64,000 nt of DNA. It comes from Trypanosoma brucei (taxonomy: Eukaryota). Of this stretch, positions 1 to 64,000 are shown in pieces. The position numbers were made by a program, and so were the translations under genes. Location: positions 640,001 through 704,000 of the forward strand of contig CP000066.1 of assembly GCA_000002445.1 (NCBI GenBank), in the 5' to 3' direction. Numbering within the stretch: position 1 is the first letter of the stretch; each line of letters begins with the position of its first letter. The notes below the pieces were generated by a model, which was given only the letters and a program-made list of their open reading frames with translations, did no database searches and was not told where the DNA came from.

Positions 1-906
1 TGTTGGGAGGCGGTTATACGGAGACAATGTCAACGTGCCAAATTCGAGTACGCAGAGATCCACCACATGCCAAAGGTAAAACTATGCGCCATGCTACAAC
101 AATGCATCGAGCTTCAAAACACTTCTCCACTACAAAAATCTCCCCCCAGTTCTGACGCTATGTTTTATTGAGCACAATTTCGTAGATGAGGGCGAGCCCT
201 GGACGTTTATCGCCCACCATCCCACTACCTTATGTAACGTGACGGACAGCAACCGAACAAAAGGGTCGTATCCTTTCGTTTTCTACACATATCACTTTGA
301 ATCCGAGAAGGAGTTCAACAGATGACAAACATAATGCAGTACGTACTAAAACAAAAAACACTTTTTACTTGAATCCCTATATCAACTCACAATCGACAGC
401 ACATATTCGACATTAACTAACTCCATCATTAAAATACACTCCACTCTAACACAGAAACAACCCAATGTGATGCTTAGTTACCATAACAAAGGAATACGCC
501 TCACGTTTCACAAACATGGGTACGAAGTCATTCCACCCTAGTACACACATTTGGTCACCTCACATTAATAACCTGTTTCTTAAACGCGTAAGGCGTTGTT
601 TAAATTTCACGTTGTCATATAATATAATATTCCATACATAATTCTGCCTGCAGAGTCCACACCATATCGACAGCTGCCTTCATTTTGTTTCAGTGCAAAC
701 GCCTAAACCCCTTCTAAAGGAGTCTGGCGTAGTATAAAGATATACAATGCTACAAATACCAGAGCAGCTAGATTGAAACACAGGTGGTGAGGAACTATCG
801 GCATCTGGGGATGAATGACTTCATTCAAATGGGCATGCACGAATGCAGCACCTTTGAAGGGACAAAAACTCGTTTTAGAAAGAAAACTGACAAATAATTT
901 GTACTC

Positions 907-1563
907 TCAGAGAAATAGGAGCAACACTGGAAAAAAAACCTGGTAGATAGGTGGTTGCAGCGGCTGAGATTTGCTTTTCTGCTGTTCCGGGGGGCGAACA
1001 GAGGAAGTTCCGTTACGTTCGCTGCCAAAAGTGGAGGAGACAGTACCTTTATTTTCGGATTTGAGGTGGCCGTCATCCTTAGAGGGTGAACCATTTTCCT
1101 CCTTTTTAGGGGTCGCAGAAACCGAACTACCATTTCTCACCGGCTCTTCAGAAAGCACAGGGCCGTACTCGGATGATGGAGGTGCCTCACCTTTGTTAGA
1201 GGCCTCGTCGCGACTTGAGTCTCCACCCGCTTCCACAACTGGTGAAGCGACTTCGGGTGTTGAGAGCCCAAGGAACTCACTAACCTTTGCGGTTACACAT
1301 CTGTGCGGTGAAAAGCAGGTCAATCCCCCGCCGCAAACGGTACAGTTCCCCTCTGCAGGTGCGCCCGAAGGAACCCTGTGTGCCAGGGTGCAGTTTTTCT
1401 GTGCATACGTCATGAGACGATTCTCCTCGTTTCTAGTTATACGGCTTTCAATTCCCAATACTTCCGTGCACTTACCCACATATCCAATTCTTCCCTCCCA
1501 TACATTCTCACACATGGCCACACGTTGAACGAAACCGAACAGTATTATTGGTAGGCACAGCAT
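907..1563 (-). CDS. Array copy 1 (218 aa): predicted secreted, possibly GPI-anchored, small surface protein. It has a signal peptide, a ~90-aa Cys-rich head, an acidic Ser/Glu/Pro/Gly-rich stalk and a hydrophobic C-terminus.
   Basis: True ATG (+ strand 'cat' at 1561-1563). Hydrophobic N-terminus MLCLPIILFGFVQRVA. Cys framework includes NCTVCGGGLTC..RC. Several NxS/T sequons (NCT x2, NGS x2, NGT). The C-terminus ends ...QPPIYQVFFPVLLLFL. A pyrimidine tract and AGs lie just 5' on the coding strand (+ 1603-1622). Confidence 0.8.
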   Translation of the reverse strand: MLCLPIILFGFVQRVAMCENVWEGRIGYVGKCTEVLGIESRITRNEENRLMTYAQKNCTLAHRVPSGAPAEGNCTVCGGGLTCFSPHRCVTAKVSEFLGLSTPEVASPVVEAGGDSSRDEASNKGEAPPSSEYGPVLSEEPVRNGSSVSATPKKEENGSPSKDDGHLKSENKGTVSSTFGSERNGTSSVRPPEQQKSKSQPLQPPIYQVFFPVLLLFL

Positions 1564-2420
1564 TTCAGAATTCTACACTGCCTGAGTTGCTCCAACACCA
1601 GCGCAAAGAAAAATAATAAACACCTCATACATAACATATATCATACAGTTATGTGTGTTTATACTTTGTTTCAAAATATATCGTATTGAATACAAATAGC
1701 AGACACATGACACGAAAAAATCCCATTAAGCGTTAACATGACATAAAATACCCTATTCAGATGCAACCGAACAAAAGGGTCGTATCCTTTCATTTTCTAC
1801 GCATATCACTTTTGATCCAAGATACGGTTAAACAGGTGACAAACATAATGCAGTACGTACTAAAACAAAAAACACTTTTTACTTGAATCCCTATATCAAC
1901 TCACAATCGACAACACATATTCGACATTAACTAACTCCATCATTAAAATACACTCCACTCTAACACAGAAACAACCCAATGTGATGCTTAGTTACCATAA
2001 CAAAGGAATACGCCTCACGTTTCACAAACATGGGTACGAAGTCATTCCACCCTAGTACACACATTTGGTCACCTCACATTAATAACCTGTTTCTTAAACG
2101 CGTAAGGCGTTGTTTAAATTTCACGTTGTCATATAATATAATATTCCATACATAATTCTGCCTGCAGAGTCCACACCATATCGACAGCTGCCTTCATCTT
2201 ACTTCCAAACAAACGCCTAAAACTCTTCTAAAGGAGTCTGGCGTAGCATAAAGATATACAATGACGCAAACACCAAAGAAGCTAGATTGAAACACAGGTG
2301 GGGAGGAACTATCGGCATCTGGGGATGAATGACTTCATTCAAATGGGCATGCACGAATGCAGCACCTTTGAAGGGACAAAAACTCGTTTTAGAAAGAAAA
2401 CTGACAAATAATTTGTACTC

Positions 2421-3077
2421 TCAGAGAAATAGGAGCAACACTGAGGAAAACACCTGGTAGATAGGTGGTTGCAGCGGCTGAGATTTGCTTGTCTGCTGTT
2501 CCGGGGGGCGAACAGAGGAAGTTCCGTTACGTTCGCTGCCAAAAGTGGAGGAGACAGTACCTTTATTTTCGGATTTGAGGTGGCCGTCATCCTTAGAGGG
2601 TGAACCATTTTCCTCCTTTTTAGGGGTCGCAGAAACCGAACTACCATTTCTCACCGGCTCTTCAGAAAGCACAGGGCCGTACTCGGATGATGGAGGTGCC
2701 TCACCTTTGTTAGAGGCATCGTCGCGACTTGAGTCTCCACCCGCTTCCACAACTGGTGAAGCGACTTCGGGTGTTGAGAGCCCAAGGAACTCACTAACCT
2801 TTGCGGTTACACATCTGTGCGGTGAAAAGCAGGTCAATCCCCCGCCGCAAACGGTACAGTTCCCCTCTGCAGGTGCGCCCGAAGGAACCCTGTGTGCCAG
2901 GGTGCAGTTTTTCTGTGCATACGTCATGAGACGATTCTCCTCGTTTCTAGTTATACGGCTTTCAATTCCCAATACTTCCGTGCACTTACCCACATATCCA
3001 ATTCTTCCCTCCCATACATTCTCACACATGGCCACACGTTGAACGAAACCGAACAGTATTATTGGTAGGCACAGCAT
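2421..3077 (-). CDS. Array copy 2 (218 aa): same family, variant type B (..RDDASN.., ..QQTSKS.., ..VFSSVLLLFL).
   Basis: ATG at 3077. Identical architecture to copy 1, from which it differs at 4 residues. Confidence 0.8.
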   Translation of the reverse strand: MLCLPIILFGFVQRVAMCENVWEGRIGYVGKCTEVLGIESRITRNEENRLMTYAQKNCTLAHRVPSGAPAEGNCTVCGGGLTCFSPHRCVTAKVSEFLGLSTPEVASPVVEAGGDSSRDDASNKGEAPPSSEYGPVLSEEPVRNGSSVSATPKKEENGSPSKDDGHLKSENKGTVSSTFGSERNGTSSVRPPEQQTSKSQPLQPPIYQVFSSVLLLFL

Positions 3078-3934
3078 TTCAGAATTCTACACTGCCTGAG
3101 TTGCTCCAACACCAGCGCAAAGAAAAATAATAAACACCTCATACATAACATATATCATACAGTTATGTGTGTTTATACTTTGTTTCAAAATATATCGTAT
3201 TGAATACAAATAGCAGACACATGACACGAAAAAATCCCATTAAGCGTTAACATGACATAAAATACCCTATTCAGATGCAACCGAACAAAAGGGTCGTATC
3301 CTTTCATTTTCTACGCATATCACTTTTGATCCAAGATACGGTTAAACAGGTGACAAACATAATGCAGTACGTACTAAAACAAAAAACACTTTTTACTTGA
3401 ATCCCTATATCAACTCACAATCGACAACACATATTCGACATTAACTAACTCCATCATTAAAATACACTCCACTCTAACACAGAAACAACCCAATGTGATG
3501 CTTAGTTACCATAACAAAGGAATACGCCTCACGTTTCACAAACATGGGTACGAAGTCATTCCACCCTAGTACACACATTTGGTCACCTCACATTAATAAC
3601 CTGTTTCTTAAACGCGTAAGGCGTTGTTTAAATTTCACGTTGTCATATAATATAATATTCCATACATAATTCTGCCTGCAGAGTCCACACCATATCGACA
3701 GCTGCCTTCATCTTACTTCCAAACAAACGCCTAAAACTCTTCTAAAGGAGTCTGGCGTAGCATAAAGATATACAATGACGCAAACACCAAAGAAGCTAGA
3801 TTGAAACACAGGTGGGGAGGAACTATCGGCATCTGGGGATGAATGACTTCATTCAAATGGGCATGCACGAATGCAGCACCTTTGAAGGGACAAAAACTCG
3901 TTTTAGAAAGAAAACTGACAAATAATTTGTACTC

Positions 3935-4591
3935 TCAGAGAAATAGGAGCAACACTGAGGAAAACACCTGGTAGATAGGTGGTTGCAGCGGCTGAGATTT
4001 GCTTGTCTGCTGTTCCGGGGGGCGAACAGAGGAAGTTCCGTTACGTTCGCTGCCAAAAGTGGAGGAGACAGTACCTTTATTTTCGGATTTGAGGTGGCCG
4101 TCATCCTTAGAGGGTGAACCATTTTCCTCCTTTTTAGGGGTCGCAGAAACCGAACTACCATTTCTCACCGGCTCTTCAGAAAGCACAGGGCCGTACTCGG
4201 ATGATGGAGGTGCCTCACCTTTGTTAGAGGCATCGTCGCGACTTGAGTCTCCACCCGCTTCCACAACTGGTGAAGCGACTTCGGGTGTTGAGAGCCCAAG
4301 GAACTCACTAACCTTTGCGGTTACACATCTGTGCGGTGAAAAGCAGGTCAATCCCCCGCCACAAACGGTACAGTTCCCCTCTGCAGGTGCGCCCGAAGGA
4401 ACCCTGTGTGCCAGGGTGCAGTTTTTCTGTGCATACGTCATGAGACGATTCTCCTCGTTTCTAGTTATACGGCTTTCAATTCCCAATACTTCCGTGCACT
4501 TACCCACATATCCAATTCTTCCCTCCCATACATTCTCACACATGGCCACACGTTGAACGAAACCGAACAGTATTATTGGTAGGCACAGCAT
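3935..4591 (-). CDS. Array copy 3 (218 aa): same family, variant type B.
   Basis: ATG at 4591. The protein is identical to copy 2. One synonymous difference was seen (gccAcaaacgg at ~4360 versus gccGcaaacgg at ~2846), which shows the copies are distinct loci. Confidence 0.8.
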   Translation of the reverse strand: MLCLPIILFGFVQRVAMCENVWEGRIGYVGKCTEVLGIESRITRNEENRLMTYAQKNCTLAHRVPSGAPAEGNCTVCGGGLTCFSPHRCVTAKVSEFLGLSTPEVASPVVEAGGDSSRDDASNKGEAPPSSEYGPVLSEEPVRNGSSVSATPKKEENGSPSKDDGHLKSENKGTVSSTFGSERNGTSSVRPPEQQTSKSQPLQPPIYQVFSSVLLLFL

Positions 4592-5448
4592 TTCAGAATT
4601 CTACACTGCCTGAGTTGCTCCAACACCAGCGCAAAGAAAAATAATAAACACCTCATACATAACATATATCATACAGTTATGTGTGTTTATACTTTGTTTC
4701 AAAATATATCGTATTGAATACAAATAGCAGACACATGACACGAAAAAATCCCATTAAGCGTTAACATGACATAAAATACCCTATTCAGATGCAACCGAAC
4801 AAAAGGGTCGTATCCTTTCGTTTTCTACACATATCACTTTTGATCCAAGATACGGTTAAACAGGTGACAAACATAATGCAGTACGTACTAAAACAAAAAA
4901 CACTTTTTACTTGAATCCCTATATCAACTCACAATCGACAACACATATTCGACATTAACTAACTCCATCATTAAAATACACTCCACTCTAACACAGCAAC
5001 AACCCAATGTGATGCTTAGTTACCATAACAAAGGAATACGCCTCACGTTTCACAAACATGGGTACGAAGTCATTCCACCCTAGTACACACATTTGGTCAC
5101 CTCACATTAATAACCTGTTTCTTAAACGCGTAAGGCGTTGTTTAAATTTCACGTTGTCATATAATATAATATTCCATACATAATTCTGCCTGCAGAGTCC
5201 ACACCATATCGACAGCTGCCTTCATCTTACTTCCAAACAAACGCCTAAAACTCTTCTAAAGGAGTCTGGCGTAGCATAAAGATATACAATGACGCAAACA
5301 CCAAAGAAGCTAGATTGAAACACAGGTGGGGAGGAACTATCGGCATCTGGGGATGAATGACTTCATTCAAATGGGCATGCACGAATGCAGCACCTTTGAA
5401 GGGACAAAAACTCGTTTTAGAAAGAAAACTGACAAATAATTTGTACTC

Positions 5449-6123
5449 TCAGAGAAATAGGAGCAACACTGGAAAAAAAACCTGGTAGATAGGTGGTTGC
5501 AGCGGCTGAGATTTGCTTTTCTGCTGTTCCGGGGGGCGAACAGAGGAAGTTCCGTTACGTTCGCTGCCAAAAGTGGAGGAGACAGTACCTTTATTTTCGG
5601 ATTTGAGGTGGCCGTCATCCTTAGAGGGTGAACCATTTTCCTCCTTTTTAGGGGTCGCAGAAACCGAACTACCATTTCTCACCGGCTCTTCAGAAAGCAC
5701 AGGGCCGTACTCGGATGATGGAGGTGCCTCACCTTTGTTAGAGGCCTCGTCGCGACTTGAGTCTCCACCCGCTTCCACAACTGGTGAAGCGACTGCGGGT
5801 GTTGGGAGCCCAAGGAACTCACTAACCTTTGCAGTGACACATCTATAATTGAAAGGACAACGCAAGGTTCCCCCGCCACAAACGGTACAGTTCCCGTCAG
5901 TGGTTGCGCCAGATGGTACGCTTCGGATGGGAGTGCAGTTCGCTTCCGCATACTTCACGAGACGATTCTCTTCTGCTACGCCCGCTGGAGCCTTAATTTT
6001 CAGCAAATCCGTACACATATCCACAACTCCAACTCGCGTTCCCCATCCCTTCCCATAAGTAGCAACAATTTGAACCAATCCCGCGAACAGGGTTAATACA
6101 CAGACACACACAGGTCTCGTCAT
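5449..6123 (-). CDS. Array copy 4, promoter-proximal (224 aa from the ATG at 6123): same family with a diverged signal peptide and Cys-rich head, and a stalk and tail identical to copy 1.
   Basis: The track ORF (5449..6210) starts at TTG. In-frame ATGs are at 6204 and 6123. The ATG at 6123 aligns with the other copies (MTRPVCVCVLTLFAGLVQIVA versus MLCLPIILFGFVQRVA). It also sits just after a coding-strand pyrimidine tract and AGs (gtttttttgcttttattgttatgttagtaaaagatta-ATG). Conserved blocks include EENRL, NCT, VPSGA, GNCTVCGGG and RCVTAKVSEFLGL. Confidence 0.75.
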   Translation of the reverse strand: MTRPVCVCVLTLFAGLVQIVATYGKGWGTRVGVVDMCTDLLKIKAPAGVAEENRLVKYAEANCTPIRSVPSGATTDGNCTVCGGGTLRCPFNYRCVTAKVSEFLGLPTPAVASPVVEAGGDSSRDEASNKGEAPPSSEYGPVLSEEPVRNGSSVSATPKKEENGSPSKDDGHLKSENKGTVSSTFGSERNGTSSVRPPEQQKSKSQPLQPPIYQVFFPVLLLFL

Positions 6124-7031
6124 TAATCTTTTACTAACATAACAATAAAAGCAAAAAAACTTCTTTGCAGAGCAATTAACTCGCTTTCTCTCATGTTTAA
6201 ACATTGTCAAGTTACCTTTTGTTTAATATACAGAGCCAGTTAACCACTCAGAAAACAACCAGTGAGTATAATCAGCGTCCACAATACTTATCCGTATGGG
6301 AAGAAATGAAATATGAAGTTACGTCTTTTAAAATCTTTATCAAAAGCAGCAGCCAAGCGACCGGAGACTCACATTTATCAAGTGCGAGTAGGGGGCATCT
6401 GTGGTTCAATAACATAAAAACACATGCAGTAACAAGTTTTCGCAGATAAATATTATGGAGTACCACCTATATAAGTCCAAGTCCACACAAAAAAAACCCA
6501 AGCAAAAGCAAATACACAGTAAAGAAATAATTACAAACACATTTGATAGCACCGTCTGTTGATAGCAAATACTTAAACAGCGAAGAAGAAAGACGTTCAA
6601 AGCATTACAAAACACATCGTGGAGCAGTTCTGTAGAAACGATTACAAATGGGAAATAACCAACTCCCACGAAACAGTACATCACTGTAGCCAGTCCATCA
6701 AGAAAAATTGGCAGCGTCTCGGCGCGTGATTCAACTCTTTTCGAACGCTAGACAGCATCCACAACACTAAGCAGTTAGGTACAAATATAGATCACTACAT
6801 AGCAAAAGCAAAATGCGGTAAGTACCGCAAAGGGGTCCCCCATCCTTACGCTGTTCTATTATTTATTTCGCTTCTTCCACTTTATTGCAGTCTACAATTA
6901 TAGGCGCTTTCTCCCATCATATATTAAAGCATAATAGCGCGAGAAAGAACAAAAGGTCATAGATTAACGTATCGAGCTAGTGTGAGGGGTGATGCTCTGA
7001 GGCAGTATTTGTATCTAGTTTAGTGACGGAT

Positions 7032-7949
7032 TTATCCGGTGATAAAGCATACAATTGCGACAAGGAGGTTCTGTATCGCTCCATATCTCACGTTGTTTCC
7101 TTTTTTGTTTTCTGGTTTGCGGTCGATTCTTCCTGTGTTTGATACAATTCCTGCACCTGCTGCAACTGTATCATCCCGTCCGCGCACTGGTTCCTCCCTT
7201 CCTGGGTCTGCATCCTGTTTCCCATTGGTCGTCGTGCCATCTTCTGCAGCATCGCGCTGGTGATCATTCACTGTACCTTTTTCTGGTGAAGATTCCCCTC
7301 GAGGGTGAGTATGCTTCCCTCCCTGAGTTGCTCCTCCCTTTTCTGGTTCCTTTCGGGTCAAGCCCTCACCTCCAGCTCCGTCCTTTTTCCCCGAAGCTCC
7401 CCGCTTCTCCCCAGCAGTTCCCCGCTTTTCCCCCGGACTTTGCTGATCTTCCTTTGGAGTTTCCTCACCTTCCCCCGAAGCTTCCTGCTCCTCCCCCTCA
7501 CTTTTGGGAGCACTGCTCGCTGTCTCTTCGTCGTCCGAACCGCTACCCTTAGTTGTGTCTGAGGGTCCCTGTTCAGACGCGGCAGACTGCTCTACCGTCT
7601 CTTCTGTAGGGACCTGTTGTGTTATACTCCGCCAGTCGGAGTCGGAGCATGTTGTGGCATTGAGTGAATCCTCGCTTGAGTCCTCGTCCGTGCAATTAAG
7701 GGTGTGCAGCCGGTGGCCGTTTCCATGAAAAATGGCGTACACTTTGAGCTTCAGCTTGAAATATCCCTGTGGTTGTCCCTTTCCGATCAGAAGCACAGGA
7801 GTGTTTGTGCAGTTGGCAGGGTGCCACTTGCCCTTCCATCTGCACAGCGCCCCTTCCGCTTCATTATGCAGACAGTCACACCTGAAAGTCACTGCTGAAG
7901 ATCCCAAAACTACACAACTTGCTAGAAACAACGCTGTAAATGTCAACAT
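7032..7949 (-). CDS. 305-aa predicted surface/secreted acidic protein with a signal peptide, a Cys-containing N-terminal domain, a long Glu/Gly/Lys/Ser/Asp-rich low-complexity region and a hydrophobic C-terminus (GPI-signal-like).
   Basis: True ATG (7947-7949). N-terminus MLTFTALFLASCVVLGSSA. Six Cys fall within the first ~100 mature residues. A short internal repeat is present (GEKRGTAGEKRGASGKKDG). C-terminus ...YGAIQNLLVAIVCFITG. A pyrimidine tract and AGs lie 5' on the coding strand (~7965-8000). Confidence 0.75.
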   Translation of the reverse strand: MLTFTALFLASCVVLGSSAVTFRCDCLHNEAEGALCRWKGKWHPANCTNTPVLLIGKGQPQGYFKLKLKVYAIFHGNGHRLHTLNCTDEDSSEDSLNATTCSDSDWRSITQQVPTEETVEQSAASEQGPSDTTKGSGSDDEETASSAPKSEGEEQEASGEGEETPKEDQQSPGEKRGTAGEKRGASGKKDGAGGEGLTRKEPEKGGATQGGKHTHPRGESSPEKGTVNDHQRDAAEDGTTTNGKQDADPGREEPVRGRDDTVAAGAGIVSNTGRIDRKPENKKGNNVRYGAIQNLLVAIVCFITG

Positions 7950-10900
7950 AGAGTGTTAGCTGCCTGTCCTCTACTTGTAAAAATCACTGAAAAAGGGATG
8001 TACTCGGTAAACACAGGGTCCACACAAACGCAAACACACGTTCCTAACAGCTTTCAATTGCACTTACACTCCCCGTTACTCCAGCAGGTTCCACTGGTCG
8101 TCAAATTTAGCAGTAAATTTATTCCTCACGAAGATAAGCTATCACCAATCCACTAATAGGCAATCGGTCACCCTTCTGGTCGACTTCTGTAGACTTACTA
8201 CCCCATAATTAGTTGAAGTTTTTGGGTAAGGCTACCTGCGCCTGAAGTTTTAGAGACCCCGGGAATTTCTAAGTGCATGCGCGAGTTGCATTGCAGCCAC
8301 ACAACCATATATGCCCCGGCGTGCCTGTAAAAAAGACAAACACGTAGTTACTTAACAAGCAGATGTGCTCGCGCACGAATGTCTCCCAGTAAAAACACAC
8401 ACAAAGGTATAACGTGAAACAACAATTCCAAGCTAACTTAGCGGATATGTATTAAGACAAAATAATTAAAGCAGTCATGGTGGAAAGAACTTGAAATATG
8501 GAACTTAAGGGAACACCGTTTCCCCCTTTTTTCTTAAAGATAAACGGTCTGACTTTCCTATTTATCTTCGTTACCGGTTACGTCATTGTCACTCTGAAGC
8601 TTTGTTTCGATTCTGCTTCCCGCTACAACGCCGGCTGTAGCAATAAACCGGCCTCCTCTTAGGCATGCTTGAGCGCTTTTCATTCCCGCTTTTGTTATTC
8701 GCCAAGAAGTGGCTTGACAGGTGTTGGAGTTTCTTTGATCCACCTCAAACGCGGGGTTTCCTTTTTTTTATTCCCTCCAAAAATACGAAGGGGCAACTCG
8801 CCTAGCGGTGATTCCACCCACAAAAGAGAAAGCACACACAACGTAAGTTAGCGTGATGAATAGGGTGTACAAAGTTAATTATACCCTTTTTCCACCTTAC
8901 GTTGCAAAGGTCAGGCATGTCAGTTAGTTAATATATTTTTCACCACCGTCGGAAAGTAATTAAGTACCACTTTAGGCAATCTTTCCCTCTATGTCCGGGG
9001 ATCAATACGACCTTTCACATCTCTCCTCGTCAACACCTTCCCCCTACTGCGCTTTAGTGAGAACAGCACCAACTCAGGTGAATCAACGAAGTAAATACCA
9101 ACAACTATTGGGGACTTGGAAATGTACCTACCTCCGTGAGCGTTACCGATCCTTCAAATCACTGGGTGTTTTTTTTTAAAAAGAGCGGCTGGAACCCATG
9201 GCCCCTCATGTCACCACAAAGCCGAATCTCAGTACTTGTGCGCCCTCATTCACACGTTTAGTTGTTATCATATTAACAGGTTCCAATAAGATGGTACCTT
9301 TCGCGTTACTCTAGGCCCGAAATCGGTTGTGGAATCATTCAGGACCTACCGCCACCGGTGGGATACCTTTCCCGACTCCAAACTTCAGGTTGCAAACTCT
9401 CCGTACCTGCAGAAAGTAGCAGCGCCCCGATAGAAAGTTAGGTTCCATCACCTCTTATCTTTAAATTTGTTTTTATTCACATGCGACGGAGTTTAACTGA
9501 CGAGGCACCAACCCATTCCTTTGTAACTTCAGGGATGATGCCGCTTTCGGCCGCCCTCTACACGACAACCTCTAATTATCCAGAGTAGCACCAATAACAT
9601 ATGCTGTTACCATTTAAAAGAGCATTCAGCATGGATGACTTCCCCCCGATGTCACTAATAATTGAGTAACGCGGTTCCGGAAGTGTTGTGTTACAACTTA
9701 TTCTCTTAGGATGGAACAAACTCCTTCGTGGTAGCACACCTTAGCGGCATCGTGAGATATTCACCACAGCACCAAGTGGGGGAGATTGATTTAGGCGCAT
9801 GAAGTATGGATGTCACTGTGCGGGTTGTACTGTTCAAAAGAGTGGGTTGTCGGCAAAAGGTGTTACAAGCCACACGATGTTACACGAGTAGACGGAAATC
9901 TAATGAGGTGCGTTCAGCTGTTGTGCGCACGTTCGGACAAGAATACGCCAAAGTGAGGCAATAATGTGCACGTGAAGACGGCACTAACGCGTAGATCGTT
10001 TGCCACTTGTATATCATATTTCCCCAGGAGTCCAGCCCAAAGTATTCGTACCGGCTGAAGGCGCACATTAATGAATTTCAACGGATGCATCAACCACAGA
10101 ACTTAGAGAAGGGCTCCGCTACCACTGGTAAATACTAAAGGAGACATTGCCCCTCTCCCAAAGACATAAAACCGTTGCCGAAGGCGCCTCAGAGAATTGC
10201 GATTATAGAGGGAGTAAGCCGGCATGCAACACGTTGGCACTCGCGCGGCTCTCGCAAAGAGTATTTACATTTTATGTGCAATGCAAACTCCTCTCCGTGC
10301 GGATACGCCTTTCACCGTCGACACCATTGGCACTGAGACTTTAGCAGTAATTGTAGAAATGTATAAGCCCCCGTATGTTGCACTTTTATTTATTGACAAT
10401 GTGATACTTCACGCAATCCCGTGCCTGCCCTCCCCATCGTTTTGTTCATTCCGTTTTTAAGCCATAACTGCGGGGCTGTGGTGACAAGGTTCAAAGCGAC
10501 CACCAATAGGAGAGGAAAGATATATACATACATATATATCATCAGGCTTCTTTTGGCCCGAATGCGCCAAGAAACTATTGAGTGTTTCCCCTCGCGTGGC
10601 AAAACCACTTCATGGGGCGATAAACTCCCGAGCTCACTCACGGGCAAAACATTCCAGTAGGAACTTGTAAAATGTGGAATGGAGGAGGAATGACTAGCAA
10701 CCGAGCGGGAAGTTTTTGGCACACTGCTTATTCCCAGCACCATGACCGCTACCGATGGCATTGGACTCACCTTGTTCTTTTACCCCAAAGAACTTTAGCA
10801 GGTACCGTACTGCTTTTATGTTTTAACACAACCGTCGTTCCCCCTATAAACTCCGTTTACCTTCACTCCTTCCGCAGGGAAGCGCAAACGAGCAAATAAC

Positions 10901-11135
10901 CCCCGGTATTTGAGCTTTGCAGATCCCTCTTACGCATATATCTTGCGATGTTGACAACTGCAGCCCGACGACGATAGCGGTTAATTGCTAGTGACACTGG
11001 CTGATTTGGTACTTTATATATATATATAAAGGAAGTTAAACGTCACCGTCTTGCCCTCCGTAACCAGATGATGATGGAGATTAACTCACTGTCAAGCAGG
11101 TTAGATGCGCAACGCAATGCGGGACTCCTCAGTTT

Positions 11136-11149
11136 AAAAAAAAAAAAAA
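11136..11149 (+). repeat. A14 homopolymer (T14 on the gene strand).
   Basis: Direct reading of 11136-11149. Confidence 0.95.
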
Positions 11150-12275
11150 GCATCTTAGTCTACCACTGAACCCGCGGCAACTTGTTCTGACAAAAACTGA
11201 CCGTGGTGTGTTTCCCGCCATTTATTAGGGGAAAATGTCACGCGAAACCAAAGTAAAGAGGGCAGAAATAACTACTCACCAACCTCTGACCTGCTGAAAA
11301 ATGGTGAGGGACAGAGAATGTAGTTGGATTACTCAGCCAGGGATAACTTGTATTTGTGCTCGCGTCATGTGTTTCAGACTAGAGGTGTCATTTGCACAGA
11401 TAGATTCACATCATTGTTCCAACAGAAAGAGTAAATAAGGGGTGACGAATGATAGGGTGCGAAGGAAGGAATAAATAACTCAGAACCAAACGAAGTATAA
11501 GTTTCGTCAAGACATTTCGTACGACAAGAGTGAAACGTTATAGTCATCAGTGGCTTCATTTGTGGTAGCGGTGGTGCCGATCACTTGTGAGCCCGCCGGT
11601 AGGATGAAGGGTCTTCCACTGAACAATAACATGGCGGCGCGCTTTTCCACACCCAACTTTGTTAGGTCACACACACACGAAACAAATCCAACTGAATGTT
11701 CCATTGCTAAGGGTACAGTAGCAAAATGGGAGGAAATAAGTGCATAATCTGCTGAAGCGCACTACCAGTCCCTGGAATGAAGGTGATTACAGATAACTAA
11801 CTTCAACATACTCGAGCATTCTTTCAGCCATTCGAGCGGCCAATAAGGGAACCGTTGCACTTCCTTCCTTTCCTCCTCCTTCCCCCTATAAATATCGCAC
11901 TGGTAGCGCCCACGGGGATGCCTCACCGTCCCTAGGCGCTGCGGCGTCCCATGAACAATATCATGAACGGTTAAACAAAAACAGAAGTAAAAAAGTGAAC
12001 TTTTTGAATACTGGTGGAGGAAGAGGAAATAACAAGTATTTATGCACGACACAAAAATGATATTGGTACAAGGTTGAAAGCAAAGTGCTTTGGAGACCCA
12101 TCGTTGGGGCGAGGAATTTCTCACCACTCCCATTCAATGTGCACGAATAAACTCCCGCCTGCTCCACACCTTTGTACGCTCATTATCTCGTTCACCTTCT
12201 CTCACATCATCATCATTCCTTTATCATCTCCCTTCATTTATGCTTGCACGACAGCAGAGGTGTCATCCCGCAGAG

Positions 12276-12310
12276 ACACACATACACATACACACACGCA
12301 CACGTATACA
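12276..12310. repeat. Imperfect (CA)n-rich simple repeat just 3' of the helicase stop.
   Basis: Direct reading: acacacatacacatacacacacgcacacgtataca. Confidence 0.85.
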
Positions 12311-12521
12311 AATATCATCTTCAGCATGCGACGGCCAACACAGTTCAGTGGGAGTGAGGAAGACGCTAATCACATTCCCTCCATTTATTCCCCCTTGTCT
12401 TTCTCCCTCAGTTTCCCCTTGCGTATTTCCCTCGTCTACTCTCGTCGCTCCCCAACTTCCATGACTAGTCAATAAAAATAGATAAAATTAAAACAAAAAC
12501 AAAAACAAGACCGACAAACCC

Positions 12522-15500
12522 TCACTTCTGCTCATTTCGCTTTGCAGCGAGCTCGCTCACCCATTTCGCCTTTTTGGCGGCGTACTTTTCCTCGGCAAAT
12601 CGCTTCTGTATTTGCAGCTGAAGTGAATTTAACCGCTCGGCTACTTTCAGCAACCTCGGAGCTCCCGCACTGTAACCTTCCTCCTGTGCTGTAAAAGATT
12701 CATCAGGCATAATGGCTGTTAGAATGCTGGCGGCCGGTAAGTGAGCCTTCCGCACCAGTCCAGCCAAATTGGAAATGAGTTTTTCGGCTCTGTTGAGCAC
12801 CGAGTAGGAAAGAGACTGTGAGAGCCCATTGAGTTCCTCCAGCATCGTGAAGCGGTAGTTCTTCCGAGTGGTGTCAATCTGCGCTTTAACGCGGAGGAAA
12901 TCAGCGAGACAGGCGTTGATGAGAACCTGCGCTCCATCATGACGCCATCCGTCTGATACATCGAGAACGGGAAGCAGACGACGGTCGCAGAAGAGATCGT
13001 CGCGGAGAGAAAAGACAACTTCATCAACAGAAGTGAAGACGTCACCGCAACCACTGATGGCCACAAACGGGTGACGAGCCTTAAACTGAACGGCAGATTC
13101 CTTGAGCGCATCCATTAGTGGGAAATCACCGGCGCCGTTGCCAAATATAAGTTGGTCGCCACCCGTTTCCACGTATGGCAAGCGGGGACCTTCACTCGAT
13201 TCCTCCTCTTCCTCCTCTTCCTGCTCCTTTCCCTTCTCTTCTTTCTCCTTCTTCTCGTCCAACCTTGACGCCAATTGGTTGTAGAAGGCAGAAAGCAGAG
13301 CAAAGAACTCTGTGTTATCAAAAGGACGTACGGAGGGGGAGCAAACATCAACGGGCGACAGTACGACACGATGTTGTGTGGCATTTGTTTTGCCCTCCCA
13401 CACCACGCTTACAGCCGGGTCAAGTAAAGCGGAACGATGAATTTCCAGCGGTACACCACATGTTTGGTGGAATGAGAAGAGATAGGCAAGCAGTTCGGCA
13501 ATAGGTTCATCCGTAACACCGCTGTGTAGCTCCTTATCGAGAGCAGGTGGATAGTGAGCCTCATGGAAAACTCCAGAGGTCAGCATGCGAATAAAGGCGA
13601 ATCCCTCATTACCCACATGGGCCTCCCTGAAAACGTACATGACATCTTGCAACAAGGAACCCAATGAAGAGGGGCGGTCCCGAAAGTGGAGTCCTTGCTT
13701 CTGCAGGAATACAAGGAGCATTTGCAGGTACTCTATGGTGAATCCCTCCATGTTACTTTGTGCAAATGCCTCCCGGCGTTGGAAAAAGAGCGGATTAACA
13801 AACAGCCTCTCGGCCAACTTCTTAACGTGCTGCTTCCATGCGTCCTCGTGCTTCAACGATCTGTGCGTGTTATAATCATATAACTGAAGTAGTCGCAACT
13901 GTGATATGGGGTCCATCTGCACATTCCCCTTAATCACCGTCATGCCGCTCGTCATAAGCCGCTTAATGCGTTGCATGGTAATCCCTAGGAAAATCAAGTG
14001 GCCGAGGTGATCGAGACCACGACGACCCGCACGACCCATCATTTGACGGAACTGCGTCGGATTTAACAGGATGTGATCACCGGCGAGTACAACAGAACGA
14101 CACGGGCTGTGAATGCCCAGCGCCAATGTTTCCGTGGAGAAAATAACACCGCAGTGGCGGCCTCGGAACAGCCTTTCCACGTGACCACGAAGTTTACCCT
14201 TCACACCGGCATGATGCATCCCAATACCCCGCTTTAAAGCGCGAAGAAGGAGGTCCTCCCCCTCACCTTCGCAGTCCTTTATTAGTTCCTTTACGACATC
14301 GGGTTCCACGCTGCACCCCGCCCCAATGAAAGTGAACTCGGGAAGAATATCTGGGACTTCGCAGACCTCCCCCTCATCTTCTTCACCTTCGTCCACATCA
14401 CGCTCGGCCCTCTCCACCTCACCATCCTCATTAGTCCTGAGGCGCTTTTGCTTCAGCGTGGACTCGCGTTGTTTGTGCCTCGCCTCCCGCTCCGCGGCCG
14501 CGCGCTCCACCTTGGCTTTGTAGAGGGCGAATTCCTCAGTTTGCCGGTAGCGCTCCTCTGCCTCTTCCAGCTGCTCCACAACGTACTTCACCAAGTCTTC
14601 ACAGTCTTCGGACTCGAAGCTGAACACAATAGCTGGGCCCATGTCCCTAGCGGAAATCTCGCGCAACACATTCAAACTTTGCTCTCGAATAAATTGCCTT
14701 GATCCCGGAAAAGCCGCCTCCGGCACCGCCTCATCTGACTCTTGCTCACTTCTACCCTCAGTGTTGGTCCTGCTTTGTTGTTGTGCGCGCTTCCTCTCCA
14801 TAGCTGCAACAGCATAGCTACCGAGCGCCGCCTCCTTCTCGTTCAACTTTTGCGCAAAGGCTGCAAGGATGGTCTCCGTTGCATGTTTCATCGTGGAGTT
14901 GAACTCTTTCACCTGTTCATCGGAGGAAATATCCGGCTTCTTCACGCTACTGTTGCTTAGCAGAACCCACTGAGCGAAGGCGTCCTTTACTTCCCGTTCA
15001 TACAGACGTGCACGCTGCTGGGTAATATACAAGTCCGCTTCAAAGTATCTCCCTGGCTCAAGGAGCTTGAGCTTCGACTGCAGCATCTGAACCCGCGGTA
15101 TCGAAGACAACTTCGGCCAAATGATGTTATCGAAGGCGGTTCGCATTTCCCCAAATAATGATACCACCTCACTGGGGACAAGGGTAATGTCAGGAGGGAA
15201 TCCCCGCTGGAGTTGGTCCGTTGTGAGGATGGACAAGGGATGTAAGTCGTGGATGTAGCGGTTCTCATATGTGGTAGTGAGTTTCTTCAAAGACGTACGC
15301 GTATCGGGAGGGGGAAGATAAATGTACTTCTTTATGTCATTCCATCGCTGAATGGTTTGGCCCTCCGATGGAAGCACGTGTACCCTATAGTCACGTGCCT
15401 TAGCGGGTGTGTCAACTGCCTGCTCCTTCAGCCGAGATTGCACGCGATTAAGCCACCCACACAGTTGCTGAGTTTCTCCCAGCGTGGCTGAAAGCGCAAC

Positions 15501-18500
15501 GAAAGGGCAGGGCAGAAGGGCAAGAATGCGTTCCCACACGTCACCATTGCCATTGCTCTCCATGGAGTGAATCTCATCGAGAATTACGTAATCGATAAGG
15601 TCAACCCATTCAGCGTACTTGGGTGAAAGCAACATGGTTTCAAATGTCTCGGGCACAGTCAGAAGTACTTGGCAGGAATCGTGGAACTGATGGTAGTCGG
15701 CCCCACCAAGAACACCATAAATATATTTACCACTATTTTTGTACTCTTTGGACCCATAGCGAGCGCAGACATCGGCCACCGCTTGATTAATCAACGCACG
15801 GGCGGGAGCAAGGTACACAACAATCCGCCTGTTGGAGCGGCGAAGAGTGTTATACATGCAGTAATACGAAACAAACGTTTTCCCAGCTGAAGTTGGGGCA
15901 CACACTACAGCACTCCCGCGATTGTCCACGATGTCAAGGAGCTCTCGCTGCCAACTGTCTGGGTTGAAGGCAACGCGGTAATCGGGTCTTCGAATGACCG
16001 GCCGCTCAAGCAGGTGTCCCATGTGAATGAGTTGCATCATTTCTGGTGTGTCGGTCAGTTGCCGCATCCGCGGGAGCATCGTTGGCCCTAACAAACTCGG
16101 TGCCTTATTTTGCCACTGAGTGATGGCACGGTCCAGCTTGCTGTAGTAATCTTCCCCAAAGTCCAGGTGCCTCAGAGCGGAGCGTACCGTGTCAAGGTCC
16201 TCTTGCGATATTTGCAGACCCTCGTTTTGGACCACCGACAAGACGTGATGGTGGCAATAAAGAAACAGCGGAATGGCTACCGATAGATCCGGTGTTTCCT
16301 TGGCCAAACGGGCACGCTCCCGCTCACTACGCCAGTTTTCGAGACGAAGTTTAACTACGAAGCATTTGATTTTCATCTGGATGTGCAGTTCCACGTAGGA
16401 CAGATACACCCACCGCAGGTACGACGCAGCTTCCGCGCTTGTTATATCCGACTTGAACTTCCGCAGCCCCTCCAGTTCTCCCCATTCTGTGCTCTTATCA
16501 CTTATGGTGGCGACGAGGTTATCAATGACTGTAAAACCGTATGGCACAGCAGTCTCCGTCTTCAAGCCCTTTTTCTTGACAGCGCGGTTCTTTGCCGAGG
16601 GATCTTCAAGCGTGAGCGCAAACTCCGCCTCACGGAGCCCACTGGAAGCCACAAGCAGGCGCCACATGGAAATCTTTAACGAAATATCGCTACCTTCACT
16701 CTTTCCAATCGTGCGATCGGGCTCGAAACCTTTGGTGAACTTTGCCTCCGCGAGTCGCTTGACTGCAGCCAAAAGTTTCTTCACAGCGTCATCACGATCT
16801 TTGTTGGTCGTACGTCCGTGCGTTGGGTCGATGCTGCGGAGGTGATCGTCCATTTGCTTCAACCAACTCTGAATGCTACTTGCGGCGTCTTTCAAATTCT
16901 TCTGCTCACGAATTTCATCATCCTTGCTACGCCCCTTCTTATTACGCTGTCCCTCGTGCTCATTATTCCCCTTTTTCTTCTTCGCGGCCGCACCCTTACC
17001 ACACCCTCCTGCACCTCCTGATCCAGCGGCGTCAGTGCTTTCTTGCTCATTATCCGAGCAAACCAAAGTTAGTGGTTGGGCGGCGAAACCACTTATTCCC
17101 ATGGACTGCGCCTGCTGGAAGGCGTTACGGACGAACTTCGTCTGAAACTCCTGCGCATGTCTTGCTTCCTTCTCAGTCATGTGAATCTTTGCCTCACGCT
17201 CCCCATCAGCATCAGTAACGTCGTTGAACTTGTCGAAAGGAGTGGTTATATCCCACCCAATAAGCTCATTGGCGGCGCCGTAGCCATCGGGTATCGGCCG
17301 CTTTGCCTTGTGTCCCTCCACCTTGAAGGTTTTGGCCAGGTGCTCTACTAACTCGTGTTTAAGGTACGGATATTCCTGAAGCTGCACAGGTTGAGGCTGA
17401 GCTAGCTCAGGGAGGCTCCTAAACGGTGTCGAGGTAATGTCAAGTGTGTCGTCGTCCATAAGATACTGCCAAGTCATGGAGATGTCCCCTACACCGTCTT
17501 CATCCAACAAATGGCTTGGCGCTTCTTCGCGTAGCAATCGCGCAACGGCGTAGAGGAGATGTCCGTCGATAATGTCGAATACCTGACCGCCTCCGTTGTC
17601 GCAGCCAGCGTGTCGAAGTGCGCTAAGGAGAAATGGTGAGATATCCGCAATAAAGTTTTGGAGCACGGCGCTGGGTAATGCCGCCTGGGCCCTGGCCTCG
17701 CAGCTCAGTATTCCCACAATGTAAGCCGTTATAACAAGGGCCTGACAAAGCTGCTGCTCTTGTTCGCTTCGTTCCTTCATGGTTAGATAGGTGCGTACTG
17801 CCGAACAGACAATCTTCTCACGGAATGTCAGGTCCTCGTTCAGCACGTTCAATGATTTTTGGGACAATGTGGGCAACGTCACTTCACGTTCGAGTGATTG
17901 AGCCAACGCGCGCACCTCCGGCTCGATTCCCAGCGAGCGCTCAAGGGTTGAGCCGTCCACGCCCATGGTGAAGACGATCATAGAGTTCTCCCTGTAGATG
18001 ACACGAGACGAGTACGCGACTTTGAGGCGGCGGGAGGCTGCCCAAAGCAGCAGACATCGAATATACATAGCCGCATCATTTCCTATTTCCTCGTCCTCAA
18101 CGATGCTCCTGTACGGCCGACGTGCAGGCACAGCGACGGCACCGCTGGAGTTGACACCTGAGGATGCATTAGTTGTTTCAACCTCCGGATTGACAAAAAA
18201 CTCTTGCAGCGGGTTCAAGGAACCCAGTTGCTCACCGTCAGACATGAAGATAAACTCCGGCTCCCACTCTTTCAGGTAGGTCTCAAAGGCCTCACTATGG
18301 AAACTTGGAAAGGTACGCACGGTGAAGCGGGAGCCGCCTGGGCACTCGCTCGCGGCTGTCAGTGCCAGTCGTAAGTTTTCCCTCATCAGCATTTTCGCAG
18401 GGGCTCGTTCCCACATCCACAACATACTATCGAAGAAAACAATGTGGAATCGGGCCCCGCGGCACTCCATATCGAAGAGCAGCTTTTGTGCATTGTACAT

Positions 18501-19034
18501 GACATGTAATGGCTGTATGAGGTCCCAGTCTACATTTGGTGGTGAGAGGGCAGACATGAACAAGGAATCACCGTCTATAAAAAACATCTCCGTTGCGGCA
18601 AGATGTGCGAACATGTCACAGAGTTCGGGCCGTGCAGTGGCGTAATGGTGCTCCACCGCCGTACGCAGCAGCTCTTCTTCAATCACAGCTCGCATCTTCC
18701 CATCCTTCTGGACGGCAGCAACAAGGAACTTCCACGCATTGCGTTCCTCTTCCTCGTGCTTCAGGGTGCCGACAATTCCACCGGCTGGTGGCTTCCCTCC
18801 GTTTCGGAACGCGGATAACACGGCGTCACATACGCGACTTAATGCGCTGCGGCGACGTGCAACTTGAGCGATTTTCCCCTCATATGAGGCATCAGCCTCT
18901 TCCTGAATCGGAATGTTTTTGGCTTCGAAAATGGCCTGTAGGGCCCCTACGGTATCCATAGGAATTTTTAAAAAATCATCATCCTTGAGACAGTTACCGA
19001 ACAGCAGGTTAAGATCCCGTTGCTGAGTAGCCAT
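12522..19034 (-). CDS. Giant (2170 aa) superfamily-2 DExH-box helicase of the Ski2-like / DDX60-like type, with a ~1000-aa N-terminal extension.
   Basis: True ATG at 19034. Ordered helicase motifs: I VVCAPTSAGKTF, Ia VVYLAPARALINQ, Ib LLTVPETFE, II VILDEIHSME, III LSATLG, V FSTETLALGIHSP, VI QMMGRAGRRGLD. An acidic insert (EGEEDEGE) sits between the RecA lobes. Confidence 0.9.
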   Translation of the reverse strand: MATQQRDLNLLFGNCLKDDDFLKIPMDTVGALQAIFEAKNIPIQEEADASYEGKIAQVARRRSALSRVCDAVLSAFRNGGKPPAGGIVGTLKHEEEERNAWKFLVAAVQKDGKMRAVIEEELLRTAVEHHYATARPELCDMFAHLAATEMFFIDGDSLFMSALSPPNVDWDLIQPLHVMYNAQKLLFDMECRGARFHIVFFDSMLWMWERAPAKMLMRENLRLALTAASECPGGSRFTVRTFPSFHSEAFETYLKEWEPEFIFMSDGEQLGSLNPLQEFFVNPEVETTNASSGVNSSGAVAVPARRPYRSIVEDEEIGNDAAMYIRCLLLWAASRRLKVAYSSRVIYRENSMIVFTMGVDGSTLERSLGIEPEVRALAQSLEREVTLPTLSQKSLNVLNEDLTFREKIVCSAVRTYLTMKERSEQEQQLCQALVITAYIVGILSCEARAQAALPSAVLQNFIADISPFLLSALRHAGCDNGGGQVFDIIDGHLLYAVARLLREEAPSHLLDEDGVGDISMTWQYLMDDDTLDITSTPFRSLPELAQPQPVQLQEYPYLKHELVEHLAKTFKVEGHKAKRPIPDGYGAANELIGWDITTPFDKFNDVTDADGEREAKIHMTEKEARHAQEFQTKFVRNAFQQAQSMGISGFAAQPLTLVCSDNEQESTDAAGSGGAGGCGKGAAAKKKKGNNEHEGQRNKKGRSKDDEIREQKNLKDAASSIQSWLKQMDDHLRSIDPTHGRTTNKDRDDAVKKLLAAVKRLAEAKFTKGFEPDRTIGKSEGSDISLKISMWRLLVASSGLREAEFALTLEDPSAKNRAVKKKGLKTETAVPYGFTVIDNLVATISDKSTEWGELEGLRKFKSDITSAEAASYLRWVYLSYVELHIQMKIKCFVVKLRLENWRSERERARLAKETPDLSVAIPLFLYCHHHVLSVVQNEGLQISQEDLDTVRSALRHLDFGEDYYSKLDRAITQWQNKAPSLLGPTMLPRMRQLTDTPEMMQLIHMGHLLERPVIRRPDYRVAFNPDSWQRELLDIVDNRGSAVVCAPTSAGKTFVSYYCMYNTLRRSNRRIVVYLAPARALINQAVADVCARYGSKEYKNSGKYIYGVLGGADYHQFHDSCQVLLTVPETFETMLLSPKYAEWVDLIDYVILDEIHSMESNGNGDVWERILALLPCPFVALSATLGETQQLCGWLNRVQSRLKEQAVDTPAKARDYRVHVLPSEGQTIQRWNDIKKYIYLPPPDTRTSLKKLTTTYENRYIHDLHPLSILTTDQLQRGFPPDITLVPSEVVSLFGEMRTAFDNIIWPKLSSIPRVQMLQSKLKLLEPGRYFEADLYITQQRARLYEREVKDAFAQWVLLSNSSVKKPDISSDEQVKEFNSTMKHATETILAAFAQKLNEKEAALGSYAVAAMERKRAQQQSRTNTEGRSEQESDEAVPEAAFPGSRQFIREQSLNVLREISARDMGPAIVFSFESEDCEDLVKYVVEQLEEAEERYRQTEEFALYKAKVERAAAEREARHKQRESTLKQKRLRTNEDGEVERAERDVDEGEEDEGEVCEVPDILPEFTFIGAGCSVEPDVVKELIKDCEGEGEDLLLRALKRGIGMHHAGVKGKLRGHVERLFRGRHCGVIFSTETLALGIHSPCRSVVLAGDHILLNPTQFRQMMGRAGRRGLDHLGHLIFLGITMQRIKRLMTSGMTVIKGNVQMDPISQLRLLQLYDYNTHRSLKHEDAWKQHVKKLAERLFVNPLFFQRREAFAQSNMEGFTIEYLQMLLVFLQKQGLHFRDRPSSLGSLLQDVMYVFREAHVGNEGFAFIRMLTSGVFHEAHYPPALDKELHSGVTDEPIAELLAYLFSFHQTCGVPLEIHRSALLDPAVSVVWEGKTNATQHRVVLSPVDVCSPSVRPFDNTEFFALLSAFYNQLASRLDEKKEKEEKGKEQEEEEEEESSEGPRLPYVETGGDQLIFGNGAGDFPLMDALKESAVQFKARHPFVAISGCGDVFTSVDEVVFSLRDDLFCDRRLLPVLDVSDGWRHDGAQVLINACLADFLRVKAQIDTTRKNYRFTMLEELNGLSQSLSYSVLNRAEKLISNLAGLVRKAHLPAASILTAIMPDESFTAQEEGYSAGAPRLLKVAERLNSLQLQIQKRFAEEKYAAKKAKWVSELAAKRNEQK

Positions 19035-19440
19035 GCACTGCCTTACTCACCTTTCACCTTCTTTCAGTTCCCTTTTTCTCCTTCCCTGAATTTTACCCTT
19101 TTCTCTTGTTCGCTATATAAAAACTATAACCTGAGATTTCTCTTTTATATGCCTGCTTTTTGTTCTGCTTCTTAGGATCACTTAGTTAGTTTATTTTTTT
19201 TATTTTATTTTTGTTCTGTGCGTGTATTTCACCTTTGTTAGCTAAATTTCTGACAGATAATGTGAGCAGAAAGAAGGAAAAAGGATTAAGCACTACGTCC
19301 ATCTCATGGTATTACCGGCGCGCAACTTAAACATTCCGCATTTTTTATGCAAAGGAATTTCAAGTATGCCGTGGATAAGCAAACACACGAACACAGGGAA
19401 GGAGAGACCGTCGCAGCATACACAACTGCGTGCGAAATGC

Positions 19441-19500
19441 AAAGGAGCGGCAAGAAAAGAAAAATGAAACAACACCGACAAAAACAGAAGACGACAAACG
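19441..19500 (-). promoter_or_regulatory. Polypyrimidine tract: candidate trans-splice acceptor region for the helicase gene.
   Basis: The coding strand reads cgtttgtcgtcttctgtttttgtcggtgttgtttcatttttcttttcttgccgctcctttg, ~400 nt upstream of the ATG at 19034. Confidence 0.35.
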
Positions 19501-19786
19501 TCAACCATGGATTGGGTAGCCGCAATATTATAAAAAGTTATGGCCCTCACGCCTTCCTGCCGAGACAAGTGTGGATTTTCATCGCAGGTTGGAGGTCGAC
19601 TACGAAAGTCTCGTACGACACCACTGCAGCGTCGTTTGTCTCCCAGTGTGCCGCCAGTCCACCAAGCAGCAACAAAAAAAAAGACAGGGAGAGAGGAGGA
19701 AGAAAACGAAAAAAACAAAAAGGAAAGGAAAGGAACACGAGAGCCGTGATTCCAAAAGCAAAGTTAATATACACGCTTTTATTTTC

Positions 19787-22234
19787 TTAGTTTGAGGTAC
19801 CAGGAGCTAGAAGGGTGCCACCACTACCACCGGACACGAGCGCCGGACCAAGCAAAAAACATGGAAAGGCGTACAGCAGCACCCAAACAATACGAAAAGA
19901 CGCCACTGGAACACTGATCATCCAAACAAGGGGAATCAGCACAAGGAGAATGCACAAATGCGGTGACAGCCGCTGAATCCATGGGCTGGCCAAAGCCTTG
20001 GCCAAAGAAGACAGTTTGTCCCTATGAAGCTGCTCACAAAACCGTTGCTCATGATATAAAGGCCACATCACGTATGAGAGAATAAGCACGAGTAATAGCA
20101 CCTCCACGGCGCGACTGGTGAAGTCCACTACGGTGGCATCGTCAAACGTGGCTGATCGCAGCGCGTTCCTCCACGCGAAGAAGGGATGAAGGTGAATTAA
20201 GTGCAAAAGGGCGTAGGCCGACACTAACATATACGCCTCCTCCCTTCTGCCGTCACTGCTGTCAAAGGTAGCGGTTTGATATGACGCAGAGAGAGGCAGT
20301 AGAACTATAGTGAGACACAACCACACTAGGGCGCGGTCACATATACGCAGCGGTAACAACACACCACACAGAAAAACAACTACACCAAACACAGTGACCG
20401 GTATTATCCGGTTCCACGGCTCATCGCAATTATCATCGCTACGTGTGGGCGACCTGCGAACCCACCGCGGTAGTCTTAGATAGATGCACGCACGATGAGT
20501 AACCAACCAGAATTTCGTCCATCCAAACTTACTTCCCCTCAAAAGCAGCTGAAGCAAGCGATAAGCAATAATACCCATCCATATGCCTTTCAACGCGGGG
20601 CCGGAAGCGGCAAAAGCACACCAAACCAACATGAGAGGATCAAATGTGGGTTTGCACACAAGCGTGTCAGCGATCCAGGGCGACTTACATCCTTCCATTG
20701 CTGGTAGCAGACAACATGGTATCTGCACGAGTAACAAGTGGCCCACAATTCCCATTATCGGGGTAACCATAACAACAGCCGTGTGCGATGACGTGAACAA
20801 TGATTTCCATGACCAATCTGCGCAGCAATGGGACAGCACACGGAGGTTCAGCAGCAGCCGCAGCAGCAGCGGGTGGATCGCGGAGAGGACGAAAGAACCG
20901 TATGAAAACGCCACCAACACGGTAAGGCCGACATGAGTGTAACTCGCCTCCGCCCACCACGAAAAGGCATCTGAAAAGGAGTGCGGCGGAGGTGCTGGAT
21001 CATTGATGCCCTCTGGTAAAGACCAGTTCCGCAACTTAAGGTTCCTTGACTCGGGTGAAATACCATCCCCCCTGACCAGAGAATTTCTAATAACGGCAGA
21101 GGTCCAGAATTCAACAACACAGTAGTCCCTCATTATATCGTCATGAGAAAACGTCTTTCCACACACTTTTGGGTGCTCTGTGGTGACATCAATACACGAC
21201 CCATTGTTGCACCCAATGCTGTCACTGAGGCGCGTGTGTTTAGACTGCACCATCAAGTCTAACGGCCCCGACGTAAGTGAAAGAATGCGGGGATTGCGAT
21301 AGCCGTTGCGGTCATTAGCCAACACATTTTTCTGAACAGGATCCCAAAGTGTTTTGTACAACCTCCACATGGGCAGGTCAAGAAAAACAGGCATCTGACG
21401 GTTTGGACTGTTCAGTGTAATAACTCCGGCAATCAACGGGAAAACCTGTGAGTCTGATAGAGTCGACAGCGCCATTCGTACCACAACGCCACCCATGGAG
21501 TGACCAATGAGCCATATGAAGGGAGGGTTATGCGTCTCGTTTTTTCGGTCTTCATACAAAGTTATTATTGTATCCGCTACAAAATCTGCCTGATGATGCA
21601 GAAGAGCACCGCGATGGGCATTTGCCTGCTCGGAGAAATCAAAGGTGTACAACCTTCCCTTGATTTTTTGCTCCTGCAAAAAAAGAATGCCAAGCCGGTG
21701 GGCCTGCATGTAAGAGCCTGCGTTTCCATGAGCAAAGAATATAATTACCTCCGGCGGCTTTTCCTGCGTCGGTGCGTATGTGCTGTAACAATCAGGACAA
21801 CTGACTTCAAAAAAGGAGTACGGCGGGCTGCTTCCCCTGTTACTCCTCTCGTCACCCCACTTCGGATTCTGCAAGAACAATCTTCGATAACTCAGTGGGT
21901 GCCACGCAACCGAGTCCGGAAACACACGAAATCGGTTGTTGTTGGCGTAGTCCCTGATCTGTAACCCAAGTCGCACGACCGAAAGTGCGTAGAGCAGTGC
22001 AGCAGCCAAAGAAAACAGTGTAAATAGCACAACGAGATTTTTCTTCCTTTGCGGAAGGGATGTCGCAGCCGGATTGACACCTGACGAGGGGGCACCAATT
22101 CCACTTAACTCTTCATCTTCTTGGCTAGGCATATGTTCGTCGCACAAACCTTTGTCGAAGCAGTACCCACTGACAGGTCCGTCCCCTGTATATGCACTGC
22201 AATCATCCTCCCTTTCATCACCACAAAGGCGCAT
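19787..22234 (-). CDS. PGAP1/Bst1-like GPI inositol-deacylase (815 aa): alpha/beta-hydrolase head plus a multi-pass membrane C-terminal half.
   Basis: True ATG at 22234. PGAP1-type motifs IIFFAHGNAGSYMQ, lipase nucleophile elbow LIGHSMGGVVV, and TLNSP. An N-terminal TM segment (LVVLFTLFSLAAALLYAL) and many C-terminal hydrophobic segments are present. Confidence 0.8.
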   Translation of the reverse strand: MRLCGDEREDDCSAYTGDGPVSGYCFDKGLCDEHMPSQEDEELSGIGAPSSGVNPAATSLPQRKKNLVVLFTLFSLAAALLYALSVVRLGLQIRDYANNNRFRVFPDSVAWHPLSYRRLFLQNPKWGDERSNRGSSPPYSFFEVSCPDCYSTYAPTQEKPPEVIIFFAHGNAGSYMQAHRLGILFLQEQKIKGRLYTFDFSEQANAHRGALLHHQADFVADTIITLYEDRKNETHNPPFIWLIGHSMGGVVVRMALSTLSDSQVFPLIAGVITLNSPNRQMPVFLDLPMWRLYKTLWDPVQKNVLANDRNGYRNPRILSLTSGPLDLMVQSKHTRLSDSIGCNNGSCIDVTTEHPKVCGKTFSHDDIMRDYCVVEFWTSAVIRNSLVRGDGISPESRNLKLRNWSLPEGINDPAPPPHSFSDAFSWWAEASYTHVGLTVLVAFSYGSFVLSAIHPLLLRLLLNLRVLSHCCADWSWKSLFTSSHTAVVMVTPIMGIVGHLLLVQIPCCLLPAMEGCKSPWIADTLVCKPTFDPLMLVWCAFAASGPALKGIWMGIIAYRLLQLLLRGSKFGWTKFWLVTHRACIYLRLPRWVRRSPTRSDDNCDEPWNRIIPVTVFGVVVFLCGVLLPLRICDRALVWLCLTIVLLPLSASYQTATFDSSDGRREEAYMLVSAYALLHLIHLHPFFAWRNALRSATFDDATVVDFTSRAVEVLLLVLILSYVMWPLYHEQRFCEQLHRDKLSSLAKALASPWIQRLSPHLCILLVLIPLVWMISVPVASFRIVWVLLYAFPCFLLGPALVSGGSGGTLLAPGTSN

Positions 22235-22368
22235 TTTTCTTTTTTTTTCTTGCCTTGTCTTGTCTTGTCAGCCTTTGTCCGTGCACACCTTTCCCCCAGT
22301 CTGCTCGTTACACCTTTAGTGGTAAAAGAAAAGGAGAAACGAAAGCACAAGAACAACGAGAAATATAC

Positions 22369-22390
22369 ATATATATATATATATATATAT
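22369..22390. repeat. (TA)n microsatellite in the spacer upstream of the PGAP1-like gene.
   Basis: Direct reading. Confidence 0.95.
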
Positions 22391-22833
22391 GAAAACAGAA
22401 AGATAAAATAAAACACTTGAACGGGGAGAAGCGAATGGGGAAGGACACTCCACGCACACACATCCCATTGAGAGAAATATGTATCATATGCCGAGATGAT
22501 AATCACCATACACATCCCACAAAGAAAGGCAAACAAACGAAGAAAAGAAACAAAAGCAACCTCACCCACTTTCTTAGGAGGGTTCACACACCGTCAAGGT
22601 TGTGAGGCCTAAAAGCAAAACCAACTTTCACGCATGAAGGAGGATCAAAACATCCTCGGTAAAACAAAGACATCTACCACTTGCGTACGCTGGCACTCCC
22701 ACATGAGCACTAGTGATCATTACAATTTTAACATTTGACTACGACTAACACTTTCCAAAGCAAAGGGGACGAAACTCAGCAGAGGGTGCCACGGCTAACT
22801 CATATCGCGGCCATCGTTCTCCCATCTTCAGCT

Positions 22834-25800
22834 TCACTCACGTTTTAGTGGCCACTGAAGGAATTTAACTGCACTCACAAGTTTATTCGATATAATAACG
22901 GAGATATTCACCGACACATCTCTCAGGAGGCATACTACACGCCATGGTTGTGGAGGTCGCGAGACACGCGTATGACTCGCAGCGTCGGCCACAACCGCAC
23001 CTTCAATGCGTGTGCGAAGGCAGAGGCGTAAATGGGAATCTTCCAGCCTCACGCTTGTTCGTTGATGGAGAGCAGGTTGCTCCGACGCGTGCAGCGAGGG
23101 GCGGATAGTTTGACCCGCATTATGGTTCATGAGACTTGGTTCCACTGGACTCTTTACTTCCATCAAACGTGGCGAAGCAAAGCCGCTACTGAAGTTGCGC
23201 AACTCCCCTTCATGATTAGTGCCGCCTTGCAGCCTCACACATCCACTCACCTCGCATCCCCCCGGTGCCTCATAGCAACTGCCGCAGCTACCAAATTGTG
23301 TGGAATGGCCACATTGGACAGCTGCTAAGGTAAACGAACTTATATCTAGTCCTTGTATTGGCCCGGACCTCGAGTGCTTTCCCTCATTTCCATAATCCCA
23401 TGGTTGGTTATCAGCACACCATGGCAAGTCGCTCCACGGGATAGAAGTTGTGGGTGATTGGATTCCGCCATGTGCAGCCGTGGAAGAGGCTATTGCATGC
23501 AACACAGAATTCTTCAGTGTTACTGTGGCATGTCTTGCTACAATGATCTCCTTGTAGATGCAGTAGCCGCTACATCCCGTGAGTGATACCTTGGCACACT
23601 CTGCTTGTAAGGCAGGGCCCCCAACAGCACTTATAAATACACTTCGAGTTGCCTCCAGAGAGCTGTCACTAACAACAAATACAGCCTCCGAGCCGGCAAA
23701 AACACAGCGAGTGGCAGCAACCCTTGAATCCATTGCCACCGAAAGCCGTCGCACACGTACATTCTCCAACACCAATGAAGACCCATCCGTAACATGCAAG
23801 CGTACAGGCAATATTGGGGTGTCTGAATCACTCCGCTTCGTGGGTTTTGGTGCTTGCTGGTCACTTTCTTCATTTAATGGGCACCCACCATTTTGTCTTG
23901 GACCAATATCAATATCAGCTGCGGATGTGCGGTAGCGTACGTCATCACGCGGCACACCCGCCACAGCAGCCGCAGGTCTTCTGGACTCTTCTCGTGATGG
24001 TAACCTCCCGGAGTGAGTGGCTCCCTCTGATGTGCTTCGGTGAAAGAAAAATGTCATATTCTTATTGTGCATTGGGGGAACTACATCAGCAGCCCCGCAC
24101 ACCTCACCCCTGGCCCCGCTATGCAGTACTAATGTGTGCCAAATCACCTTGCTGTGAAGTTGGCCTATTTCTCCAGGCTTAAATGAATCAGTGGCACGGG
24201 GGACATGGCCAGATGAAGTGCCGCGAGACAAACCGGCTTTGTTTGCAAGACATGGTGTTGGAACACATTGCAGCAAGACATTGCGCAGTCGAACATACGC
24301 ATTCGATCCCTTAGCAAAGATGGCAGCCCGCACTGCCGGGCATTTGTGCCCACAATCACATTTGTCTTCTTCCAGGACATTCAACTGTGCAGCTTGCGTT
24401 TCCTGCACTATTACATAACACGAGTTCATGGACAGCTGGCCGCCTTCATAAACACGAATGGGACACCCCACTTGCTCTAATACACCATCTAACTCCAGAG
24501 ACTGCGGCGCCATATCCGCAGCGGCAGCAGCATCACCGTCCAGGTGAAGAACGGTGTTGTCGAGTACACATTTCCCAAAAATTCTCACATTCCCCTGCAG
24601 GACGCTGAAGACATTCTTCACACTGGAAAAACGAGAAAACACCTGTGATGCTGTCACGCGGATAGCTCCGCCATGGGAAACTAACAGCGAGTAATTCCAC
24701 ACATTTTGTGCTAAGCAATCAGATAGATACACGTTCGACCCAACTAGAGCGTTGAAGGCGACGTTGCAAAACTCTGCCTTACACCGATACAGGTACGCGA
24801 CAGCTTCGGCACCACACCTCACCGCAATCGCCGCGCCGCCGCCAAACACTGCATTATGAATAACAGCCGTCCCTTTGTCCATCACAAAACAAGATGGGGG
24901 TTGACCGCAAAGACTAGAGCAAGTGGTTGCGGGTCCCAAAGGGCCTGACAGCCGACATGCTCCAAAGTCTCCGGATACGCTGACCTCTAAGAGGCTATCC
25001 ACCGTCGCGTCAAATCTTGCACCGCAGTTTACGTGGACACCTGAGCGCGAGAATCCGCTAATCTTCACATTGCCCTCAACCTGCACAATGCCGTTTCTGT
25101 TCTCAATACCGCACACCCGCGCCCTGTAACTTCCGTGATGAACAATGCACGTTCCCTGATTGAGCACAAGCACACCAACATGGTTACACTCAGTAGTACA
25201 GTGATTAAGACAACATTTCGCACTATCCACCAGGTAACCGTTGGCAACGTCGGACGCTACACATTGCCAGGCCTCCATCTCCGTATCCGCGTCAAGCGCG
25301 GCGTAACCAAAAGTTACGTGACGAACTTCGCACGCAGTTAACTCACAATGGCTACCTGCCCACGCCTTTACACCTAAACTCCACGTTCCACCGCATAAGC
25401 ACGTGGGGGAAGTCGTGGCGGTCTCATCCAAATCCCTGCAAACGCCGCACCCTCCGTCGACACTTACGGAACTGCAAGTGATGACGGGCGCGTACACCGG
25501 CGATTCAGTCGATTGGGGCTCGCCTGGTAAATCGGGCGGCGCTACGGAAGCTGTACAGCCATGGAACGGGTCATCGCTCATGTCCACCATACACTTTTTG
25601 AGGCATAAATAGCCACCGTTGTGAGAAGTAAAACCGCTCTCAAGACTTCCACGGACGGTAACGCCAACGCATCGAACGTGACTCGACCGGCTATCCAATC
25701 CGCGAATGCGGCACTGAAAAATGCAGGGGATGCCACCCAATATACAGTGTGGTGCGTCCGAGTTGTCTATGCTAAGCTTAGACTGATTAAAGGCGAGCAC

Positions 25801-28683
25801 CCCAACCTGCTCTGCGTATGCCCCACAGGAATATAACCTGCACTCCGCACCATCAAACACAAAACTGTTGGATCGGCACACCCCCACGCATTCCCTGCAA
25901 AGAACAACAGATCCTTGGGAGGCAGTAAACCCAAGAGAGTGATCAGTAACTAAGCAGCGACTCAATGTTGCACTACTGTTCACAATTCTAACCGCGCACG
26001 TTTTACGCGATGCCGGAAGTGTCGACATGACGATCACGTCGGTTAACTCGATAGAACTTTTATCGTAGGCAAATATGGATGTTATCCCGGTGTCCTTCAG
26101 TATCAAACCCCTGGCCACGACAGTTGCCTCGCGTACCTCTAGCCCAAATGCACCTCCTACGAACGACAGCGGCAGTAAGGTCTCCGTGTTCGCTTCCGTT
26201 GCTACACCTTCACAGTCATTGCTATTGTTTGCTTTATTCGCTTTACTTTTGGTGGTGCCACTTCCCCTCCGCTTTTTCGAAAAAGCTCTTCTAATAGAGG
26301 AGACATAATCATTTTCTTGCTCAACTTCATCCACAGCCAACGGCAGGGCAGACTTGTGTACGCCGCGCCAGCCGCGACCCATGTCGTACCGCAGCTCACC
26401 TCCCTCCACAGTAAAAACTGCATTGCTCTCGTTATCCCCCCCAGATCCACAGGTATTCATTAGAGGCAGTCGGTACCAGCCGTTTTCACGACCACGTAGC
26501 GCCAGTAGCGTGCGGCAGCGTTTCTCAAATAGCTCTGGGGGTCCTGCGTCGTTGTTGATTGTGCACTTGGCACCGTTCAAAGCAAATATGCCCACATGAT
26601 TTGTGAAGGCAGAGCTGCTGTCAAATGTTGCACGTGAGGCTTCAACTGTGTATCCGTTAACGACGTGCTCAGCGTGGCAACTGTAGAAGTGTGCCACCGA
26701 GTGTGATATCACTGAAAAACCAAAATAAACGTACTCAGCGAGGCAGTGACGGGCGGTAACCAATCCACCCAGCTCTACACTGAGGCCCGTGGGACGGTTA
26801 CCGTCGGATGCCTCAAAAACGACTTGATCCCCGCCATAAAACCGAGTGCCAGCGAAAAAAGCCCGGCATCCAGCAACGCTCACGGCATTGATGTAGCCAG
26901 CCATGATGTCACAATCAGAGATATCCACAGAAGCATCCTGCTCAGCAAGAATAACCCGCTCACACTCGGACGGTGCAATACTGCATCCGCCACGGGCACA
27001 CAACCGTGCGCTATTTGAAACATGAATAAAAGAATGCAAAACGTTCAGGGAGGCCACTCCCGTAAAACCAGTGTCCTGGCAATCAGCGGAAGGGGGAGCA
27101 TAGCGCTTCATCACGGTCCCATCGCGCAGATCCAACTTCGATTCATCCAATACTAGAATTCCCTCGCGGTAGCCATCCGGCACATCGACGAACAACTTTG
27201 AACGAGAGAAAATCACTTGACCCTGCCCTTCCACCACAATGCTTCCGGTGACAATACAACTATCTACTTCCAGCGTTCCTAATACGGTGATAACGGAGGC
27301 ATACACCTCGAGTTTTTGCAACCGTAACGTACAATCTGGTGGAATTACACACTGCTCGGTGGTGCTTGACCATCTGATGGAGGTGAGGAAAGACTCTACT
27401 CCGCTCCCACCCTCACCACAAAGGACCAGTCGGATGGGGGCACATTCACAGGTTTTGTTCTTGTCGCAGAAGGCACAGTTGATCCCAGTCCCCCCACTCC
27501 CCCCTTCGCCAACGGAGTTGCTTTCTTCTCCAGCTTCTCCTTCACTTGCAGCGCATGTGCAGATCACTGGGGTCACCTCGTCCCTCCCCTCCTCGGCTAA
27601 GCGAGACAAAACTTCATTTTCCATTGTTTCGGCGGCATCCGTCTTGCATTCTCCCGCCCCAGCTGAACTCCCAAAAGCGGGGCTATTGACTGTGGGATTC
27701 GCATTGTTATCTAGCGGTGGATTAAGCATCCCTTCCCTCGCGCACAGCGGCGCAAGCAAAATGTTAAAAGATAAGTTTTCGCGAAGTGCGCCACTGGTGG
27801 ACGGGAGGTTGCAAACGAACATATCATCATCCACAACCGTGTCCTTGGTAGGGTGCTCCGGTGACTGAAACAACGCCCGCCTTCGTGGAGCGTCCAAGAA
27901 AATGTCCATCACCTCAGACGAGAAACGCATCTGCTGCAATTCTCCACATGAACACACCACCTTCTCCCTCCGTGTCGTGCCCGAATCCCCTTCAATCCCG
28001 TCATCACTTGTGATTGCAGAACTGCGCTGCCCCTCATCGTTCGTTACTGCCGTGGCTGCTGCTGATAGCCCCTCCCTTGTTGCAAGTTGGTTTGCCTCGG
28101 GAATTCGCTTTTGTCCAGTAACCTTACTTCTGAAGAGATGCGGGTGGGAGTTTCGAATGTGTTGGATTCCTAAGTCATGCTCCTCAAGAGAGTAGGCGGA
28201 AGCGGCTGACTGCTGTGGCATCCATGCGGCATCGTCGTTTCCTCCATGAGCTCCATTCCCAACCAACCACCGCCGCGACTCATCAACTGTTACTCTGCTG
28301 TCACACCCGAACGGGTTGAGTGTTGTGTAAAGGGAGTGAAACAGCAAACTGAGACCCTCCACATCCACCGTCCACTGCTGAGACATGAGTTCAAAAGAGC
28401 AAATGGCTCCATAATGGATAAACGTCGCAAAGAGACGGGGCGAGACAACAAAAACAAGTGGCATGCGCTGCAGCTCTTCTAAAAAAAGCACTCGCAGGGA
28501 GATGATAAACTCTTTCTTGTTCTCATCCTCGTAGCGCAACTGAACGAACCAGTTGGTCAGGTCATCCTCGTCAAGAAGCTCAACAGCAGTGCAGCAACCC
28601 CCTAATAGCGTGTGAAGGTTCTGCTTAAAATGGGCATAAAGCCGTTGTAGGCGTTGAAGGTACGAAGTGGACAGTTGGAGCAT
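22834..28683 (-). CDS. ~1949-aa protein with an N-terminal UBC/E2-like (or UEV-like) fold followed by long Cys-rich arrays that look like parallel beta-helix (PbH1/CASH-type) repeats.
   Basis: The track ORF starts at TTG (28977). In-frame ATGs are at 28887, 28860 and 28683. I prefer 28683 because a coding-strand pyrimidine tract (+ 28771-28800) with AGs precedes it and the upstream residues are hydrophobic junk. E2-like segment: LTNWFVQLRYED..FIISLRVLF..PLVFVVSPRLFATFIHYGAICSFELMSQQWT..LLFHSLYTTL. Repeats resemble G.SV..G..V....C.....Y.GFSV. Confidence 0.7.
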   Translation of the reverse strand: MLQLSTSYLQRLQRLYAHFKQNLHTLLGGCCTAVELLDEDDLTNWFVQLRYEDENKKEFIISLRVLFLEELQRMPLVFVVSPRLFATFIHYGAICSFELMSQQWTVDVEGLSLLFHSLYTTLNPFGCDSRVTVDESRRWLVGNGAHGGNDDAAWMPQQSAASAYSLEEHDLGIQHIRNSHPHLFRSKVTGQKRIPEANQLATREGLSAAATAVTNDEGQRSSAITSDDGIEGDSGTTRREKVVCSCGELQQMRFSSEVMDIFLDAPRRRALFQSPEHPTKDTVVDDDMFVCNLPSTSGALRENLSFNILLAPLCAREGMLNPPLDNNANPTVNSPAFGSSAGAGECKTDAAETMENEVLSRLAEEGRDEVTPVICTCAASEGEAGEESNSVGEGGSGGTGINCAFCDKNKTCECAPIRLVLCGEGGSGVESFLTSIRWSSTTEQCVIPPDCTLRLQKLEVYASVITVLGTLEVDSCIVTGSIVVEGQGQVIFSRSKLFVDVPDGYREGILVLDESKLDLRDGTVMKRYAPPSADCQDTGFTGVASLNVLHSFIHVSNSARLCARGGCSIAPSECERVILAEQDASVDISDCDIMAGYINAVSVAGCRAFFAGTRFYGGDQVVFEASDGNRPTGLSVELGGLVTARHCLAEYVYFGFSVISHSVAHFYSCHAEHVVNGYTVEASRATFDSSSAFTNHVGIFALNGAKCTINNDAGPPELFEKRCRTLLALRGRENGWYRLPLMNTCGSGGDNESNAVFTVEGGELRYDMGRGWRGVHKSALPLAVDEVEQENDYVSSIRRAFSKKRRGSGTTKSKANKANNSNDCEGVATEANTETLLPLSFVGGAFGLEVREATVVARGLILKDTGITSIFAYDKSSIELTDVIVMSTLPASRKTCAVRIVNSSATLSRCLVTDHSLGFTASQGSVVLCRECVGVCRSNSFVFDGAECRLYSCGAYAEQVGVLAFNQSKLSIDNSDAPHCILGGIPCIFQCRIRGLDSRSSHVRCVGVTVRGSLESGFTSHNGGYLCLKKCMVDMSDDPFHGCTASVAPPDLPGEPQSTESPVYAPVITCSSVSVDGGCGVCRDLDETATTSPTCLCGGTWSLGVKAWAGSHCELTACEVRHVTFGYAALDADTEMEAWQCVASDVANGYLVDSAKCCLNHCTTECNHVGVLVLNQGTCIVHHGSYRARVCGIENRNGIVQVEGNVKISGFSRSGVHVNCGARFDATVDSLLEVSVSGDFGACRLSGPLGPATTCSSLCGQPPSCFVMDKGTAVIHNAVFGGGAAIAVRCGAEAVAYLYRCKAEFCNVAFNALVGSNVYLSDCLAQNVWNYSLLVSHGGAIRVTASQVFSRFSSVKNVFSVLQGNVRIFGKCVLDNTVLHLDGDAAAAADMAPQSLELDGVLEQVGCPIRVYEGGQLSMNSCYVIVQETQAAQLNVLEEDKCDCGHKCPAVRAAIFAKGSNAYVRLRNVLLQCVPTPCLANKAGLSRGTSSGHVPRATDSFKPGEIGQLHSKVIWHTLVLHSGARGEVCGAADVVPPMHNKNMTFFFHRSTSEGATHSGRLPSREESRRPAAAVAGVPRDDVRYRTSAADIDIGPRQNGGCPLNEESDQQAPKPTKRSDSDTPILPVRLHVTDGSSLVLENVRVRRLSVAMDSRVAATRCVFAGSEAVFVVSDSSLEATRSVFISAVGGPALQAECAKVSLTGCSGYCIYKEIIVARHATVTLKNSVLHAIASSTAAHGGIQSPTTSIPWSDLPWCADNQPWDYGNEGKHSRSGPIQGLDISSFTLAAVQCGHSTQFGSCGSCYEAPGGCEVSGCVRLQGGTNHEGELRNFSSGFASPRLMEVKSPVEPSLMNHNAGQTIRPSLHASEQPALHQRTSVRLEDSHLRLCLRTRIEGAVVADAASHTRVSRPPQPWRVVCLLRDVSVNISVIISNKLVSAVKFLQWPLKRE

Positions 28684-28770
28684 CTGCTTCTTCCTCCTGT
28701 GCGTCCACCTCACGATCCAACCCTCTTCTAGAGCTATTGGAGAGAGAAACGGAGTAGAAGCCCTTATCAA

Positions 28771-28800
28771 ACGGAAGAGACAAAAAACAAAAGACACACA
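28771..28800 (-). promoter_or_regulatory. Polypyrimidine tract and downstream AGs: probable trans-splice acceptor region for the 22834..28683 gene.
   Basis: The coding strand reads tgtgtgtcttttgttttttgtctcttccgt, followed by AG dinucleotides before the ATG at 28683. Confidence 0.45.
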
Positions 28801-30203
28801 AGTTGGCGTACGGCACTCGGTAAGTAAAGTTAGCAGAGAGCTAAAACAAAAGTAAGACATAAAAAATAATTGCCCTTCCGCTTTCATGAGAAGCAGCCAC
28901 CCCCCTCCTCCCAGCGACGGCTGCCGTTTCCATACGAGAGGGGAAACAGGTGACAACCACTTGAAAGAGAAATGCAAACGATAACAACATCATATACCCA
29001 ACACAAGCAGTCAAAGTGGGCTACGCGGCAAAGTGCTGGCAGCGGAAGCAAAACACACTATGATAATAGGATGACAAAGTGGAAAAAAAACAGAATGACA
29101 AAGATGACGGGTAGCACTACAACAATAATTCTTTTGAGAATCACTACGAGCAGGTCTCGTGGTTTTCCTGTCCCTCTGTGAGAAACGACAACGTAAATCG
29201 AAATAAACAAAAATAAAGGCACAATATTGTAGGAGAAGGGTCTTTTCATCCTGATATCCCCGTTCTTTTTCTTTTTCTTGGTTCGTGAGATACCCGTACG
29301 GGAAACTGAGCAAACACGTCTGCCCTGTTGAAAGGGGGAAAATGGACCACGACATTTCCAAAAATATAAAAGAACACCACTTTGTACTCCCTCTCGCTCC
29401 CCATTGCATAATCATACGAACTCTCTTGCACCACATGGCGCTTGTCTCTAATGCTTATGAAGCTGCTCTTCCCCTTACAGCGCGGCCGCACTCCGCTGCG
29501 CAACGGAAGACACCACGAGAAGAAAACAATAACGCACACCTCAGTCGACCTTCAATTTCCCATGCACTCCACCGCGGTGTGCCAGCCTTCTCGCTTCACT
29601 TTCTCTAGCTGATATTGTTGACGGTAGCCACATCATCTTACATCTACAATGCAAAAGATTCCCGCAGCATCTTCCGGTGCACACGACAACTACGGTACAG
29701 GGCACCTCATGATGGTGAGATGCTATTTTTAAGGCCAAATGTGCTCGATGTCACATAACCTGCGCTTTGAGTCTGCGGGTACACACATTTGTCATTTCCT
29801 CGGCGAAATGTTCATCCGCTACAATGTTAGGCCATTTCCGTCTCTCTTCGGGCACTTGTCTGTGTGCGTACGCGGCGGAGCACATAGTGCATATATGAAT
29901 GTCTATCTGATTGAGGACAGGAGCTTCAGCTCGACAATGGCCACGCGAACTCTTTGGGACTATTGAGTGGAAACATTATGAATGTCAACTGATCGAAAGG
30001 AAATACAAAGAAAAGAACGATTAACGACTACATTGGGTGTACTGCGCGAACGAAACAGTGAGATAACAATATTAAGCGCTTTGTGTCGATGCCCACGAAT
30101 ACCACAAAACGCACCTCTTCCCTCCAAGTGGCATCGATAAGGTAACGAGTCACCCAAAGTCCCACCCAACCCTTCAGATATTGGTGAAAGCCTCCTTCAC
30201 TTC

Positions 30204-32552
30204 TCACAGTGCAGCTGCCTGTTGCTGTTTCATGCACTTTACAACCGAGGCAAATCTGGAAAAAACCATCGACAGCTTCACAACCCTCCTTCGTTTCCCT
30301 TGTGAACGGTTGTTTGTATCCTTCGCTGCACCGTCGCTTTCATGCCGGTTATCATTCCATCGCACCTCCAACTGTAACCGTTCGGTCTCCACAGCAGCAG
30401 CAACCCGAGGGGCGAGTTGAATAACCTCTTGGGGCATCGTAAATGTGTTCGCTGCTAAGAGCTCACGCCCTACCAAGAGGTCAACAAGGGCAACTGCGCG
30501 CCGTTGCCAGAGGGGCACAACATTAACTGTTTTTACACCATCACTAGTGGCAGTGTCATGTGCCTTAACACGCCGAGCGCCCACCAGCCTCGTAAAGACG
30601 TAGGCAACCTCAACAACAAATGGGTGCTCATTTTCTCGCGGTATTTGAAGCAGGGCAGAAAGTAATTTCTCCACAAGTCCCGGGCGCTCCATCAGAAACC
30701 TAAGTGACTTCACGCCAGCATGCGCATCATTTAACAATGCCTCATACAGAGCTGTGGCTTGAGCATCCAATGCGCTGCACCGCGCAGCTTGCCCTTGGCA
30801 ACGACAATATTCCATTGTTATAGATACGATGTGATTGAGGCTCTCAAGAAACACCGGGAGTGTTCCGATGTCAATGAAACTAGTGGTAAAGTGGCCGACC
30901 TGCTTCGCAGATGTGGCAGAACGTTCCGCAGCGGGTAGCCCCTCAGCAACTCCCAGTGGCTCCGAAGAGCAGGTCCGAGTGGAGAACAACTGCAACTCAT
31001 CATCATCATCATCATCATACCCACCGCTTTCTGCGGTATCCATTGCGCCAGCATCAGTGCCGGGGCAGTCTAGCTCCGCTGTCACTACCCCTGAGGCTAC
31101 CAGAGAGGCGCTATCCAGTTTGTGGTGCCGTTTTTTTAATGATGTTGACTGAGTGTCGTAGCGGCAGCCGCGTTTCCGCATTGCATTGAGCAGCGTCTGC
31201 AAGAGTAACTCAGTTGTTTCTACCGCGCACACCTTCACCTCACGACGTCCTAAAAATAGTACAACACCGAGGAATTGGCCGGGAAATGCCTTGATGGCCT
31301 CATGTAGCTGTGGAAGGAGCACCTCCGCACAATCATCTCGAAACCATTTGATCTTGGCCAGAGCCAACGTGAGGAAGAAAAATGTCGCTGGAGAGCCCTG
31401 CCGCGTGATGTGGAGAGAGCCATCCCTTATGCCGCGAACAAGCCCCCCTACTACCGTTTCATAAAGGGACACGTTTAGAATGGGGTGCTTGAGGTTCTCC
31501 ACTGCCACTGTTACAGTATTGATAGAGGAAACACCAGGGGAAGTTGTGTACCGATTCATCAGCGGCACTTCCGCCTTCAGCAACCTCATAAACCGGATCT
31601 GGCAACGCGATATGGCGTCCAGTAACACAGCATAGCTACTCACGCCGAACAACTCTCCTGCGTTCGAGCCAGGGGCGGAAGCACGCAAAGATAAATGAGA
31701 GGGACCCTGAAATGCGTTATTGTTTAGGTGAACCCTAATATTATCACATAAGGTTTCCAGCACGGCATCAGCGTGGAATAACTTTTGCTGAACGATAAGG
31801 TGAAGAAACGTCGCACTGCTAGATGGGCTAAAGCAAGCCACGCGGACCGTTAACCACTGAAGCAGTAGATGACTAAGCTCTGAGACCCACACTTCTCCCA
31901 CCGTATCGTCCATACAAGCAGCGACGACGGAGGTGTGCTGAATACTGTCCAAATTGATCTTCGCCAAAGTCCGCAGTACACACTCCAATAAGTAGTCACT
32001 TCGAAAGAGCGGCAATGAGCCTGTGGGTGCGGGAATATGACCACCCACACCCGTCCCCCCGCGGGCTTCTGGAACGGAAATTACAAAGGATGAAGGAGGA
32101 GCATCACGCAAGCGTCGCCATACCTCCACAAGGCACTGTACCATGTGTCCATGATGCATTCCTTTACATTCTGCCTCCATCCGGGTGGCAAGCTGTGGCC
32201 CAGAGAGTTCCCAAAGGGAGTGACGGTACATGGTTGAAAAGGTAACAACGTTGCCATTCGTCTGCAACCCGCCTCCTCCGGTTGAGTTTTTGCGCACCTG
32301 AGGATCCGGCTCTGTGGCGTGTTTTCTTCCAGCTGCGTCCTGTTCGTGACGACGGACGTCGGGATACGCGGCGTCATATGCCGCTCCATCTGCTGGAGGT
32401 GGCGGTTTCGGCGCTCCATCGGTTTCACTTAGCTCAGCGAACGCCTTTGCCAACTGCGATAGCGATAGCGGACGCAAAGAAACCGTTACGAGTGGTGCCG
32501 CGGCACGAGTGAGCACCATACCAGTAACCCGTGGGGAGCTAAACACCCGCAT
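30204..32552 (-). CDS. Conserved-looking hypothetical protein (782 aa from the first ATG). No domain recognised.
   Basis: Long uninterrupted ORF on the cluster strand. The track start at 32594 is TTG and the first ATG is at 32552 (MRVFSSPRVTGMVLTRAAAP..., basic and hydroxylated, possibly an organellar presequence). Contains a poly-Asp run (GGYDDDDDDE). Confidence 0.7.
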   Translation of the reverse strand: MRVFSSPRVTGMVLTRAAAPLVTVSLRPLSLSQLAKAFAELSETDGAPKPPPPADGAAYDAAYPDVRRHEQDAAGRKHATEPDPQVRKNSTGGGGLQTNGNVVTFSTMYRHSLWELSGPQLATRMEAECKGMHHGHMVQCLVEVWRRLRDAPPSSFVISVPEARGGTGVGGHIPAPTGSLPLFRSDYLLECVLRTLAKINLDSIQHTSVVAACMDDTVGEVWVSELSHLLLQWLTVRVACFSPSSSATFLHLIVQQKLFHADAVLETLCDNIRVHLNNNAFQGPSHLSLRASAPGSNAGELFGVSSYAVLLDAISRCQIRFMRLLKAEVPLMNRYTTSPGVSSINTVTVAVENLKHPILNVSLYETVVGGLVRGIRDGSLHITRQGSPATFFFLTLALAKIKWFRDDCAEVLLPQLHEAIKAFPGQFLGVVLFLGRREVKVCAVETTELLLQTLLNAMRKRGCRYDTQSTSLKKRHHKLDSASLVASGVVTAELDCPGTDAGAMDTAESGGYDDDDDDELQLFSTRTCSSEPLGVAEGLPAAERSATSAKQVGHFTTSFIDIGTLPVFLESLNHIVSITMEYCRCQGQAARCSALDAQATALYEALLNDAHAGVKSLRFLMERPGLVEKLLSALLQIPRENEHPFVVEVAYVFTRLVGARRVKAHDTATSDGVKTVNVVPLWQRRAVALVDLLVGRELLAANTFTMPQEVIQLAPRVAAAVETERLQLEVRWNDNRHESDGAAKDTNNRSQGKRRRVVKLSMVFSRFASVVKCMKQQQAAAL

Positions 32553-33015
32553 GCTGTCACCAACAGCTCCTTCTTCCCCGGCCCCTTCTACCAATAACTG
32601 TTAAGGTAACGAAACAACAACGACAACAACAGCAACAGCAACAGCAACGTGAGACAAACAAAAACAAACAAACAAACACAAAAACACAGTTAAAATAGCT
32701 TCCATACACACATTCACTCAACGCCAGAGGGCGGCAAGACACGTTAGATGCAACGAAGCAAACACAGCCAGTGCACAAAGAAAGAATGGTGGATAATAAC
32801 ACAAAGGAATTAAAGGTGAGCCAACTAGCACGACAGCGTGTCCACACCTTTCCATTTTGTGCTGTACACTGAATGATCACATCAAGAAGCGGGGGTAAAC
32901 TCCTGTCACCGCAGCATAAACCCAAACTGAAGTCGGACTGCAGGAGAGGACAGCCCGGAGACTCTCTACACAACCACCGTTATCGCTGCCTGTATACGTA
33001 TGGGTCCTGCACGGC

Positions 33016-34149
33016 CTACAAAACCTCTTCGTCCCCCAGTGGTGGGAAGCACACCAGTAATCGAACGTTGTCAACCCGCTCAACATTTGTTGGCTGCGCC
33101 GTCACCATACGCGGGCAAGGAATGCTGCCTGTTAACATTTTTTCTAAGTTAGCAATAAGCTGGCCGCTGTAACCTACTGGTCCGCCACTGACCGGGTCAT
33201 TTGAGTTAGCCCCCGCACCGGAAGCATCCCCCAAACCACTAGAATTAGTCCTAGTCAAGCCACGAACCAAACCATGCCCGCCCCGTGGACTTCCGAGGCC
33301 CCCAAAGGATTGCGTGTTGGGACCCCTGGCGGAACTATTACCAGCGCCGCCGCTGCTCGCGGTGGCTCGATACGGAAAGAGTATATCTCTACCAACGAGT
33401 GTCATGGCACTATCGCTTATACCCACGAAGGTTGACGTGACCTCTGAGGGGTACTTTTTCTGTACATGAGTAAAAACCATCTGACCCAAACGGTAAGGTC
33501 TGCTTTTGTGCGGCTCACCGCCAAGAGACTTGCGGGACGCCACAATATCCAAAATGAGACGGCAGCGCGGTGCATTGTGAGGAGGGTGCCACTGCTTCAA
33601 TAAGTTGGCCATAATCTCCTCATCCTCTTCATGCCGATCGCGGGCTGGCGACCGCTGCGACACATATGGGAGTGACGCCCTTCTCCCCCGCGATCCAACA
33701 TTCGTGATGGGAGTGCGATGATGTTTTGATCGCCCAATAACACTCTGTGACAAGGATGGCGTCTCTGAAGGATTGGAGGTCCGCGAGGCAACCCGCCAAC
33801 TGGTTTCCTTCCGCAAGAAAGTAGTAAGAAGTGTACTACTCAGCGGCGCTGAGGGAAGCATCAAAAGTTCCCTCACCGCGTGGACGCGTTGCGTCTGTGC
33901 GGGCAACTTCTCCCAGTAATCAACTGCAGCATTAAAGGCAATTCTGGCTGTCTCCACCATGGTATCCACAAGCTCGAACACCCCGAGCATCGCTTCTTCT
34001 ATTGTGTAGTCCCACTTGAACTCAAAGTTTGCGTACACACAAAAAAAGTTCAAGGGATCACACGCCAGACGGTCACGGAAGTGAGGAAAAATTGTTATAT
34101 TGTGCCTTTGCTTCGCCTCCTTCAAGGGGCCGGCTGTGGTGATGGACAT
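33016..34149 (-). CDS. Hypothetical protein (377 aa) with a Gly/Ser-rich C-terminal half.
   Basis: ORF on the cluster strand. The track start at 34158 is GTG and the first ATG is at 34149. A pyrimidine-rich 12-mer repeat lies upstream on the coding strand. Confidence 0.6.
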   Translation of the reverse strand: MSITTAGPLKEAKQRHNITIFPHFRDRLACDPLNFFCVYANFEFKWDYTIEEAMLGVFELVDTMVETARIAFNAAVDYWEKLPAQTQRVHAVRELLMLPSAPLSSTLLTTFLRKETSWRVASRTSNPSETPSLSQSVIGRSKHHRTPITNVGSRGRRASLPYVSQRSPARDRHEEDEEIMANLLKQWHPPHNAPRCRLILDIVASRKSLGGEPHKSRPYRLGQMVFTHVQKKYPSEVTSTFVGISDSAMTLVGRDILFPYRATASSGGAGNSSARGPNTQSFGGLGSPRGGHGLVRGLTRTNSSGLGDASGAGANSNDPVSGGPVGYSGQLIANLEKMLTGSIPCPRMVTAQPTNVERVDNVRLLVCFPPLGDEEVL

Positions 34150-34210
34150 CCGGATCACACCACGAACTGCGACCTGTAAATAGAGGGAAAGGAAACAGTA
34201 GGGGGAAATA

Positions 34211-34244
34211 ATGGGGGAAATAATGGGGGAAAGGAATATTTGAG
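34211..34244 (-). repeat. Short tandem 12-mer (gggggaaataat x ~2.8 on the + strand). On the coding strand it is part of the pyrimidine-rich region upstream of the 33016..34149 gene.
   Basis: Direct reading of 34211-34222, 34223-34234 and the partial copy at 34235-34244. Confidence 0.8.
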
Positions 34245-34714
34245 TTGAATGGGGAGGGCACCGTGGGTTTTATACAGAAGAGAGTCAACATAGCAGAAGC
34301 CCGTGACGGAGATGGTCGAAACATTTTGTAAATAATAAGTGTAAAACCAAGAGAAGGCAAAAAATAATAATAATAATAATGTAAAATGAAGCTTCGATCA
34401 ACGGAAACCGTAACTGCCACAATTACAAAGCACCGATAACCTTTATGACTAAAAGAAAAAACGAAAAAAAATATCTTACCTCCCGAATCGCACAATCGTC
34501 TCGAAACTGCATGCCGGCAACACAAAAAGTTTTCAACAACTTTTCGTTGGTGTGAACAGCGTATGAAACAATTCCCCTCACCGGTAAAATCACACATTTC
34601 ATCTTCCTCCGTTTTCGCTTCTTAATTCCCTTCACGTCTCATGATAACGATAGCAGCAACAACGCAACAGTCGTATAGCGTCCAACAATATTCATCTGTT
34701 AAGTTAACACGACA

Positions 34715-34936
34715 CTAAAAACTCCGGACACTCCCTCGGAGACGCTCGACTTCCTCTTCCGAAAATCCCTCATGGAGCAGGCATTTGTAGAATGCCCCAA
34801 TTTCCTTTTGGCAGGCTTCTACACCCTTTAGAAGAGTGCATTCATCACGCGCCTGACGTTCCGCTGGGCACGCGCAGCATATCTTACAAGCCGGTTTTTT
34901 ACCCTTTCCGGTGGCAGCAACTTCGTCACTCGACAT
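34715..34936 (-). CDS. COX17: COX17 copper chaperone (73 aa), a twin-CX9C protein of the mitochondrial intermembrane space.
   Basis: The track ORF starts at TTG (35023) and the first ATG is at 34936. The sequence KPACKICCACPAERQARDECTLLKGVEACQKEIGAFYKCLLHEGF matches the COX17 signature (KPCCACPETKKARDACI...C....I....KECM...GF). Confidence 0.85.
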   Translation of the reverse strand: MSSDEVAATGKGKKPACKICCACPAERQARDECTLLKGVEACQKEIGAFYKCLLHEGFSEEEVERLRGSVRSF

Positions 34937-35208
34937 AGTACGCCGAGAACGGGGTTGTGAATACAAACTGGTGAAAACAAAAGAAAAAAACACAGAATAA
35001 TAGAGAAGAGAGGAAGGAATCAAATAAAGGTATCAACGATAGGAGCAGTAGAAGCAAAAGCATTGCAAATGTAATTTAGACATATTTTTTTTCTTCACAC
35101 CTTAATGCTGACCAACCAGAATTATTTTTAGTGCCGCTATGCCCTCATATGTTTGCAAGGGAACTTTTAGCGAGTACATCAACAGGGGCGCACAACATAC
35201 GACAGGGA

Positions 35209-37398
35209 CTACTCAGAAGGGGTTTCACTTACGCTGTGTCGGTTACTTTTCTTATTTTGCTTGCGTCGCGCCCTCCGCCCCGCAGCAGTGTCCTCCACTA
35301 CCCGCCTCTCATCGTCACCGTCACCGTCTCCATCGCTGACCTTATCAACATCGTCCTTCATGCCAACGTTGGCAACGTTTGACCCATCGTGATGACCTCT
35401 GTGCTGCTTGGGCGCAAAATTCTTGTTCCGGAAGTGCGTAAAGTTCGAGCGATTGTTGGTTTTAACATTCTTTTTGGCCTCTTTTACCTTTCGCTTGCCT
35501 TCACCGTCGTCATCACTGTCACTTCCACAACCGTGCCCAGCAGTCTCGCGCTCCAACAACAGTTGTTCCCGCTCCCGTGCAGCTTCCAACAGAAGTTCGT
35601 CAAGATCACCTCCCGCCTTCCTCCCAATTGGGGCCTCAACTTTGGTGGCCGCCAATCTTGCAGTAGTCCCCGCGATTACGCAGCCACAAGGACAGGAGCA
35701 ATCATCAGCAGCAGTGCCCAACTTGGAGCCGCAACCGCCGCAGCTGACCGTTGCATTCAATCGGTGCACAACAACGCCACTATCTTCAACGCACCACTCG
35801 CCCTCTGCACCATCAACGACCCGAAGAAAGCAAACACTGTCGCACGAACCAACCGCCGGTTGGTGCTTACCCTTCAACGCACTTTTTCTCCCTGCCACTG
35901 CCTGGCGAACATTGAAATGGGCTCGGGCAGCATCTGGGGGGTGCGTAAGAAGAGCGCGTTCATGGAACAGCTTCCGCCTACATTTAAGACACAAGTAATA
36001 TCGCATAGACTCAGGTGAGGATTTCACTGCGTCAGACGATGTCTTAATGGAGGGATCAAAATGCACAGGGGGCTTTGGAGGCTTATCCGCAGCTTTTTCC
36101 CCCACCGCCTCCTCCGTTCTGGCGTCACACGGTTGTTGTGGCGACTGCTTGCCGCTAGGAGAGGACCCGAAAAATACGCGAAGAAAGTTGTCGCGCACGG
36201 TAGCGCAGAATTCCTGGTGCTCTGGTGACTCAGCCAACACATCTTTACTGATGGCGTTGTGCACCGCGAGGGCGACGTACTGATAGTTGGCCGGTTCGTT
36301 GTGCATCGTTCGTAAGTATTCATCAGGGATATTTTGTGGCGTGTTCCACGGTGAACCCGTGCCAATGAGTAACTGGGACAGCGATACGTAGTTGCGCAGG
36401 GAATGAACAAATGATGGTCGATAGATTCCCGGCGCATTACTGCTTGTGACACCTTCAGCAGTCGCTAATACATAAATAGGTGGTGTACCACGACCGATTG
36501 CCCCTGTTGTTGCTTCTGACGGAGCTTTGGGAACATGCTTTCTGACTAGTTCACGCATTGCTGAGGAACAGCTCAACGCGCCAACACCATTGTGAAGGAC
36601 AACAGCGGTGGGATTCTTCCTCGTGGCTCCGTGCTCTTTTCCGCAGCCGCCTTCATCCGCTTGATCCAACATGAGCTCAGCGATCAGCTCAGCAGCCCGG
36701 TCCACAGTGTGATTTCCGTCCGTCAGCATGTTTTCACTGTTTCCGTTCGCACCAATATCCTCGGGTGTTACCACGGCTCCGTCTCGCTCGTCTGGACAAA
36801 GGTGCAACACAATCGGTAACTGAAGTTCACCCGCTTTCCGCCACAGCTCCTTGAGTAACCATTCCTGCGCAAAGTGCGTGCCACTGTCTCGGGTAAGGCT
36901 GAACCCTGATAACAACCCAATTACCTCCTGGTGCCTCGTCCACGCTACAACGCCCTCCATCCATTTTTCCTGCTGCTGCTTGTGGGTACGATCCACACTA
37001 TTCACATGCACACCCACCAAACAGTAGAGTTTGCTGCAACCCTCCTCCCCATCCAACACAGATGCTGCAGCGTTGTGCTGCCTGCACAATTCAATGAGCG
37101 CATCCTGCTGCTCAAAATTACCGCACCACGTGAGCGCAGCTCCAACTCCACCCTCCCTTGCTGCCCTCACCAGCAGTTCGCTGTATCCCGTACCGAACTT
37201 GCGGGAGAGAATGGCAACTGAGGCATCTACATGTTGCACATGATCCCTGAAGGTTGGTGGTACTGGAGCCACACGTGCGAGTGGTTGTTGCTTCACGGAG
37301 GAGGCCTTTCTGGCAGCAGGGGCGCCAGGGTTCTTCTTGGAGTGCCGTAGGCTCGACCCCTTCGCTTCACGACCGCCACCACGGTCGACAAATCCCAT
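35209..37398 (-). CDS. TatD-like metal-dependent hydrolase/DNase-family domain fused to a C-terminal double-CxxC zinc module (DUSP12/Yvh1-C-terminal-like) and a basic/acidic tail (729 aa).
   Basis: True ATG at 37398. TatD-like blocks: FRDHVQHVD.., VGVHVNSVD, GLLSGFSLTRD..HFAQEWLLKELWRKAGELQLPIVLHL, LLIGTGSPWNTPQ...HNEPANY..VA. Zn module: YYLCLKCRRKLFHERALLTH ... VSCGGCGSKLGTAADDCSCPCGC. Confidence 0.7.
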   Translation of the reverse strand: MGFVDRGGGREAKGSSLRHSKKNPGAPAARKASSVKQQPLARVAPVPPTFRDHVQHVDASVAILSRKFGTGYSELLVRAAREGGVGAALTWCGNFEQQDALIELCRQHNAAASVLDGEEGCSKLYCLVGVHVNSVDRTHKQQQEKWMEGVVAWTRHQEVIGLLSGFSLTRDSGTHFAQEWLLKELWRKAGELQLPIVLHLCPDERDGAVVTPEDIGANGNSENMLTDGNHTVDRAAELIAELMLDQADEGGCGKEHGATRKNPTAVVLHNGVGALSCSSAMRELVRKHVPKAPSEATTGAIGRGTPPIYVLATAEGVTSSNAPGIYRPSFVHSLRNYVSLSQLLIGTGSPWNTPQNIPDEYLRTMHNEPANYQYVALAVHNAISKDVLAESPEHQEFCATVRDNFLRVFFGSSPSGKQSPQQPCDARTEEAVGEKAADKPPKPPVHFDPSIKTSSDAVKSSPESMRYYLCLKCRRKLFHERALLTHPPDAARAHFNVRQAVAGRKSALKGKHQPAVGSCDSVCFLRVVDGAEGEWCVEDSGVVVHRLNATVSCGGCGSKLGTAADDCSCPCGCVIAGTTARLAATKVEAPIGRKAGGDLDELLLEAAREREQLLLERETAGHGCGSDSDDDGEGKRKVKEAKKNVKTNNRSNFTHFRNKNFAPKQHRGHHDGSNVANVGMKDDVDKVSDGDGDGDDERRVVEDTAAGRRARRKQNKKSNRHSVSETPSE

Positions 37399-37839
37399 TT
37401 ACTAGTACCGTGAGCGTTGCGCAAAATACAACACATAATGTACGTATGTGCACGCACATAAGTGAACAGAGAACAGCGGAAAGTGTGGAAATAAGGATGA
37501 ACACGATTATGAGAAAGCAAAAAGAGGGTTTTATTACAAGCAGTGAAGGATAAAGGGAGAAAGTAACGCCGACTCATTGTACAATGAACCCTCTGCCCCT
37601 TTCCCGCATGTACAGCTCGGCGGTGGCGTTTACCGAACGCCACTGCCAACAATACGAAAAGGCAGAGGGTGTGCGTGTGTGCATTCTGGGAATGAGAAAC
37701 CCTGCAAAAAGGTACACCTTTCCTCCACAGGAATACTTGGCACCGGTTCCCTTGCTGTACTCTAAACTCCTTTCACCTTCTTAAATAGCCCTCTCCTCCA
37801 TCAACCCTCACATTATCTGCCTTCTTGCACCCATTATTT

Positions 37840-38649
37840 TTATTTCTGCACTGTGGGCGTCCCGTCTTCGGATCTTCCATCTTCAAGCACCTCCTTCGCC
37901 ATACCAAGCTCATCTAACACATATTGATTGAACCCATTACCTGCTATATTAGGAAGGAATCCTTCGAACACGCCGCGATCTACCTCGCCGCACACAAACG
38001 CCACCGCCTCAATCTGGTTTTGTTTACGGAAGTCAAATATATGATTTGCATCGGCCTCCATTTGCATTGGCACAGGAATGAAGCGCTCCACCCTGAAAAA
38101 CTCCACCGGCGGACACCACGCGCCGCTGTCGCGAGACCCCGCGGCCCCACTAACTTCCTCCCTCCCATCATTAGCGGTGCCAGACGTCTTCCACTCCGGT
38201 TCCGTTGAGGTTGCTGATTCCCTTGTCCCTCCGCTACCGGCCACGAGAGGTTCCCATTCACTGCTCAGCTGCACCGAAAATATACGTATGAGTACTGGCG
38301 TGCCAACCTTCAGCGCTGCTGGCAGAATTGTGTTGCGAAACACGCGGGGGTCAACACTTGAGGCATCCACAAGCACGGCCAGGCGTCGCCGCGGATCACC
38401 GAGATCAGTTGCTGGGGGCGGATAGCGATCCTTCACGGGCCCGCCTCCACCGGCACCGCCGCCGAAACCACTGCGACGTTTTGTTGTTGTATTCGTCCCT
38501 TCGGCTCCGCTCCTCACGGCAGCACCCGCTGCGCTGCTGGAAAAAGCGACAGTTTGGAAAGTCACTTGCGGGATGGATACCGGTGGTTTGAGCCGCAGGT
38601 CGGCACATCTGACACGTGCGCATGTCGATCTAAAAAAGAGTCTCTGCAT
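37840..38649 (-). CDS. Hypothetical protein (269 aa from the first ATG) with a Gly-rich RGG-like patch. No firm domain call.
   Basis: ORF on the cluster strand. The track start at 38697 is TTG and the first ATG is at 38649 (MQRLFFRSTCARVRC..., basic N-terminus). Confidence 0.55.
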   Translation of the reverse strand: MQRLFFRSTCARVRCADLRLKPPVSIPQVTFQTVAFSSSAAGAAVRSGAEGTNTTTKRRSGFGGGAGGGGPVKDRYPPPATDLGDPRRRLAVLVDASSVDPRVFRNTILPAALKVGTPVLIRIFSVQLSSEWEPLVAGSGGTRESATSTEPEWKTSGTANDGREEVSGAAGSRDSGAWCPPVEFFRVERFIPVPMQMEADANHIFDFRKQNQIEAVAFVCGEVDRGVFEGFLPNIAGNGFNQYVLDELGMAKEVLEDGRSEDGTPTVQK

Positions 38650-39158
38650 GAAATCACTCACGTGGATCTCCGCCGTTGGGCTAATGAAGTTATTCAAGTC
38701 CCTGTGTTCAAGCGAGTTCTAAATAAGACGTGAAAAAAAAAAAAGAAAACCGGAAGGTTGCGCGACGAATATTAGGAAGGAAGTCGGACCGATATTGTTT
38801 GTGTTGAAGGTTAGCGAGAGATACGCCCATTTATTTTTATTTATTTATACGCGCGGCCTCATATCTATGTGGAGTAAAACAGAATATCCGCTACCATTCG
38901 TATTTCCAACTTAAATCACCCCTCACCGTGTGCATGTTCCCTACGAAAAGCGGCCGCTAGAAAAGACCCTCAGTTGGCGTCATCATCAGGGCTCTCCAGG
39001 GAACCACCGCGCATAAGGTTTCACAAACGGAGAGTAATCAATCATATAAGAACAACGAGAGCTGCATAAGGTTGGTTGCTTTGCAGCGGTGGCACGGCTG
39101 CGAATTAATATTTCAATTCTCTTCGCTTCGCTTCAGGGAGTGTTGCGAGGCTCATGCA

Positions 39159-40754
39159 TCAACTCCGAAGGGATGTGTCAACTACCAGTACTATGGCCCG
39201 GTCACACATGCCGTAGAATGAAAGGCTCTGCAGCTCATTATCCAGTTGTGTCGGTGCCTCTACCACTCCAGCATCACCTGACACGAAGGACAAATGCTGA
39301 TGGGACGGAGCCACGCTATACACTGCACGCACAAGGGCCTTCAACTTCCCAACTGACATTGAGCTTGGCACTCTCTTGTGTGTGTCCTCGAAACCGTCGC
39401 ATCGGAGGACTATGTTCAGCATCATGTGCATGGTACCATCGTGACTTGCCGTCTCACCTTCGCGGTAGATCACTGTGATAACATCCTTATGCTTCTCTCG
39501 CAGAACATCGAGTAGGGGATATCGCAATGTTTCTTGAGTGACTTTACTCTGACTCCCATCTTGTGCCTCTCCCACCTGCTGTTTTTGCTCTGCAGCCATG
39601 CCTCGCTGGATGTAAAATATCTCTGAGTCCATCCGTTCCTTTGCCCGTACTTGACCTCTGTTCAACGTTGTGATACTCGGGAGCGATGCAACAACGTACA
39701 TGCGGCCGAGTGTCTCATTCCATTGCGGGAATATAGCACTATACGTGATGCGGAATGTGGTTAAGTGGGGACAGAGGTATCGCACCGCATCCAGTGTGCA
39801 TGCATCTGTGATGGTTGGATTCTCATTCAAGCACAGGAGCTCAAGTGGTTGCAGATACGCGTAATCCACGAGGGATCCGTCGCTGGTGTCCCCATCACCA
39901 CGTTTATTACCGCCTCCGTGAGGTACGATGGAAGCACAGGCACGTGTAATGCTGAGATTCGGCATCCGATTACTGGTCAGAAATAACCGTTTCAGGCCGG
40001 GAAACGCTGTGCCTATCGATTCCTGCAAGCCGCTCTCTAAACCCCACGACGACAATTCGTTCTGCGCAAGGCTAAGTGTATTAACCGCGGGAAACCAACC
40101 ACTCTTTATATCATTACCACTGTTGTTATCATTCTTGTTAGCTTCGTGAAGGATGCGATGAGCAGTTTTTTCCTCGTTGTCATCCACAAAGAGGGCAAGT
40201 CGTTTGATGCTGTTGTTGTCTAAGTGCAACTCCTCAAGCAGGGGTAGTTGTACAACGGCCCGTAGTTGCCATATGGATTGCACGCCAACATGATTTAGCA
40301 CCAGCTTTCTCAGGTGTGGCGCCACAAGAAGCGACTCAAAGGGAGAAGCAGAAATCTCTGCAGTCCCCACAGGAAACAACTCGGGGCTATGGGAAAGCTG
40401 AAGGACTTTCAGGGCCGGGAGATGTTGAGCCATGCGCCCCACTTCCCTTATAGTTAGCTGAAAGTTCTCCGACAGATCGACCTCCTCCAATCGGTGCAAA
40501 GCCGCTTGGGCAAGTTCACCAGTCGTACTCTCCGCAACGGTAATGTTCATGCCGCGCAGCACAACATGCACAAGTTTTGAGTGATCCGCCTGCTTCTGTC
40601 GAGTTTTCTCCATCCCAACAAGCTCCCACTTCTTGTTGCGTCGACGCGAGGCCTCACCTACGAGGAAAGATTCGGCGCTGTACGCCGCACTGTCATCGGG
40701 CGCACCATACCGCTCGCGCACGGCGTCCATGAAACTGACTTCCGGACTCGCCAT
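39159..40754 (-). CDS. Tubulin-folding cofactor E-like protein (531 aa): leucine-rich repeats plus a C-terminal ubiquitin-like domain, with no CAP-Gly domain.
   Basis: The track start at 40823 is GTG and the first ATG is at 40754. SFMDAVRERYG matches the N-terminal TBCE/TBCEL block. LRRs include LEEVDLSEN, LKVLQLSHS, LRKLVLNHV, LEELHLDNN and LNTLSLAQN. ITTLNRGQVRAKERMDSEIFYI matches the TBCE(L) 'LNGS.V...ER.D.ER.Y' block. The UBL-like tail reads VPSSMSVGKLKALV...LSFYGMCDRAIVLV. Confidence 0.75.
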   Translation of the reverse strand: MASPEVSFMDAVRERYGAPDDSAAYSAESFLVGEASRRRNKKWELVGMEKTRQKQADHSKLVHVVLRGMNITVAESTTGELAQAALHRLEEVDLSENFQLTIREVGRMAQHLPALKVLQLSHSPELFPVGTAEISASPFESLLVAPHLRKLVLNHVGVQSIWQLRAVVQLPLLEELHLDNNSIKRLALFVDDNEEKTAHRILHEANKNDNNSGNDIKSGWFPAVNTLSLAQNELSSWGLESGLQESIGTAFPGLKRLFLTSNRMPNLSITRACASIVPHGGGNKRGDGDTSDGSLVDYAYLQPLELLCLNENPTITDACTLDAVRYLCPHLTTFRITYSAIFPQWNETLGRMYVVASLPSITTLNRGQVRAKERMDSEIFYIQRGMAAEQKQQVGEAQDGSQSKVTQETLRYPLLDVLREKHKDVITVIYREGETASHDGTMHMMLNIVLRCDGFEDTHKRVPSSMSVGKLKALVRAVYSVAPSHQHLSFVSGDAGVVEAPTQLDNELQSLSFYGMCDRAIVLVVDTSLRS

Positions 40755-42252
40755 TACCGTGGTAAAAACGGACAATGCCCTCAGTAAGAAAAAAAAACTT
40801 TGTGGCCGAGTTCCGGCGGACACGAGATGTGTGCACGAAATTAGGACTTCTATCGGTGCCTGTTCCTACAGTTATATACCAACAAAACCAGGAAAAAGAA
40901 GAATGCGCGGTTCCCCAAAGGAAGAGGAAAATATATACGGTAATGACATACAAACATACAGGTACATGTCAGTGGATACACGTTTGCAGTTGAGCGGCTT
41001 TGTAAGAAAGGAATCAACAGGTCAAGGAATAGTGAAGAGGAAATATGAAGAGGGAGGACACAAGTTAACACATAGAGACGGCACTCCAGCACAAGTTAAA
41101 AGACGATTGGCAGAACCCTGCGTGCCGAGTACTGGCTTGTTGTTGTAGTTTTTGTTCCGTATCCCCGCCCCTTCCTGCATGTTTGGTGGTGTAAACAGAC
41201 GTGTGTGCGTATTTTCCCTTTACACGCTTATCGCAGCGGAAGGATATGCAAAAGCAAAGAACGACGGCACAAACAACCAAACAATTTGGCGATTTAAGAA
41301 ATGAAAGAAACGAAAGAGACAAAGTGTCTTCTCCCCTTTTAGTCACTGGGTAGTTTGAAGTGAAAAAGTTTTTCGTATATGTACATTTACTTAAACCTCC
41401 GTACCACGTAAGCAGGAACAACAAGAAGGATACATCGATAAAAAGTAACGCTAGCAAAGGAAAACGAAGCAGTTTATGGTGAGAACAAAAAGGACTAATC
41501 AGCTAGAACTAATGCCCACCACAACACGAAAGAAGACAAAAAAAACTGCATCTCTGCCCGAGTGAATAGAAAATACCTCGCGTATTGATGGAAATGCACA
41601 TGTACTCCTCCCGTACACCAATTGTACTTCACCCCATATGCCCACACAAACACACTAGCAGGCTTATACATGCGTATATATATATACACGCATATGCGTC
41701 GATGTACCTGGTGTGTGTTTCTCATGTGCACAACCTTATGAGCGTATCAACGCGCACCCTGCTCACTTTCTGGGAAACGGTGAGTCACGGTCAGTTGCAG
41801 ACACACCCATATAAACATGCACATAACAAACTATTGCTTACTGGGATCGCTCTCTTTTCACCACTAGACGGTCTCAGCAACGACCTGTTATGGCGTGAAC
41901 GCATTTCGCACGATGAAAACAAATGAACAAACTTGACACAAACAATAAGACTAGCGAGAGGGGGAATGTAATGGAACTTTTCCGATACTTTTTTTTCATC
42001 GGAAGTCAATCAAAGTAATAACAACGAGTGGCCCCCTCTTCTGTTCCGCACTTCAACGTACCCCGCTCCCTCAACTTCATGGGAAAAGATAAGTTAAAGG
42101 GAGGAAGAGAGAGGGGGCTAGTAACTGAGTTAACCCTGGGAACGAGGGCGGAAAGCAACCTCCCGTAATCCCCTTCAGCATACATATTTCTTCGCTCTTT
42201 CTCCCCGTTCCACGCAGGTGGCGAACAGCGTTTGCTTTATTAGAGACATTAT

Positions 42253-45200
42253 TTACGTGTTCCCAACACCCTCCAAGCTTCCCAGTAGCCGCGCGCCGCC
42301 CGAATGACTGTTGAAGGTGAAGTCCATGAAGTGTGGTAGAGCCGTGTTAGCACCTGTGAACTCGGTGCTTTCCATTTTGTGCGAGACGCTATTCTCAGCA
42401 TTACTATCAGAGTTTTGGCCGCTACCCAATGTGGCACAGAATGGTAAACAGAATTCACTCCCCTGCGTTATAAAATTGTGTGACGCCACCGAACTGCGAT
42501 TGCTGTTGAAGTCGTCGTACTGTCTCGACTCTCGGTTAAGGTAGCCAGCCAATATCGGAGAGCGAATATCTGTCGAAGCCAACTCACCTCCTGCTTGATG
42601 GCTTTGCGATAGCACCCGCCGCGTGGCGACGGGTTGGTGACCGACAGGCGGTGGTCGACGCGAGTGATGGCCTACGGTTGGTGAAGAGGTACGTTGACAG
42701 ATCTCTTCCGCAACGCATCGACCCAAGGAGTTGTGCGGGGGGATTCCCGTACGGTTTAACAGCACCGCTCCACGCTTTTTTGACCTACTGGGCACATAAT
42801 CGTCCACGTCGTACGCCACACCCGTAAGTGTATCGGGTAACTCTGCCGCCGGGTGATATACCATCTCAGTAGCCTTACCGCACTCCGTTGCTGAAGTGGA
42901 GTAAGTTGTTCTAGATGAAGAAGAGGCCACAGATGCGTTGAACTTAGGCGATAGACACACACCCCTTACGGAACGTCGTTGACCTTCCTCTCCCACTTGC
43001 TGAACCTCTTCCGCAAGTTTCGTTTCACATTTCGTGGGGGTACACACTGGCCTTTGGTTGTCCTCACCACCATCAACATGGCTGCCCACGTTGACGGTGG
43101 TTCCCAAAGGCGAACCTAAAGCTACCGTCGATGTTGAAAACCCATTGCGAATCCGATCCTCCACCCACTCCATAGCCATCTGCTCCGGAGTCCGAACGTC
43201 CTCTGCACTTGGACCCGAAGAATGCCCCATATCTTTCCTCTTATATGGTTCGGACGGGAACCCCTCTGCAGATGTTGACGTCACCGCGTTAGGTGTTTGT
43301 GGGGCCGACACTGACCCAAAGAAGTCAATCCGCCTCCCTAATTTTGGTTCGCAGTTCGGCTCGTTTGTTTCCTCCTCCTCCCCGAAGTCCGGCTCAGGGG
43401 TGGTGTTGCACTCTGATATCGCCGACAACACCAATCTTTCCCTGGGGCAAACAAGTGGCGTGTGAGAACTTTCTTTCATCCCTTTGAATTCTTCCTCCTC
43501 TTCCACACCGCCTGGAACAATGTCTAAAGGGAATGCTCGAGCCCCTTCTGTTGAAAAGGATACAGAGGCGCTCTGCTCTACCAGCCGGCTCCTCGCTGAA
43601 TTGGTGCGGAGGTCATTATAACGAGAGTGCCGCTTGCGAAGCCCTCGCTGTTGATCGGCCACCCGCTTGCCTGTGGCCGTCACAGCGTGGGGGAAATAAC
43701 GCAGATCATCTGCAGCTCGGAGACGTGGAACGTACGGCGGTTTGATGCCTCCCGACAGAAATAGTTCCCGCCATTCTGCGGGCCGCTGAATTGGGAAACG
43801 GTGTAGGAAATCTTGCGCGAACGGTGCGCCCGGTGGTCTGACAACCTCCGGGTCCGAGGTTCCTTTGGTGTCACTACGACAGCTTCGGCTCGCGACACTT
43901 GCCCTTCTGAGTGAACGGAAACTAGCCAACGGCAAGCCCATCAAGGGGAAAGCTTGGTCCAATGTTGTGTCCGTAGCGTCGCTGACATGAGGTAAGCAAG
44001 AGGTGGCATTACAACTAAGCGTCGACCCACCGGAATTCCTCTGGCCGCAACTGACAATGGATGTTTTCCTCGTGCAGTACAGCTGCGAAGTAGCGTAGGG
44101 ACATAAGAAGAAGGGATGTTCCAAAACACGCTCACCGCAAAGCCGTTTTTCGGGCGACCGCTGAAGTAATGCAAGAATCAAATCCTTCAGTAATGTACAT
44201 GCCTCTGTCAGCTCTTCTGTTGCGTGTTCCGTGAAGGCGTCGCTACTCTCGAGTGACACGGACCCCACAGGAAGAGGGTGGTGTTCCGTGGAGCTCGCGT
44301 TCGCCCTCTCACCACTGGGTGCCGACCACGTTTCCTCAAAACACGTAGCCGTATCATATACGCTCAACGTCTTTTCTGTGACTTCTGAATGCTCAACCAG
44401 ATCTGGGAGGGGAAACGTCCAGAGGGCGGGACCAGATGGTCGCAACGGCTGCCCAGCACTGTCGCCACCGGGCCACGGAGCCGTTGCATGTTGTCTACCA
44501 TCACCCCGCTCGACGAGAGAACCGCGGAACGGCCGGTGGGTGCCGTACTCCTCCTCATACTGGCATGTCAATTGTGCAACACGCGCCGCCAACTCGAGCT
44601 CAGTGATCATGAAATCCCCGGGCTGCAGCTGAACATCGGTTTCAACGATGGATTTCATTATATCGTACCGGTTATTTGCATCGAATGGTCTGCGCCCGTT
44701 TGCCATTTCGAACAGCATGCAACCAAAGCTCCACCAGTCAATACGAGAGTCATGTGCCTCACCCAACAGCACTTCTGGACTCATGTAAAGCGAAGTGCCG
44801 GCATGGAAATCTGTTCGGGTCCCCGAGTCAATCGTACCACCCGCACCCGGAACGCCGCGGTATTTGGCTACACCAAAGTCTGCAAGCACAACATTGCCAT
44901 CAGATGTCATCAGAACATTCTCCGGTTTGAGATCACGGTACACAAAACCCTGCGTGTGCAGATACTGCAAAACTAGAGCGATTTCGATGGCACAAAATAC
45001 TATAATCCGAATAGGCGTGCGACTATCATCGGGGGCGAAGCGCATGGAGGAGAAACGTCCTGGTGAGGGCGGCTGCCTTAAGGGTGACTCGGAAACAATA
45101 ACTTTGCTGTCCGCTAATCCTGACCCTTTCCGTTGGTTGAACCCCGCGCCTCGATGCAATTTACGACGCATTTCCCTAATCCACGGCTTCGTCTCCAGGA

Positions 45201-46038
45201 ACACATACAAGTCACCACCCTGTGCGAAGTCAAGGACGAGGTAAAGGCATGACTGGCTCTGAAATGCCTGGTGAAGGTTGACTAAAAAGGGATGCTTGAA
45301 TGATGCAAGCAGATGCCGCTCGGTGAATGTACATTGGACGCAGTCCTCATCCCACACCTTCTTCTTGGATATCTTCTTGACAGCATAAAATGTATGCGTT
45401 TCTCTATGTCGCGCCAACGTTACCTCAGCAAAGGTGCCCTTACCTATATACGCCAGCAGTTCATAATCCCTAAGTGATCGAGCGGCAGAAGAAGAGTCAC
45501 TCTTGTAGATGGTCCAACTCGGCGATGAGCCTCGGCCCAACCCACTTAAGGCTACATCTTCCCATCCACTCACTTTGAGCGGGGTGTTCGTCAAACTCTT
45601 CACCTCCGAATCCTTATCGTCTTCTACGGATCTATCAGCCGCATCCGCAGGAATAGGAAGGGGTGCTTGACGCTTGCTATGCCCACTAAGGGAAATATCA
45701 CTCCTACTGATTTCACCCAGAAATTCCTCGTGCCCACCATCAATAGAGCCTAGAAGAAAAGTGAAAAAGGCATCGTCATCACCATCCCGTGGTAAGTTTC
45801 CCTCGGAAATACTGCTCTCTGGGGCCGTTGCGCCCGGTGATTTTTTGGTCGTCTCCCCCAGATCCCGGTGGCCTTCATTTAACCTCATTGGGGTGAAGGC
45901 ACTTGGTTGTTGTACATCCGCCTCCGGGGCTCCAGTTTCCTTCATTTTGGTGGTTGTGAGCACATCTGTACTTCCCTTTGCCTTAGACGCGCCTCTCATC
46001 CACGAAAACGCACTCGCTACTCGTTCATAGAAATTCAT
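42253..46038 (-). CDS. AGC-family Ser/Thr protein kinase (1261 aa) with N- and C-terminal extensions and large inserts inside and after the catalytic domain.
   Basis: The track start at 46089 is TTG and the first ATG is at 46038. Kinase motifs: IGKGTFAEV, YAVKKISK, YRDLKPENVLM, LADFGVAKY, GTSLYMSPE, DWWSFGCMLFEM. AGC tail: LEHPFF ... IKPPYVPRL..ADDLRYFP. Confidence 0.9.
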   Translation of the reverse strand: MNFYERVASAFSWMRGASKAKGSTDVLTTTKMKETGAPEADVQQPSAFTPMRLNEGHRDLGETTKKSPGATAPESSISEGNLPRDGDDDAFFTFLLGSIDGGHEEFLGEISRSDISLSGHSKRQAPLPIPADAADRSVEDDKDSEVKSLTNTPLKVSGWEDVALSGLGRGSSPSWTIYKSDSSSAARSLRDYELLAYIGKGTFAEVTLARHRETHTFYAVKKISKKKVWDEDCVQCTFTERHLLASFKHPFLVNLHQAFQSQSCLYLVLDFAQGGDLYVFLETKPWIREMRRKLHRGAGFNQRKGSGLADSKVIVSESPLRQPPSPGRFSSMRFAPDDSRTPIRIIVFCAIEIALVLQYLHTQGFVYRDLKPENVLMTSDGNVVLADFGVAKYRGVPGAGGTIDSGTRTDFHAGTSLYMSPEVLLGEAHDSRIDWWSFGCMLFEMANGRRPFDANNRYDIMKSIVETDVQLQPGDFMITELELAARVAQLTCQYEEEYGTHRPFRGSLVERGDGRQHATAPWPGGDSAGQPLRPSGPALWTFPLPDLVEHSEVTEKTLSVYDTATCFEETWSAPSGERANASSTEHHPLPVGSVSLESSDAFTEHATEELTEACTLLKDLILALLQRSPEKRLCGERVLEHPFFLCPYATSQLYCTRKTSIVSCGQRNSGGSTLSCNATSCLPHVSDATDTTLDQAFPLMGLPLASFRSLRRASVASRSCRSDTKGTSDPEVVRPPGAPFAQDFLHRFPIQRPAEWRELFLSGGIKPPYVPRLRAADDLRYFPHAVTATGKRVADQQRGLRKRHSRYNDLRTNSARSRLVEQSASVSFSTEGARAFPLDIVPGGVEEEEEFKGMKESSHTPLVCPRERLVLSAISECNTTPEPDFGEEEETNEPNCEPKLGRRIDFFGSVSAPQTPNAVTSTSAEGFPSEPYKRKDMGHSSGPSAEDVRTPEQMAMEWVEDRIRNGFSTSTVALGSPLGTTVNVGSHVDGGEDNQRPVCTPTKCETKLAEEVQQVGEEGQRRSVRGVCLSPKFNASVASSSSRTTYSTSATECGKATEMVYHPAAELPDTLTGVAYDVDDYVPSRSKKRGAVLLNRTGIPPHNSLGRCVAEEICQRTSSPTVGHHSRRPPPVGHQPVATRRVLSQSHQAGGELASTDIRSPILAGYLNRESRQYDDFNSNRSSVASHNFITQGSEFCLPFCATLGSGQNSDSNAENSVSHKMESTEFTGANTALPHFMDFTFNSHSGGARLLGSLEGVGNT

Positions 46039-47014
46039 CTTGAGGTAAACGTTTCGAGTGTACCTAAACGTCGCACACGTCGAATCCAAATAAATGCAAA
46101 TTTGCTTTTTTTTCTTTCGTTATTTTTCCTCCCCCTTCAGTGGTGATGAGCGGCAAACTGACCAGTAAGCTTCCACTGCAGCAGATTGTTCCAACAATGA
46201 TGATAATGGTAATAGTAACAATGGGAAACCAACGCGCACGGTTACCCAAAACCACACAGCCGCAATGAAAAAAGAGAAAAGGAGGGCTAGCTACCGATGA
46301 AACTATACAAGTGAAAAAAAAAAAATTAAACTCCTTTTTTATTTCGATGACACTCCTAGAGAAACGACAGGGTAGTCTTATCACCCTGGTGCCCTCCTGT
46401 GAAAGACAATACCTCTCTCTCTTCCGCCCCCTTTCCTTCTGTAGCACTGTGAGGGAGAACAACAACTCCTATTGTGTGCGATTTTCCTCCGGTTTTTGGT
46501 GGGTCAGAAGTTTGAGACCTCTCTCTCTAAAAAAAGAAAGAATATTAGCGCACTTGCAAATAGAAACAGCGTGTATATTTTTTTCTATTTGAAAAAAAAT
46601 ACAATATATATATATATGGGCTTATGTACGTGTGTGAATCTTCAGACCTTTCTGGAATCCCTCAGTTCTCTTGACTAATGGGAAAACTTCGGAAATAGTT
46701 TGATGTCAAATAAACGTGTGAAGTTGAGTTATACAGCGGTCAAGAAAGAAGGGAAAAGACGAAAAAGAGATTTTTTTTTTTAAAGGAAAAAAGGAGAAAT
46801 GTAAGTTCGTTGCAATTAACAAAGATTATTTTTAATGACATTTATCTTGTGGTACATCTGACTAGATGCTTATACGTTGAAAAGGGCCAAACGATTCTCC
46901 AGAAGCTGCAACAACCGGTTCGTGTAAAGGAGCGCTCAGCCCTGAGCACACAACGCGACAGCTCCACCGTTTTATCTCCCCCCCCCCCTCATCACTTCCG
47001 TCTCGTCGCACTCA

Positions 47015-48181
47015 CTAGGCGAATGCCTCCAAAATACCCTTCTCAAGAAAGGCTGAAAGCTCCTCATTATCTCCCGTGTATTGCTCCAAATCTTCCACAA
47101 CCCTATACACGTCAAGACTATTCTTTGGCCTGGCAATGACGAGTTGCATTACATCCTGCTCCGTCCACTGGCGGCGTCGAGGCTCGGGTGTGGCAGCATC
47201 AATGAAGGTGACACCGCCCCTACTAAGTCGACCTGCACTTGCACCACTGGCTACCGGATGCTGATCACTGAGAAACATCGCGAGTGGAACAGTAGGCTGA
47301 GCAAACAACTTACGGGCTCGATCTTCCACAGGTCGCCTTTCATGCCACTTGCCTTCGTCCTTCCCTGAAGCTGGCGATTCATCGCCGTTCTGGTTTGCTA
47401 CTCCAACACGCCTCTGCAACTCACGCAACACAACGTTAAGTCGTGCGGCACTTTCCCGCTCTGCATCACGGCCTTGTTGTTCCCATAGTGAGAGTAGTGA
47501 CTCCATCCCTCTCACATGGCCGACAGTTCCTGGCCGATGCTTCTCCAACAGTCGTAAGGCCTCCGCCTGCACCGAATCATCAAAAGCGCCAATACTCTTA
47601 TCAACGCTATCTTCATTTCTACCTTCTTCATTTTCACACGCAGCTGCTGGTGCGAGTTGTTGGTTCTCCGCCTGCTCATCAGCGTGGGCCTCCAGTCTAC
47701 TAGCACAAGCGGTACGGAGACGACAGGGTTGCCTGTTATAAATGCTTGAAGGGCCGTAAATTGCCCGAACACCATCATTGCCACTAATGGTGGAGTAGCG
47801 GCTTAGGTAACGCAGCACTCTCACCTCCGTTAAAAGTACCACCAGATGAGACGCAGCGGGTGATGCAAGTAATGCGCTGTTCTTTGGGGGATTTAAGAGA
47901 CCCACAGGTGGTGTGGACATGAAACCCGAATAGGAGGCCTCAGAAGACTTTAGAACCGCATCGGGTGGATAAAAGAAATTGGATTGGGTGGCAGTTGCCA
48001 TCGATTGACTACCTGCTTTCGGGGCAGTAATCCGCTGGCTCTGCTGTTGAGCAATGCTGCTGTTCCCAAGGAACTGAAGCCCAAACGACGGCTGATGTTT
48101 CCCGTTCCGCTCATCACGTCGACGGCGAAGCAGCGAAAACACCTCACCGTTTGTCATGGGAACGCCTTCTGAAAGGATCAT
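47015..48181 (-). CDS. Hypothetical protein (388 aa from the first ATG). No domain recognised.
   Basis: ORF on the cluster strand. The track start at 48262 is TTG. ATGs are at 48181 and 48157. Confidence 0.6.
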   Translation of the reverse strand: MILSEGVPMTNGEVFSLLRRRRDERNGKHQPSFGLQFLGNSSIAQQQSQRITAPKAGSQSMATATQSNFFYPPDAVLKSSEASYSGFMSTPPVGLLNPPKNSALLASPAASHLVVLLTEVRVLRYLSRYSTISGNDGVRAIYGPSSIYNRQPCRLRTACASRLEAHADEQAENQQLAPAAACENEEGRNEDSVDKSIGAFDDSVQAEALRLLEKHRPGTVGHVRGMESLLSLWEQQGRDAERESAARLNVVLRELQRRVGVANQNGDESPASGKDEGKWHERRPVEDRARKLFAQPTVPLAMFLSDQHPVASGASAGRLSRGGVTFIDAATPEPRRRQWTEQDVMQLVIARPKNSLDVYRVVEDLEQYTGDNEELSAFLEKGILEAFA

Positions 48182-48843
48182 CTCTCTGTCTAACACCGCT
48201 GCCTGCGCCCGTGCACAAATGCGAGTACAAATACACGAAAAAAAAAAAGGAGAGGCCTCCAAAGTTCCAGTTCTGTTTCCTTTGCCTTTATTTCCACTAG
48301 GTCAAGGTCACGACTTTGCTGTTAACGCCTGTGCGACTTTAAGTGTCAAACGCTGTCGCTTGTTGCTATCAGACAAGCCACACCACTTTCGCTTCCAGTG
48401 TAGGCCTACGACAGCGCTAACTTCAGCCAAAGCGACAAAACATATATAAACATACGTACGTGTATATATAAGAAAGACAGTACGAAGATGATCATAACAG
48501 CAATAAAAACAGTGAGAATGATAAACAAGTACCAGTTTGTGAACAACTAGCTGTGAAAACAGAGCTCTGACGGTTAAATAGTCTGAGAAACGAGGGAAAA
48601 TGTACTGACGTGCGGTCCTGGCAACAGTCACTTGCATACACATCAATACATCTGTATTGAAATATTTCATGTCCCCTTCCAAGTCGCACAGTACCAACAC
48701 GGAATCGAAACGTTAAATTTACAAACAAAAAAGGCAGTAATAAGGGTAAAGGTGAGAAAGGGAGCACTCACGCGACTGCTGCAGAGAGGGAAAGAATTTC
48801 CCGCCCTTCAGACGAGGCGTCGCTATTTTTCCTTTTCTTTGTT

Positions 48844-48859
48844 TGTGTGTATACGTGTG

Positions 48860-48895
<36 letters not shown>
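48844..48895. repeat. Imperfect (GT)n microsatellite.
   Basis: Direct reading: gtgtgtatacgtgtgtgtgtgcgtgtgtgtgtgtgtgtgtgtgtgtgtgtg. Confidence 0.95.
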
Positions 48896-49179
48896 GATAA
48901 GGGGGAAGGAATATTGCCGGTAACGTTAATAGGAAAGGAAAAGAATTTTTAAAAAAGCAGTTAAAAAAGGAAAGAAGTAGAGCGCGTGGTATATTTAGCG
49001 CAAATCGAATAGGCATTATTTGAGCCACAAACCCTCTGCTGCCTGATAACCTCATTCCCCTCGAAAAGAAAGAAAAAGAAGGAAAGGAAAAAAGGAAAAG
49101 GAACGATATACATCTTACCACGTCAAGGGGGAAAACATACATCATTATATAAGTGCATATACATACTTCCACGTATATT

Positions 49180-49181
<2 letters not shown>

Positions 49182-49212
<31 letters not shown>
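49182..49212. repeat. (TA)n microsatellite.
   Basis: Direct reading. Confidence 0.95.
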
Positions 49213-49216
<4 letters not shown>

Positions 49217-49653
49217 CCCTTTTCCTTTATTAACATACTCCCTTATCGAAACACGATTTTTTCCCCGCACTCCTTCCATTTTACTCTCGCGTTGTCTTCC
49301 TTCTTTGCTTTGCGTTAGACGTACTTCTGAATACGCTTTCACAGATTCCCTCCTCGTGAAATCTCTTGTTGCTGTTTAGAGAACTTGTACACAAACTTAG
49401 GCGGCCACCGCAGCTGAGACGAAAATGCGGTGGACGTCCACAGTTGCATACAAATCAATGGAAAAGAGGGAAAAAACGTGATATAATATAGCAAAAACAT
49501 AACGAAACGAAAAGGTAAACCGACAAAGAAAACAAAAAAAGAGGAAAACCATAACGATACACAACCCTAGAAGCAACAGTAGTGACAACAATTGCGGCTG
49601 CGGATATGAACCTGCCGTCCCGCACAGACACGCACACACACATAAATATACGA

Positions 49654-49677
49654 ATATATATATATATATATATATAT
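49654..49677. repeat. (TA)n microsatellite.
   Basis: Direct reading. It lies just 3' of the PFK-2 stop. Confidence 0.95.
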
Positions 49678-49700
49678 TCCCTCACCTTCCGTCGTCTCAC

Positions 49701-52700
49701 TCATTCGCTCGGCTGCAGTGGGCGGTCACAGGGCTTTACCAGCTGGTGTACGGTTATATCACCCTTCACGCTAATTTCTACTACAGCGTGTGAAGGGAGG
49801 CGCAAAGCTGGAGCCATTTCAGGCAACGCATCAGCAAAGAATGCGAGAACCCCTTGCGCTGGTACGGATGAGGCGACAACAAACACCGGACCACGCACCC
49901 GCATGACGGCCATAAGTGCCGGCTCCAACCGAACATTTACCTGCCTGCAACTCTCACCGTTGGGAAACTGCACGCAGTAAGAAAGACGAGGGTCCGCCCC
50001 GTTGGGAACATGGAGAAAGCGGCGAAGGCCCTCCGCACATATATTAGCAGCGTCTGATGCGCATTCTGCCGTCCCCAGTAACGGTGGCTCCTCTTGCTGA
50101 GCCTTCTCTTTTCCAGGGTCAGCAACTTCATCATCCGCTGCGATATAGGAACCACTCCCCATCGGCGAGCCTGCGTAGAGAAGCTTGCAGAGTTTTGAGT
50201 ATCTGATCCGTACCTGCTTAACTGTCCGACCGCAAAACCGCCCAAAATTGATTCTGTCGAGACCGGGAAGTGGACAAAGCAACTCCGCCAGCGGCACGCA
50301 AAAGCCGCCGCATCCGCGAGCCCCCCTCGGGAAACTGCTGCCATCGTCGCTGCTGTCCGGCTCTAAAGCCTGTTCCAGTGGCCGCAGTGTATTCATAACG
50401 TTCGGATTTGTTCCGTGAAGCACGACCATGTTGGGTGCATCCCGCTCCAATATAAACCGCTTTAGGGCATCCGCAAACTTCTCACCAAGAGGGGTGAGGC
50501 GGTCATCCCCGCCGTATATGTGTTTCCTGTCACCCACGGTTTCCCCGGGAACCGCAATATAAATGGGATGAGCAACAGGGTGAAGATTTAATAAAAAGAA
50601 CGAGATGAGACTTGCTAGTCCGCAGGGAATCTTGTGAAGAATGACATGATGCTTTGCATTGATAATGCGAATGAAACTAATGCCTTCATCCGCATCCAGC
50701 TGCTCGTACACCTTTTCATACTCCGCAATCCGAGAGTAAAATGCGGAGATCACCTCACCCGCGTCCTTGACATTCTTAAAGTCATCATTACCACACTTTG
50801 CACGTAGTATGTTCTCTGTGATGAGGTTTAAATCATTGCACACTGACTCAATGAATATTACTCTACAGTTGATGTTGTGTTTCTTTGCTTCCTGTTGCAA
50901 GCACTCCAACAAATACTTCCTGCGAGCCTTCGTGGTGTTTGTTGCGTCAAACACGCCACAGGCCACCCGATGGTGGGCAATAAAATGAATAAGATCTCCA
51001 AAAGCAAGAGTTGCCACCTTGTCACGCATTTGCTTCGCCTGCAAATTTTGCGGATCATAGAAATCTGCACTGCACGTACCCTCCACACCGAGGAGCCTAC
51101 GGCGGTAGTTCCCGACATTAAACACACGACAGGGAACTCCCTTCCAATTAAGATAACGTGCGATCCGTCGGCCAATAAACGACTTCCCCCGTCCCGGTAA
51201 CCCCACCATACAAACAATGAGGGAAACCGCATCCGACACAGTCGTATAACTTGAGGACATGTTGGCAATGTCGTCCACTGCATTAGGTAATCTCCCTTCC
51301 GCCCCTTGATCCCTCACCCTGTTCAAGCAATCTCTCGCACGGTATTGTGCCACCATATCAGGGGGGAGGGCGGAAAAGAGAACGCTATCGCCCGGTGACA
51401 CGGCCAGCGGTGCCTTGGATCCCCATCCACGCGTCCCTTTCGTATCCTTCACTGTAGACTGCGACGCGGATCCCTTTTTGCAGCTGGGAAGTGAAATGGA
51501 CGGCATCGCTGGCGAATTTCCACCACATGAAGGTCCTTCTGTTGCCGCAGCGCCACATGTGGGCGTGCCGTGATAATTTGGGGAAATAGAGCCGTTACCA
51601 CGGCTTGAATGAACGTGATGATGTCGCTGCTCCTTTTTCATCTGAGCATGCTTCGTCACCGCCACTAGAAGGCGGCACACACCACTATGACGGTTCTCCG
51701 CAGCCCAATCAAGCGGCGTACGACCCGTGTTGTCGATTGCCGTAATGTCGGCACCAAACGATATGAGAACGCGCACTACGGATTCGTTTCCTCCGAGCGC
51801 CGCCACGTGAAGCGGGGTGCAACCATTGTAATCCCGTTGGTTGACATCTACTAGTTTCCGTTCTAGCAAATAGTGCAGCTCCGATGAATTACAGGCGCGG
51901 ACAAGAGCAAATATATTCCACGCAGAGACTTCACGTTGAAGCCAACCGAGTTGAACCTGCAAGAAGCCCTTGCGTCTCTGCAGTTCGGCTATGAGAGCGT
52001 TGCGACACTTCTCACGCGCCGCTAATGGATCATTAGGATCTGGAATGCTGAGCTGGGGCAATAGTAACCCCTTCCTCTTGTGGCAGCAGGAAGGCGACGC
52101 GCGGCGTTCATCGAATTTGCACATATCCTCCTCAGGGCATGATAGGCACCGCGAGTGATGAGGCATCTTGTCTATTGGCAATAACACCTCTCCTTTACTC
52201 CTTAGTCCTCGTCCAACATTCCGCACACAAGATTCTAGAGGGAGTGACATGAACCTTCCACGTTTGCACATACCCAATTGCTGTGAAGAGGCTACGGACA
52301 CACCATCGCTATCCCCTGAGGTTGCATGGCCCAAATTCCCCAGTAACGACGCCCCAAACTCTGAAACCCCGCATCCCCCCACGCTTGAAGCCGCACCACT
52401 GGCCAAAAACGGCGAGGCGTGGCTGCTACTCCTTAGTGAGGGGCTCCTGTGTGATGGACTTGCGCCATAAATATGAACCCATTCCTGTTCATTGGAATCT
52501 TGTGAAGAAGGCGGGTTCCTTCTCACATCTACTCCCATAGGTCCTCCTCTTCCCTCTGCCGCATCCACTTCTTCCTCTTTCCCTCTTCGTCCAGGGGTAA
52601 CTGAAATAACTTCACATGGCGGTCGTCTCCCCTCATCGGTGGAGTCCGCCGCGGCCTCATTTCCTTCTTCTCCTCCTCTTCCTCCTATTTTTGTTGCGGT

Positions 52701-52772
52701 CGTTGCTGTTTTAGAGGTCGTTTCCAACAACTTTTCCGACAACGCGCAACAAACGTGATTTTGTGGATTCAT
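49701..52772 (-). CDS. 6-phosphofructo-2-kinase / fructose-2,6-bisphosphatase homologue (1023 aa) with an N-terminal extension carrying ankyrin repeats. The kinase domain is intact and the phosphatase domain has lost its catalytic residues.
   Basis: The first codon in the track is TTG and the ATG is at 52772. Ankyrin: [42 protein letters not shown]. PFK-2: [60 protein letters not shown]. FBPase-2 region: [12 protein letters not shown] in place of IYLCRHGESE, and [16 protein letters not shown] in place of VICHQAVMRCLLAYF. Confidence 0.9.
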   Translation of the reverse strand: [1023 protein letters not shown]

Positions 52773-53698
52773 CAACGTTTTCTTTACTTTGCTTTAATAT
52801 TGTTGTTATTACTGCTGTTATTTGTTATCCCCCACTCTTCAGTTCTGCCCTTACAGAGCCCGCTGTCCTTACGCGACTATTGTTTTCGGAACTATGCGGT
52901 ACCTCTTCCTCTCCTCTTTTACTTTCTTTATTTTATTTTTATTTCCTTCGCTCCGCGTATAGGGGAATATTATGGGGCAATAAAAATAACAACTGTTATT
53001 AATAACTAATAACTAACAATAATAATGACTGGTAACTTGATAAGACACGCCGTTCCTTGACCTGCTATTTTTCCAGATTCTTCTCCCCTGGCTTAGCTTA
53101 ACACTTCTTTTCTTTACTTCAGAAGGGCAAAAAAAAAAAAAAGAACGCAGAAGAAATAAGTGGAATAACAATGATGTAAGCAGTGATTAATAGTAATGAG
53201 CGAAAAAAAAAAACCGTGGCACCGCACTAACCTGAAAGTATATTTAATTAACCTCGCCCCAAGTCGCTTCAATCAAACACCACCAACGTGATGAATAGGA
53301 GAAGGGAAAAAACAAATGAAGAGACGAAATGAAAGAAACATGTGCAGGCGCGCAAACATATTAATAACGCACGCGAACACTTATATTTAGGTGTTCATGT
53401 TTTACCTAAATTTTTGCTTATGCTTTCACGATCATTTGTACATATGTTTAAGATGGTAAACGTTGCGCGTGCTCAACTTAACAGCATTTTCTACAAAAAA
53501 ATAATAATAGTAGAAACACCAACAAAGAATGGCGTCACTTTTCTTTTCTTTTTTTTTAAAAAAAGGAAAACGCAGTGTCCCTCCTCCTTTTTTTTCGTGA
53601 GCGTACCTGAAAAAGGCGATTAAAAAAAAACAAAACAAAAATCTCAGTATAGACAATCGACATTAGTACGAAGTTCGCAAAAAAAACCAAAAAAATAA

Positions 53699-53716
53699 TA
53701 TATATATATATATATA
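53699..53716. repeat. (TA)n microsatellite.
   Basis: Direct reading. Confidence 0.9.
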
Positions 53717-53755
53717 CATATGTATGATCTTTTTCTTTAAAAAAAAGATCTAAAT

Positions 53756-55060
53756 TCATGAAAGGAAATAAACCTTCATTTCCTTGGAAGGTCTGAAAAG
53801 GTTACATAGCACCGCGAGTGACATAAGACCAGCTCGGACAGATATTACCGTCAACAAAACAATTCGCAGGCTCGCAGCATCCGCCGCAGCAACTTTTTGT
53901 AATTTCGCAGCATCCCACCCTTCTGTAAGAGCAATTTGCGCCACGGTGAGGGCCGTGCAAGTTATATACAACGGTACAATCGGCTTCAACAATAACATCC
54001 ACGGACTTTTAAGCGATACCTCAACTTCCCACGAAGCGGCAGCAGCAGCGTTAGGCGCAACATCACCTCCATGGGAAATGTCTTTGTGCTGTTGCAAGTG
54101 ACTTTGTGTTTTGACTCCTGCATTTGAATGCCTCACATCACACCGTAAGCCAGGAGCCACTACTGTTGCAGCATTGCTACACGTATCAACATGTGAAGTG
54201 ACGGGATTGCACGAAATGGGGAAACGCGCACCGTCAATAATACCCTCGCGACGGAACAAATGCTGAGGAAGAGGATTAATACCAGCGGGGCATCTATCAC
54301 TCACTTCCTCAGCGCACTGTTTATTTGCAAACCTCCATGCAAATGGCGTCAAGGAGGCAACTAAAAGTAAAATGAACAAGAACTGAAAAGCAGCACCCTC
54401 ATAACTGTGTGTGATGGCAATGTACAGAAGTAGTGAATCCTCCACCGATTCTTTCTCCCACGCTACAAAAATAATGAGCCACAAGAGTGAAAAGATGGAA
54501 GCGCCTGCGGTTAGCGAACTCATCGTCACCTCCATATGGTTCATGTATAAAAGCAGCACTTTGATTGCGTGGCGGTTTCCTTCCGCGGAATCAACTGGTT
54601 CGGGGAGATGTAAAGGCCGAGCTCCTATACCTGCGCTGTTATGTGTCTTAATTCTACATCCAATACATGACGACTGCGGCTGCGGCATTTCACGCATCAC
54701 ATCAGAGACAACGTCATCCCCCGTCAACTCTCCGCATTTGTTTTGCTCAACGACAGGCACGAACACATTGGGGCGCGATTCCAAAACAACGTGTTTCCGC
54801 TGCGGTGGGATCCCCCGCTGCAAATCACAATTACAGCCCTCACGAACAGCCTCTGGACTCTCCGGTTCAGCGAAGAGATTTATGCCAACGAACCCATCGT
54901 CAAACTCATCAACGTCTTGCACGTTCCCTGTAGAAATTCCACCATGTGTTGTGTTGTGAAGTCCCCGCTGGTGTCGCCTGCATGACGCGCGTGGTGTGTT
55001 GGCATGAGATGAAGGACAAGTTCCAAATGGGTCAACATATGAAGGAACTGACTTTTGCAT
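53756..55060 (-). CDS. Hypothetical multi-pass membrane protein (434 aa from the first ATG).
   Basis: The track start at 55168 is TTG and the first ATG is at 55060. Hydrophobic segments include GASIFSLLWLIIFVAW, FQFLFILLLVASLTPFAW, LLLKPIVPLYITCTALTVAQIAL and IVLLTVISVRAGLMSLAVLCNLF. Confidence 0.65.
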   Translation of the reverse strand: MQKSVPSYVDPFGTCPSSHANTPRASCRRHQRGLHNTTHGGISTGNVQDVDEFDDGFVGINLFAEPESPEAVREGCNCDLQRGIPPQRKHVVLESRPNVFVPVVEQNKCGELTGDDVVSDVMREMPQPQSSCIGCRIKTHNSAGIGARPLHLPEPVDSAEGNRHAIKVLLLYMNHMEVTMSSLTAGASIFSLLWLIIFVAWEKESVEDSLLLYIAITHSYEGAAFQFLFILLLVASLTPFAWRFANKQCAEEVSDRCPAGINPLPQHLFRREGIIDGARFPISCNPVTSHVDTCSNAATVVAPGLRCDVRHSNAGVKTQSHLQQHKDISHGGDVAPNAAAAASWEVEVSLKSPWMLLLKPIVPLYITCTALTVAQIALTEGWDAAKLQKVAAADAASLRIVLLTVISVRAGLMSLAVLCNLFRPSKEMKVYFLS

Positions 55061-55722
55061 TGAGATTGCTCTTATCGTCACCAGTAATCCCTTTTGCCTT
55101 TGATTTTTTTTTAAAATGGAGCTTCTTCTCACAAATGTAATGACTTCCACCTCACCAAACTCACACAACGACGGTCTAGAAGACGAAGGGGGGAAATGAC
55201 GTTATAATGTGGGAAAAGATGTCTGTTTTCTTCGCGTTTTAATTTTATTTGGGGACCTTTGTATAAATTGCCTTAACAAACATTCATGAACACTAAATAA
55301 CCCCTGCAACACAAATTCTCAGTTGAAGAAGAGAAGATACGGAGGAAAAGAATAATACGAAAAACAAAAACTGATAAATTAAGTCAGTTCGGAACACATG
55401 CAAAGAAGATGTGAAAGCTTCTACTTGTACAACTAACAAAAGCAATTTCGTTATACAATGAAAAAACACAGCGGCAGGTGGAAAAAAAACATTCTTCTAG
55501 AGAAAAAGCAACAAGTCTATGCCCGATAGATCCTCTTCCTCCTACCCCCTTCGGTACTTAGAAGGCAGAAGAAGCAGAGGGAGATCGTACCCACAAGCGG
55601 GAAATGATCGTTGTATGGTAGAGAAGGAACCGGATTCCAACTCTGCTGCTCACTTATGATACGCAAACTGCTTAGCATTACACACACACGCACACACCCT
55701 TATCAACTCGCATGAATCTCCG

Positions 55723-58700
55723 TTACTTCCGCTTTGCCGGCCGCTTTCGCAGATCCTCTGGCACGTAATCACGCCTATGATCCAAAGGCTGTTCGTAGTT
55801 GAGATGCCGCCTTAGCGTTTCATGTAGATGTGTGGCTGGAGCCGTATCCTCCAAATGTTCAGATCCGCTTCCACTTGATGTTAATTTGGTGGTCTTCGCG
55901 GTGTTGGCGGATGTAGAGGTACTTTCCGTCTTTGTTGTTGATGTTCCCGCAGGTGACGATGGCTTCGGCATGTGATGGCGGTGCTGCTTACTCACGGGTT
56001 CCTGTTCAAGGTGAAAAGAGGAAGAGTACCGAGTTGTCTCGGTCGTCTTCGAAGACGAGCCTTCAGCATTGTGGAAATGCCGGTACACGTCACAGCAACC
56101 TTCTCCAAGCAGAGAAACAATGGGCCGGGCAGCGGCCGCAACATTGGCCGTTGGCACCGTACCACGGCGTCTAGTGAACTGTGGGGTTCCGCCCTCAGTG
56201 AGGCTGCTAGTGTGAGCTGAAGAGAGCCACGAAGAGGAATCAGCGGCATCTATTTCCATTAGCAGTCTCCTTCGAACATCCCGCTCCACTGGTTCAGTGG
56301 AATCCTCGTCATCGTCATCTGTCGTTGCTGTTGCCCTCCCGTCAGTCACAGCAATTCCGACACGTTGTTTGGGATACGTTGGTTGTCTCCCTTCAGCCGC
56401 CATACTCGCTTCCCGCAGCTTTTCCCCAAACGTCTTCTCCGTCTTTCGAGGGTCAAACTCACGCATCCACTCGAATATGAATTTTGTAATGGGGTCACGA
56501 ATTCCAGTTGAAGGTGCAGCTTTCGCCGGATCATCTCCCGCGGAGGCATAAGAAACATCAGCTGGAGCAGCAGGAAGAGAGTGGCTTCGCTCCACCCTTG
56601 TGTGCCTAACCACCTCAGACATCACAGGAGACTGCCTCTGAGCCGCCAACCTCTCATTCAGCATGCTTTCCAAAATATGTTGCTGTTGTTTCTTCTCCCT
56701 CTCCACACGGACGATGTGCTCGTGCTCCCAATCCCACATCATCACAAATGAATACCGCATCATCTCTTCTTGCTCACACACCAACTGCCGGCGATGGTAC
56801 TCGCCCTCCTCACACAAACGACGTGCCTCAGCGAGCTGCTCCTCATGGATGGCCCTGTGGACAAGTTGAGGCTCTCCGGATACTGGGAGATGTGGAGGGA
56901 CGGATGAAATGGGGAGTAGAAGTGGCAGGGGCGGAACCGTTTCTTCCGGAACATTCGGCGCCGGTATCTCTTGTCGCAGCGGTGGGACATCTAAAACCGC
57001 GACTTGCGTAACAGTGCCACCGAGTCCACTAGACTGCAAATCAGGAAGTTCAAGCCGTGGTAAAGTCTCCTCAGTTGAGCATGGTAGCCGCGGGTCTTCA
57101 GTCATGGGACCCGGACCCTCTGTCATTTGGCGCCACTGCTGCATCCCTTCGTGTAACTGCTCTGCTGCTTGCGGCAGCAGCCGCGCAGTGGTTAGAAGTT
57201 GAGTTACCGGTGCCACATCGAGGACGATTCTGATCGTGTTACCCCCAACCGCCCCATCAGAGATGACCGCGGGATCCCCGATAGCACCTTCCACTGCCAC
57301 AGCAACATTGGAAAGCGTCGCGGCTGATGGGGTTACAAAATCGCCACCGGTAACTCCGCCTACGTCTTGTTGTTGTTTCAGCTGCGGCTGCAAATGAGCA
57401 CTAGTAGTCTCTATCTCTGCTGACGGTGACCGAAGTGGATCATCACCCGCTCGGATGATTTCATGAACCCACTGCGGGCTTTCCTGTGTCATTACGCCTT
57501 CCAACTGAGCATGCGCTGAATGAAGCGAAGGAGATCCCACACTGGGTGTTGCTTCTGCCTTTCCTTCTTGGGCGCTTTCATCATTCCTGATGCCACATTC
57601 CTCTTCAACAGAGTCTTTTTCGGCACCTTCCACCGCATCCGCGATGACCCTTACCAACTCCTCTTGAATGTGGTGCAGTAGTGTTTCCTCCCGGCTCACA
57701 CTTTCAAATGCAGGAGCACCGAAAGAACCGTAACGGTTCCTTAAACCTTTCACAGTTTCTGCCATTTGTAGTTGTGTTATGTCACCTGGTTCTTCGTCAG
57801 AGGCAGCCCTATCATTCTCCAGAATTCTATGGATTTCAGCTCTCACAATGTCACTTTCGAGAAGCTGCATCAGTTCGCCAAATAGGTCTCCCTCAACTCC
57901 TTCTTCAATGACACAGCGAATCACGTCGCTAGAAATGAGTTCACATAGCCGCCGCTCAAACCTCTCCCCCACGCCTTCTTCGAAGGAAGTGGACGGTTCA
58001 CCGAATTTCCGTTTGTTGCCACCAATCGAGAGCTCCTTAATACGCTCTAAACGACGCCTTGCCTCCAGCAGCGACTGCGCCTCAACAGCGCGCAGCTCAG
58101 CTCGACGGCGCGGAGTTAACTCATCGCGCTCAACACCGTAGAAGTAGGCATCACACGGCCGCTCAAGTCCTCCTTCAACATTGTTTGTAGGAGGTGGTAC
58201 GTGAAGATTAACATCAAAGGCATTTTGGACCATCCGCTTCCGGGCCAACTCGTCTGGGGTGAGATTGTCGCCGAGCAAAACAACGCTGCGCATAAACATC
58301 GCTTCCGCCTCACGCCGACCACAGCCACGGCTGTCACCAATGGCGGCAGCAGCTGCGGCGTCCTCAAACGTACGTGTTAAACCACCCTCGAGCCTAACAG
58401 TATCCGGTAGGTCGTCTCGGAATGAAGGAAAAGATGAAGCGAGGGCAATTTCTTCGGTATTCTCAAATCCACGGGCTCTATTAATCTGTGCGTTCTTGAC
58501 ATCAAACGCATAAGAAGGCACAACAGATCCGATATTCTCTTGAGTGGCACTTAGGGAAGGCTGTGAACCGTTACCTCGTGGGGATGCAGCGCTGTTCCTC
58601 TTGGACTGCGACGCAGAAGTGGCACGGCCCTTTGCCGTTCCACCCGATGATAGCCCACTTCCACGCTTAACGGCTACACCTCTCATTTTCGCTGAGGCCG

Positions 58701-60807
58701 GCAACGACCCGCTTGCCCTTCGGTCTTTAGAGACGGAGCCACGCTTCCCAGATTCAGGGTCACAAAAATCCTTCGCGGCCTCCCCTCCTTCATCATCAGA
58801 AAGAACCACAACCTCTTCCGTTCGTGCCTTCCCGCCAGCTTGAGGTGAGGGGCTGGGAGAAGTTGTGGTGGCCCCTTCACCTTCCCCTGGAAGGAGCACA
58901 ACCTTGAAGGGCCCCTTCGTTGTTGACTGGGCCCCCTCACCCCCGCTGGGCTCAGCAGAAGTCCCCGGTTTGTTTCTAGCGACGCTCTTTTCGGGTGGCT
59001 GCCTTCTTCCCACCTTTCGCGCAGGCAAGCCACCGCGCCGGGCCTTTGATGGCTGATTACGACCTTGGAAAGGTGAAACTTTGCTCACAGGGGTCCGCGT
59101 GCCCGTTTCGCACAGCACCTTGGACACCATTTGCTGCATCGCGCGCTGTTGCTGTAACTGCGATGCATGCTGCATTCGTTGTTGACGCACTTCCTGAGCC
59201 GCAATGATACGCTTAGTCTCTTCAGCGTTCACCCGCTGTTGGTTCATCGTGAAATTGTGCATAGCCTCCGCCGCGGCCTTCTTCTCCCTTTCAAAGGCAT
59301 CCTTCTGATTCTGCACGAGTTCCGTCCACGCCCGACGCTCGTCACGCAAAATACGTTCGTATTGTTGGTGAACCCGCTGCAGCTCCTCCTTTATTACGTG
59401 AGGGGGAGGGATGGGTCGCGGGGGGGGAATCGGGGGCTCAGGCTGATTAGACATAATTGTGATAACGGGCGGAATCGATCGTTGCGGGCTTCGACGTAGT
59501 TGCTGGTGTTGCTGCTGCTCCGTTCGCTGAACCATTCCTGTGGTATGATGCAGCTCTGGTACTTGCATGGCTTCTGGAACGTACAAATTGAACAGTGGAT
59601 CGGGACGCGGTGCCATAAGACGCCTCCGCGCCGCCTCCTGTTGCTCCTTTGAGTGTCTTCGAAGGCTTTCCTCCTGCGCTGCGGATAGTCGCTCGAGCAG
59701 TCGGCGCTGGTCCTGAAGCTCCTCTATCAGTTCCCTGGGTATCGTTGGTAAGGATCCAGCTACAAGCCTCGCCAACTCCTCTACTGACGGCGGCTTCGCC
59801 TTCGCGGCACGAGGCGGCGGTGACACAACCGGTGGCGCGGCCTCCCCTCGCACCGCGCTGCCCTTTTTCCCAGTAAAAACGGGTATCTCATTTTTAGGAC
59901 AGTGAATCCGCTGGGCCTCCTGACAGCGATGGATGCACGCCACAACGTCTGGACGATCTGACTGTACACTATAATCAAGAAGCCGCATCGCCTCTTTCAC
60001 ACTTTCAGAGTCGGGAAAGATGTCCCGAAGGTTGTCACTAGATGTGCCTCGTTGCTGCGCTTCCAGCAGCAATACGTCGTTGCCCCGTGCAGCCGCAGAA
60101 CCGTGAAGTATCGGCGCCACATAACGGTCCGGATCAAAGTCGGATTCTCCAGCTGAAGACGAGGAGTCCTCAACGCCAGAGCCTGCTTCATGGATGCCTA
60201 TGATGCTGTGAGCCTTGCGCACACGACGGCCCTGCCTGTTTTTGATTCTCTCCATACGAAGTTTCAGCCTTCCGAGATCGTCAAGGATAGCCTCCGGGGA
60301 ATCGTGATCGGGCGCGTTGCCCAAAGGAGGTGACAAGAGACGAGATGGCGTGAGCACTTCCTTTTCAGTAAGCAACGCCTCATCATCTCCCCGCAGCTTT
60401 TCCTCACGCGCGACCTCCCGCCAAATATCATTTATTCGATAGGTATCTGGATGTATCGTTTGACCCTTCAGCTCTTCCCGTGTGCGGTGAAGAGAATCCT
60501 TCCAATGAGACTGGAACTCACGTTCGGCCGTCTCGTCGTCCACATCGTCGTGGTCATGGCCTGCTGTGAAACTGCCATCGCCATCAGAGAAGACAAGACC
60601 GGCATCAGACTGCAAATGCCCATCTGCATCAGCCATCATTTCGAAGCTGTGAAACTCTTGCAGCACCTCACGCCTTGAGGCAGCTGCCGTCTCGGACACC
60701 GCGCCACGGACGAGACTGGGAACAGTAGTGGCAACACTCGTGGAGGGCCTCATGCGCTTGTAAAGGAGTGTGGGTTTTTCGGTTCGTATGGGAATTGTGA
60801 GAGACAT
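55723..60807 (-). CDS. Large (1694 aa) hypothetical protein, charged and low-complexity, with Gln/Arg-rich coiled-coil-like stretches and a Pro-rich patch (PPIPPPRPIPPP).
   Basis: True ATG at 60807. A 5-kb uninterrupted ORF on the cluster strand. Confidence 0.8.
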   Translation of the reverse strand: MSLTIPIRTEKPTLLYKRMRPSTSVATTVPSLVRGAVSETAAASRREVLQEFHSFEMMADADGHLQSDAGLVFSDGDGSFTAGHDHDDVDDETAEREFQSHWKDSLHRTREELKGQTIHPDTYRINDIWREVAREEKLRGDDEALLTEKEVLTPSRLLSPPLGNAPDHDSPEAILDDLGRLKLRMERIKNRQGRRVRKAHSIIGIHEAGSGVEDSSSSAGESDFDPDRYVAPILHGSAAARGNDVLLLEAQQRGTSSDNLRDIFPDSESVKEAMRLLDYSVQSDRPDVVACIHRCQEAQRIHCPKNEIPVFTGKKGSAVRGEAAPPVVSPPPRAAKAKPPSVEELARLVAGSLPTIPRELIEELQDQRRLLERLSAAQEESLRRHSKEQQEAARRRLMAPRPDPLFNLYVPEAMQVPELHHTTGMVQRTEQQQHQQLRRSPQRSIPPVITIMSNQPEPPIPPPRPIPPPHVIKEELQRVHQQYERILRDERRAWTELVQNQKDAFEREKKAAAEAMHNFTMNQQRVNAEETKRIIAAQEVRQQRMQHASQLQQQRAMQQMVSKVLCETGTRTPVSKVSPFQGRNQPSKARRGGLPARKVGRRQPPEKSVARNKPGTSAEPSGGEGAQSTTKGPFKVVLLPGEGEGATTTSPSPSPQAGGKARTEEVVVLSDDEGGEAAKDFCDPESGKRGSVSKDRRASGSLPASAKMRGVAVKRGSGLSSGGTAKGRATSASQSKRNSAASPRGNGSQPSLSATQENIGSVVPSYAFDVKNAQINRARGFENTEEIALASSFPSFRDDLPDTVRLEGGLTRTFEDAAAAAAIGDSRGCGRREAEAMFMRSVVLLGDNLTPDELARKRMVQNAFDVNLHVPPPTNNVEGGLERPCDAYFYGVERDELTPRRRAELRAVEAQSLLEARRRLERIKELSIGGNKRKFGEPSTSFEEGVGERFERRLCELISSDVIRCVIEEGVEGDLFGELMQLLESDIVRAEIHRILENDRAASDEEPGDITQLQMAETVKGLRNRYGSFGAPAFESVSREETLLHHIQEELVRVIADAVEGAEKDSVEEECGIRNDESAQEGKAEATPSVGSPSLHSAHAQLEGVMTQESPQWVHEIIRAGDDPLRSPSAEIETTSAHLQPQLKQQQDVGGVTGGDFVTPSAATLSNVAVAVEGAIGDPAVISDGAVGGNTIRIVLDVAPVTQLLTTARLLPQAAEQLHEGMQQWRQMTEGPGPMTEDPRLPCSTEETLPRLELPDLQSSGLGGTVTQVAVLDVPPLRQEIPAPNVPEETVPPLPLLLPISSVPPHLPVSGEPQLVHRAIHEEQLAEARRLCEEGEYHRRQLVCEQEEMMRYSFVMMWDWEHEHIVRVEREKKQQQHILESMLNERLAAQRQSPVMSEVVRHTRVERSHSLPAAPADVSYASAGDDPAKAAPSTGIRDPITKFIFEWMREFDPRKTEKTFGEKLREASMAAEGRQPTYPKQRVGIAVTDGRATATTDDDDEDSTEPVERDVRRRLLMEIDAADSSSWLSSAHTSSLTEGGTPQFTRRRGTVPTANVAAAARPIVSLLGEGCCDVYRHFHNAEGSSSKTTETTRYSSSFHLEQEPVSKQHRHHMPKPSSPAGTSTTKTESTSTSANTAKTTKLTSSGSGSEHLEDTAPATHLHETLRRHLNYEQPLDHRRDYVPEDLRKRPAKRK

Positions 60808-61652
60808 TGCAGCAAAAAGTTACGGCAACGTTTCCCGGCAGTAACCTTTCCTTGGTTTACTAGTTGTCACCGCCTTATGTTGATAAACAGGGATTGTTTT
60901 CCCGCCTGGTCCCTTACTGTTCACGCTTGCACGTGGCTTCCGTGGAAACTATATGCCAGTGACGGAGGAATGAGCGGTCCGAACAAATTGCAGAAGCCCG
61001 TTCACACCACTGGGTGCCTTTCCGGCCCCTCTCCTACTCGAAGTTGGCTGATTACAATTTCCTTTCCTCTTTTGTTCATTGTGTTCCAAAACCACATGAC
61101 GCATGCAGATGTGTAAGAATTGACAGATTTGTTGTGGTGTGACAAAAATAAACAAGAAACAGTTATCTGAAAGGAAATTAACGACGTTAGCATATGGTCC
61201 TTGTGAATAAAAATACAAGAAAAAAACTAACAAAGTTATCCTTTTAACGTTAAAAGGGTCAAATCGAAAGCAAGGGCGGGCACACAGCCTGTTTCTTTTT
61301 TATTGTGTGTGGATGCTGCTGGAACCCTTAAACAGAAAAAAAAATAAGCAGAAACAACGAAAAACGCCCCGAGACCCAAATGTGCAGTGGTTCGCTCAAC
61401 CATTATATTCGCCTCAGCAGCTGGAGTTTTCACTACAACGCACTCCTTCGCCCCCTGCTAAGGTAAGTGTTAGATTGAAAAGAATAGAGGTGGAGCACCG
61501 CTCAAATCGTACGGTTTCCATGGCGCTGCGCCACTGGAACGGTGCAGGAGTACCACACAATCTACCTCCAAAAGTGATGAGGGAAGCTACTGCCATCATT
61601 CCGAACGTGACACAGGTGCTTGAGCTCATAGCCCCAGCCACGATCCTCTCCA

Positions 61653-62573
61653 TTAACGATCTAAGAACCATTTTTCCCAGAATGTGCGGGCTGTATCCTC
61701 TACTGCCAGTTCAAAGACTTCAACATGACACTTGTCAGCCTCTTTCTCCAGTGATGTCTCCTTGTGCCGGCGACAAATCGGATCGTTGTATCGCACAATA
61801 AAAGTGAGGTCCTCATTGAACCCAGAAGTGTCAGCTTCACCTGTACTATTTTTGACTCCCACTGTCTCTAGAAGGGGTAGCCGCTCATCTACACGATGTT
61901 CCTCCTCCCTGCATGCCAGCCTGTGCTGCATCCATCGTCCCTGATACACGACAGCTCGGTCAAGATCGAAGTTTCCGTACCGTCGCACCAGGGGATCCAA
62001 CACCACAGAGAAAGATTTGGGCGTCTTAACTATGTCATCCAGCTTGAGACAATGCATGAGGAGCCGATTATCTCCTCGAGGGTCAAAGCGAAACCGACCA
62101 AATGCATCTCGCTCCAGCAACAAACATTCCTTCACAAAAGCCTCCACAGGTGCTTCACATGGGTGAAGTCTTTCACCAGTCACAACGTCTCGAGGAAGGG
62201 CCTCAAACCGCAGCGTCGTATGCTGCAAAAGATGATCCGTACGTACGTCACTCGCAATAAGGGTGCGTAACAGAGCCGCAGCTCCCACCTCTGGGCTACC
62301 GCTTATACTCATCAACTGCACATAGTAACCACAGATGGCATAGAGCTCATACGCGAGAAGTCGTGACAATGGATCATGCCTTATAGCCGCATAGAGATGG
62401 GATTCGGGTTGTTGCCTTCTCCATGCAAGGTCCATGTCCAGCAGCAGCCGATGCGCTTCCATCTCTGCCTCCTCAAAAAGCGCACGAAGATCCCGCTGCG
62501 GTGATTGTCCCTCAAGCATCCGCTGAAACCCTTCAGCCAGCAACATTCGTGGCAGGGCCGGTAGCGGCACCAT
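61653..62573 (-). CDS. Hypothetical protein (306 aa from the first in-frame ATG). The start is uncertain.
   Basis: The track start at 62669 is TTG. The frame stays open back to a stop at 62802-62804 with no ATG, and the first in-frame ATG is at 62573. Confidence 0.6.
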   Translation of the reverse strand: MVPLPALPRMLLAEGFQRMLEGQSPQRDLRALFEEAEMEAHRLLLDMDLAWRRQQPESHLYAAIRHDPLSRLLAYELYAICGYYVQLMSISGSPEVGAAALLRTLIASDVRTDHLLQHTTLRFEALPRDVVTGERLHPCEAPVEAFVKECLLLERDAFGRFRFDPRGDNRLLMHCLKLDDIVKTPKSFSVVLDPLVRRYGNFDLDRAVVYQGRWMQHRLACREEEHRVDERLPLLETVGVKNSTGEADTSGFNEDLTFIVRYNDPICRRHKETSLEKEADKCHVEVFELAVEDTARTFWEKWFLDR

Positions 62574-62856
62574 CTCCAGTGCGCCCAGCACGCGCTGGAT
62601 GAGATGTTCCTGGTGGATGAAGGCGTGCCTGTAGAGAGCGGCGGCTGAACCCGGTCCCTCTACTCGCAACGGAATGACATTCCGAAGGAAACTCCACTCA
62701 ACTCCTTTAGTTGTGGTGGCCGCGTAGGGCCCCGCTGCAGCAACAGCAGCCGCTGTGAAGCGGGATGGCGCTGCCGTTGCGGTGACGGGGAACCAACCCC
62801 TCTACTAACCTATCTAACTAAAGGATAGTGAGTGACTGTGGCACCCGTTTCTTGTT

Positions 62857-62905
62857 GAAATGAGGAGGTGAGAATAGAAAACGACGAACAAAGGGAAAGG
62901 AAACC
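62857..62905 (-). promoter_or_regulatory. Polypyrimidine tract plus AGs: probable trans-splice acceptor region for the 61653.. gene.
   Basis: The coding strand reads ggtttcctttccctttgttcgtcgttttctattctcacctcctcatttc, followed by several AGs (aacaag, cacag, tttag). Confidence 0.45.
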
Positions 62906-63303
62906 GTGTGCTCCGGATTAAGCACCGTCTCCCTTACAACACTCAAAAATGCTCTCATTGGTTAATAATCCGCCAGCTGCATGCGATTACGTGGCACCCA
63001 GCGGCACTCGATACTTTTGTGTTGCTCTCCCTCCTGCACTCACACATTCTTAAACGCGATTTAATTAACTTCACTATCCCCTCCGGTGGGTCTCCCCTAA
63101 GTGGTTCTCTTCTTTCACCACCATCGAAACACACGTAACTTCTCTTATTCCTGGATCCCGCGTCCATGCAGCCGGACATATCAGAAGCGCATTCTCTCCA
63201 CAGCAGCTCCTTTGCTTGAAAACAACACATATGCAGTAAGGTACAGACATAAAGTTAGGCTGTAATGGAACTCACTCTTTATCCTCTTCTATTGGAACTG
63301 GGG

Positions 63304-64000
63304 TCAACCGCGTTTTGTGTTTCGTTTGTTCGCCTTCCTACCGCGGCCCTTCACTTTTCGAGGCGCATGCCGCACGTATCCGGGAACCTTCGCTGACGGA
63401 TCGAGTGGCTTGTAATTTCGGTTGAAGCGCGACTTGTTGAATTCCTTCGCTGCGGCCTTCTTTCGTGCACGTGCGGAAAGCTCTTTGCCGGACCCTCCCT
63501 TGCTTCCACTTTTTGCTCCAGTGAGCAGCGCACGGTCCTTTGCTCTGCGACTCTTGTCAGGTTCTTCGTTGTCATCATCGTCATCATCACCGCTGTCATC
63601 CTTGAAGCGAATTGGCACCGAGTTACACGTTCCAGCTGTGCGTCTCGTCACGAGATCTCCAACTACGCGGAATGCCTCGGGATGCTGAATAAGGAAATCC
63701 ATCAGACTTACGCCGAGGACACCGTCGAAACGTGCGTTAAAGCGGAACCACCTGCCGACAAGATTTCCAACATCACCAATGTACATGGGCCGAGGCTTGC
63801 GTGGCATCGCCATCAGAATTTCTTCCACTGCCTGCTGCTGTAGCTGCTTCACCCTCAGTTCACGATTCATCACTATTGGGAGATCCACCCATGGCAATGA
63901 AACTGATTCTCTTACGACTGATCCAGTGCGTACCGGCAGCATGCGCCGTAGCTCTCGCAACTCGTCTGCGCTCGGGGTTGTCTTTCGAGCGGATAAGGTG
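63304..64000 (-). CDS. Hypothetical protein, possibly 5'-truncated by the window edge. It has an acidic run (DDSGDDDDDDNEE) and a strongly basic C-terminal tail.
   Basis: The frame is open from the stop at 63304 to the window end. The track start at 63960 is TTG. An in-frame ATG exists at 63942 (MLPVRTG...), so the gene either starts there or continues beyond 64000. Confidence 0.6.
   Translation of the reverse strand, partial: TLSARKTTPSADELRELRRMLPVRTGSVVRESVSLPWVDLPIVMNRELRVKQLQQQAVEEILMAMPRKPRPMYIGDVGNLVGRWFRFNARFDGVLGVSLMDFLIQHPEAFRVVGDLVTRRTAGTCNSVPIRFKDDSGDDDDDDNEEPDKSRRAKDRALLTGAKSGSKGGSGKELSARARKKAAAKEFNKSRFNRNYKPLDPSAKVPGYVRHAPRKVKGRGRKANKRNTKRG

Follow-up and report, generated by a model that had tools for sequence, protein, structure and literature searches.

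The locus examined here raises the question of whether four tandem genes for small, Cys-rich proteins, found in a 64-kb window (the whole stretch of DNA analyzed, positions 640,001–704,000 of Trypanosoma brucei brucei TREU927 chromosome 3), represent a surface family that has escaped description. They do not: the array is a catalogued family of unstudied function and no new entity. The first-pass annotation, made from the sequence alone, correctly assigned the DNA to a trypanosome and described the proteins as a poorly characterized family without a place in any named group; their function is indeed little characterized, but the genes are annotated, have been published as an array and, as detailed below, are homologous to the exemplar of a family in the cell-surface phylome.

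We identify the genes as Tb927.3.2550–2580 because the proteins translated from the window are identical to AAZ10289–AAZ10292, the published coordinates (642421..643077, 643935, 645449, and 647032) equal the window positions plus 640,000, the neighboring genes encode DDX60 and GPIdeAc2, and the copy number is that of tandem array “Tb13.” Tb927.3.2560 is given as complement(642421..643077) of Tb927_03_v4 in the supplement of Kabani (2009), and Tb927.3.2570 and Tb927.3.2580 are placed at 643935 and 645449, respectively, in the table of Jensen (2009). Array Tb13 of the 2007 and 2010 papers by Jackson comprises these same four genes, with four copies each in T. b. brucei and T. b. gambiense and 1536 aligned sites (PMC1855330; PMC2854126). 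Two genes anchor the locus, both on the minus strand: Tb927.3.2600 (12522..19034), the first housekeeping gene upstream of the gene island that holds the array, encodes a DDX60-like helicase (Pfam DEAD, PIN-like_DDX60, and Helicase_C; PMC10639054), and Tb927.3.2610 (19787..22234) encodes GPI inositol deacylase 2 (GPIdeAc2, PGAP1-like; Pfam PGAP1; PMC6299225).

Repeat and identity comparison, together with inspection of splice signals, places the whole array at 249..6307 on the minus strand, where it consists of four direct copies of a 1514-bp unit (249–1762, 1763–3276, 3277–4790, and 4791–~6307). The start-to-start spacing is 1514, 1514, and 1514 bp, with one sub-block of 1517 bp, in accord with the head-to-tail arrangement, period and product length (218–224 aa) reported earlier; Tandem Repeats Finder missed the array solely through its maximum period of 500. 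Each unit comprises a 657-bp coding sequence, a 5′ spacer of ~200 bp containing a polypyrimidine tract and an AG at −28, and a 3′ flank of ~658 bp (putative 3′UTR). The first-pass annotation gave no strand; all four genes are on the minus strand.

Copies 1 (Tb927.3.2550, AAZ10289; 907..1563), 2 (Tb927.3.2560, AAZ10290, UniProt Q582W8; 2421..3077), and 3 (Tb927.3.2570, AAZ10291; 3935..4591) are open reading frames for 218-aa proteins with the same type of head (type A), the first two recognized by identical translation and the third by the coordinate of Jensen (2009). Copies 2 and 3 encode the identical protein, and the tail variant ..QQKSKS..FFPVLLLFL is common to copies 1 and 4. Copy 4 (Tb927.3.2580, AAZ10292; 5449..6204), identified by its identical 251-aa translation and the coordinate of Jensen (2009), carries head type B; the annotated ATG at 6204 gives 251 aa and that at 6123 (MTRPV...) 224 aa, the latter start yielding a canonical signal peptide, and splice-signal inspection does not discriminate between the two. 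Units 2 and 3 share 99.9% identity with each other and 97.7% with unit 1. Unit 4 matches the others almost exactly only from about codon 95–100 of the coding sequence to the end of the 3′ flank; its head and signal peptide, like the DNA upstream, are diverged or unique. Identity of at least 97% among all four units is confined to ~249–5830.

The diverged part of copy 4 (5830..6123, minus strand), delimited by identity, dS/dN, and breakpoint comparison, comprises the signal peptide and head B and marks a gene-conversion boundary inside the coding sequence. Head B shares 62% amino acid identity with head A (dS ~1.1, dN ~0.38). In the stalk, tail, and 3′ flank, dS is 0 between copies within a genome vs. 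0.12 between subspecies, and the conversion breakpoint falls near nt 300 in the T. b. brucei copies and near nt 240 in those of T. b. gambiense. The 3′ half evolves in concert, with stalk and tail homogenized by gene conversion, and the heads are variable and mosaic.

The array proteins have the layout described before, namely a hydrophobic, signal-like N-terminus, a Cys head, a stalk rich in Ser (20%), Glu (12%), Gly (11%), and Pro (10%), and a hydrophobic C-terminus of 13 residues. The signal peptide flag is set to 1 for Tb927.3.2560,.2570, and.2580 in the GeneDB-derived tables (Jensen, 2009; Kabani, 2009). The 218-aa protein contains eight Cys, six of which fall in the mature head (C32, C58, C74, C77, C83, and C89), and five sequons (N57, N73, N144, N157, and N184); the count of five sequons noted at first is right, but only the two NCT sites are conserved across the family, and two of the stalk sequons are gone in T. 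b. gambiense. “Acidic” likewise applies only mildly (pI ~5.3 for the mature protein and 4.6 for the stalk). In an alignment of 10 homologs, all six head Cys are invariant, as are N73, the QQxSxS motif, and the hydrophobic tail. The reading frame is real, given that dN/dS is 0.3–0.46 and the six Cys are invariant; no copy in any subspecies has a disrupted frame.

As the first-pass annotation had stated, the proteins do not resemble procyclins, BARP, ISGs, VSGs, or ESAGs. No Pfam domain matched at E ≤ 1, VSG domains included, no PDB sequence matched at E ≤ 10, and a fold comparison gave no match; membership in the VSG, VSG-related, ESAG, ISG, procyclin, and BARP families was rejected, there being no Pfam or PDB-sequence match.

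Relatives of the array proteins are confined to the T. brucei group: profile searches of 5.8 × 10^9 and 1.84 × 10^9 proteins returned matches only from T. b. brucei, T. b. gambiense, T. b. equiperdum, and T. equiperdum, and a head-only profile run against the 1.84 billion proteins retrieved just Tb927.3.600 (E 2.5e-5), Tb927.3.5670 (E 1.9e-4), and one doubtful marine sequence. The array proteins are 25–29% identical to Tb927.3.600 and Tb927.3.5670; in pairwise BLASTP, Tb927.3.600 aligns over its full length (E 1e-12, 29% identity, 213 colinear residues), with the six Cys, YAxANCT, GNCTxC, and QQxSxS plus the hydrophobic tail in common. In the 2013 cell-surface phylome, Tb927.3.600 serves as the exemplar of Fam5, a family of eight genes flagged for a signal peptide and a GPI anchor that is present in T. 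brucei only, with none in T. congolense and T. vivax (Jackson, 2013); Gadelha (2015) likewise labels Tb927.3.600 Fam05. We conclude that the array is a Trypanozoon-restricted multigene family and very probably part of Fam5. The case for membership is the homology to the exemplar plus an agreement in number, as Tb927.3.600, Tb927.3.5670, the four array genes, and Tb927.10.5700 and.5710 (1 + 1 + 4 + 2) would make up the eight.

Further traits fit this placement. Fam5 and the array share restriction to T. brucei, a length of ~220–235 aa, a putative signal peptide, a GPI-type tail, a typically tandem arrangement, mRNA more abundant in bloodstream than in procyclic forms, and a chromosome-internal position adjoining ESAG-like or VSG-related genes or strand switches; the strand switch by the array lies outside the 64-kb window, the context within which is an ESAG/VR island. 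In T. b. gambiense, a convergent gene follows the ortholog of Tb927.3.600. The array differs from Fam5 in being tandemly amplified, whereas Tb927.3.600 and.5670 are single-copy in TREU927, in the three extra stalk sequons of its proteins, and in that Tb927.3.600, unlike the array proteins, has been detected in the surface proteome. Fam4, Fam6, and Fam7 (e.g., Tb927.3.5690–5730), further “hypothetical” surface families specific to T. brucei, are similar in forming tandem arrays beside strand-switch regions, in their signal peptides and bloodstream-preferential mRNA, and in resembling no known protein (Jackson, 2013), but they are separate sequence families, none of which is among the profile-search matches of the array, and Fam6, unlike the array, is reported not to be duplicated in T. 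b. gambiense and T. evansi.

The array is embedded in a gene island specific to T. brucei and upregulated in bloodstream forms, made up of ESAG1-like, ESAG2-like, and VSG-related genes, with the VSG-related Tb927.3.2540 on one side and Tb927.3.2590/.2600 on the other, and is not simply the downstream end of a housekeeping transcription unit, as had been supposed. VSG_B genes lie downstream at the syntenic T. b. gambiense locus. Tb927.3.2590 (7032..7949, minus strand; 305 aa), recognized by its open reading frame and protein features, has a signal peptide, a Cys-containing head, an acidic stalk, and a hydrophobic C-terminus like the array proteins but no detectable homology to them (hhalign probability 0.4%); its mRNA measures 6452/9374/7676 in bloodstream forms vs. 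1705/756 in procyclics (microarray; Jensen, 2009), and it belongs to the island, outside the array family.

Expression bears out the suggestion that the array is stage-regulated. In the microarray data of Jensen (2009), mRNA of Tb927.3.2550–70, for which the copies share a probe, measures 4653 in cultured bloodstream forms, 7070 in slender, 9998 in stumpy, 2689 in log procyclic, and 642 in stationary procyclic forms, and the corresponding values for Tb927.3.2580 are 1430, 1908, 3114, 473, and 414. Array mRNA is clearly present and is 7–16-fold higher in bloodstream forms, with the maximum in stumpy cells in this one dataset; all genes of the island follow the same pattern. Tandem duplication would raise gene dosage in a genome without gene-specific promoters, and the common 3′UTR may confer the stage regulation.

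These features suggest a model of the protein. The precursor of ~218 aa would lose its signal peptide and, most likely, have its last ~21 residues exchanged for a GPI anchor, with S197 within S-K-S as the rule-based candidate omega site, to give a product of ~19 kDa. The mature protein is predicted to consist of a ~75-residue head with three disulfides and two N-glycans, borne on a disordered Ser/Glu/Pro/Gly stalk of ~105 residues. It could be a glycoprotein of the bloodstream/stumpy surface or flagellar pocket, low in abundance and either invariant or polymorphic between strains; its head would then face the host or ligand, and its stalk would act as a spacer inside the VSG coat. The GPI anchor is a plausible inference from the C-terminal layout: small residues at the omega and omega+2 positions (S-K-S), the polar spacer QPLQPP, and a hydrophobic run to the last residue. 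Taken as a whole, the explanation that Tb927.3.2550–2580 are a Trypanozoon-restricted, probable Fam5 family conforming to this surface glycoprotein model is, in our view, likely to be correct.

The products might instead be secreted or shed like some ESAG9 (Fam2) proteins, in which case the hydrophobic C-terminus would not serve as a GPI signal or the anchor would be cut off. ESAG9 proteins are likewise confined to T. brucei, small, glycosylated, and Cys-containing; they have a signal peptide, their genes are tandem or clustered, their mRNA is stumpy-enriched like that of the array, and several are secreted. ESAG9 shows no sequence similarity to the array, and most of its genes occupy expression-site or subtelomeric positions. 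In favor of secretion or shedding, the C-terminal hydrophobic stretch of the array proteins is short (~13 residues), none of the array genes figures among the 25 in the high-confidence GPI list of Savage (2012; BigPI + FragAnchor + SignalP), which includes Tb927.10.5700 and.5710, and the Gadelha surface-proteome tables that were searched do not contain their products. On the other hand, the canonical GPI-signal layout is kept across all three lineages, and Tb927.3.600, the tail of which follows a near-identical pattern, has predicted signal peptide and GPI scores of 0.996 each and was recovered in the surface-labeled bloodstream proteome (Gadelha, 2015). We consider secretion or shedding unlikely.

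It is more improbable still that the proteins are mainly internal (ER, Golgi, endosomes, or lysosome) or barely translated, with the genes evolving fast under weak constraint as a by-product of a recombination-prone ESAG/VR island and playing no important part at the surface. The observation that ESP3 (Tb927.10.5700), the one Fam05 member tagged with GFP, was found “elsewhere” and not at the surface, is tempered by the warning of Gadelha et al. that tagging may mislocalize GPI proteins. The array products were not found in the proteomic tables searched, the copy number varies (four in TREU927 and DAL972, three in T. b. equiperdum), and constraint is relaxed at the above dN/dS, reaching 0.79 in the stalk of the Tb927.3.600 lineage. 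Nevertheless, dN/dS below 1, the invariance of the six Cys and two sequons, and the intact frames argue for a functional, folded protein of the secretory pathway, and the mRNA is substantial and regulated. That the array encodes a coat or secreted protein of the insect stages, akin to procyclin, BARP, or the Fam10/Fam50 proteins of the salivary gland and hinted at by the first-pass comparison with stage-regulated coats, is extremely improbable: signal peptide, acidic repetitive-like stalk, GPI-like tail, and tandem array do recall insect-stage coat genes, and Tb927.10.5700/.5710 looked salivary-gland-specific at a low level, but the array mRNA is lowest in procyclics (642 in stationary procyclic vs. 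9998 in stumpy forms), the neighbors are of bloodstream type, and the salivary-gland-enriched genes named in the main text of PMC3998935 do not include the array.

The surface glycoprotein reading leaves a gap in an otherwise long record: the genes have figured in comparative-genomic and transcriptomic tables since 2007, yet a T. brucei-specific family upregulated in the mammal-infective and transmission (stumpy) stages has no assigned function or structure. The sequences, with a variable head on a conserved stalk, lead us to hypothesize that the head is host-exposed and polymorphic. A parallel with VSG is apparent in the combination of a variable, mosaic head with a C-terminal portion that is conserved, the GPI-type tail (ending ...LLLFL in the array), the segmental gene conversion that shapes the copies, and the adjoining VSG-related genes. 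However, there is no homology, no VSG Pfam domain, and no fold match, the head has ~75 aa vs. ~350 aa in VSG, and the array family is a handful of genes with no sign of monoallelic expression or switching.

A bolder proposal, which we regard as rather unlikely, is that the array, Tb927.3.600, and Tb927.3.5670 constitute a second, small-scale polymorphic surface-antigen system of bloodstream/stumpy T. brucei, in which old, divergent head “cassettes” of an undescribed three-disulfide fold would be shuffled by segmental gene conversion onto a homogenized stalk and GPI tail. If so, the pattern of divergent heads would suggest balancing or diversifying selection by a host (or tsetse) ligand or antibody, and the head would be a candidate strain-typing marker or determinant of host interaction. 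The positional orthologs of Tb927.3.600 in two subspecies have heads with 21% identity between flanks with 94–96% identity.

Translation of the four array genes yields proteins identical to AAZ10289-AAZ10292 of T. b. brucei TREU927 chromosome 3, and a search of 5.8 billion proteins returned matches only from the T. brucei group. The published coordinates, namely complement(642421..643077) in Tb927_03_v4 for Tb927.3.2560 (Kabani 2009) and 643935, 645449 and 647032 for Tb927.3.2570,.2580 and.2590, respectively (Jensen 2009), exceed the window coordinates by 640,000. The location is also supported by the upstream genes for a 2170-aa DDX60-like helicase (Tb927.3.2600) and a PGAP1-like protein, GPI inositol deacylase 2 (Tb927.3.2610). 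The coordinates, protein identity and neighbors therefore identify the array as Tb927.3.2550-2580. Two other assignments, to Fam6 at Tb927.3.5690-5730 and to Fam5, a family of the African trypanosome cell-surface phylome, at Tb927.3.600 itself, were considered and are ruled out by the published coordinates and neighbors. The first-pass annotation treated these genes as an unplaced family, but they are already annotated and have been catalogued as the tandem array “Tb13”, a hypothetical protein with 4 copies in T. b. brucei, 4 in T. b. gambiense and 1536 aligned sites (Jackson 2007; T. b. gambiense genome paper). The array is thus a known gene family and not a discovery. Main-text literature searches found no functional study of these genes.

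A repeat search of the window recovered the four claimed tandem direct copies, with a start-to-start period of 1514 bp (249, 1763, 3277 and 4791); Tandem Repeats Finder did not report the array in the window because its maximum period, 500, is shorter than that of the array. The coding sequences, all on the minus strand, are located at 907-1563, 2421-3077 and 3935-4591 (copies 1-3, 218 aa each) and at 5449-6123 (copy 4, 224 aa, or 251 aa if translation starts at the ATG at 6204). In copy 4, one polypyrimidine/AG signal lies 5' of both candidate ATGs, and a further T-rich tract with an AG is found 11 nt before the second ATG. Each unit comprises a short polypyrimidine tract, an AG located 28 nt 5' of the ATG, a 657-bp CDS and ~658 bp of conserved 3' flank. 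In the alignment of all four units, units 2 and 3 are 99.9% identical and unit 1 is 97.7% identical to both, with unit 4 at ~85% identity to the others; the near-identity of unit 4 is confined to the last ~1000 columns (distal CDS and 3' flank), and over the first ~480 columns, which hold the upstream DNA, the signal peptide and the head, it is essentially unrelated or diverged. Once ORFs that overlap a longer one on the minus strand are set aside, every ORF of at least 200 aa in the 64 kb reads from the minus strand, as is typical of polycistronic units in kinetoplastids. Conserved Cys and dN/dS < 1 single out the annotated frame. The repeat units also contain antisense 185-aa ORFs (971-1528, 2485-3042 and 3999-4556, plus strand) and out-of-frame 102-aa ORFs (825-1133, minus strand, and again in each unit), which we reject as independent genes and regard as by-products of a repeated, compositionally biased CDS.

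The described features of the encoded protein were largely reproduced: the mature head contains six Cys, the protein has five sequons, the stalk is rich in Ser (20%), Glu (12%), Gly (11%) and Pro (10%), and the C-terminus is hydrophobic over 13 residues; the protein, described as acidic, is only mildly so (mature pI ~5.3). Sequences specific to the head include IGYVGK and VSEFLGLSTPEVASPVVEAGGDSSR. The N-terminus is predicted to be a cleavable signal peptide, for which the -3/-1 rule suggests a likely cut after VAMC18, and the published signal-peptide flags for Tb927.3.2560,.2570 and.2580 are 1 (Jensen 2009; Kabani 2009). The C-terminus resembles a GPI signal, with a candidate omega site at S197 in S-K-S, a spacer QPLQPP and the 13-residue hydrophobic end, a layout common to the GPI-predicted Tb927.3.600; the array genes are absent from the high-confidence GPI list of Savage 2012. 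The mature protein would have a mass of ~19 kDa before glycosylation and would consist of a head of ~75 residues, containing three disulfides and bearing two conserved N-glycans, and a disordered stalk of ~105 residues. Both conserved head sequons are N-C-T, with the middle Cys itself conserved. Pfam and PDB sequence searches with the array protein gave no matches, and its full-length AlphaFold model was unusable (pLDDT 40).

A head-only profile, compared at full HMMER sensitivity with 1.84 billion representatives, matched only three proteins outside the array's own cluster, among them Tb927.3.600 (E 2.5e-5) and Tb927.3.5670 (E 1.9e-4), both encoded on T. brucei chromosome 3. Aligned pairwise, the array protein and Tb927.3.600 are colinear along their entire length, at 29% identity and E 1e-12. 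In ten family sequences, C32, C58, C74, C77, C83, C89 and N73 are invariant, as is QQxSxS, accompanied by near-invariant YA..NCT and GNCT.C motifs and a terminal hydrophobic run. The closest relative of the array is Fam5, typified by Tb927.3.600 and described as T. brucei-specific, with a signal peptide, GPI anchoring and 8 genes (Jackson 2013). The label “Fam05” has been applied to Tb927.3.600 and Tb927.10.5700 (Gadelha 2015), and the latter forms a related pair with Tb927.10.5710 (Savage 2012). Tb927.3.600, Tb927.3.5670, the four array genes and this pair add up to 8, the stated size of Fam5, from which we infer that they are probably its members. Profile and single-sequence searches confine the family to T. 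b. brucei, T. b. gambiense, T. b. equiperdum and T. equiperdum. The sole head-profile match beyond trypanosomes is a marine metatranscriptome protein (P0010, ERR1712117_319862, 501 aa), which scored E 1.6e-5 through three repeats of TTCHICPSGSIQYPGTHRCFARKWSGFLCNL (CxxC...RC type), with the match spanning ...PSG... to NCTVCGGG..C....RC......FLGL. We do not consider this protein a homolog; its score probably reflects chance similarity in Cys spacing, added up across the repeats.

The heads fall into two types, A (copies 1-3) and B (copy 4), which differ at dS ~1.1 and dN ~0.38 (omega 0.35) and are old paralogs. From about codon 95-100 on, the stalk, tail and 3' flank of the two types are identical within a genome (dS = 0), whereas between subspecies the same regions differ at dS 0.12, a hallmark of copies that evolve in concert through gene conversion. 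In T. b. brucei the breakpoint of this conversion falls at ~nt 300, and in T. b. gambiense at ~nt 240. The A head of T. b. gambiense is a mosaic that resembles brucei A over nt 1-120, carries a third sequence type (33% different) over nt 121-180 and matches the B type from nt 241 on. The Cys5-Cys6 loop occurs as LTCFSPHRC, TLRCPFNYRC, TLLCPFNYRC and LRCWGEHRC.

The combination of a variable head and a conserved remainder is found again at the Tb927.3.600 locus. The positional orthologs of this gene are located at L003:6001-6708 in T. b. gambiense and at L004:6001-6693 in T. b. equiperdum; both adjoin the same acetyltransferase gene, with flanks that are 94-96% identical. Between these orthologs, identity is only 21% in the head, where synonymous sites are saturated, and 73% in the rest of the protein, whose last ~95 residues hardly differ. 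Hence it looks as if the head at this locus was swapped by allelic or cassette replacement. Whole-region dN/dS (omega 0.3-0.46) gives no overall sign of positive selection, and because the synonymous sites of the variable segments are highly diverged as well, these segments look like old sequence types undergoing shuffling rather than the products of recent adaptive change. In carrying a variable head on a conserved tail, the array proteins are analogous to VSG, to which they have no homology. No discussion of a pattern of head cassettes on a conserved stalk, which we deduce from a handful of genomes, was found in the literature searched. That the heads form a polymorphic, host-exposed system with a new fold seems to us rather unlikely.

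According to the gene table of Jensen 2009, the array lies within an island of T. brucei-specific, surface-type genes that includes Tb927.3.2500 (T. brucei-specific, with a signal peptide), Tb927.3.2510 (ESAG2-like), Tb927.3.2520 (ESAG1-like), Tb927.3.2540 (VSG-related), the array itself, Tb927.3.2550-80, and Tb927.3.2590 (T. brucei-specific), and is bracketed by the housekeeping genes Tb927.3.2490 and.2600. In the syntenic loci of T. b. gambiense and T. b. equiperdum, the gene order is kept, and VSG_B-domain genes follow downstream without a change of strand; the array consists of one B-type and three A-type copies in the former and of one B-type and two A-type copies in the latter. In the T. 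b. equiperdum locus L001, ~8.4 kb without called genes (10660-19100) separate the array from the VSG-related gene. Together with the three copies of this assembly, the gap shows that the downstream edge of the array varies in copy number and structure.

The adjacent T. brucei-specific gene Tb927.3.2590 (7032-7949, minus strand, 305 aa) encodes a protein whose N-terminus resembles a signal peptide, whose head contains Cys, whose stalk is very acidic and rich in Glu, Gly and Ser, and whose C-terminus is hydrophobic. The mRNA of this gene is raised 4-12-fold in bloodstream forms. Despite the similar architecture, we reject it as a distant family member (hhalign probability 0.4%); it has no Pfam match. 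The 4.5 kb between this gene and the DDX60 helicase gene (7950-12520) contain no ORF of at least 200 aa and no internal repeats, and may be a long UTR or an intergenic region at the boundary between housekeeping genes and the surface island; the T. b. gambiense equivalent has two called 123-aa ORFs. The VSG 3'UTR 16-mer is absent from the window with up to 2 mismatches allowed. Elsewhere on the chromosome, Tb927.3.600 adjoins ESAG1-, ESAG11- and ESAG2-like genes and an ESAG8-like LRRP, and Tb927.3.5670 adjoins the VSG-related VR9 (.5680) and the Fam6 tandem array.5690-5730 (Jensen 2009 table), so that all three family loci are in ESAG/VR-type islands of the same chromosome.

In the microarray data of Jensen 2009, the signals in cultured bloodstream, slender, stumpy, log procyclic and stationary procyclic cells are 4653, 7070, 9998, 2689 and 642 for Tb927.3.2550-70 (shared probe) and 1430, 1908, 3114, 473 and 414 for Tb927.3.2580. 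The mRNA is present, and these values therefore rule out a lack of expression in every stage, which the first-pass annotation had named as an outcome that would refute it. The bloodstream excess in these data is 5-16-fold for every island gene, and the stumpy-enriched profile of the array is like that of ESAG9. At the protein level, detection is confined to the paralogs. Tb927.3.600 was detected with 2 peptides among the high-confidence proteins of the surface-labelled bloodstream proteome, and its prediction scores are 0.996 for both SP and GPI. Tb927.10.5700 (ESP3) belongs to that proteome as well, but an sfGFP fusion of ESP3 localised off the surface, possibly because of tagging, as the authors caution (Gadelha 2015). 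The array products were not found in the surface-proteome tables of that study. Overall, we propose that the array encodes a low-abundance GPI-anchored glycoprotein of the bloodstream/stumpy surface or the flagellar pocket, with the head as the likely interacting part. Tandem amplification could plausibly raise dosage in a genome without gene-specific promoters, a reading previously given for such arrays (Jackson 2007), and stage control might be carried by the shared 3' flank. In genomic style, the array is similar to the T. brucei-specific tandem families Fam4, Fam6 and Fam7, which are located beside strand-switch regions, have signal peptides and no similarity to known proteins, and are preferentially expressed in bloodstream forms (Jackson 2013).

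What the first reader, a model, noticed from the sequence alone, without database searches (positions are those of the whole stretch)
5794..6123. Promoter-proximal copy carries a swapped, diverged head domain with a knife-edge identity boundary
Copy 4 is nucleotide-identical to copy 1 from the stop codon up to ~5793. Identity then drops abruptly across the Cys-rich head and signal peptide. Only the Cys framework and a few blocks persist (EENRL, VPSGA, GNCTVCGGG, RCVTAKVSEFLGL).

A conserved stalk and anchor with a variable exposed head is the pattern expected for a host- or vector-facing domain under diversifying selection, or for a domain swap from a paralogue elsewhere in the genome.
Basis: partly seen in the sequence, partly recalled or inferred. 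Interest (0 to 1): 0.5.

Follow-up and report, generated by a model that had tools for sequence, protein, structure and literature searches.

The report
Gene-conversion boundary in a trypanosome surface-gene array
The sharp identity break is real, but it marks where gene conversion has overwritten the tail of an old, conserved paralogue at the edge of a Trypanosoma brucei surface-protein gene array, which is an ordinary and already published kind of mosaic.

Summary
The window is T. brucei TREU927 chromosome 3:640001-704000. The four tandem genes are Tb927.3.2550-2580. They belong to a T. brucei-only family of putative GPI-anchored proteins that are enriched in bloodstream forms.

Copy 4 equals copy 1 over exactly 464 nt (5331-5794). 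Identity is then 92% over 5795-5844 and 60% over 5845-6123. The best breakpoint is 5844/5845, and none of 2000 permutations matched it.

- The copy-4 head was not swapped in. It sits at the same upstream array position in T. b. gambiense and two T. equiperdum genomes, and is 96-100% identical there.
- The stalk is the part with a different history. All paralogues within a genome share it, yet it differs by 6-7% between strains. This is concerted evolution.
- In gambiense the boundary lies about 50 nt deeper in the head, so it is a conversion-tract end and not a fixed domain edge.
- Head dN/dS is 0.36, the same as the stalk.
- No other locus carries a copy-4-type head.

Jackson 2007 and 2010 already list this array as recombinant. 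Low interest.

The parts
5449..6123 (-). Copy 4, Tb927.3.2580. It is 224 aa from ATG 6123. The GenBank annotation (AAZ10292) starts at ATG 6204 and gives 251 aa. The layout is a signal peptide, a 6-Cys head, a disordered acidic stalk and a hydrophobic GPI-type tail.
   Evidence: ORF and translation. Identity to AAZ10292 and neighbours. Gene name from chromosome coordinates in Jensen 2009 supplementary data.
5845..6123 (-). Diverged 'type A' signal peptide and head, up to the codon before the last Cys. It is 60.5% nt and 48% aa identical to copies 1-3. It is 96-100% identical to the positional orthologues in T. b. gambiense and T. equiperdum.
5795..5844 (-). Shoulder of 92% identity (4 mismatches) encoding RCVTAKVSEFLGLPTPA. 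Three of the four sites keep the type-A state shared with the orthologues. The fourth, at 5805, is unique to TREU927 copy 4.
5331..5794 (-). A 464-nt tract that is 100% identical to copy 1. It covers the stalk, the GPI signal, the stop codon and 118 nt of 3'UTR. It is the most recent gene-conversion tract and is bounded by mismatches at 5330 and 5795. It carries derived states at 5519, 5479 and 5472-5474 that only copies 1 and 4 share.
789..1252 (-). The partner of the 464-nt tract, in copy 1 (Tb927.3.2550).
907..1563 (-). Copy 1, Tb927.3.2550, 218 aa, with a 'type B' head.
2421..3077 (-). Copy 2, Tb927.3.2560, 218 aa, type B. Its whole 1514-nt unit differs from copy 3 at only 2 sites.
3935..4591 (-). 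Copy 3, Tb927.3.2570, 218 aa, type B.
249..5844 (-). The homogenised domain of the array, with a 1514-nt period. Copy 4 takes part only from 5844 downwards, where it is 97.5% identical to copies 2 and 3 over 5452-5844.
6124..7031 (-). Unique 5' flank of copy 4. It has no detectable homology to the inter-copy spacer, so the repeat ends inside the copy-4 CDS.
   Evidence: blastn.

Best explanation
Tb927.3.2580 (copy 4) is an old paralogue at the upstream edge of a four-gene tandem array. The array encodes small, T. brucei-specific, putatively GPI-anchored proteins that are enriched in bloodstream forms.

Its signal peptide and Cys-rich head (type A) diverged long ago from the type-B head of copies 1-3, and purifying selection has kept the A head stable since. 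Everything 3' of the last head cysteine is repeatedly homogenised among all array members by gene conversion or unequal exchange. That region covers the C-terminal helix of the head, the disordered stalk, the GPI signal and about 660 nt of 3' flank.

The exact 5794/5795 edge is the 5' end of the latest such event, a 464-nt tract shared by the two terminal copies 1 and 4. The larger step at 5844/5845 is the limit of the older homogenisation.

The limit most probably sits there for a mechanistic reason. Identity collapses to about 60% beyond it, so strand exchange can neither start nor extend. Each failure to convert lets the head diverge further, which keeps the edge sharp.

Shown: the tract, the breakpoints, orthology of the head, concerted evolution of the tail, and dN/dS. 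Inferred: homology limitation as the cause, the direction of transfer, and surface location.
For: 1. Mosaic genealogy. 5' of the breakpoint, copy 4 matches its T. equiperdum or gambiense orthologue and not copy 1 at 103 or 95 sites, with 0 sites the other way. 3' of it, copy 4 matches copy 1 and not the orthologue at 23 or 25 sites, against 3 the other way. Fisher p is about 1e-22.
2. Concerted evolution. The stalk is 97.4-99.7% identical among paralogues within a genome, but 6-7% diverged between TREU927 and gambiense or equiperdum. The strain-specific substitutions are shared by all copies.
3. The tract is bounded on both sides, at 5330 and 5795, and carries derived variants private to copies 1 and 4.
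4. The boundary moves between genomes. In gambiense and T. b. equiperdum IVM-t1 it lies at the equivalent of 5893/5892, inside the GNCTVCGGG identity island. There identity goes from 58% to 99.3%, so type-B genes carry the type-A loop TLRCPFNYRC.
5. dS is 1.10 in the head and 0.02 in the tail between copies 4 and 1, while omega is similar (0.36 and 0.33). The identity contrast therefore reflects age and not selective regime.
6. The copy-4 5' flank has no homology to the spacer, so copy 4 is the array edge.
7. Published analyses list this array (array 13, Tb927.3.2550) as variable. It has 4 copies in each subspecies, PHI p<0.001 and 4 GARD breakpoints (PMC2854126; PMC1855330).
Against: - The direction of transfer and the mechanism (conversion or unequal crossover) cannot be read from one haplotype.
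- In TREU927 the end of perfect identity lies about 5 residues past the end of the AlphaFold-confident head. Selection against converting the head could also produce this.
- The type-B head differs by 19% between TREU927 and gambiense (dS 0.40). That is far above the flanking divergence of 0-0.5%, so the heads are not simply static.
- Tandem arrays can be mis-assembled. The exact 464-nt identity rests on the single TREU927 reference assembly.
Confidence: 0.75

Rival explanations
1. Selection sets the boundary. The exposed head faces the mammalian host, and two or more head types are kept by diversifying or balancing selection. Conversion tracts that run into the head are purged, while the stalk is free to homogenise.
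For: - Both head types are retained in all four genomes examined.
- There are at least four head variants. The Cys5-Cys6 loop occurs as PFNYR, FSPHR and WGEHR and is shuffled among genes.
- The type-B head is 19% diverged between strains, and a second type-A variant in T. equiperdum OVI is 12% diverged in the head.
- mRNAs are enriched in bloodstream forms.
- The whole locus is 10-20 times more diverged between strains than the adjacent helicase gene.
Against: - Pairwise dN/dS in the head is 0.23-0.43 in every comparison and no higher than in the stalk. No segment has dN clearly above dS.
- The type-A head is 96-100% conserved between subspecies.
- The boundary differs by about 50 nt between genomes, and the last loop has been converted in gambiense. 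That part of the head is therefore not protected.
Confidence: 0.15
2. Assembly artefact. Reads from copy 1 were placed in copy 4 of the TREU927 reference, which created the perfect 464-nt identity and its knife edge.
For: Jackson 2007 warns that low-variation arrays can be assembled as chimaeras (PMC1855330). T. equiperdum OVI shows a collapsed array.
Against: - The unique head anchors reads. The variants private to copies 1 and 4 lie only 275-322 nt past the boundary, which is within one Sanger read.
- The same architecture, a divergent head with a homogenised tail, appears in the independent gambiense assembly and in the T. b. equiperdum IVM-t1 chromosome-scale contig.
- Even against copies 2 and 3 the copy-4 tail is 97.5% identical, so the main step at 5844/5845 would remain.
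Confidence: 0.07
3. Ectopic domain swap. The type-A head was imported into the array from a paralogue elsewhere in the genome.
For: Distant paralogues with the same Cys framework exist on the same chromosome: Tb927.3.600 and Tb927.3.5670.
Against: - Those paralogues are only 28% and 21% identical to copy 1 over their full length.
- No other protein among 1.84 billion representatives matches the profile, which includes the type-A head.
- The head is contiguous with a unique, orthologously conserved 5' flank in four genomes.
Confidence: 0.03

Closest known systems
Partial gene conversion and concerted evolution in T. brucei tandem gene arrays (Jackson 2007, PMC1855330; Jackson et al. 2010, PMC2854126). 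This is their array 13, Tb927.3.2550.
   Same: It is the same locus. Both papers list it as a variable array. Jackson et al. 2010 report significant recombination (PHI p<0.001, 4 GARD breakpoints), one unique isoform in each subspecies and three shared isoforms. The mosaic copies and concerted evolution are the phenomena those papers describe.
   Different: In the passages I read, the papers give array-level statistics only. The following are worked out here: the 464-nt tract, its exact ends, the orthologous stability of the copy-4 head, and the shift of the boundary in gambiense.
Fam5 of the African trypanosome cell-surface phylome (Jackson et al. 2013, PMC3605285, Table S1; example gene Tb927.3.600).
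   Same: The family is T. brucei-specific, with a signal peptide and a predicted GPI anchor, 8 genes, and mRNA enriched in bloodstream forms. Tb927.3.600 hits the profile of this array at E = 4e-11 with the same six-Cys framework.
   Different: I did not see the member list of Fam5, so I infer that the array belongs to it. No function is known for the family.
Edge copies of tandem arrays escaping homogenisation. This is a general feature of concerted evolution, for example in rDNA and satellite arrays, and I cite it from my own knowledge.
   Same: The terminal copy is the diverged one, and the repeat ends inside it.
   Different: Here the diverged part is a functional protein domain under purifying selection and not a decaying repeat end.
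Segmental gene conversion that builds mosaic VSG genes in T. brucei (from my own knowledge).
   Same: Short conversion tracts between diverged paralogues create mosaic surface-protein genes. Tract ends fall in islands of identity.
   Different: These are chromosome-internal genes in an RNA polymerase II polycistron. There is no expression-site switching, no silent archive, and no evidence of antigenic variation.

Membership tests
Gene-conversion mosaic within a tandem array (concerted evolution) | In the affected region, paralogues within a genome are more alike than orthologues between genomes. | tested here: met
   The stalk is 97.4-99.7% identical within a genome and 93% between TREU927 and gambiense or equiperdum. 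Strain-specific substitutions are shared by all copies.
Gene-conversion mosaic within a tandem array (concerted evolution) | A discrete tract bounded on both sides, with conflicting genealogies across the breakpoint. | tested here: met
   The 464-nt tract 5331-5794 is bounded at 5330 and 5795. The triplet test gives Fisher p about 1e-22, and MaxChi was reached by 0 of 2000 permutations.
Gene-conversion mosaic within a tandem array (concerted evolution) | Non-reciprocal transfer is shown directly, with donor and recipient known. | not testable with these tools
   This needs pedigrees, population haplotypes or experimental recombination assays.
Fam5 (T. brucei-specific putative GPI-anchored surface proteins) | Sequence homology to the family example Tb927.3.600. 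| tested here: met
   Profile hit at E = 4.3e-11 over the full length, with six invariant Cys and two NCT sequons aligned.
Fam5 (T. brucei-specific putative GPI-anchored surface proteins) | Restricted to T. brucei. | tested here: met
   Only T. brucei-group proteins were found among 5.8 billion sequence clusters and among 1.84 billion representative proteins. They come from T. b. brucei, T. b. gambiense and T. equiperdum.
Fam5 (T. brucei-specific putative GPI-anchored surface proteins) | An N-terminal signal peptide and a C-terminal GPI-addition signal, with surface location. | tested here: inconclusive
   A hydrophobic N-terminus and a 10-13-residue hydrophobic C-terminus after EQQxSKS are visible in the sequence. 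Table S1 scores the family as SP yes and GPI yes. I ran no predictor, and I found no localisation data.
Surface domain under diversifying selection | dN/dS above 1 in the exposed domain, or clearly higher than in the rest of the protein. | tested here: not met
   Head omega is 0.36 between paralogues and 0.23-0.43 between orthologues. The stalk is 0.3-0.5. The per-segment values are not above 1 in any reliable way. The sample is only pairwise, from 13 sequences.
Ectopic domain swap | A donor locus elsewhere that carries the same head. | tested here: not met
   The exhaustive HMMER search found none.

The most novel reading that the evidence does not exclude
The heads of this bloodstream-stage family may form a small mosaic system in which short cassettes are shuffled among paralogues and alleles and kept as deep polymorphisms by host immune pressure. 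Candidate cassettes are the Cys1-Cys2 segment and the Cys5-Cys6 loop (PFNYR, FSPHR, WGEHR). The tail would be homogenised only for anchoring and mRNA regulation. That would make it a chromosome-internal, non-VSG example of conversion-driven surface variation in T. brucei.
Probability: 0.12. Interest if true: 0.45.

Novelty: already known. Interest (0 to 1): 0.2.

Why it matters
The main value is as a caution. Comparing paralogues within one genome makes the head look variable and the stalk conserved, but comparing strains reverses that picture for copy 4. The contrast reflects when each part was last converted, not how selection acts on it.

The locus is a clean, small example of how conversion tracts stop where homology collapses. 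It also flags an uncharacterised, T. brucei-specific surface family enriched in bloodstream forms, with two stable head types. It does not open a new question.

Tried and rejected
- Pfam found no domain in copies 1 or 4, and only a sub-threshold hit in Tb927.3.2590.
- AlphaFold2 on copy 4 with a 6-sequence alignment gave pLDDT 41, which is unusable. Adding the two distant paralogues gave a usable copy-1 head with block-mean pLDDT 75-89 over residues 31-100. It has two helices, a beta-hairpin and a C-terminal helix, and the stalk is disordered. The two heads therefore could not be compared structurally.
- A word-indexed protein search with the copy-4 head alone returned nothing, not even its own orthologues. 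I treat that as a tool limitation and not as evidence.
- Per-segment dN/dS used 5-25 codons per segment. It is too noisy and dS is saturated, so it gives no support for positive selection.
- The base-J paper's supplements do not list the array genes.
- I rejected the head-swap, ectopic-donor and vector-facing readings. Expression peaks in stumpy bloodstream forms and is lower in procyclic forms; no other tsetse stage was sampled.

Full report
**Identity of the locus.** The 218-aa product of copies 1-3 and the neighbouring 305-aa ORF are exact matches to T. brucei brucei TREU927 chromosome 3 proteins AAZ10289-10293. The last of these is named Tb927.3.2590. Gene start coordinates in the supplementary table of Jensen et al. 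2009 are 643935 for Tb927.3.2570, 645449 for Tb927.3.2580 and 647032 for Tb927.3.2590. They equal window coordinates 3935, 5449 and 7032 plus 640000. The window is therefore chr3:640001-704000, and copies 1-4 are Tb927.3.2550, 2560, 2570 and 2580. All 16 ORFs of at least 220 aa in the window are on the minus strand. The array therefore lies inside one long polycistron, and 'promoter-proximal' only means the 5'-most gene of the array.

**Checking the observation.** The repeat period is 1514 nt.
- Position-by-position comparison shows copy 1 789-1252 equals copy 4 5331-5794 without a single mismatch. That is 464 nt.
- In a codon alignment the next differences are at 5795, 5805, 5833 and 5836. 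From 5845 upwards the differences are dense.
- Identity is 100% over the CDS part of the tract (5452-5794), 92% over 5795-5844 and 60.5% over 5845-6123. Amino-acid identity in that last stretch is 48%.
- A maximum chi-square scan puts the breakpoint at 5844/5845 (chi2 = 169). None of 2000 permutations reached that value.

There are two nested edges: the end of perfect identity at 5794/5795, and the main step at 5844/5845.

**What the two sides of the edge are.** I fetched the orthologous loci from T. b. gambiense DAL972 (L001), T. b. equiperdum IVM-t1 (L002) and T. equiperdum OVI (L003, plus a 1175-nt contig, L004).
- In every genome the upstream-most array gene carries the copy-4-type head (type A), and the following genes carry the copy-1-type head (type B).
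- The TREU927 copy-4 signal peptide and head have 0 differences from OVI over 318 nt. The head alone is 96% identical to gambiense.
- From 5805 downwards copy 4 differs from those orthologues at 24-26 sites (6-7%), and there it equals copy 1.
- Informative-site counts on the two sides of the breakpoint are 103:0 versus 3:23 for OVI and 95:0 versus 3:25 for gambiense. Fisher p is about 1e-22.

So the head is the resident, orthologous part of the gene, and the tail is the part with a foreign genealogy.

**Concerted evolution of the tail.** Within each genome the stalk and anchor region is 97.4-99.7% identical among paralogues. Between TREU927 and the other genomes it is about 93% identical, and the strain-specific substitutions are shared by all copies of a genome. 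A site table of the four TREU927 units against the other genomes shows three things:
- The copy-1/copy-4 tract is bounded on the 3' side at 5330. There copy 4 switches to the 3'UTR haplotype of copies 2 and 3.
- The tract carries derived states at 5519, 5479 and 5472-5474 that are found only in copies 1 and 4.
- The 3'UTR itself exists as two haplotype blocks that are distributed differently among copies and strains.

This is the signature of repeated short conversion or unequal-exchange events. The copy-4 5' flank (6124-7031) has no homology to the inter-copy spacer, so the repeat ends inside the copy-4 coding sequence.

**Is the edge a domain boundary kept by selection?**
- In gambiense and IVM-t1 the step between the type-A and type-B genes lies at the equivalent of window 5893/5892, inside the GNCTVCGGG identity island. 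Identity changes from 58% to 99.3%. Their type-B genes consequently carry the type-A loop TLRCPFNYRC. The edge therefore moves between genomes and falls in islands of identity, as expected for tract ends limited by homology.
- Nei-Gojobori estimates for copy 4 versus copy 1 give dN 0.396, dS 1.10 and omega 0.36 in the head. In the tail they give dN 0.007, dS 0.021 and omega 0.33.
- Orthologue comparisons give omega 0.23-0.43 for heads and 0.3-0.5 for stalks.
- Per-segment estimates show no reliable dN above dS.

The contrast in identity is thus a contrast in coalescence time and not in selective regime.

**Variation between strains.** Between strains the copy-4 head is less diverged (0-4%) than the stalk (6-7%). 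This is the reverse of the 'variable head, conserved stalk' reading. The type-B head, however, differs by 19% between TREU927 and gambiense (dS 0.40). OVI holds a second type-A variant that is 12% diverged in the head and has its own Cys5-Cys6 loop. A scan in 400-nt steps shows the adjacent helicase gene is 99.25-100% identical between strains. Identity falls to 90-96% in the acidic region of Tb927.3.2590 and in the array tail. The locus as a whole is a divergence hot spot, and some role for selection on the heads cannot be excluded.

**Other loci with this head.** An exhaustive profile search of 1.84 billion representative proteins returned only three hits. They were the array's own cluster, Tb927.3.600 (E = 4e-11) and Tb927.3.5670 (E = 5e-10), all from T. 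brucei chromosome 3. These two share the architecture and the six-Cys framework with two NCT sequons, but are only 28% and 21% identical to copy 1. No donor for a head swap exists in the data.

Tb927.3.600 is the example gene of 'Fam5' in the cell-surface phylome. That family is T. brucei-specific, with a signal peptide and GPI signal predicted, and has 8 genes (PMC3605285 Table S1). I infer from homology that the array belongs to Fam5.

**Expression and context.** In Jensen et al. 2009 the probes shared by Tb927.3.2550, 2560 and 2570 read 4653, 7070 and 9998 in cultured, slender and stumpy bloodstream forms. They read 2689 and 642 in procyclic forms. Tb927.3.2580 reads 1430, 1908, 3114, 473 and 414 in the same order. 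Both head types therefore have the same stage profile, enriched in bloodstream forms with a peak in stumpy forms. The roughly 3:1 ratio matches copy number. If the protein is on the surface, it faces the mammalian host more than the tsetse midgut. The upstream neighbour Tb427.03.2590 rose at least 2-fold when base J was removed (PMC4150806).

**Comparison with what is known.** This is array 13 (Tb927.3.2550) of Jackson 2007 and Jackson et al. 2010. The 2010 paper lists 4 copies in each subspecies, three shared and one unique isoform each, PHI p<0.001 and 4 GARD breakpoints. Those papers describe chimaeric copies and concerted evolution in T. brucei tandem arrays. The finding is a correct description of one such breakpoint.

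My own knowledge adds two points, which I did not test here. Edge copies of tandem arrays commonly escape homogenisation. In T. brucei, recombination efficiency falls steeply with sequence divergence under mismatch-repair control.

**Verdict.** The kind of feature is already known. Interest is low (0.2).

Noticed in passing
window 7032-7949 (-), especially 7201-7600: Tb927.3.2590 is a second T. brucei-specific ORF with a Cys-rich N-terminus, an acidic low-complexity region and a hydrophobic tail. Its acidic region is only 90.8% identical to gambiense and IVM-t1, while the helicase gene upstream is 99.5-100% identical. It contains a 21-nt tandem repeat at 7428-7477. Its mRNA is enriched in bloodstream forms, and it rose at least 2-fold on loss of base J in strain 427 (PMC4150806).
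   Followed up: partly
window 6124-6210 (-): The deposited annotation of Tb927.3.2580 starts at ATG 6204 (251 aa). That places 27 residues in front of the signal peptide. A polypyrimidine tract (about 6136-6159) followed by AG dinucleotides at 6135/6134 and 6129/6128 lies between the two ATGs. Trans-splicing may therefore leave only ATG 6123 (224 aa, as annotated in T. equiperdum OVI). I had no RNA data to check this.
   Followed up: partly
window 684-788 (copy 1), with equivalents 2198-2302, 3712-3816 and 5226-5330: The 3'UTR occurs as two haplotype blocks that differ at about 17 sites. TREU927 copy 1 carries the block found in all gambiense and IVM-t1 units. TREU927 copies 2-4 carry a block partly shared with T. 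equiperdum OVI. Mosaicism therefore extends into the UTRs and across strains.
   Followed up: partly
L004:291-962 (T. equiperdum OVI, 1175-nt contig): This is a second copy-4-like gene with the copy-4-type 5' flank. It is 12% diverged in the head from the OVI and TREU927 copy 4, and it has a distinct Cys5-Cys6 loop (WGEHR). It is either a very divergent allele of copy 4 or an unassembled extra paralogue.
   Followed up: partly
L003:10001-13272 (T. equiperdum OVI): The OVI assembly collapses the array to a single gene, joining the copy-4 head directly to the downstream flank. Its 'copy 4' tail may therefore be a consensus of several copies. IVM-t1 (L002) shows three array genes and not four.
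   Followed up: no
L001:17365-18492, which lies beyond the left end of the window: A VSG-related gene with a VSG_B domain lies immediately downstream of the array. By position it should be the Tb927.3.2540 orthologue, which Jensen 2009 calls VR8. By its gene number, the distant paralogue Tb927.3.5670 should sit next to another VSG-related gene, Tb927.3.5680 (listed as VSG-related in PMC2771046). The family may be linked to chromosome-internal VSG-related genes.
   Followed up: no
window 9601-10000 and 11601-12000: These are local dips in inter-strain identity within otherwise near-identical intergenic sequence. Identity is 93% to OVI at 9601-10000 and 96% to gambiense at 11601-12000, the latter with indels.
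   Followed up: no

What the first reader, a model, noticed from the sequence alone, without database searches (positions are those of the whole stretch)
7950..12521. 4.5-kb ORF desert inside an otherwise tightly packed transcription unit
Every other spacer in the window is 0.3-1.5 kb and dominated by purine/pyrimidine tracts. This one is 4.5 kb and mostly complex, mixed-composition sequence with stops in all six frames.

Four explanations are possible:
- An unusually long regulatory 3' UTR of the helicase.
- An unannotated lncRNA or small-RNA locus.
- A decayed pseudogene or degenerate retroelement.
- A head-to-tail termination and re-initiation site that gives the downstream surface-gene island its own promoter. 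This is speculative. Trypanosome surface-coat genes are sometimes transcribed by a different polymerase from their neighbours.
Basis: inference. Interest (0 to 1): 0.5.

Follow-up and report, generated by a model that had tools for sequence, protein, structure and literature searches.

The report
Non-coding gap ending a trypanosome polycistron
The 4.6-kb gene-free stretch is real non-coding DNA on Trypanosoma brucei chromosome 3, made of a short helicase 3' UTR, an already published small non-coding transcript and about 3.4 kb of unassigned spacer; it lies where the conserved gene cluster ends and a bloodstream-stage surface-gene island begins, so it is mostly explained by known biology.

Summary
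Window 7950-12521 has no ORF longer than 155 codons in any frame, and it is more than three times longer than any other spacer in the window.

The window is T. brucei TREU927 chromosome 3, 640,001-704,000. The gap lies between Tb927.3.2600 (a DDX60-like helicase) and Tb927.3.2590.

The gap has three parts:
- **Helicase 3' UTR, about 0.44 kb.** Five RNA-seq contigs end no more than 433 nt after the stop codon.
- **A published transcript.** Tb3.NT.31 (Kolev 2010) is 560 nt and trans-spliced. It maps to 11967-11407, with its splice acceptor at 11938/9, behind a pyrimidine tract I predicted independently.
- **About 3.4 kb of unique sequence.** It has no repeats, no Pfam or Rfam match, no codon periodicity, no excess RNA structure and no procyclic transcript.

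In T. cruzi the helicase is the last gene before a convergent strand switch. In T. brucei the gap precedes a lineage-specific island that is silent in procyclic forms. Tb927.3.2590 is about 48-fold higher in bloodstream forms. It is also one of about 30 transcripts raised at least 2-fold when base J is lost (Reynolds 2014).

The most likely reading is base J/H3.V "PTU-internal termination". This is inferred: I could not view the chromatin maps.

A 4.5-kb 3' UTR is refuted. A pseudogene, a retroelement or a separate promoter is unsupported.

The parts
7950..12521 (-). The whole ORF-free gap between Tb927.3.2600 and Tb927.3.2590 (chr3 647,950-652,521 in Tb927_03_v4).
   Evidence: ORF lists and stop counts. 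Coordinate offset of 640,000 from Kolev 2010 Table S2. The gap is kept at about the same size in T. equiperdum (4512 bp) and T. b. gambiense.
12085..12521 (-). Helicase (Tb927.3.2600) 3' UTR, about 0.44 kb. The poly(A) site is inferred at roughly 12060-12120.
   Evidence: Logan RNA-seq contigs L001-L004 and L011 end at window 12120, 12089, 12173, 12299 and 12470. L001 carries the spliced-leader 3' end, which shows it is RNA-derived. The median distance from poly(A) site to downstream splice site is 142 nt, IQR 123-178 (Kolev 2010). Measured from the acceptor at 11938, this predicts a poly(A) site at 12061-12116.
11973..12036 (-). Pyrimidine-rich tract (64 nt) followed by the first AG at 11940-11939. 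This is the trans-splice acceptor of Tb3.NT.31.
   Evidence: My tract and AG scan predicted an AG at 11939. Kolev 2010 Table S12 gives the Tb3.NT.31 splice site at chr3 651,939/651,938. The same scan also predicted the helicase acceptor at 19250, which is confirmed by L001 and by Kolev (659,249).
11407..11967 (-). Tb3.NT.31, a published 560-nt trans-spliced novel transcript of low abundance (1.21 in the table's abundance column; unit not stated in the passage read). It is most likely non-coding.
   Evidence: Kolev 2010 Table S7 gives chr3 651967..651407 (-). Its longest internal ORF (65 aa, 11704-11507) is frameshifted in both T. b. gambiense (+11 nt) and T. equiperdum (+1 nt). There is no period-3 signal. 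Fold z-score is +0.92.
11296..11475 (-). Cluster of pyrimidine tracts (11475-11424 and 11318-11296) with downstream AGs at 11379 and at 11294-11286, around the 3' end of Tb3.NT.31. These are possible further processing signals.
   Evidence: Sequence scan only. Use as acceptors is inferred, not shown.
7950..11406 (-). Unassigned 3.46 kb of unique, complex, ORF-free sequence. It is the candidate zone of Pol II attenuation (PTU-internal termination) and/or of bloodstream-specific non-coding RNA.
   Evidence: - Kolev 2010 lists no procyclic transcript between Tb3.NT.31 and the next entry, Tb3.NT.29, which lies beyond the island on the other strand.
- No repeats, Pfam, Rfam, period-3 signal or excess structure.
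- Few and weak pyrimidine tracts below 10500.
- Divergence between TREU927 and gambiense rises from about 3 per kb (12089-10000) to 10-19 per kb (9999-7950).
7971..7998 (-). Weak pyrimidine tract (TCCCTTTTTC) with AGs at 7987, 7974 and 7971, just upstream of the Tb927.3.2590 ATG. It is a candidate splice acceptor for that gene.
   Evidence: Sequence scan only; inferred. No procyclic transcript was detected for this gene (Kolev Table S2).
12522..19034 (-). Context: Tb927.3.2600, a DDX60-like DEAD/H helicase (2170 aa). It is the last conserved gene of the cluster.
   Evidence: Pfam domains PIN-like_DDX60, DEAD, ResIII and Helicase_C. Orthologues across trypanosomatids. Identity to the TREU927 protein.
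7032..7949 (-). Context: Tb927.3.2590, a 305-aa protein specific to T. brucei spp. with a secretory or GPI-like architecture. It is the first gene of the lineage-specific island.
   Evidence: - The only homologues are in T. brucei, gambiense and equiperdum.
- It is about 48-fold up in bloodstream versus procyclic forms.
- It rises at least 2-fold on base J loss.
- It differs by 51 substitutions per kb from gambiense.

Best explanation
The gap is non-coding DNA at the functional end of a conserved Pol II polycistron on T. brucei chromosome 3. Read 5' to 3' on the minus strand, it is a composite of three parts:

- **Helicase 3' UTR.** The helicase mRNA is polyadenylated about 0.43 kb after its stop codon.
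- **Tb3.NT.31.** Polyadenylation is coupled to a pyrimidine tract and AG acceptor at 11939. That acceptor trans-splices a 560-nt, low-abundance, non-coding transcript, Tb3.NT.31.
- **Unassigned spacer.** The remaining 3.4 kb or so of unique sequence separates the housekeeping cluster from a T. brucei-specific, bloodstream-stage surface-gene island (Tb927.3.2590, the Tb927.3.2550-2580 array, and then a VSG-related gene and an ESAG pseudogene outside the window).

The most likely mechanism is Pol II attenuation in this zone by base J and histone H3.V, the 'PTU-internal termination' of Reynolds et al. The island would then receive little transcription: none detectable in procyclic forms, and leaky in bloodstream forms. 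Loss of base J would let polymerase read through.

**Shown:**
- the anatomy of the gap;
- the two transcript boundaries;
- the absence of coding, repeat or structural signals;
- the synteny break;
- the silence of the island in procyclic forms;
- the response of Tb427.03.2590 to base J loss.

**Inferred:** that a base J/H3.V peak actually lies inside 7950-11406, and that the effect is transcriptional at this locus.
For: **Identity and coordinates**
- The helicase and the 218-aa protein are identical to TREU927 proteins.
- Kolev 2010 Table S2 places Tb927.3.2590 at 647949..647032 and Tb927.3.2550 at 641563..640907, which is the window coordinate plus 640,000.

**Helicase mRNA**
- L001 joins the spliced leader at window 19250/19249. 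This matches Kolev's site at 659,249.
- Five contigs end at 12470-12089.

**Tb3.NT.31**
- Tables S7 and S12 give the transcript at 651967..651407 and its splice site at 651,938/9.
- This matches the AG I predicted at 11939 after the tract 12036-11973.

**Non-coding nature**
- ORF65 and ORF126 are frameshifted in sister taxa.
- The ORFs that gambiense annotates in the gap are 'hypothetical protein, unlikely' and sit in singleton clusters.
- Pfam gives 0 hits.
- The period-3 signal is 0.2-2.2 in the gap against 2.4-10.2 in CDS.

**End of the conserved unit**
- In T. cruzi, convergent genes begin 466 bp after the helicase.
- T. theileri has unrelated small genes downstream of the helicase.
- Kolev Table S14 lists the unit as Tb927.3.3410 to Tb927.3.2600.
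- Tb927.3.2540-2590 are in Table S2, 'no detectable transcript'.

**Base J dependence**
- Only 30 transcripts rise genome-wide, and 18 of 27 upregulated genes lie downstream of an intra-PTU base J/H3V peak.
- Base J peaks within PTUs typically sit in spacers between ORFs.
- Sense RNA of Tb927.3.2500, near the convergent strand switch, rises from -2.56 to +0.31 log2 RPKM in the base J/H3.V double mutant.
Against: - I could not see any base J, H3.V, H4.V or Pol II occupancy data for this locus.
- Table 1 of Reynolds 2014, which says whether each gene 'fits the model', is not held as text. A third of the upregulated genes do not fit.
- Tb927.3.2590 is clearly expressed in bloodstream forms, at about 48 times the procyclic level. 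Any block is therefore leaky, and stage control could be purely post-transcriptional.
- Tb927.3.2540-2590 are not among the genes changed more than 4-fold in Schulz 2016.
- Nothing in the sequence marks a terminator.
- Contig ends from short-read assemblies are only suggestive of poly(A) sites.
- The abundance and the 3' end of Tb3.NT.31 come from procyclic cells only.
Confidence: 0.5

Rival explanations
1. Passive spacer. Pol II reads through the gap at a constant rate in all stages. The island's bloodstream specificity is set only by mRNA stability (3' UTR elements), and the base J effect on Tb427.03.2590 is indirect. On this view the gap is junk left behind when lineage-specific genes were inserted at an old strand-switch region, plus one incidental processed RNA.
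For: - Post-transcriptional control is the default in trypanosomes (established knowledge; discussed).
- Divergence in the gap is no lower than the local baseline: 3-19 per kb against 4-7 per kb. There is therefore no sign of constraint.
- No motif, repeat or structure was found.
- Reynolds 2014 concedes that several upregulated genes do not lie downstream of base J.
Against: - Every annotated gene from Tb927.3.2590 to Tb927.3.2540 lacks a detectable procyclic transcript, while the helicase and Tb3.NT.31 just upstream are detected.
- The first gene after the gap is one of only about 30 base J-responsive transcripts.
Confidence: 0.3
2. The distal 3.4 kb encodes bloodstream-form-specific processed RNA, either one or more lncRNAs or an unusually long 5' UTR of Tb927.3.2590. 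The procyclic-only 2010 survey would have missed it. This is compatible with the best explanation.
For: - T. brucei has 1428 or more mostly intergenic, trans-spliced lncRNAs.
- Pyrimidine tract and AG combinations exist at 11318-11286, 11150-11125, 10712-10664 and 10520-10476.
- Only a weak tract precedes the Tb927.3.2590 ATG.
Against: - I could retrieve no transcript evidence. No Logan contig carries a gene call from the gap.
- The lncRNA tables of Guegan 2022 are not held.
- Tracts are sparse and weak from 10500 to 8000.
Confidence: 0.25
3. The whole gap is one long regulatory 3' UTR of the helicase.
For: Multi-kilobase 3' UTRs exist in T. brucei (Kolev Table S13 lists examples over 2.5 kb). 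Alternative polyadenylation is common.
Against: - All five helicase RNA contigs stop no more than 433 nt after the stop codon.
- A mapped spliced-leader acceptor at 11938/9 begins a separate transcript.
- Several further pyrimidine tract and AG signals follow.
Confidence: 0.03
4. The gap is a decayed pseudogene (VSG-related, ESAG or an island paralogue) or a degenerate retroelement (ingi, RIME or DIRE).
For: - Sequence complexity is like that of CDS.
- The neighbourhood holds an ESAG pseudogene and a VSG-related gene.
- Synteny breaks in trypanosomatids often carry retroelements (established knowledge).
Against: - The six-frame Pfam scan found nothing at E<=1, including RT, endonuclease, VSG, ESAG and RHS families.
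- There is no period-3 signal.
- tblastn with the 305-, 218- and 253-aa island proteins and with the T. theileri downstream proteins found nothing.
- blastn and tblastx against the rest of the window and the syntenic loci found only a (TG)n microsatellite.
- There are no terminal or internal repeats.
Confidence: 0.07
5. A head-to-tail termination and re-initiation site. The distal gap would hold a promoter (Pol II, or Pol I as for VSG and procyclin units) dedicated to the surface island.
For: - The island is stage-specific and encodes surface-type proteins.
- The conserved unit ends at the helicase.
Against: - Kolev's table of putative Pol II units was built from 5'-triphosphate-enriched reads. 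It is stated to include every site marked by initiation histones, and it has no unit starting at Tb927.3.2590.
- Internal base J termination sites are mostly devoid of H2AZ, H2BV and acetylation.
- There is no tRNA and no GT-rich peak; the maximum is 0.60 against a window maximum of 0.69.
- I did not scan for Pol I promoter motifs, because I had no reliable sequence to scan with.
Confidence: 0.05

Closest known systems
[quoted passage not shown] 2014, PMC4150806; Reynolds et al. 2016, PMC4721609). The chromosome 5 example is Tb427.05.3990-4010.
   Same: [quoted passage not shown]
- It sits upstream of lineage-specific, surface or VSG-related genes.
- The first downstream gene (Tb427.03.2590) rises at least 2-fold on base J loss.
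- The location is a spacer between ORFs.
- No initiation signal has been reported there.
   Different: - Base J and H3.V occupancy was not seen for this locus.
- The silenced block is at least seven annotated genes (about 17 kb) rather than the usual last one or two.
- Tb927.3.2590 is well expressed in bloodstream forms rather than nearly silent.
Intergenic trans-spliced, polyadenylated 'novel transcripts' and lncRNAs of T. brucei (Kolev 2010 NT set; Guegan 2022 set of 1428 lncRNAs, e.g. grumpy).
   Same: Tb3.NT.31 is itself a member of the Kolev set. It is SL-capped, intergenic, on the sense strand of the cluster, 560 nt long, of low abundance and without a conserved ORF.
   Different: - It has no embedded snoRNA and no Rfam match.
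- It has no structure beyond shuffled controls.
- No function is known.
- It covers only about 12% of the gap.
Convergent strand-switch regions and synteny breaks that carry species-specific surface genes in trypanosomatids.
   Same: In T. cruzi the helicase abuts a convergent switch. In T. brucei the equivalent interval holds the gap and a T. brucei-only island before the switch near Tb927.3.2500.
   Different: Here the inserted genes keep the orientation of the upstream cluster, so the old boundary has become an internal one.
Head-to-tail termination and initiation sites, and Pol I surface-gene units (procyclin and VSG expression sites).
   Same: It forms a boundary between housekeeping genes and stage-specific surface genes.
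   Different: There is no mapped start site, no tRNA, no GT-rich element and no known Pol I promoter evidence.

Membership tests
PTU-internal termination site (base J/H3.V) | Lies inside a same-strand gene cluster, upstream of the last gene(s) before the cluster's end. | tested here: met
   All main ORFs of the window are on the minus strand. The island genes Tb927.3.2590-2540 are on the minus strand. The convergent switch is near Tb927.3.2500.
PTU-internal termination site (base J/H3.V) | A peak of base J at the site. | not testable with these tools
   No J-IP-seq track is available. Only the general statement that intra-PTU base J peaks fall in spacers between ORFs.
PTU-internal termination site (base J/H3.V) | Enrichment of H3.V (and H4.V) at the site, with no H2A.Z or H4K10ac. 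| not testable with these tools
   No ChIP-seq track is available. Kolev's unit table, which includes all histone-marked start sites, lists no start here.
PTU-internal termination site (base J/H3.V) | Downstream genes are lowly expressed and are derepressed on loss of base J and/or H3.V. | tested here: inconclusive
   [quoted passage not shown] However, whether the gene 'fits the model' is in a table that is not held. The other island genes were not found in the lists I could search (some of those searches used the wrong ID style).
PTU-internal termination site (base J/H3.V) | Nascent transcription drops at the site and reads through when base J or H3.V is removed. | not testable with these tools
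   Needs run-on or strand-specific RT-PCR data at this locus.
Trans-spliced, polyadenylated lncRNA (Tb3.NT.31) | A mapped spliced-leader acceptor preceded by a pyrimidine tract. | tested here: met
   Kolev Table S12 gives the site at 651,938/9. The tract 12036-11973 and the AG at 11939 are in the sequence.
Trans-spliced, polyadenylated lncRNA (Tb3.NT.31) | A poly(A) tail or mapped poly(A) site. | tested here: inconclusive
   Kolev states that the novel transcripts are trans-spliced and polyadenylated. Tb3.NT.31 is not in the stored part of the poly(A)-site table.
Trans-spliced, polyadenylated lncRNA (Tb3.NT.31) | Longer than 200 nt and without conserved coding potential. | tested here: met
   It is 560 nt long. 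The 65-aa ORF is frameshifted in gambiense and equiperdum. There is no period-3 signal and no Pfam hit.
Single long 3' UTR of the helicase | Continuous mRNA from the stop codon to one distal poly(A) site, with no internal SL sites. | tested here: not met
   Contigs end no more than 433 nt after the stop codon. There is an internal SL site at 11938/9.
Retroelement (ingi/RIME/DIRE) or protein pseudogene | Recognisable RT or endonuclease, or other protein homology, or repeat copies elsewhere. | tested here: not met
   Pfam six-frame scan gave 0 hits. tblastn, tblastx and blastn were negative. There is no period-3 signal. A genome-wide repeat library was not available, so non-coding RIME-like fragments are not excluded.
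Head-to-tail Pol II start site or Pol I promoter | A mapped transcription start, initiation chromatin, or associated tRNA or GT-rich sequence. | tested here: not met
   No unit starts here in Kolev Table S14. There is no tRNA and no GT-rich peak. Pol I promoter motifs were not scanned.
snoRNA or other small-RNA locus | A match to a known RNA family, tandem repetition or stable local structure. | tested here: not met
   - Rfam at gathering threshold gave 0 hits for the whole window.
- At E<=1 there was only one chance-level hit, RT-6 at E=0.28.
- There are no tandem repeats.
- Mean fold z-score is -0.01, with 1 of 112 sense-strand windows below -3.

The most novel reading that the evidence does not exclude
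The distal 3.4 kb of unique sequence is a dedicated cis-element. It would give the bloodstream-specific surface island its own stage-regulated transcriptional control. That control could be an internal, non-telomeric promoter (Pol I-type or regulated Pol II), or a developmentally switched terminator or insulator that is tight in procyclic forms and open in bloodstream forms. This would mean gene-level transcriptional regulation inside a trypanosome polycistron.
Probability: 0.08. Interest if true: 0.7.

Novelty: already known. Interest (0 to 1): 0.22.

Why it matters
Trypanosomes are thought to control almost all genes after transcription. Places where Pol II is stopped inside a polycistron, ahead of stage-specific surface genes, are the main known exception.

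This locus looks like one of them, and its first downstream gene was already used as a base J-responsive marker in 2014. The value of this work is mainly in clearing up the finding:
- the gap is not a giant 3' UTR, a hidden gene or a repeat;
- part of it is a catalogued non-coding transcript;
- the rest sits exactly at an ancestral end of the polycistron.

One feature could make it useful if the chromatin maps confirm a base J/H3.V peak. The block behind the gap is unusually long (at least seven annotated genes), and its first gene is leaky in bloodstream forms. That would make the locus a convenient model for how internal termination is tuned between life-cycle stages.

Tried and rejected
1. 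**Concatenated protein search.** I joined all 73 open segments of at least 35 aa from the gap into one 4296-aa query. It returned nothing. This is a technical false negative. Three gambiense 'hypothetical protein, unlikely' ORFs from this very region are in the collection. I therefore give no weight.
2. **Exact-product look-ups to reach RNA-seq contigs of the gap.** The 305-aa protein and the 123-aa ORF at 11762-12133 are not on record. The 123-aa ORF at 10390-10761 is found only in the gambiense genome. I obtained no transcript contigs from the gap itself.
I redid the scan with stops written as X.
4. **Supplement searches.**
   - Reynolds 2016 was searched with Tb927-style IDs and gave no hits. 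This is uninformative, because that group uses Tb427 IDs.
   - Kieft 2020 gave no hits with either ID style. It may use IDs from the 2018 assembly.
   - The Guegan 2022 lncRNA tables are not held.
5. **Negative tests on the gap.**
   - Rfam, tRNA, tandem-repeat and inverted-repeat searches.
   - GT-richness.
   - Local RNA structure.
   - Similarity to the T. cruzi, T. theileri and T. grayi loci.
6. **Polymorphism as a test of constraint.** The proximal half evolves at the local baseline and the distal half faster. This gives no evidence of selection for or against the sequence.
7. **Pol I promoter scan.** I did not attempt it. No paper I could read printed the promoter sequence, and I did not trust my memory of it.

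Full report
**Observation**

The gap is real. Between the stop codon of a 2170-aa minus-strand ORF (12522-19034) and the ATG of a 305-aa minus-strand ORF (7032-7949) there are 4572 bp. The longest ORFs with a start codon are 126 aa on the minus strand and 153 aa on the plus strand.

Each frame carries 63-85 stop codons, and the longest open stretch is 155 codons. Random sequence of this composition would give about the same (composition; my arithmetic gives about 79-86 stops per frame).

All other spacers between the main minus-strand ORFs are 421-1438 bp.
- 6-mer diversity equals that of coding sequence (0.564 against 0.562) and exceeds that of the other spacers (0.524).
- Sense-strand pyrimidine tracts cover 12% of the gap, against 15-36% for all but one of the other conserved-cluster spacers.

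**Where the window comes from**

- The 305-aa protein has homologues only in T. brucei, T. b. gambiense and T. equiperdum.
- The helicase and one 218-aa array protein are identical to T. brucei TREU927 proteins.
- Kolev et al. 2010 (PMC2936537), Table S2, gives Tb927.3.2590 at chr3 647949..647032 (-) and Tb927.3.2550 at 641563..640907 (-). Window coordinate is therefore chr3 coordinate (Tb927_03_v4) minus 640,000.

The genes are:
- the helicase, Tb927.3.2600, DDX60-like with PIN-like_DDX60, DEAD and Helicase_C domains;
- the 305-aa gene, Tb927.3.2590;
- the tandem 218-aa genes, Tb927.3.2550-2580, an array found only in T. brucei and T. b. gambiense.

Just outside the window lie a VSG-related gene (Tb927.3.2540) and an ESAG pseudogene. 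The convergent strand switch is near Tb927.3.2500.

**What is transcribed in the gap**

Public RNA-seq assemblies contain five contigs of the helicase mRNA. L001 begins with the last 15 nt of the spliced leader, joined at window 19250/19249. This is the site Kolev lists, 659,249, with a 5' UTR of 215 nt. It validates both the RNA origin of the contigs and the coordinate mapping.

The five contigs end at window 12470, 12299, 12173, 12120 and 12089, which is 52-433 nt after the stop codon. None goes further.

A scan of the sense strand for pyrimidine tracts followed by AG correctly predicted the helicase acceptor. It also predicted an acceptor at 11939, behind a 64-nt tract at 12036-11973.

Kolev's Table S12 lists exactly that site, 651,939/651,938, for a 'novel transcript', Tb3.NT.31. 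Table S7 places this transcript at 651967..651407 (-), 560 nt, with a value of 1.21 in the abundance column. In window coordinates that is 11967-11407.

Kolev reports a median of 142 nt (IQR 123-178) between a splice site and the upstream poly(A) site. This puts the helicase poly(A) site at about 12061-12116, where the two longest contigs end. The helicase 3' UTR is therefore about 0.44 kb, not 4.5 kb.

**Is anything coding or structured?** No.

- The longest ORF inside Tb3.NT.31 (65 aa) is frameshifted in gambiense (+11 nt in a TG repeat) and in T. equiperdum (+1 nt).
- The 126-aa ORF at 10770-10390 is frameshifted in T. equiperdum.
- The 123-aa ORF at 12133-11762 straddles the poly(A) and splice junction, so it lies in no single mature RNA.
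- The three ORFs annotated in the gambiense gap are 'hypothetical protein, unlikely', each a singleton cluster.
- A six-frame Pfam scan gave no family at E<=1.
- The period-3 Fourier signal is 0.2-2.2 in the gap, against 2.4-10.2 in the helicase and 3-8 in Tb927.3.2590.
- There are no tandem, direct or inverted repeats of note.
- Nothing else in the window matches except a (TG)n run, and there is no match to the T. cruzi, T. theileri or T. grayi loci.
- There is no relic of the island proteins or of the T. theileri downstream proteins.
- Rfam finds nothing at gathering threshold in the whole window, and only one chance-level hit in the gap at E<=1. There are no tRNAs.
- Local folding is no better than in shuffled sequence. 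The mean z-score is -0.01 over 112 sense-strand windows, with one window below -3. Tb3.NT.31 has z = +0.92.

**Context: an ancestral end of the cluster**

- In T. cruzi the helicase orthologue is followed after 466 bp by genes on the opposite strand.
- In T. theileri it is followed by unrelated small same-strand genes.
- The gene order upstream (Beta_helix protein, then PGAP1, then the helicase) is conserved.
- Kolev's Table S14 lists the putative Pol II unit as Tb927.3.3410 to Tb927.3.2600. The opposing unit is listed as Tb927.3.2270 to Tb927.3.2490. Genes 2500-2590 are in neither.

The last detectable procyclic RNA on this strand is therefore Tb3.NT.31.

In nanopore direct-RNA data, Tb927.3.2590 is about 48-fold higher in bloodstream than in procyclic forms. 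It sits in that list among ESAGs, ISGs and VSG-related genes. Tb927.3.2540 is also bloodstream-enriched.

**The base J link**

Reynolds et al. 2014 (PMC4150806) inhibited base J synthesis with DMOG in bloodstream forms and found only 36 transcripts changed more than 2-fold. Tb427.03.2590 is named as one of those increased at least 2-fold and confirmed by RT-qPCR.

[quoted passage not shown] A run-on at one chromosome 5 site showed premature Pol II termination relieved by base J loss. Such sites mostly lack initiation marks.

Reynolds 2016 names this 'PTU internal termination' and shows that H3.V acts with base J. Cliffe 2010 notes that base J peaks within PTUs typically fall in spacers between ORFs.

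In Schulz 2016, sense RNA of Tb927.3.2500, at the far end of the island, rises from -2.56 to +0.31 log2 RPKM in the base J/H3.V double mutant.

I could not see base J or H3.V tracks, or the table that says whether 2590 'fits the model'. Placing the termination zone inside the gap is therefore an inference. I rate it at roughly even odds.

**Polymorphism**

TREU927 and gambiense differ as follows:

| Region | Substitutions per kb |
|---|---|
| Conserved genes and spacers | 4-7 |
| Gap, 12089-10000 | about 3 |
| Gap, 9999-9000 | 10 |
| Gap, 8999-7950 | 19 |
| Tb927.3.2590 CDS | 51 |

The proximal half of the gap behaves like the conserved cluster, and the distal half like the fast-evolving island. 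There is no sign of special constraint.

**Verdict**

- a normal-length 3' UTR;
- a catalogued processed non-coding RNA;
- a lineage-specific spacer at an old polycistron boundary, which probably coincides with a base J/H3.V internal termination site controlling a bloodstream-stage surface island.

The giant-UTR reading is refuted. The pseudogene, retroelement and small-RNA readings are unsupported. The own-promoter reading has no support, though bloodstream chromatin data are needed to close it.

Novelty is low and interest is modest.

Noticed in passing
window 7032-7949: The Tb927.3.2590 CDS differs from its T. b. gambiense allele at 47 of 918 positions (51 per kb). That is about ten times the rate in neighbouring conserved genes (4-7 per kb), with no indels. 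It looks like a fast-evolving or diversifying surface protein.
   Followed up: partly
window 7950-12089: TREU927-gambiense divergence rises across the gap towards the island: about 3 per kb over 12089-10000, then 10 and 19 per kb. The evolutionary boundary between the conserved core and the variable island seems to fall inside the gap, near 10250.
   Followed up: partly
window 907-6210: There are four tandem copies (period 1514 bp) of a roughly 218-aa gene with a signal peptide and a hydrophobic tail (Tb927.3.2550-2580). The copy nearest the gap (5449-6210) has a divergent N-terminal half but an identical C-terminal half. The 305-aa gene shows no detectable similarity to them.
   Followed up: partly
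window 11050-11171; L005 6843-6909: The T. equiperdum contig does not align over about 120 bp around the T15 run and the (TA)n repeat. Identity to the window drops from 99.87% upstream of it to 98.4% downstream. This could be an assembly join or a haplotype switch.
   Followed up: no
window 11668-11690 and 12265-12300: There are (TG)n/(GT)n microsatellites on the sense strand. The first is 11 nt longer in gambiense and lies inside Tb3.NT.31. The second lies in the helicase 3' UTR and is the only part of the gap with a match elsewhere in the window, near 48850.
   Followed up: no
window 10510-10629: This is the only 120-nt window in the gap with a fold z-score below -3 (sense strand -3.18, dG -40.1; antisense -2.19). 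One such window among 112 is close to chance.
   Followed up: no
L006 16525-18148 (T. cruzi); L007 16498-21543 (T. theileri): Downstream of the helicase orthologue, T. cruzi switches strand after 466 bp. T. theileri instead has its own small same-strand ORFs (107, 284 and 392 aa) with no similarity to the T. brucei island. The spot seems to be a recurrent site of lineage-specific gene gain.
   Followed up: partly
window 12522-19034: The helicase (Tb927.3.2600) appears 15 times in a paper on RNA-DNA hybrid interacting proteins in T. brucei (PMC10639054). I did not read that paper.
   Followed up: no
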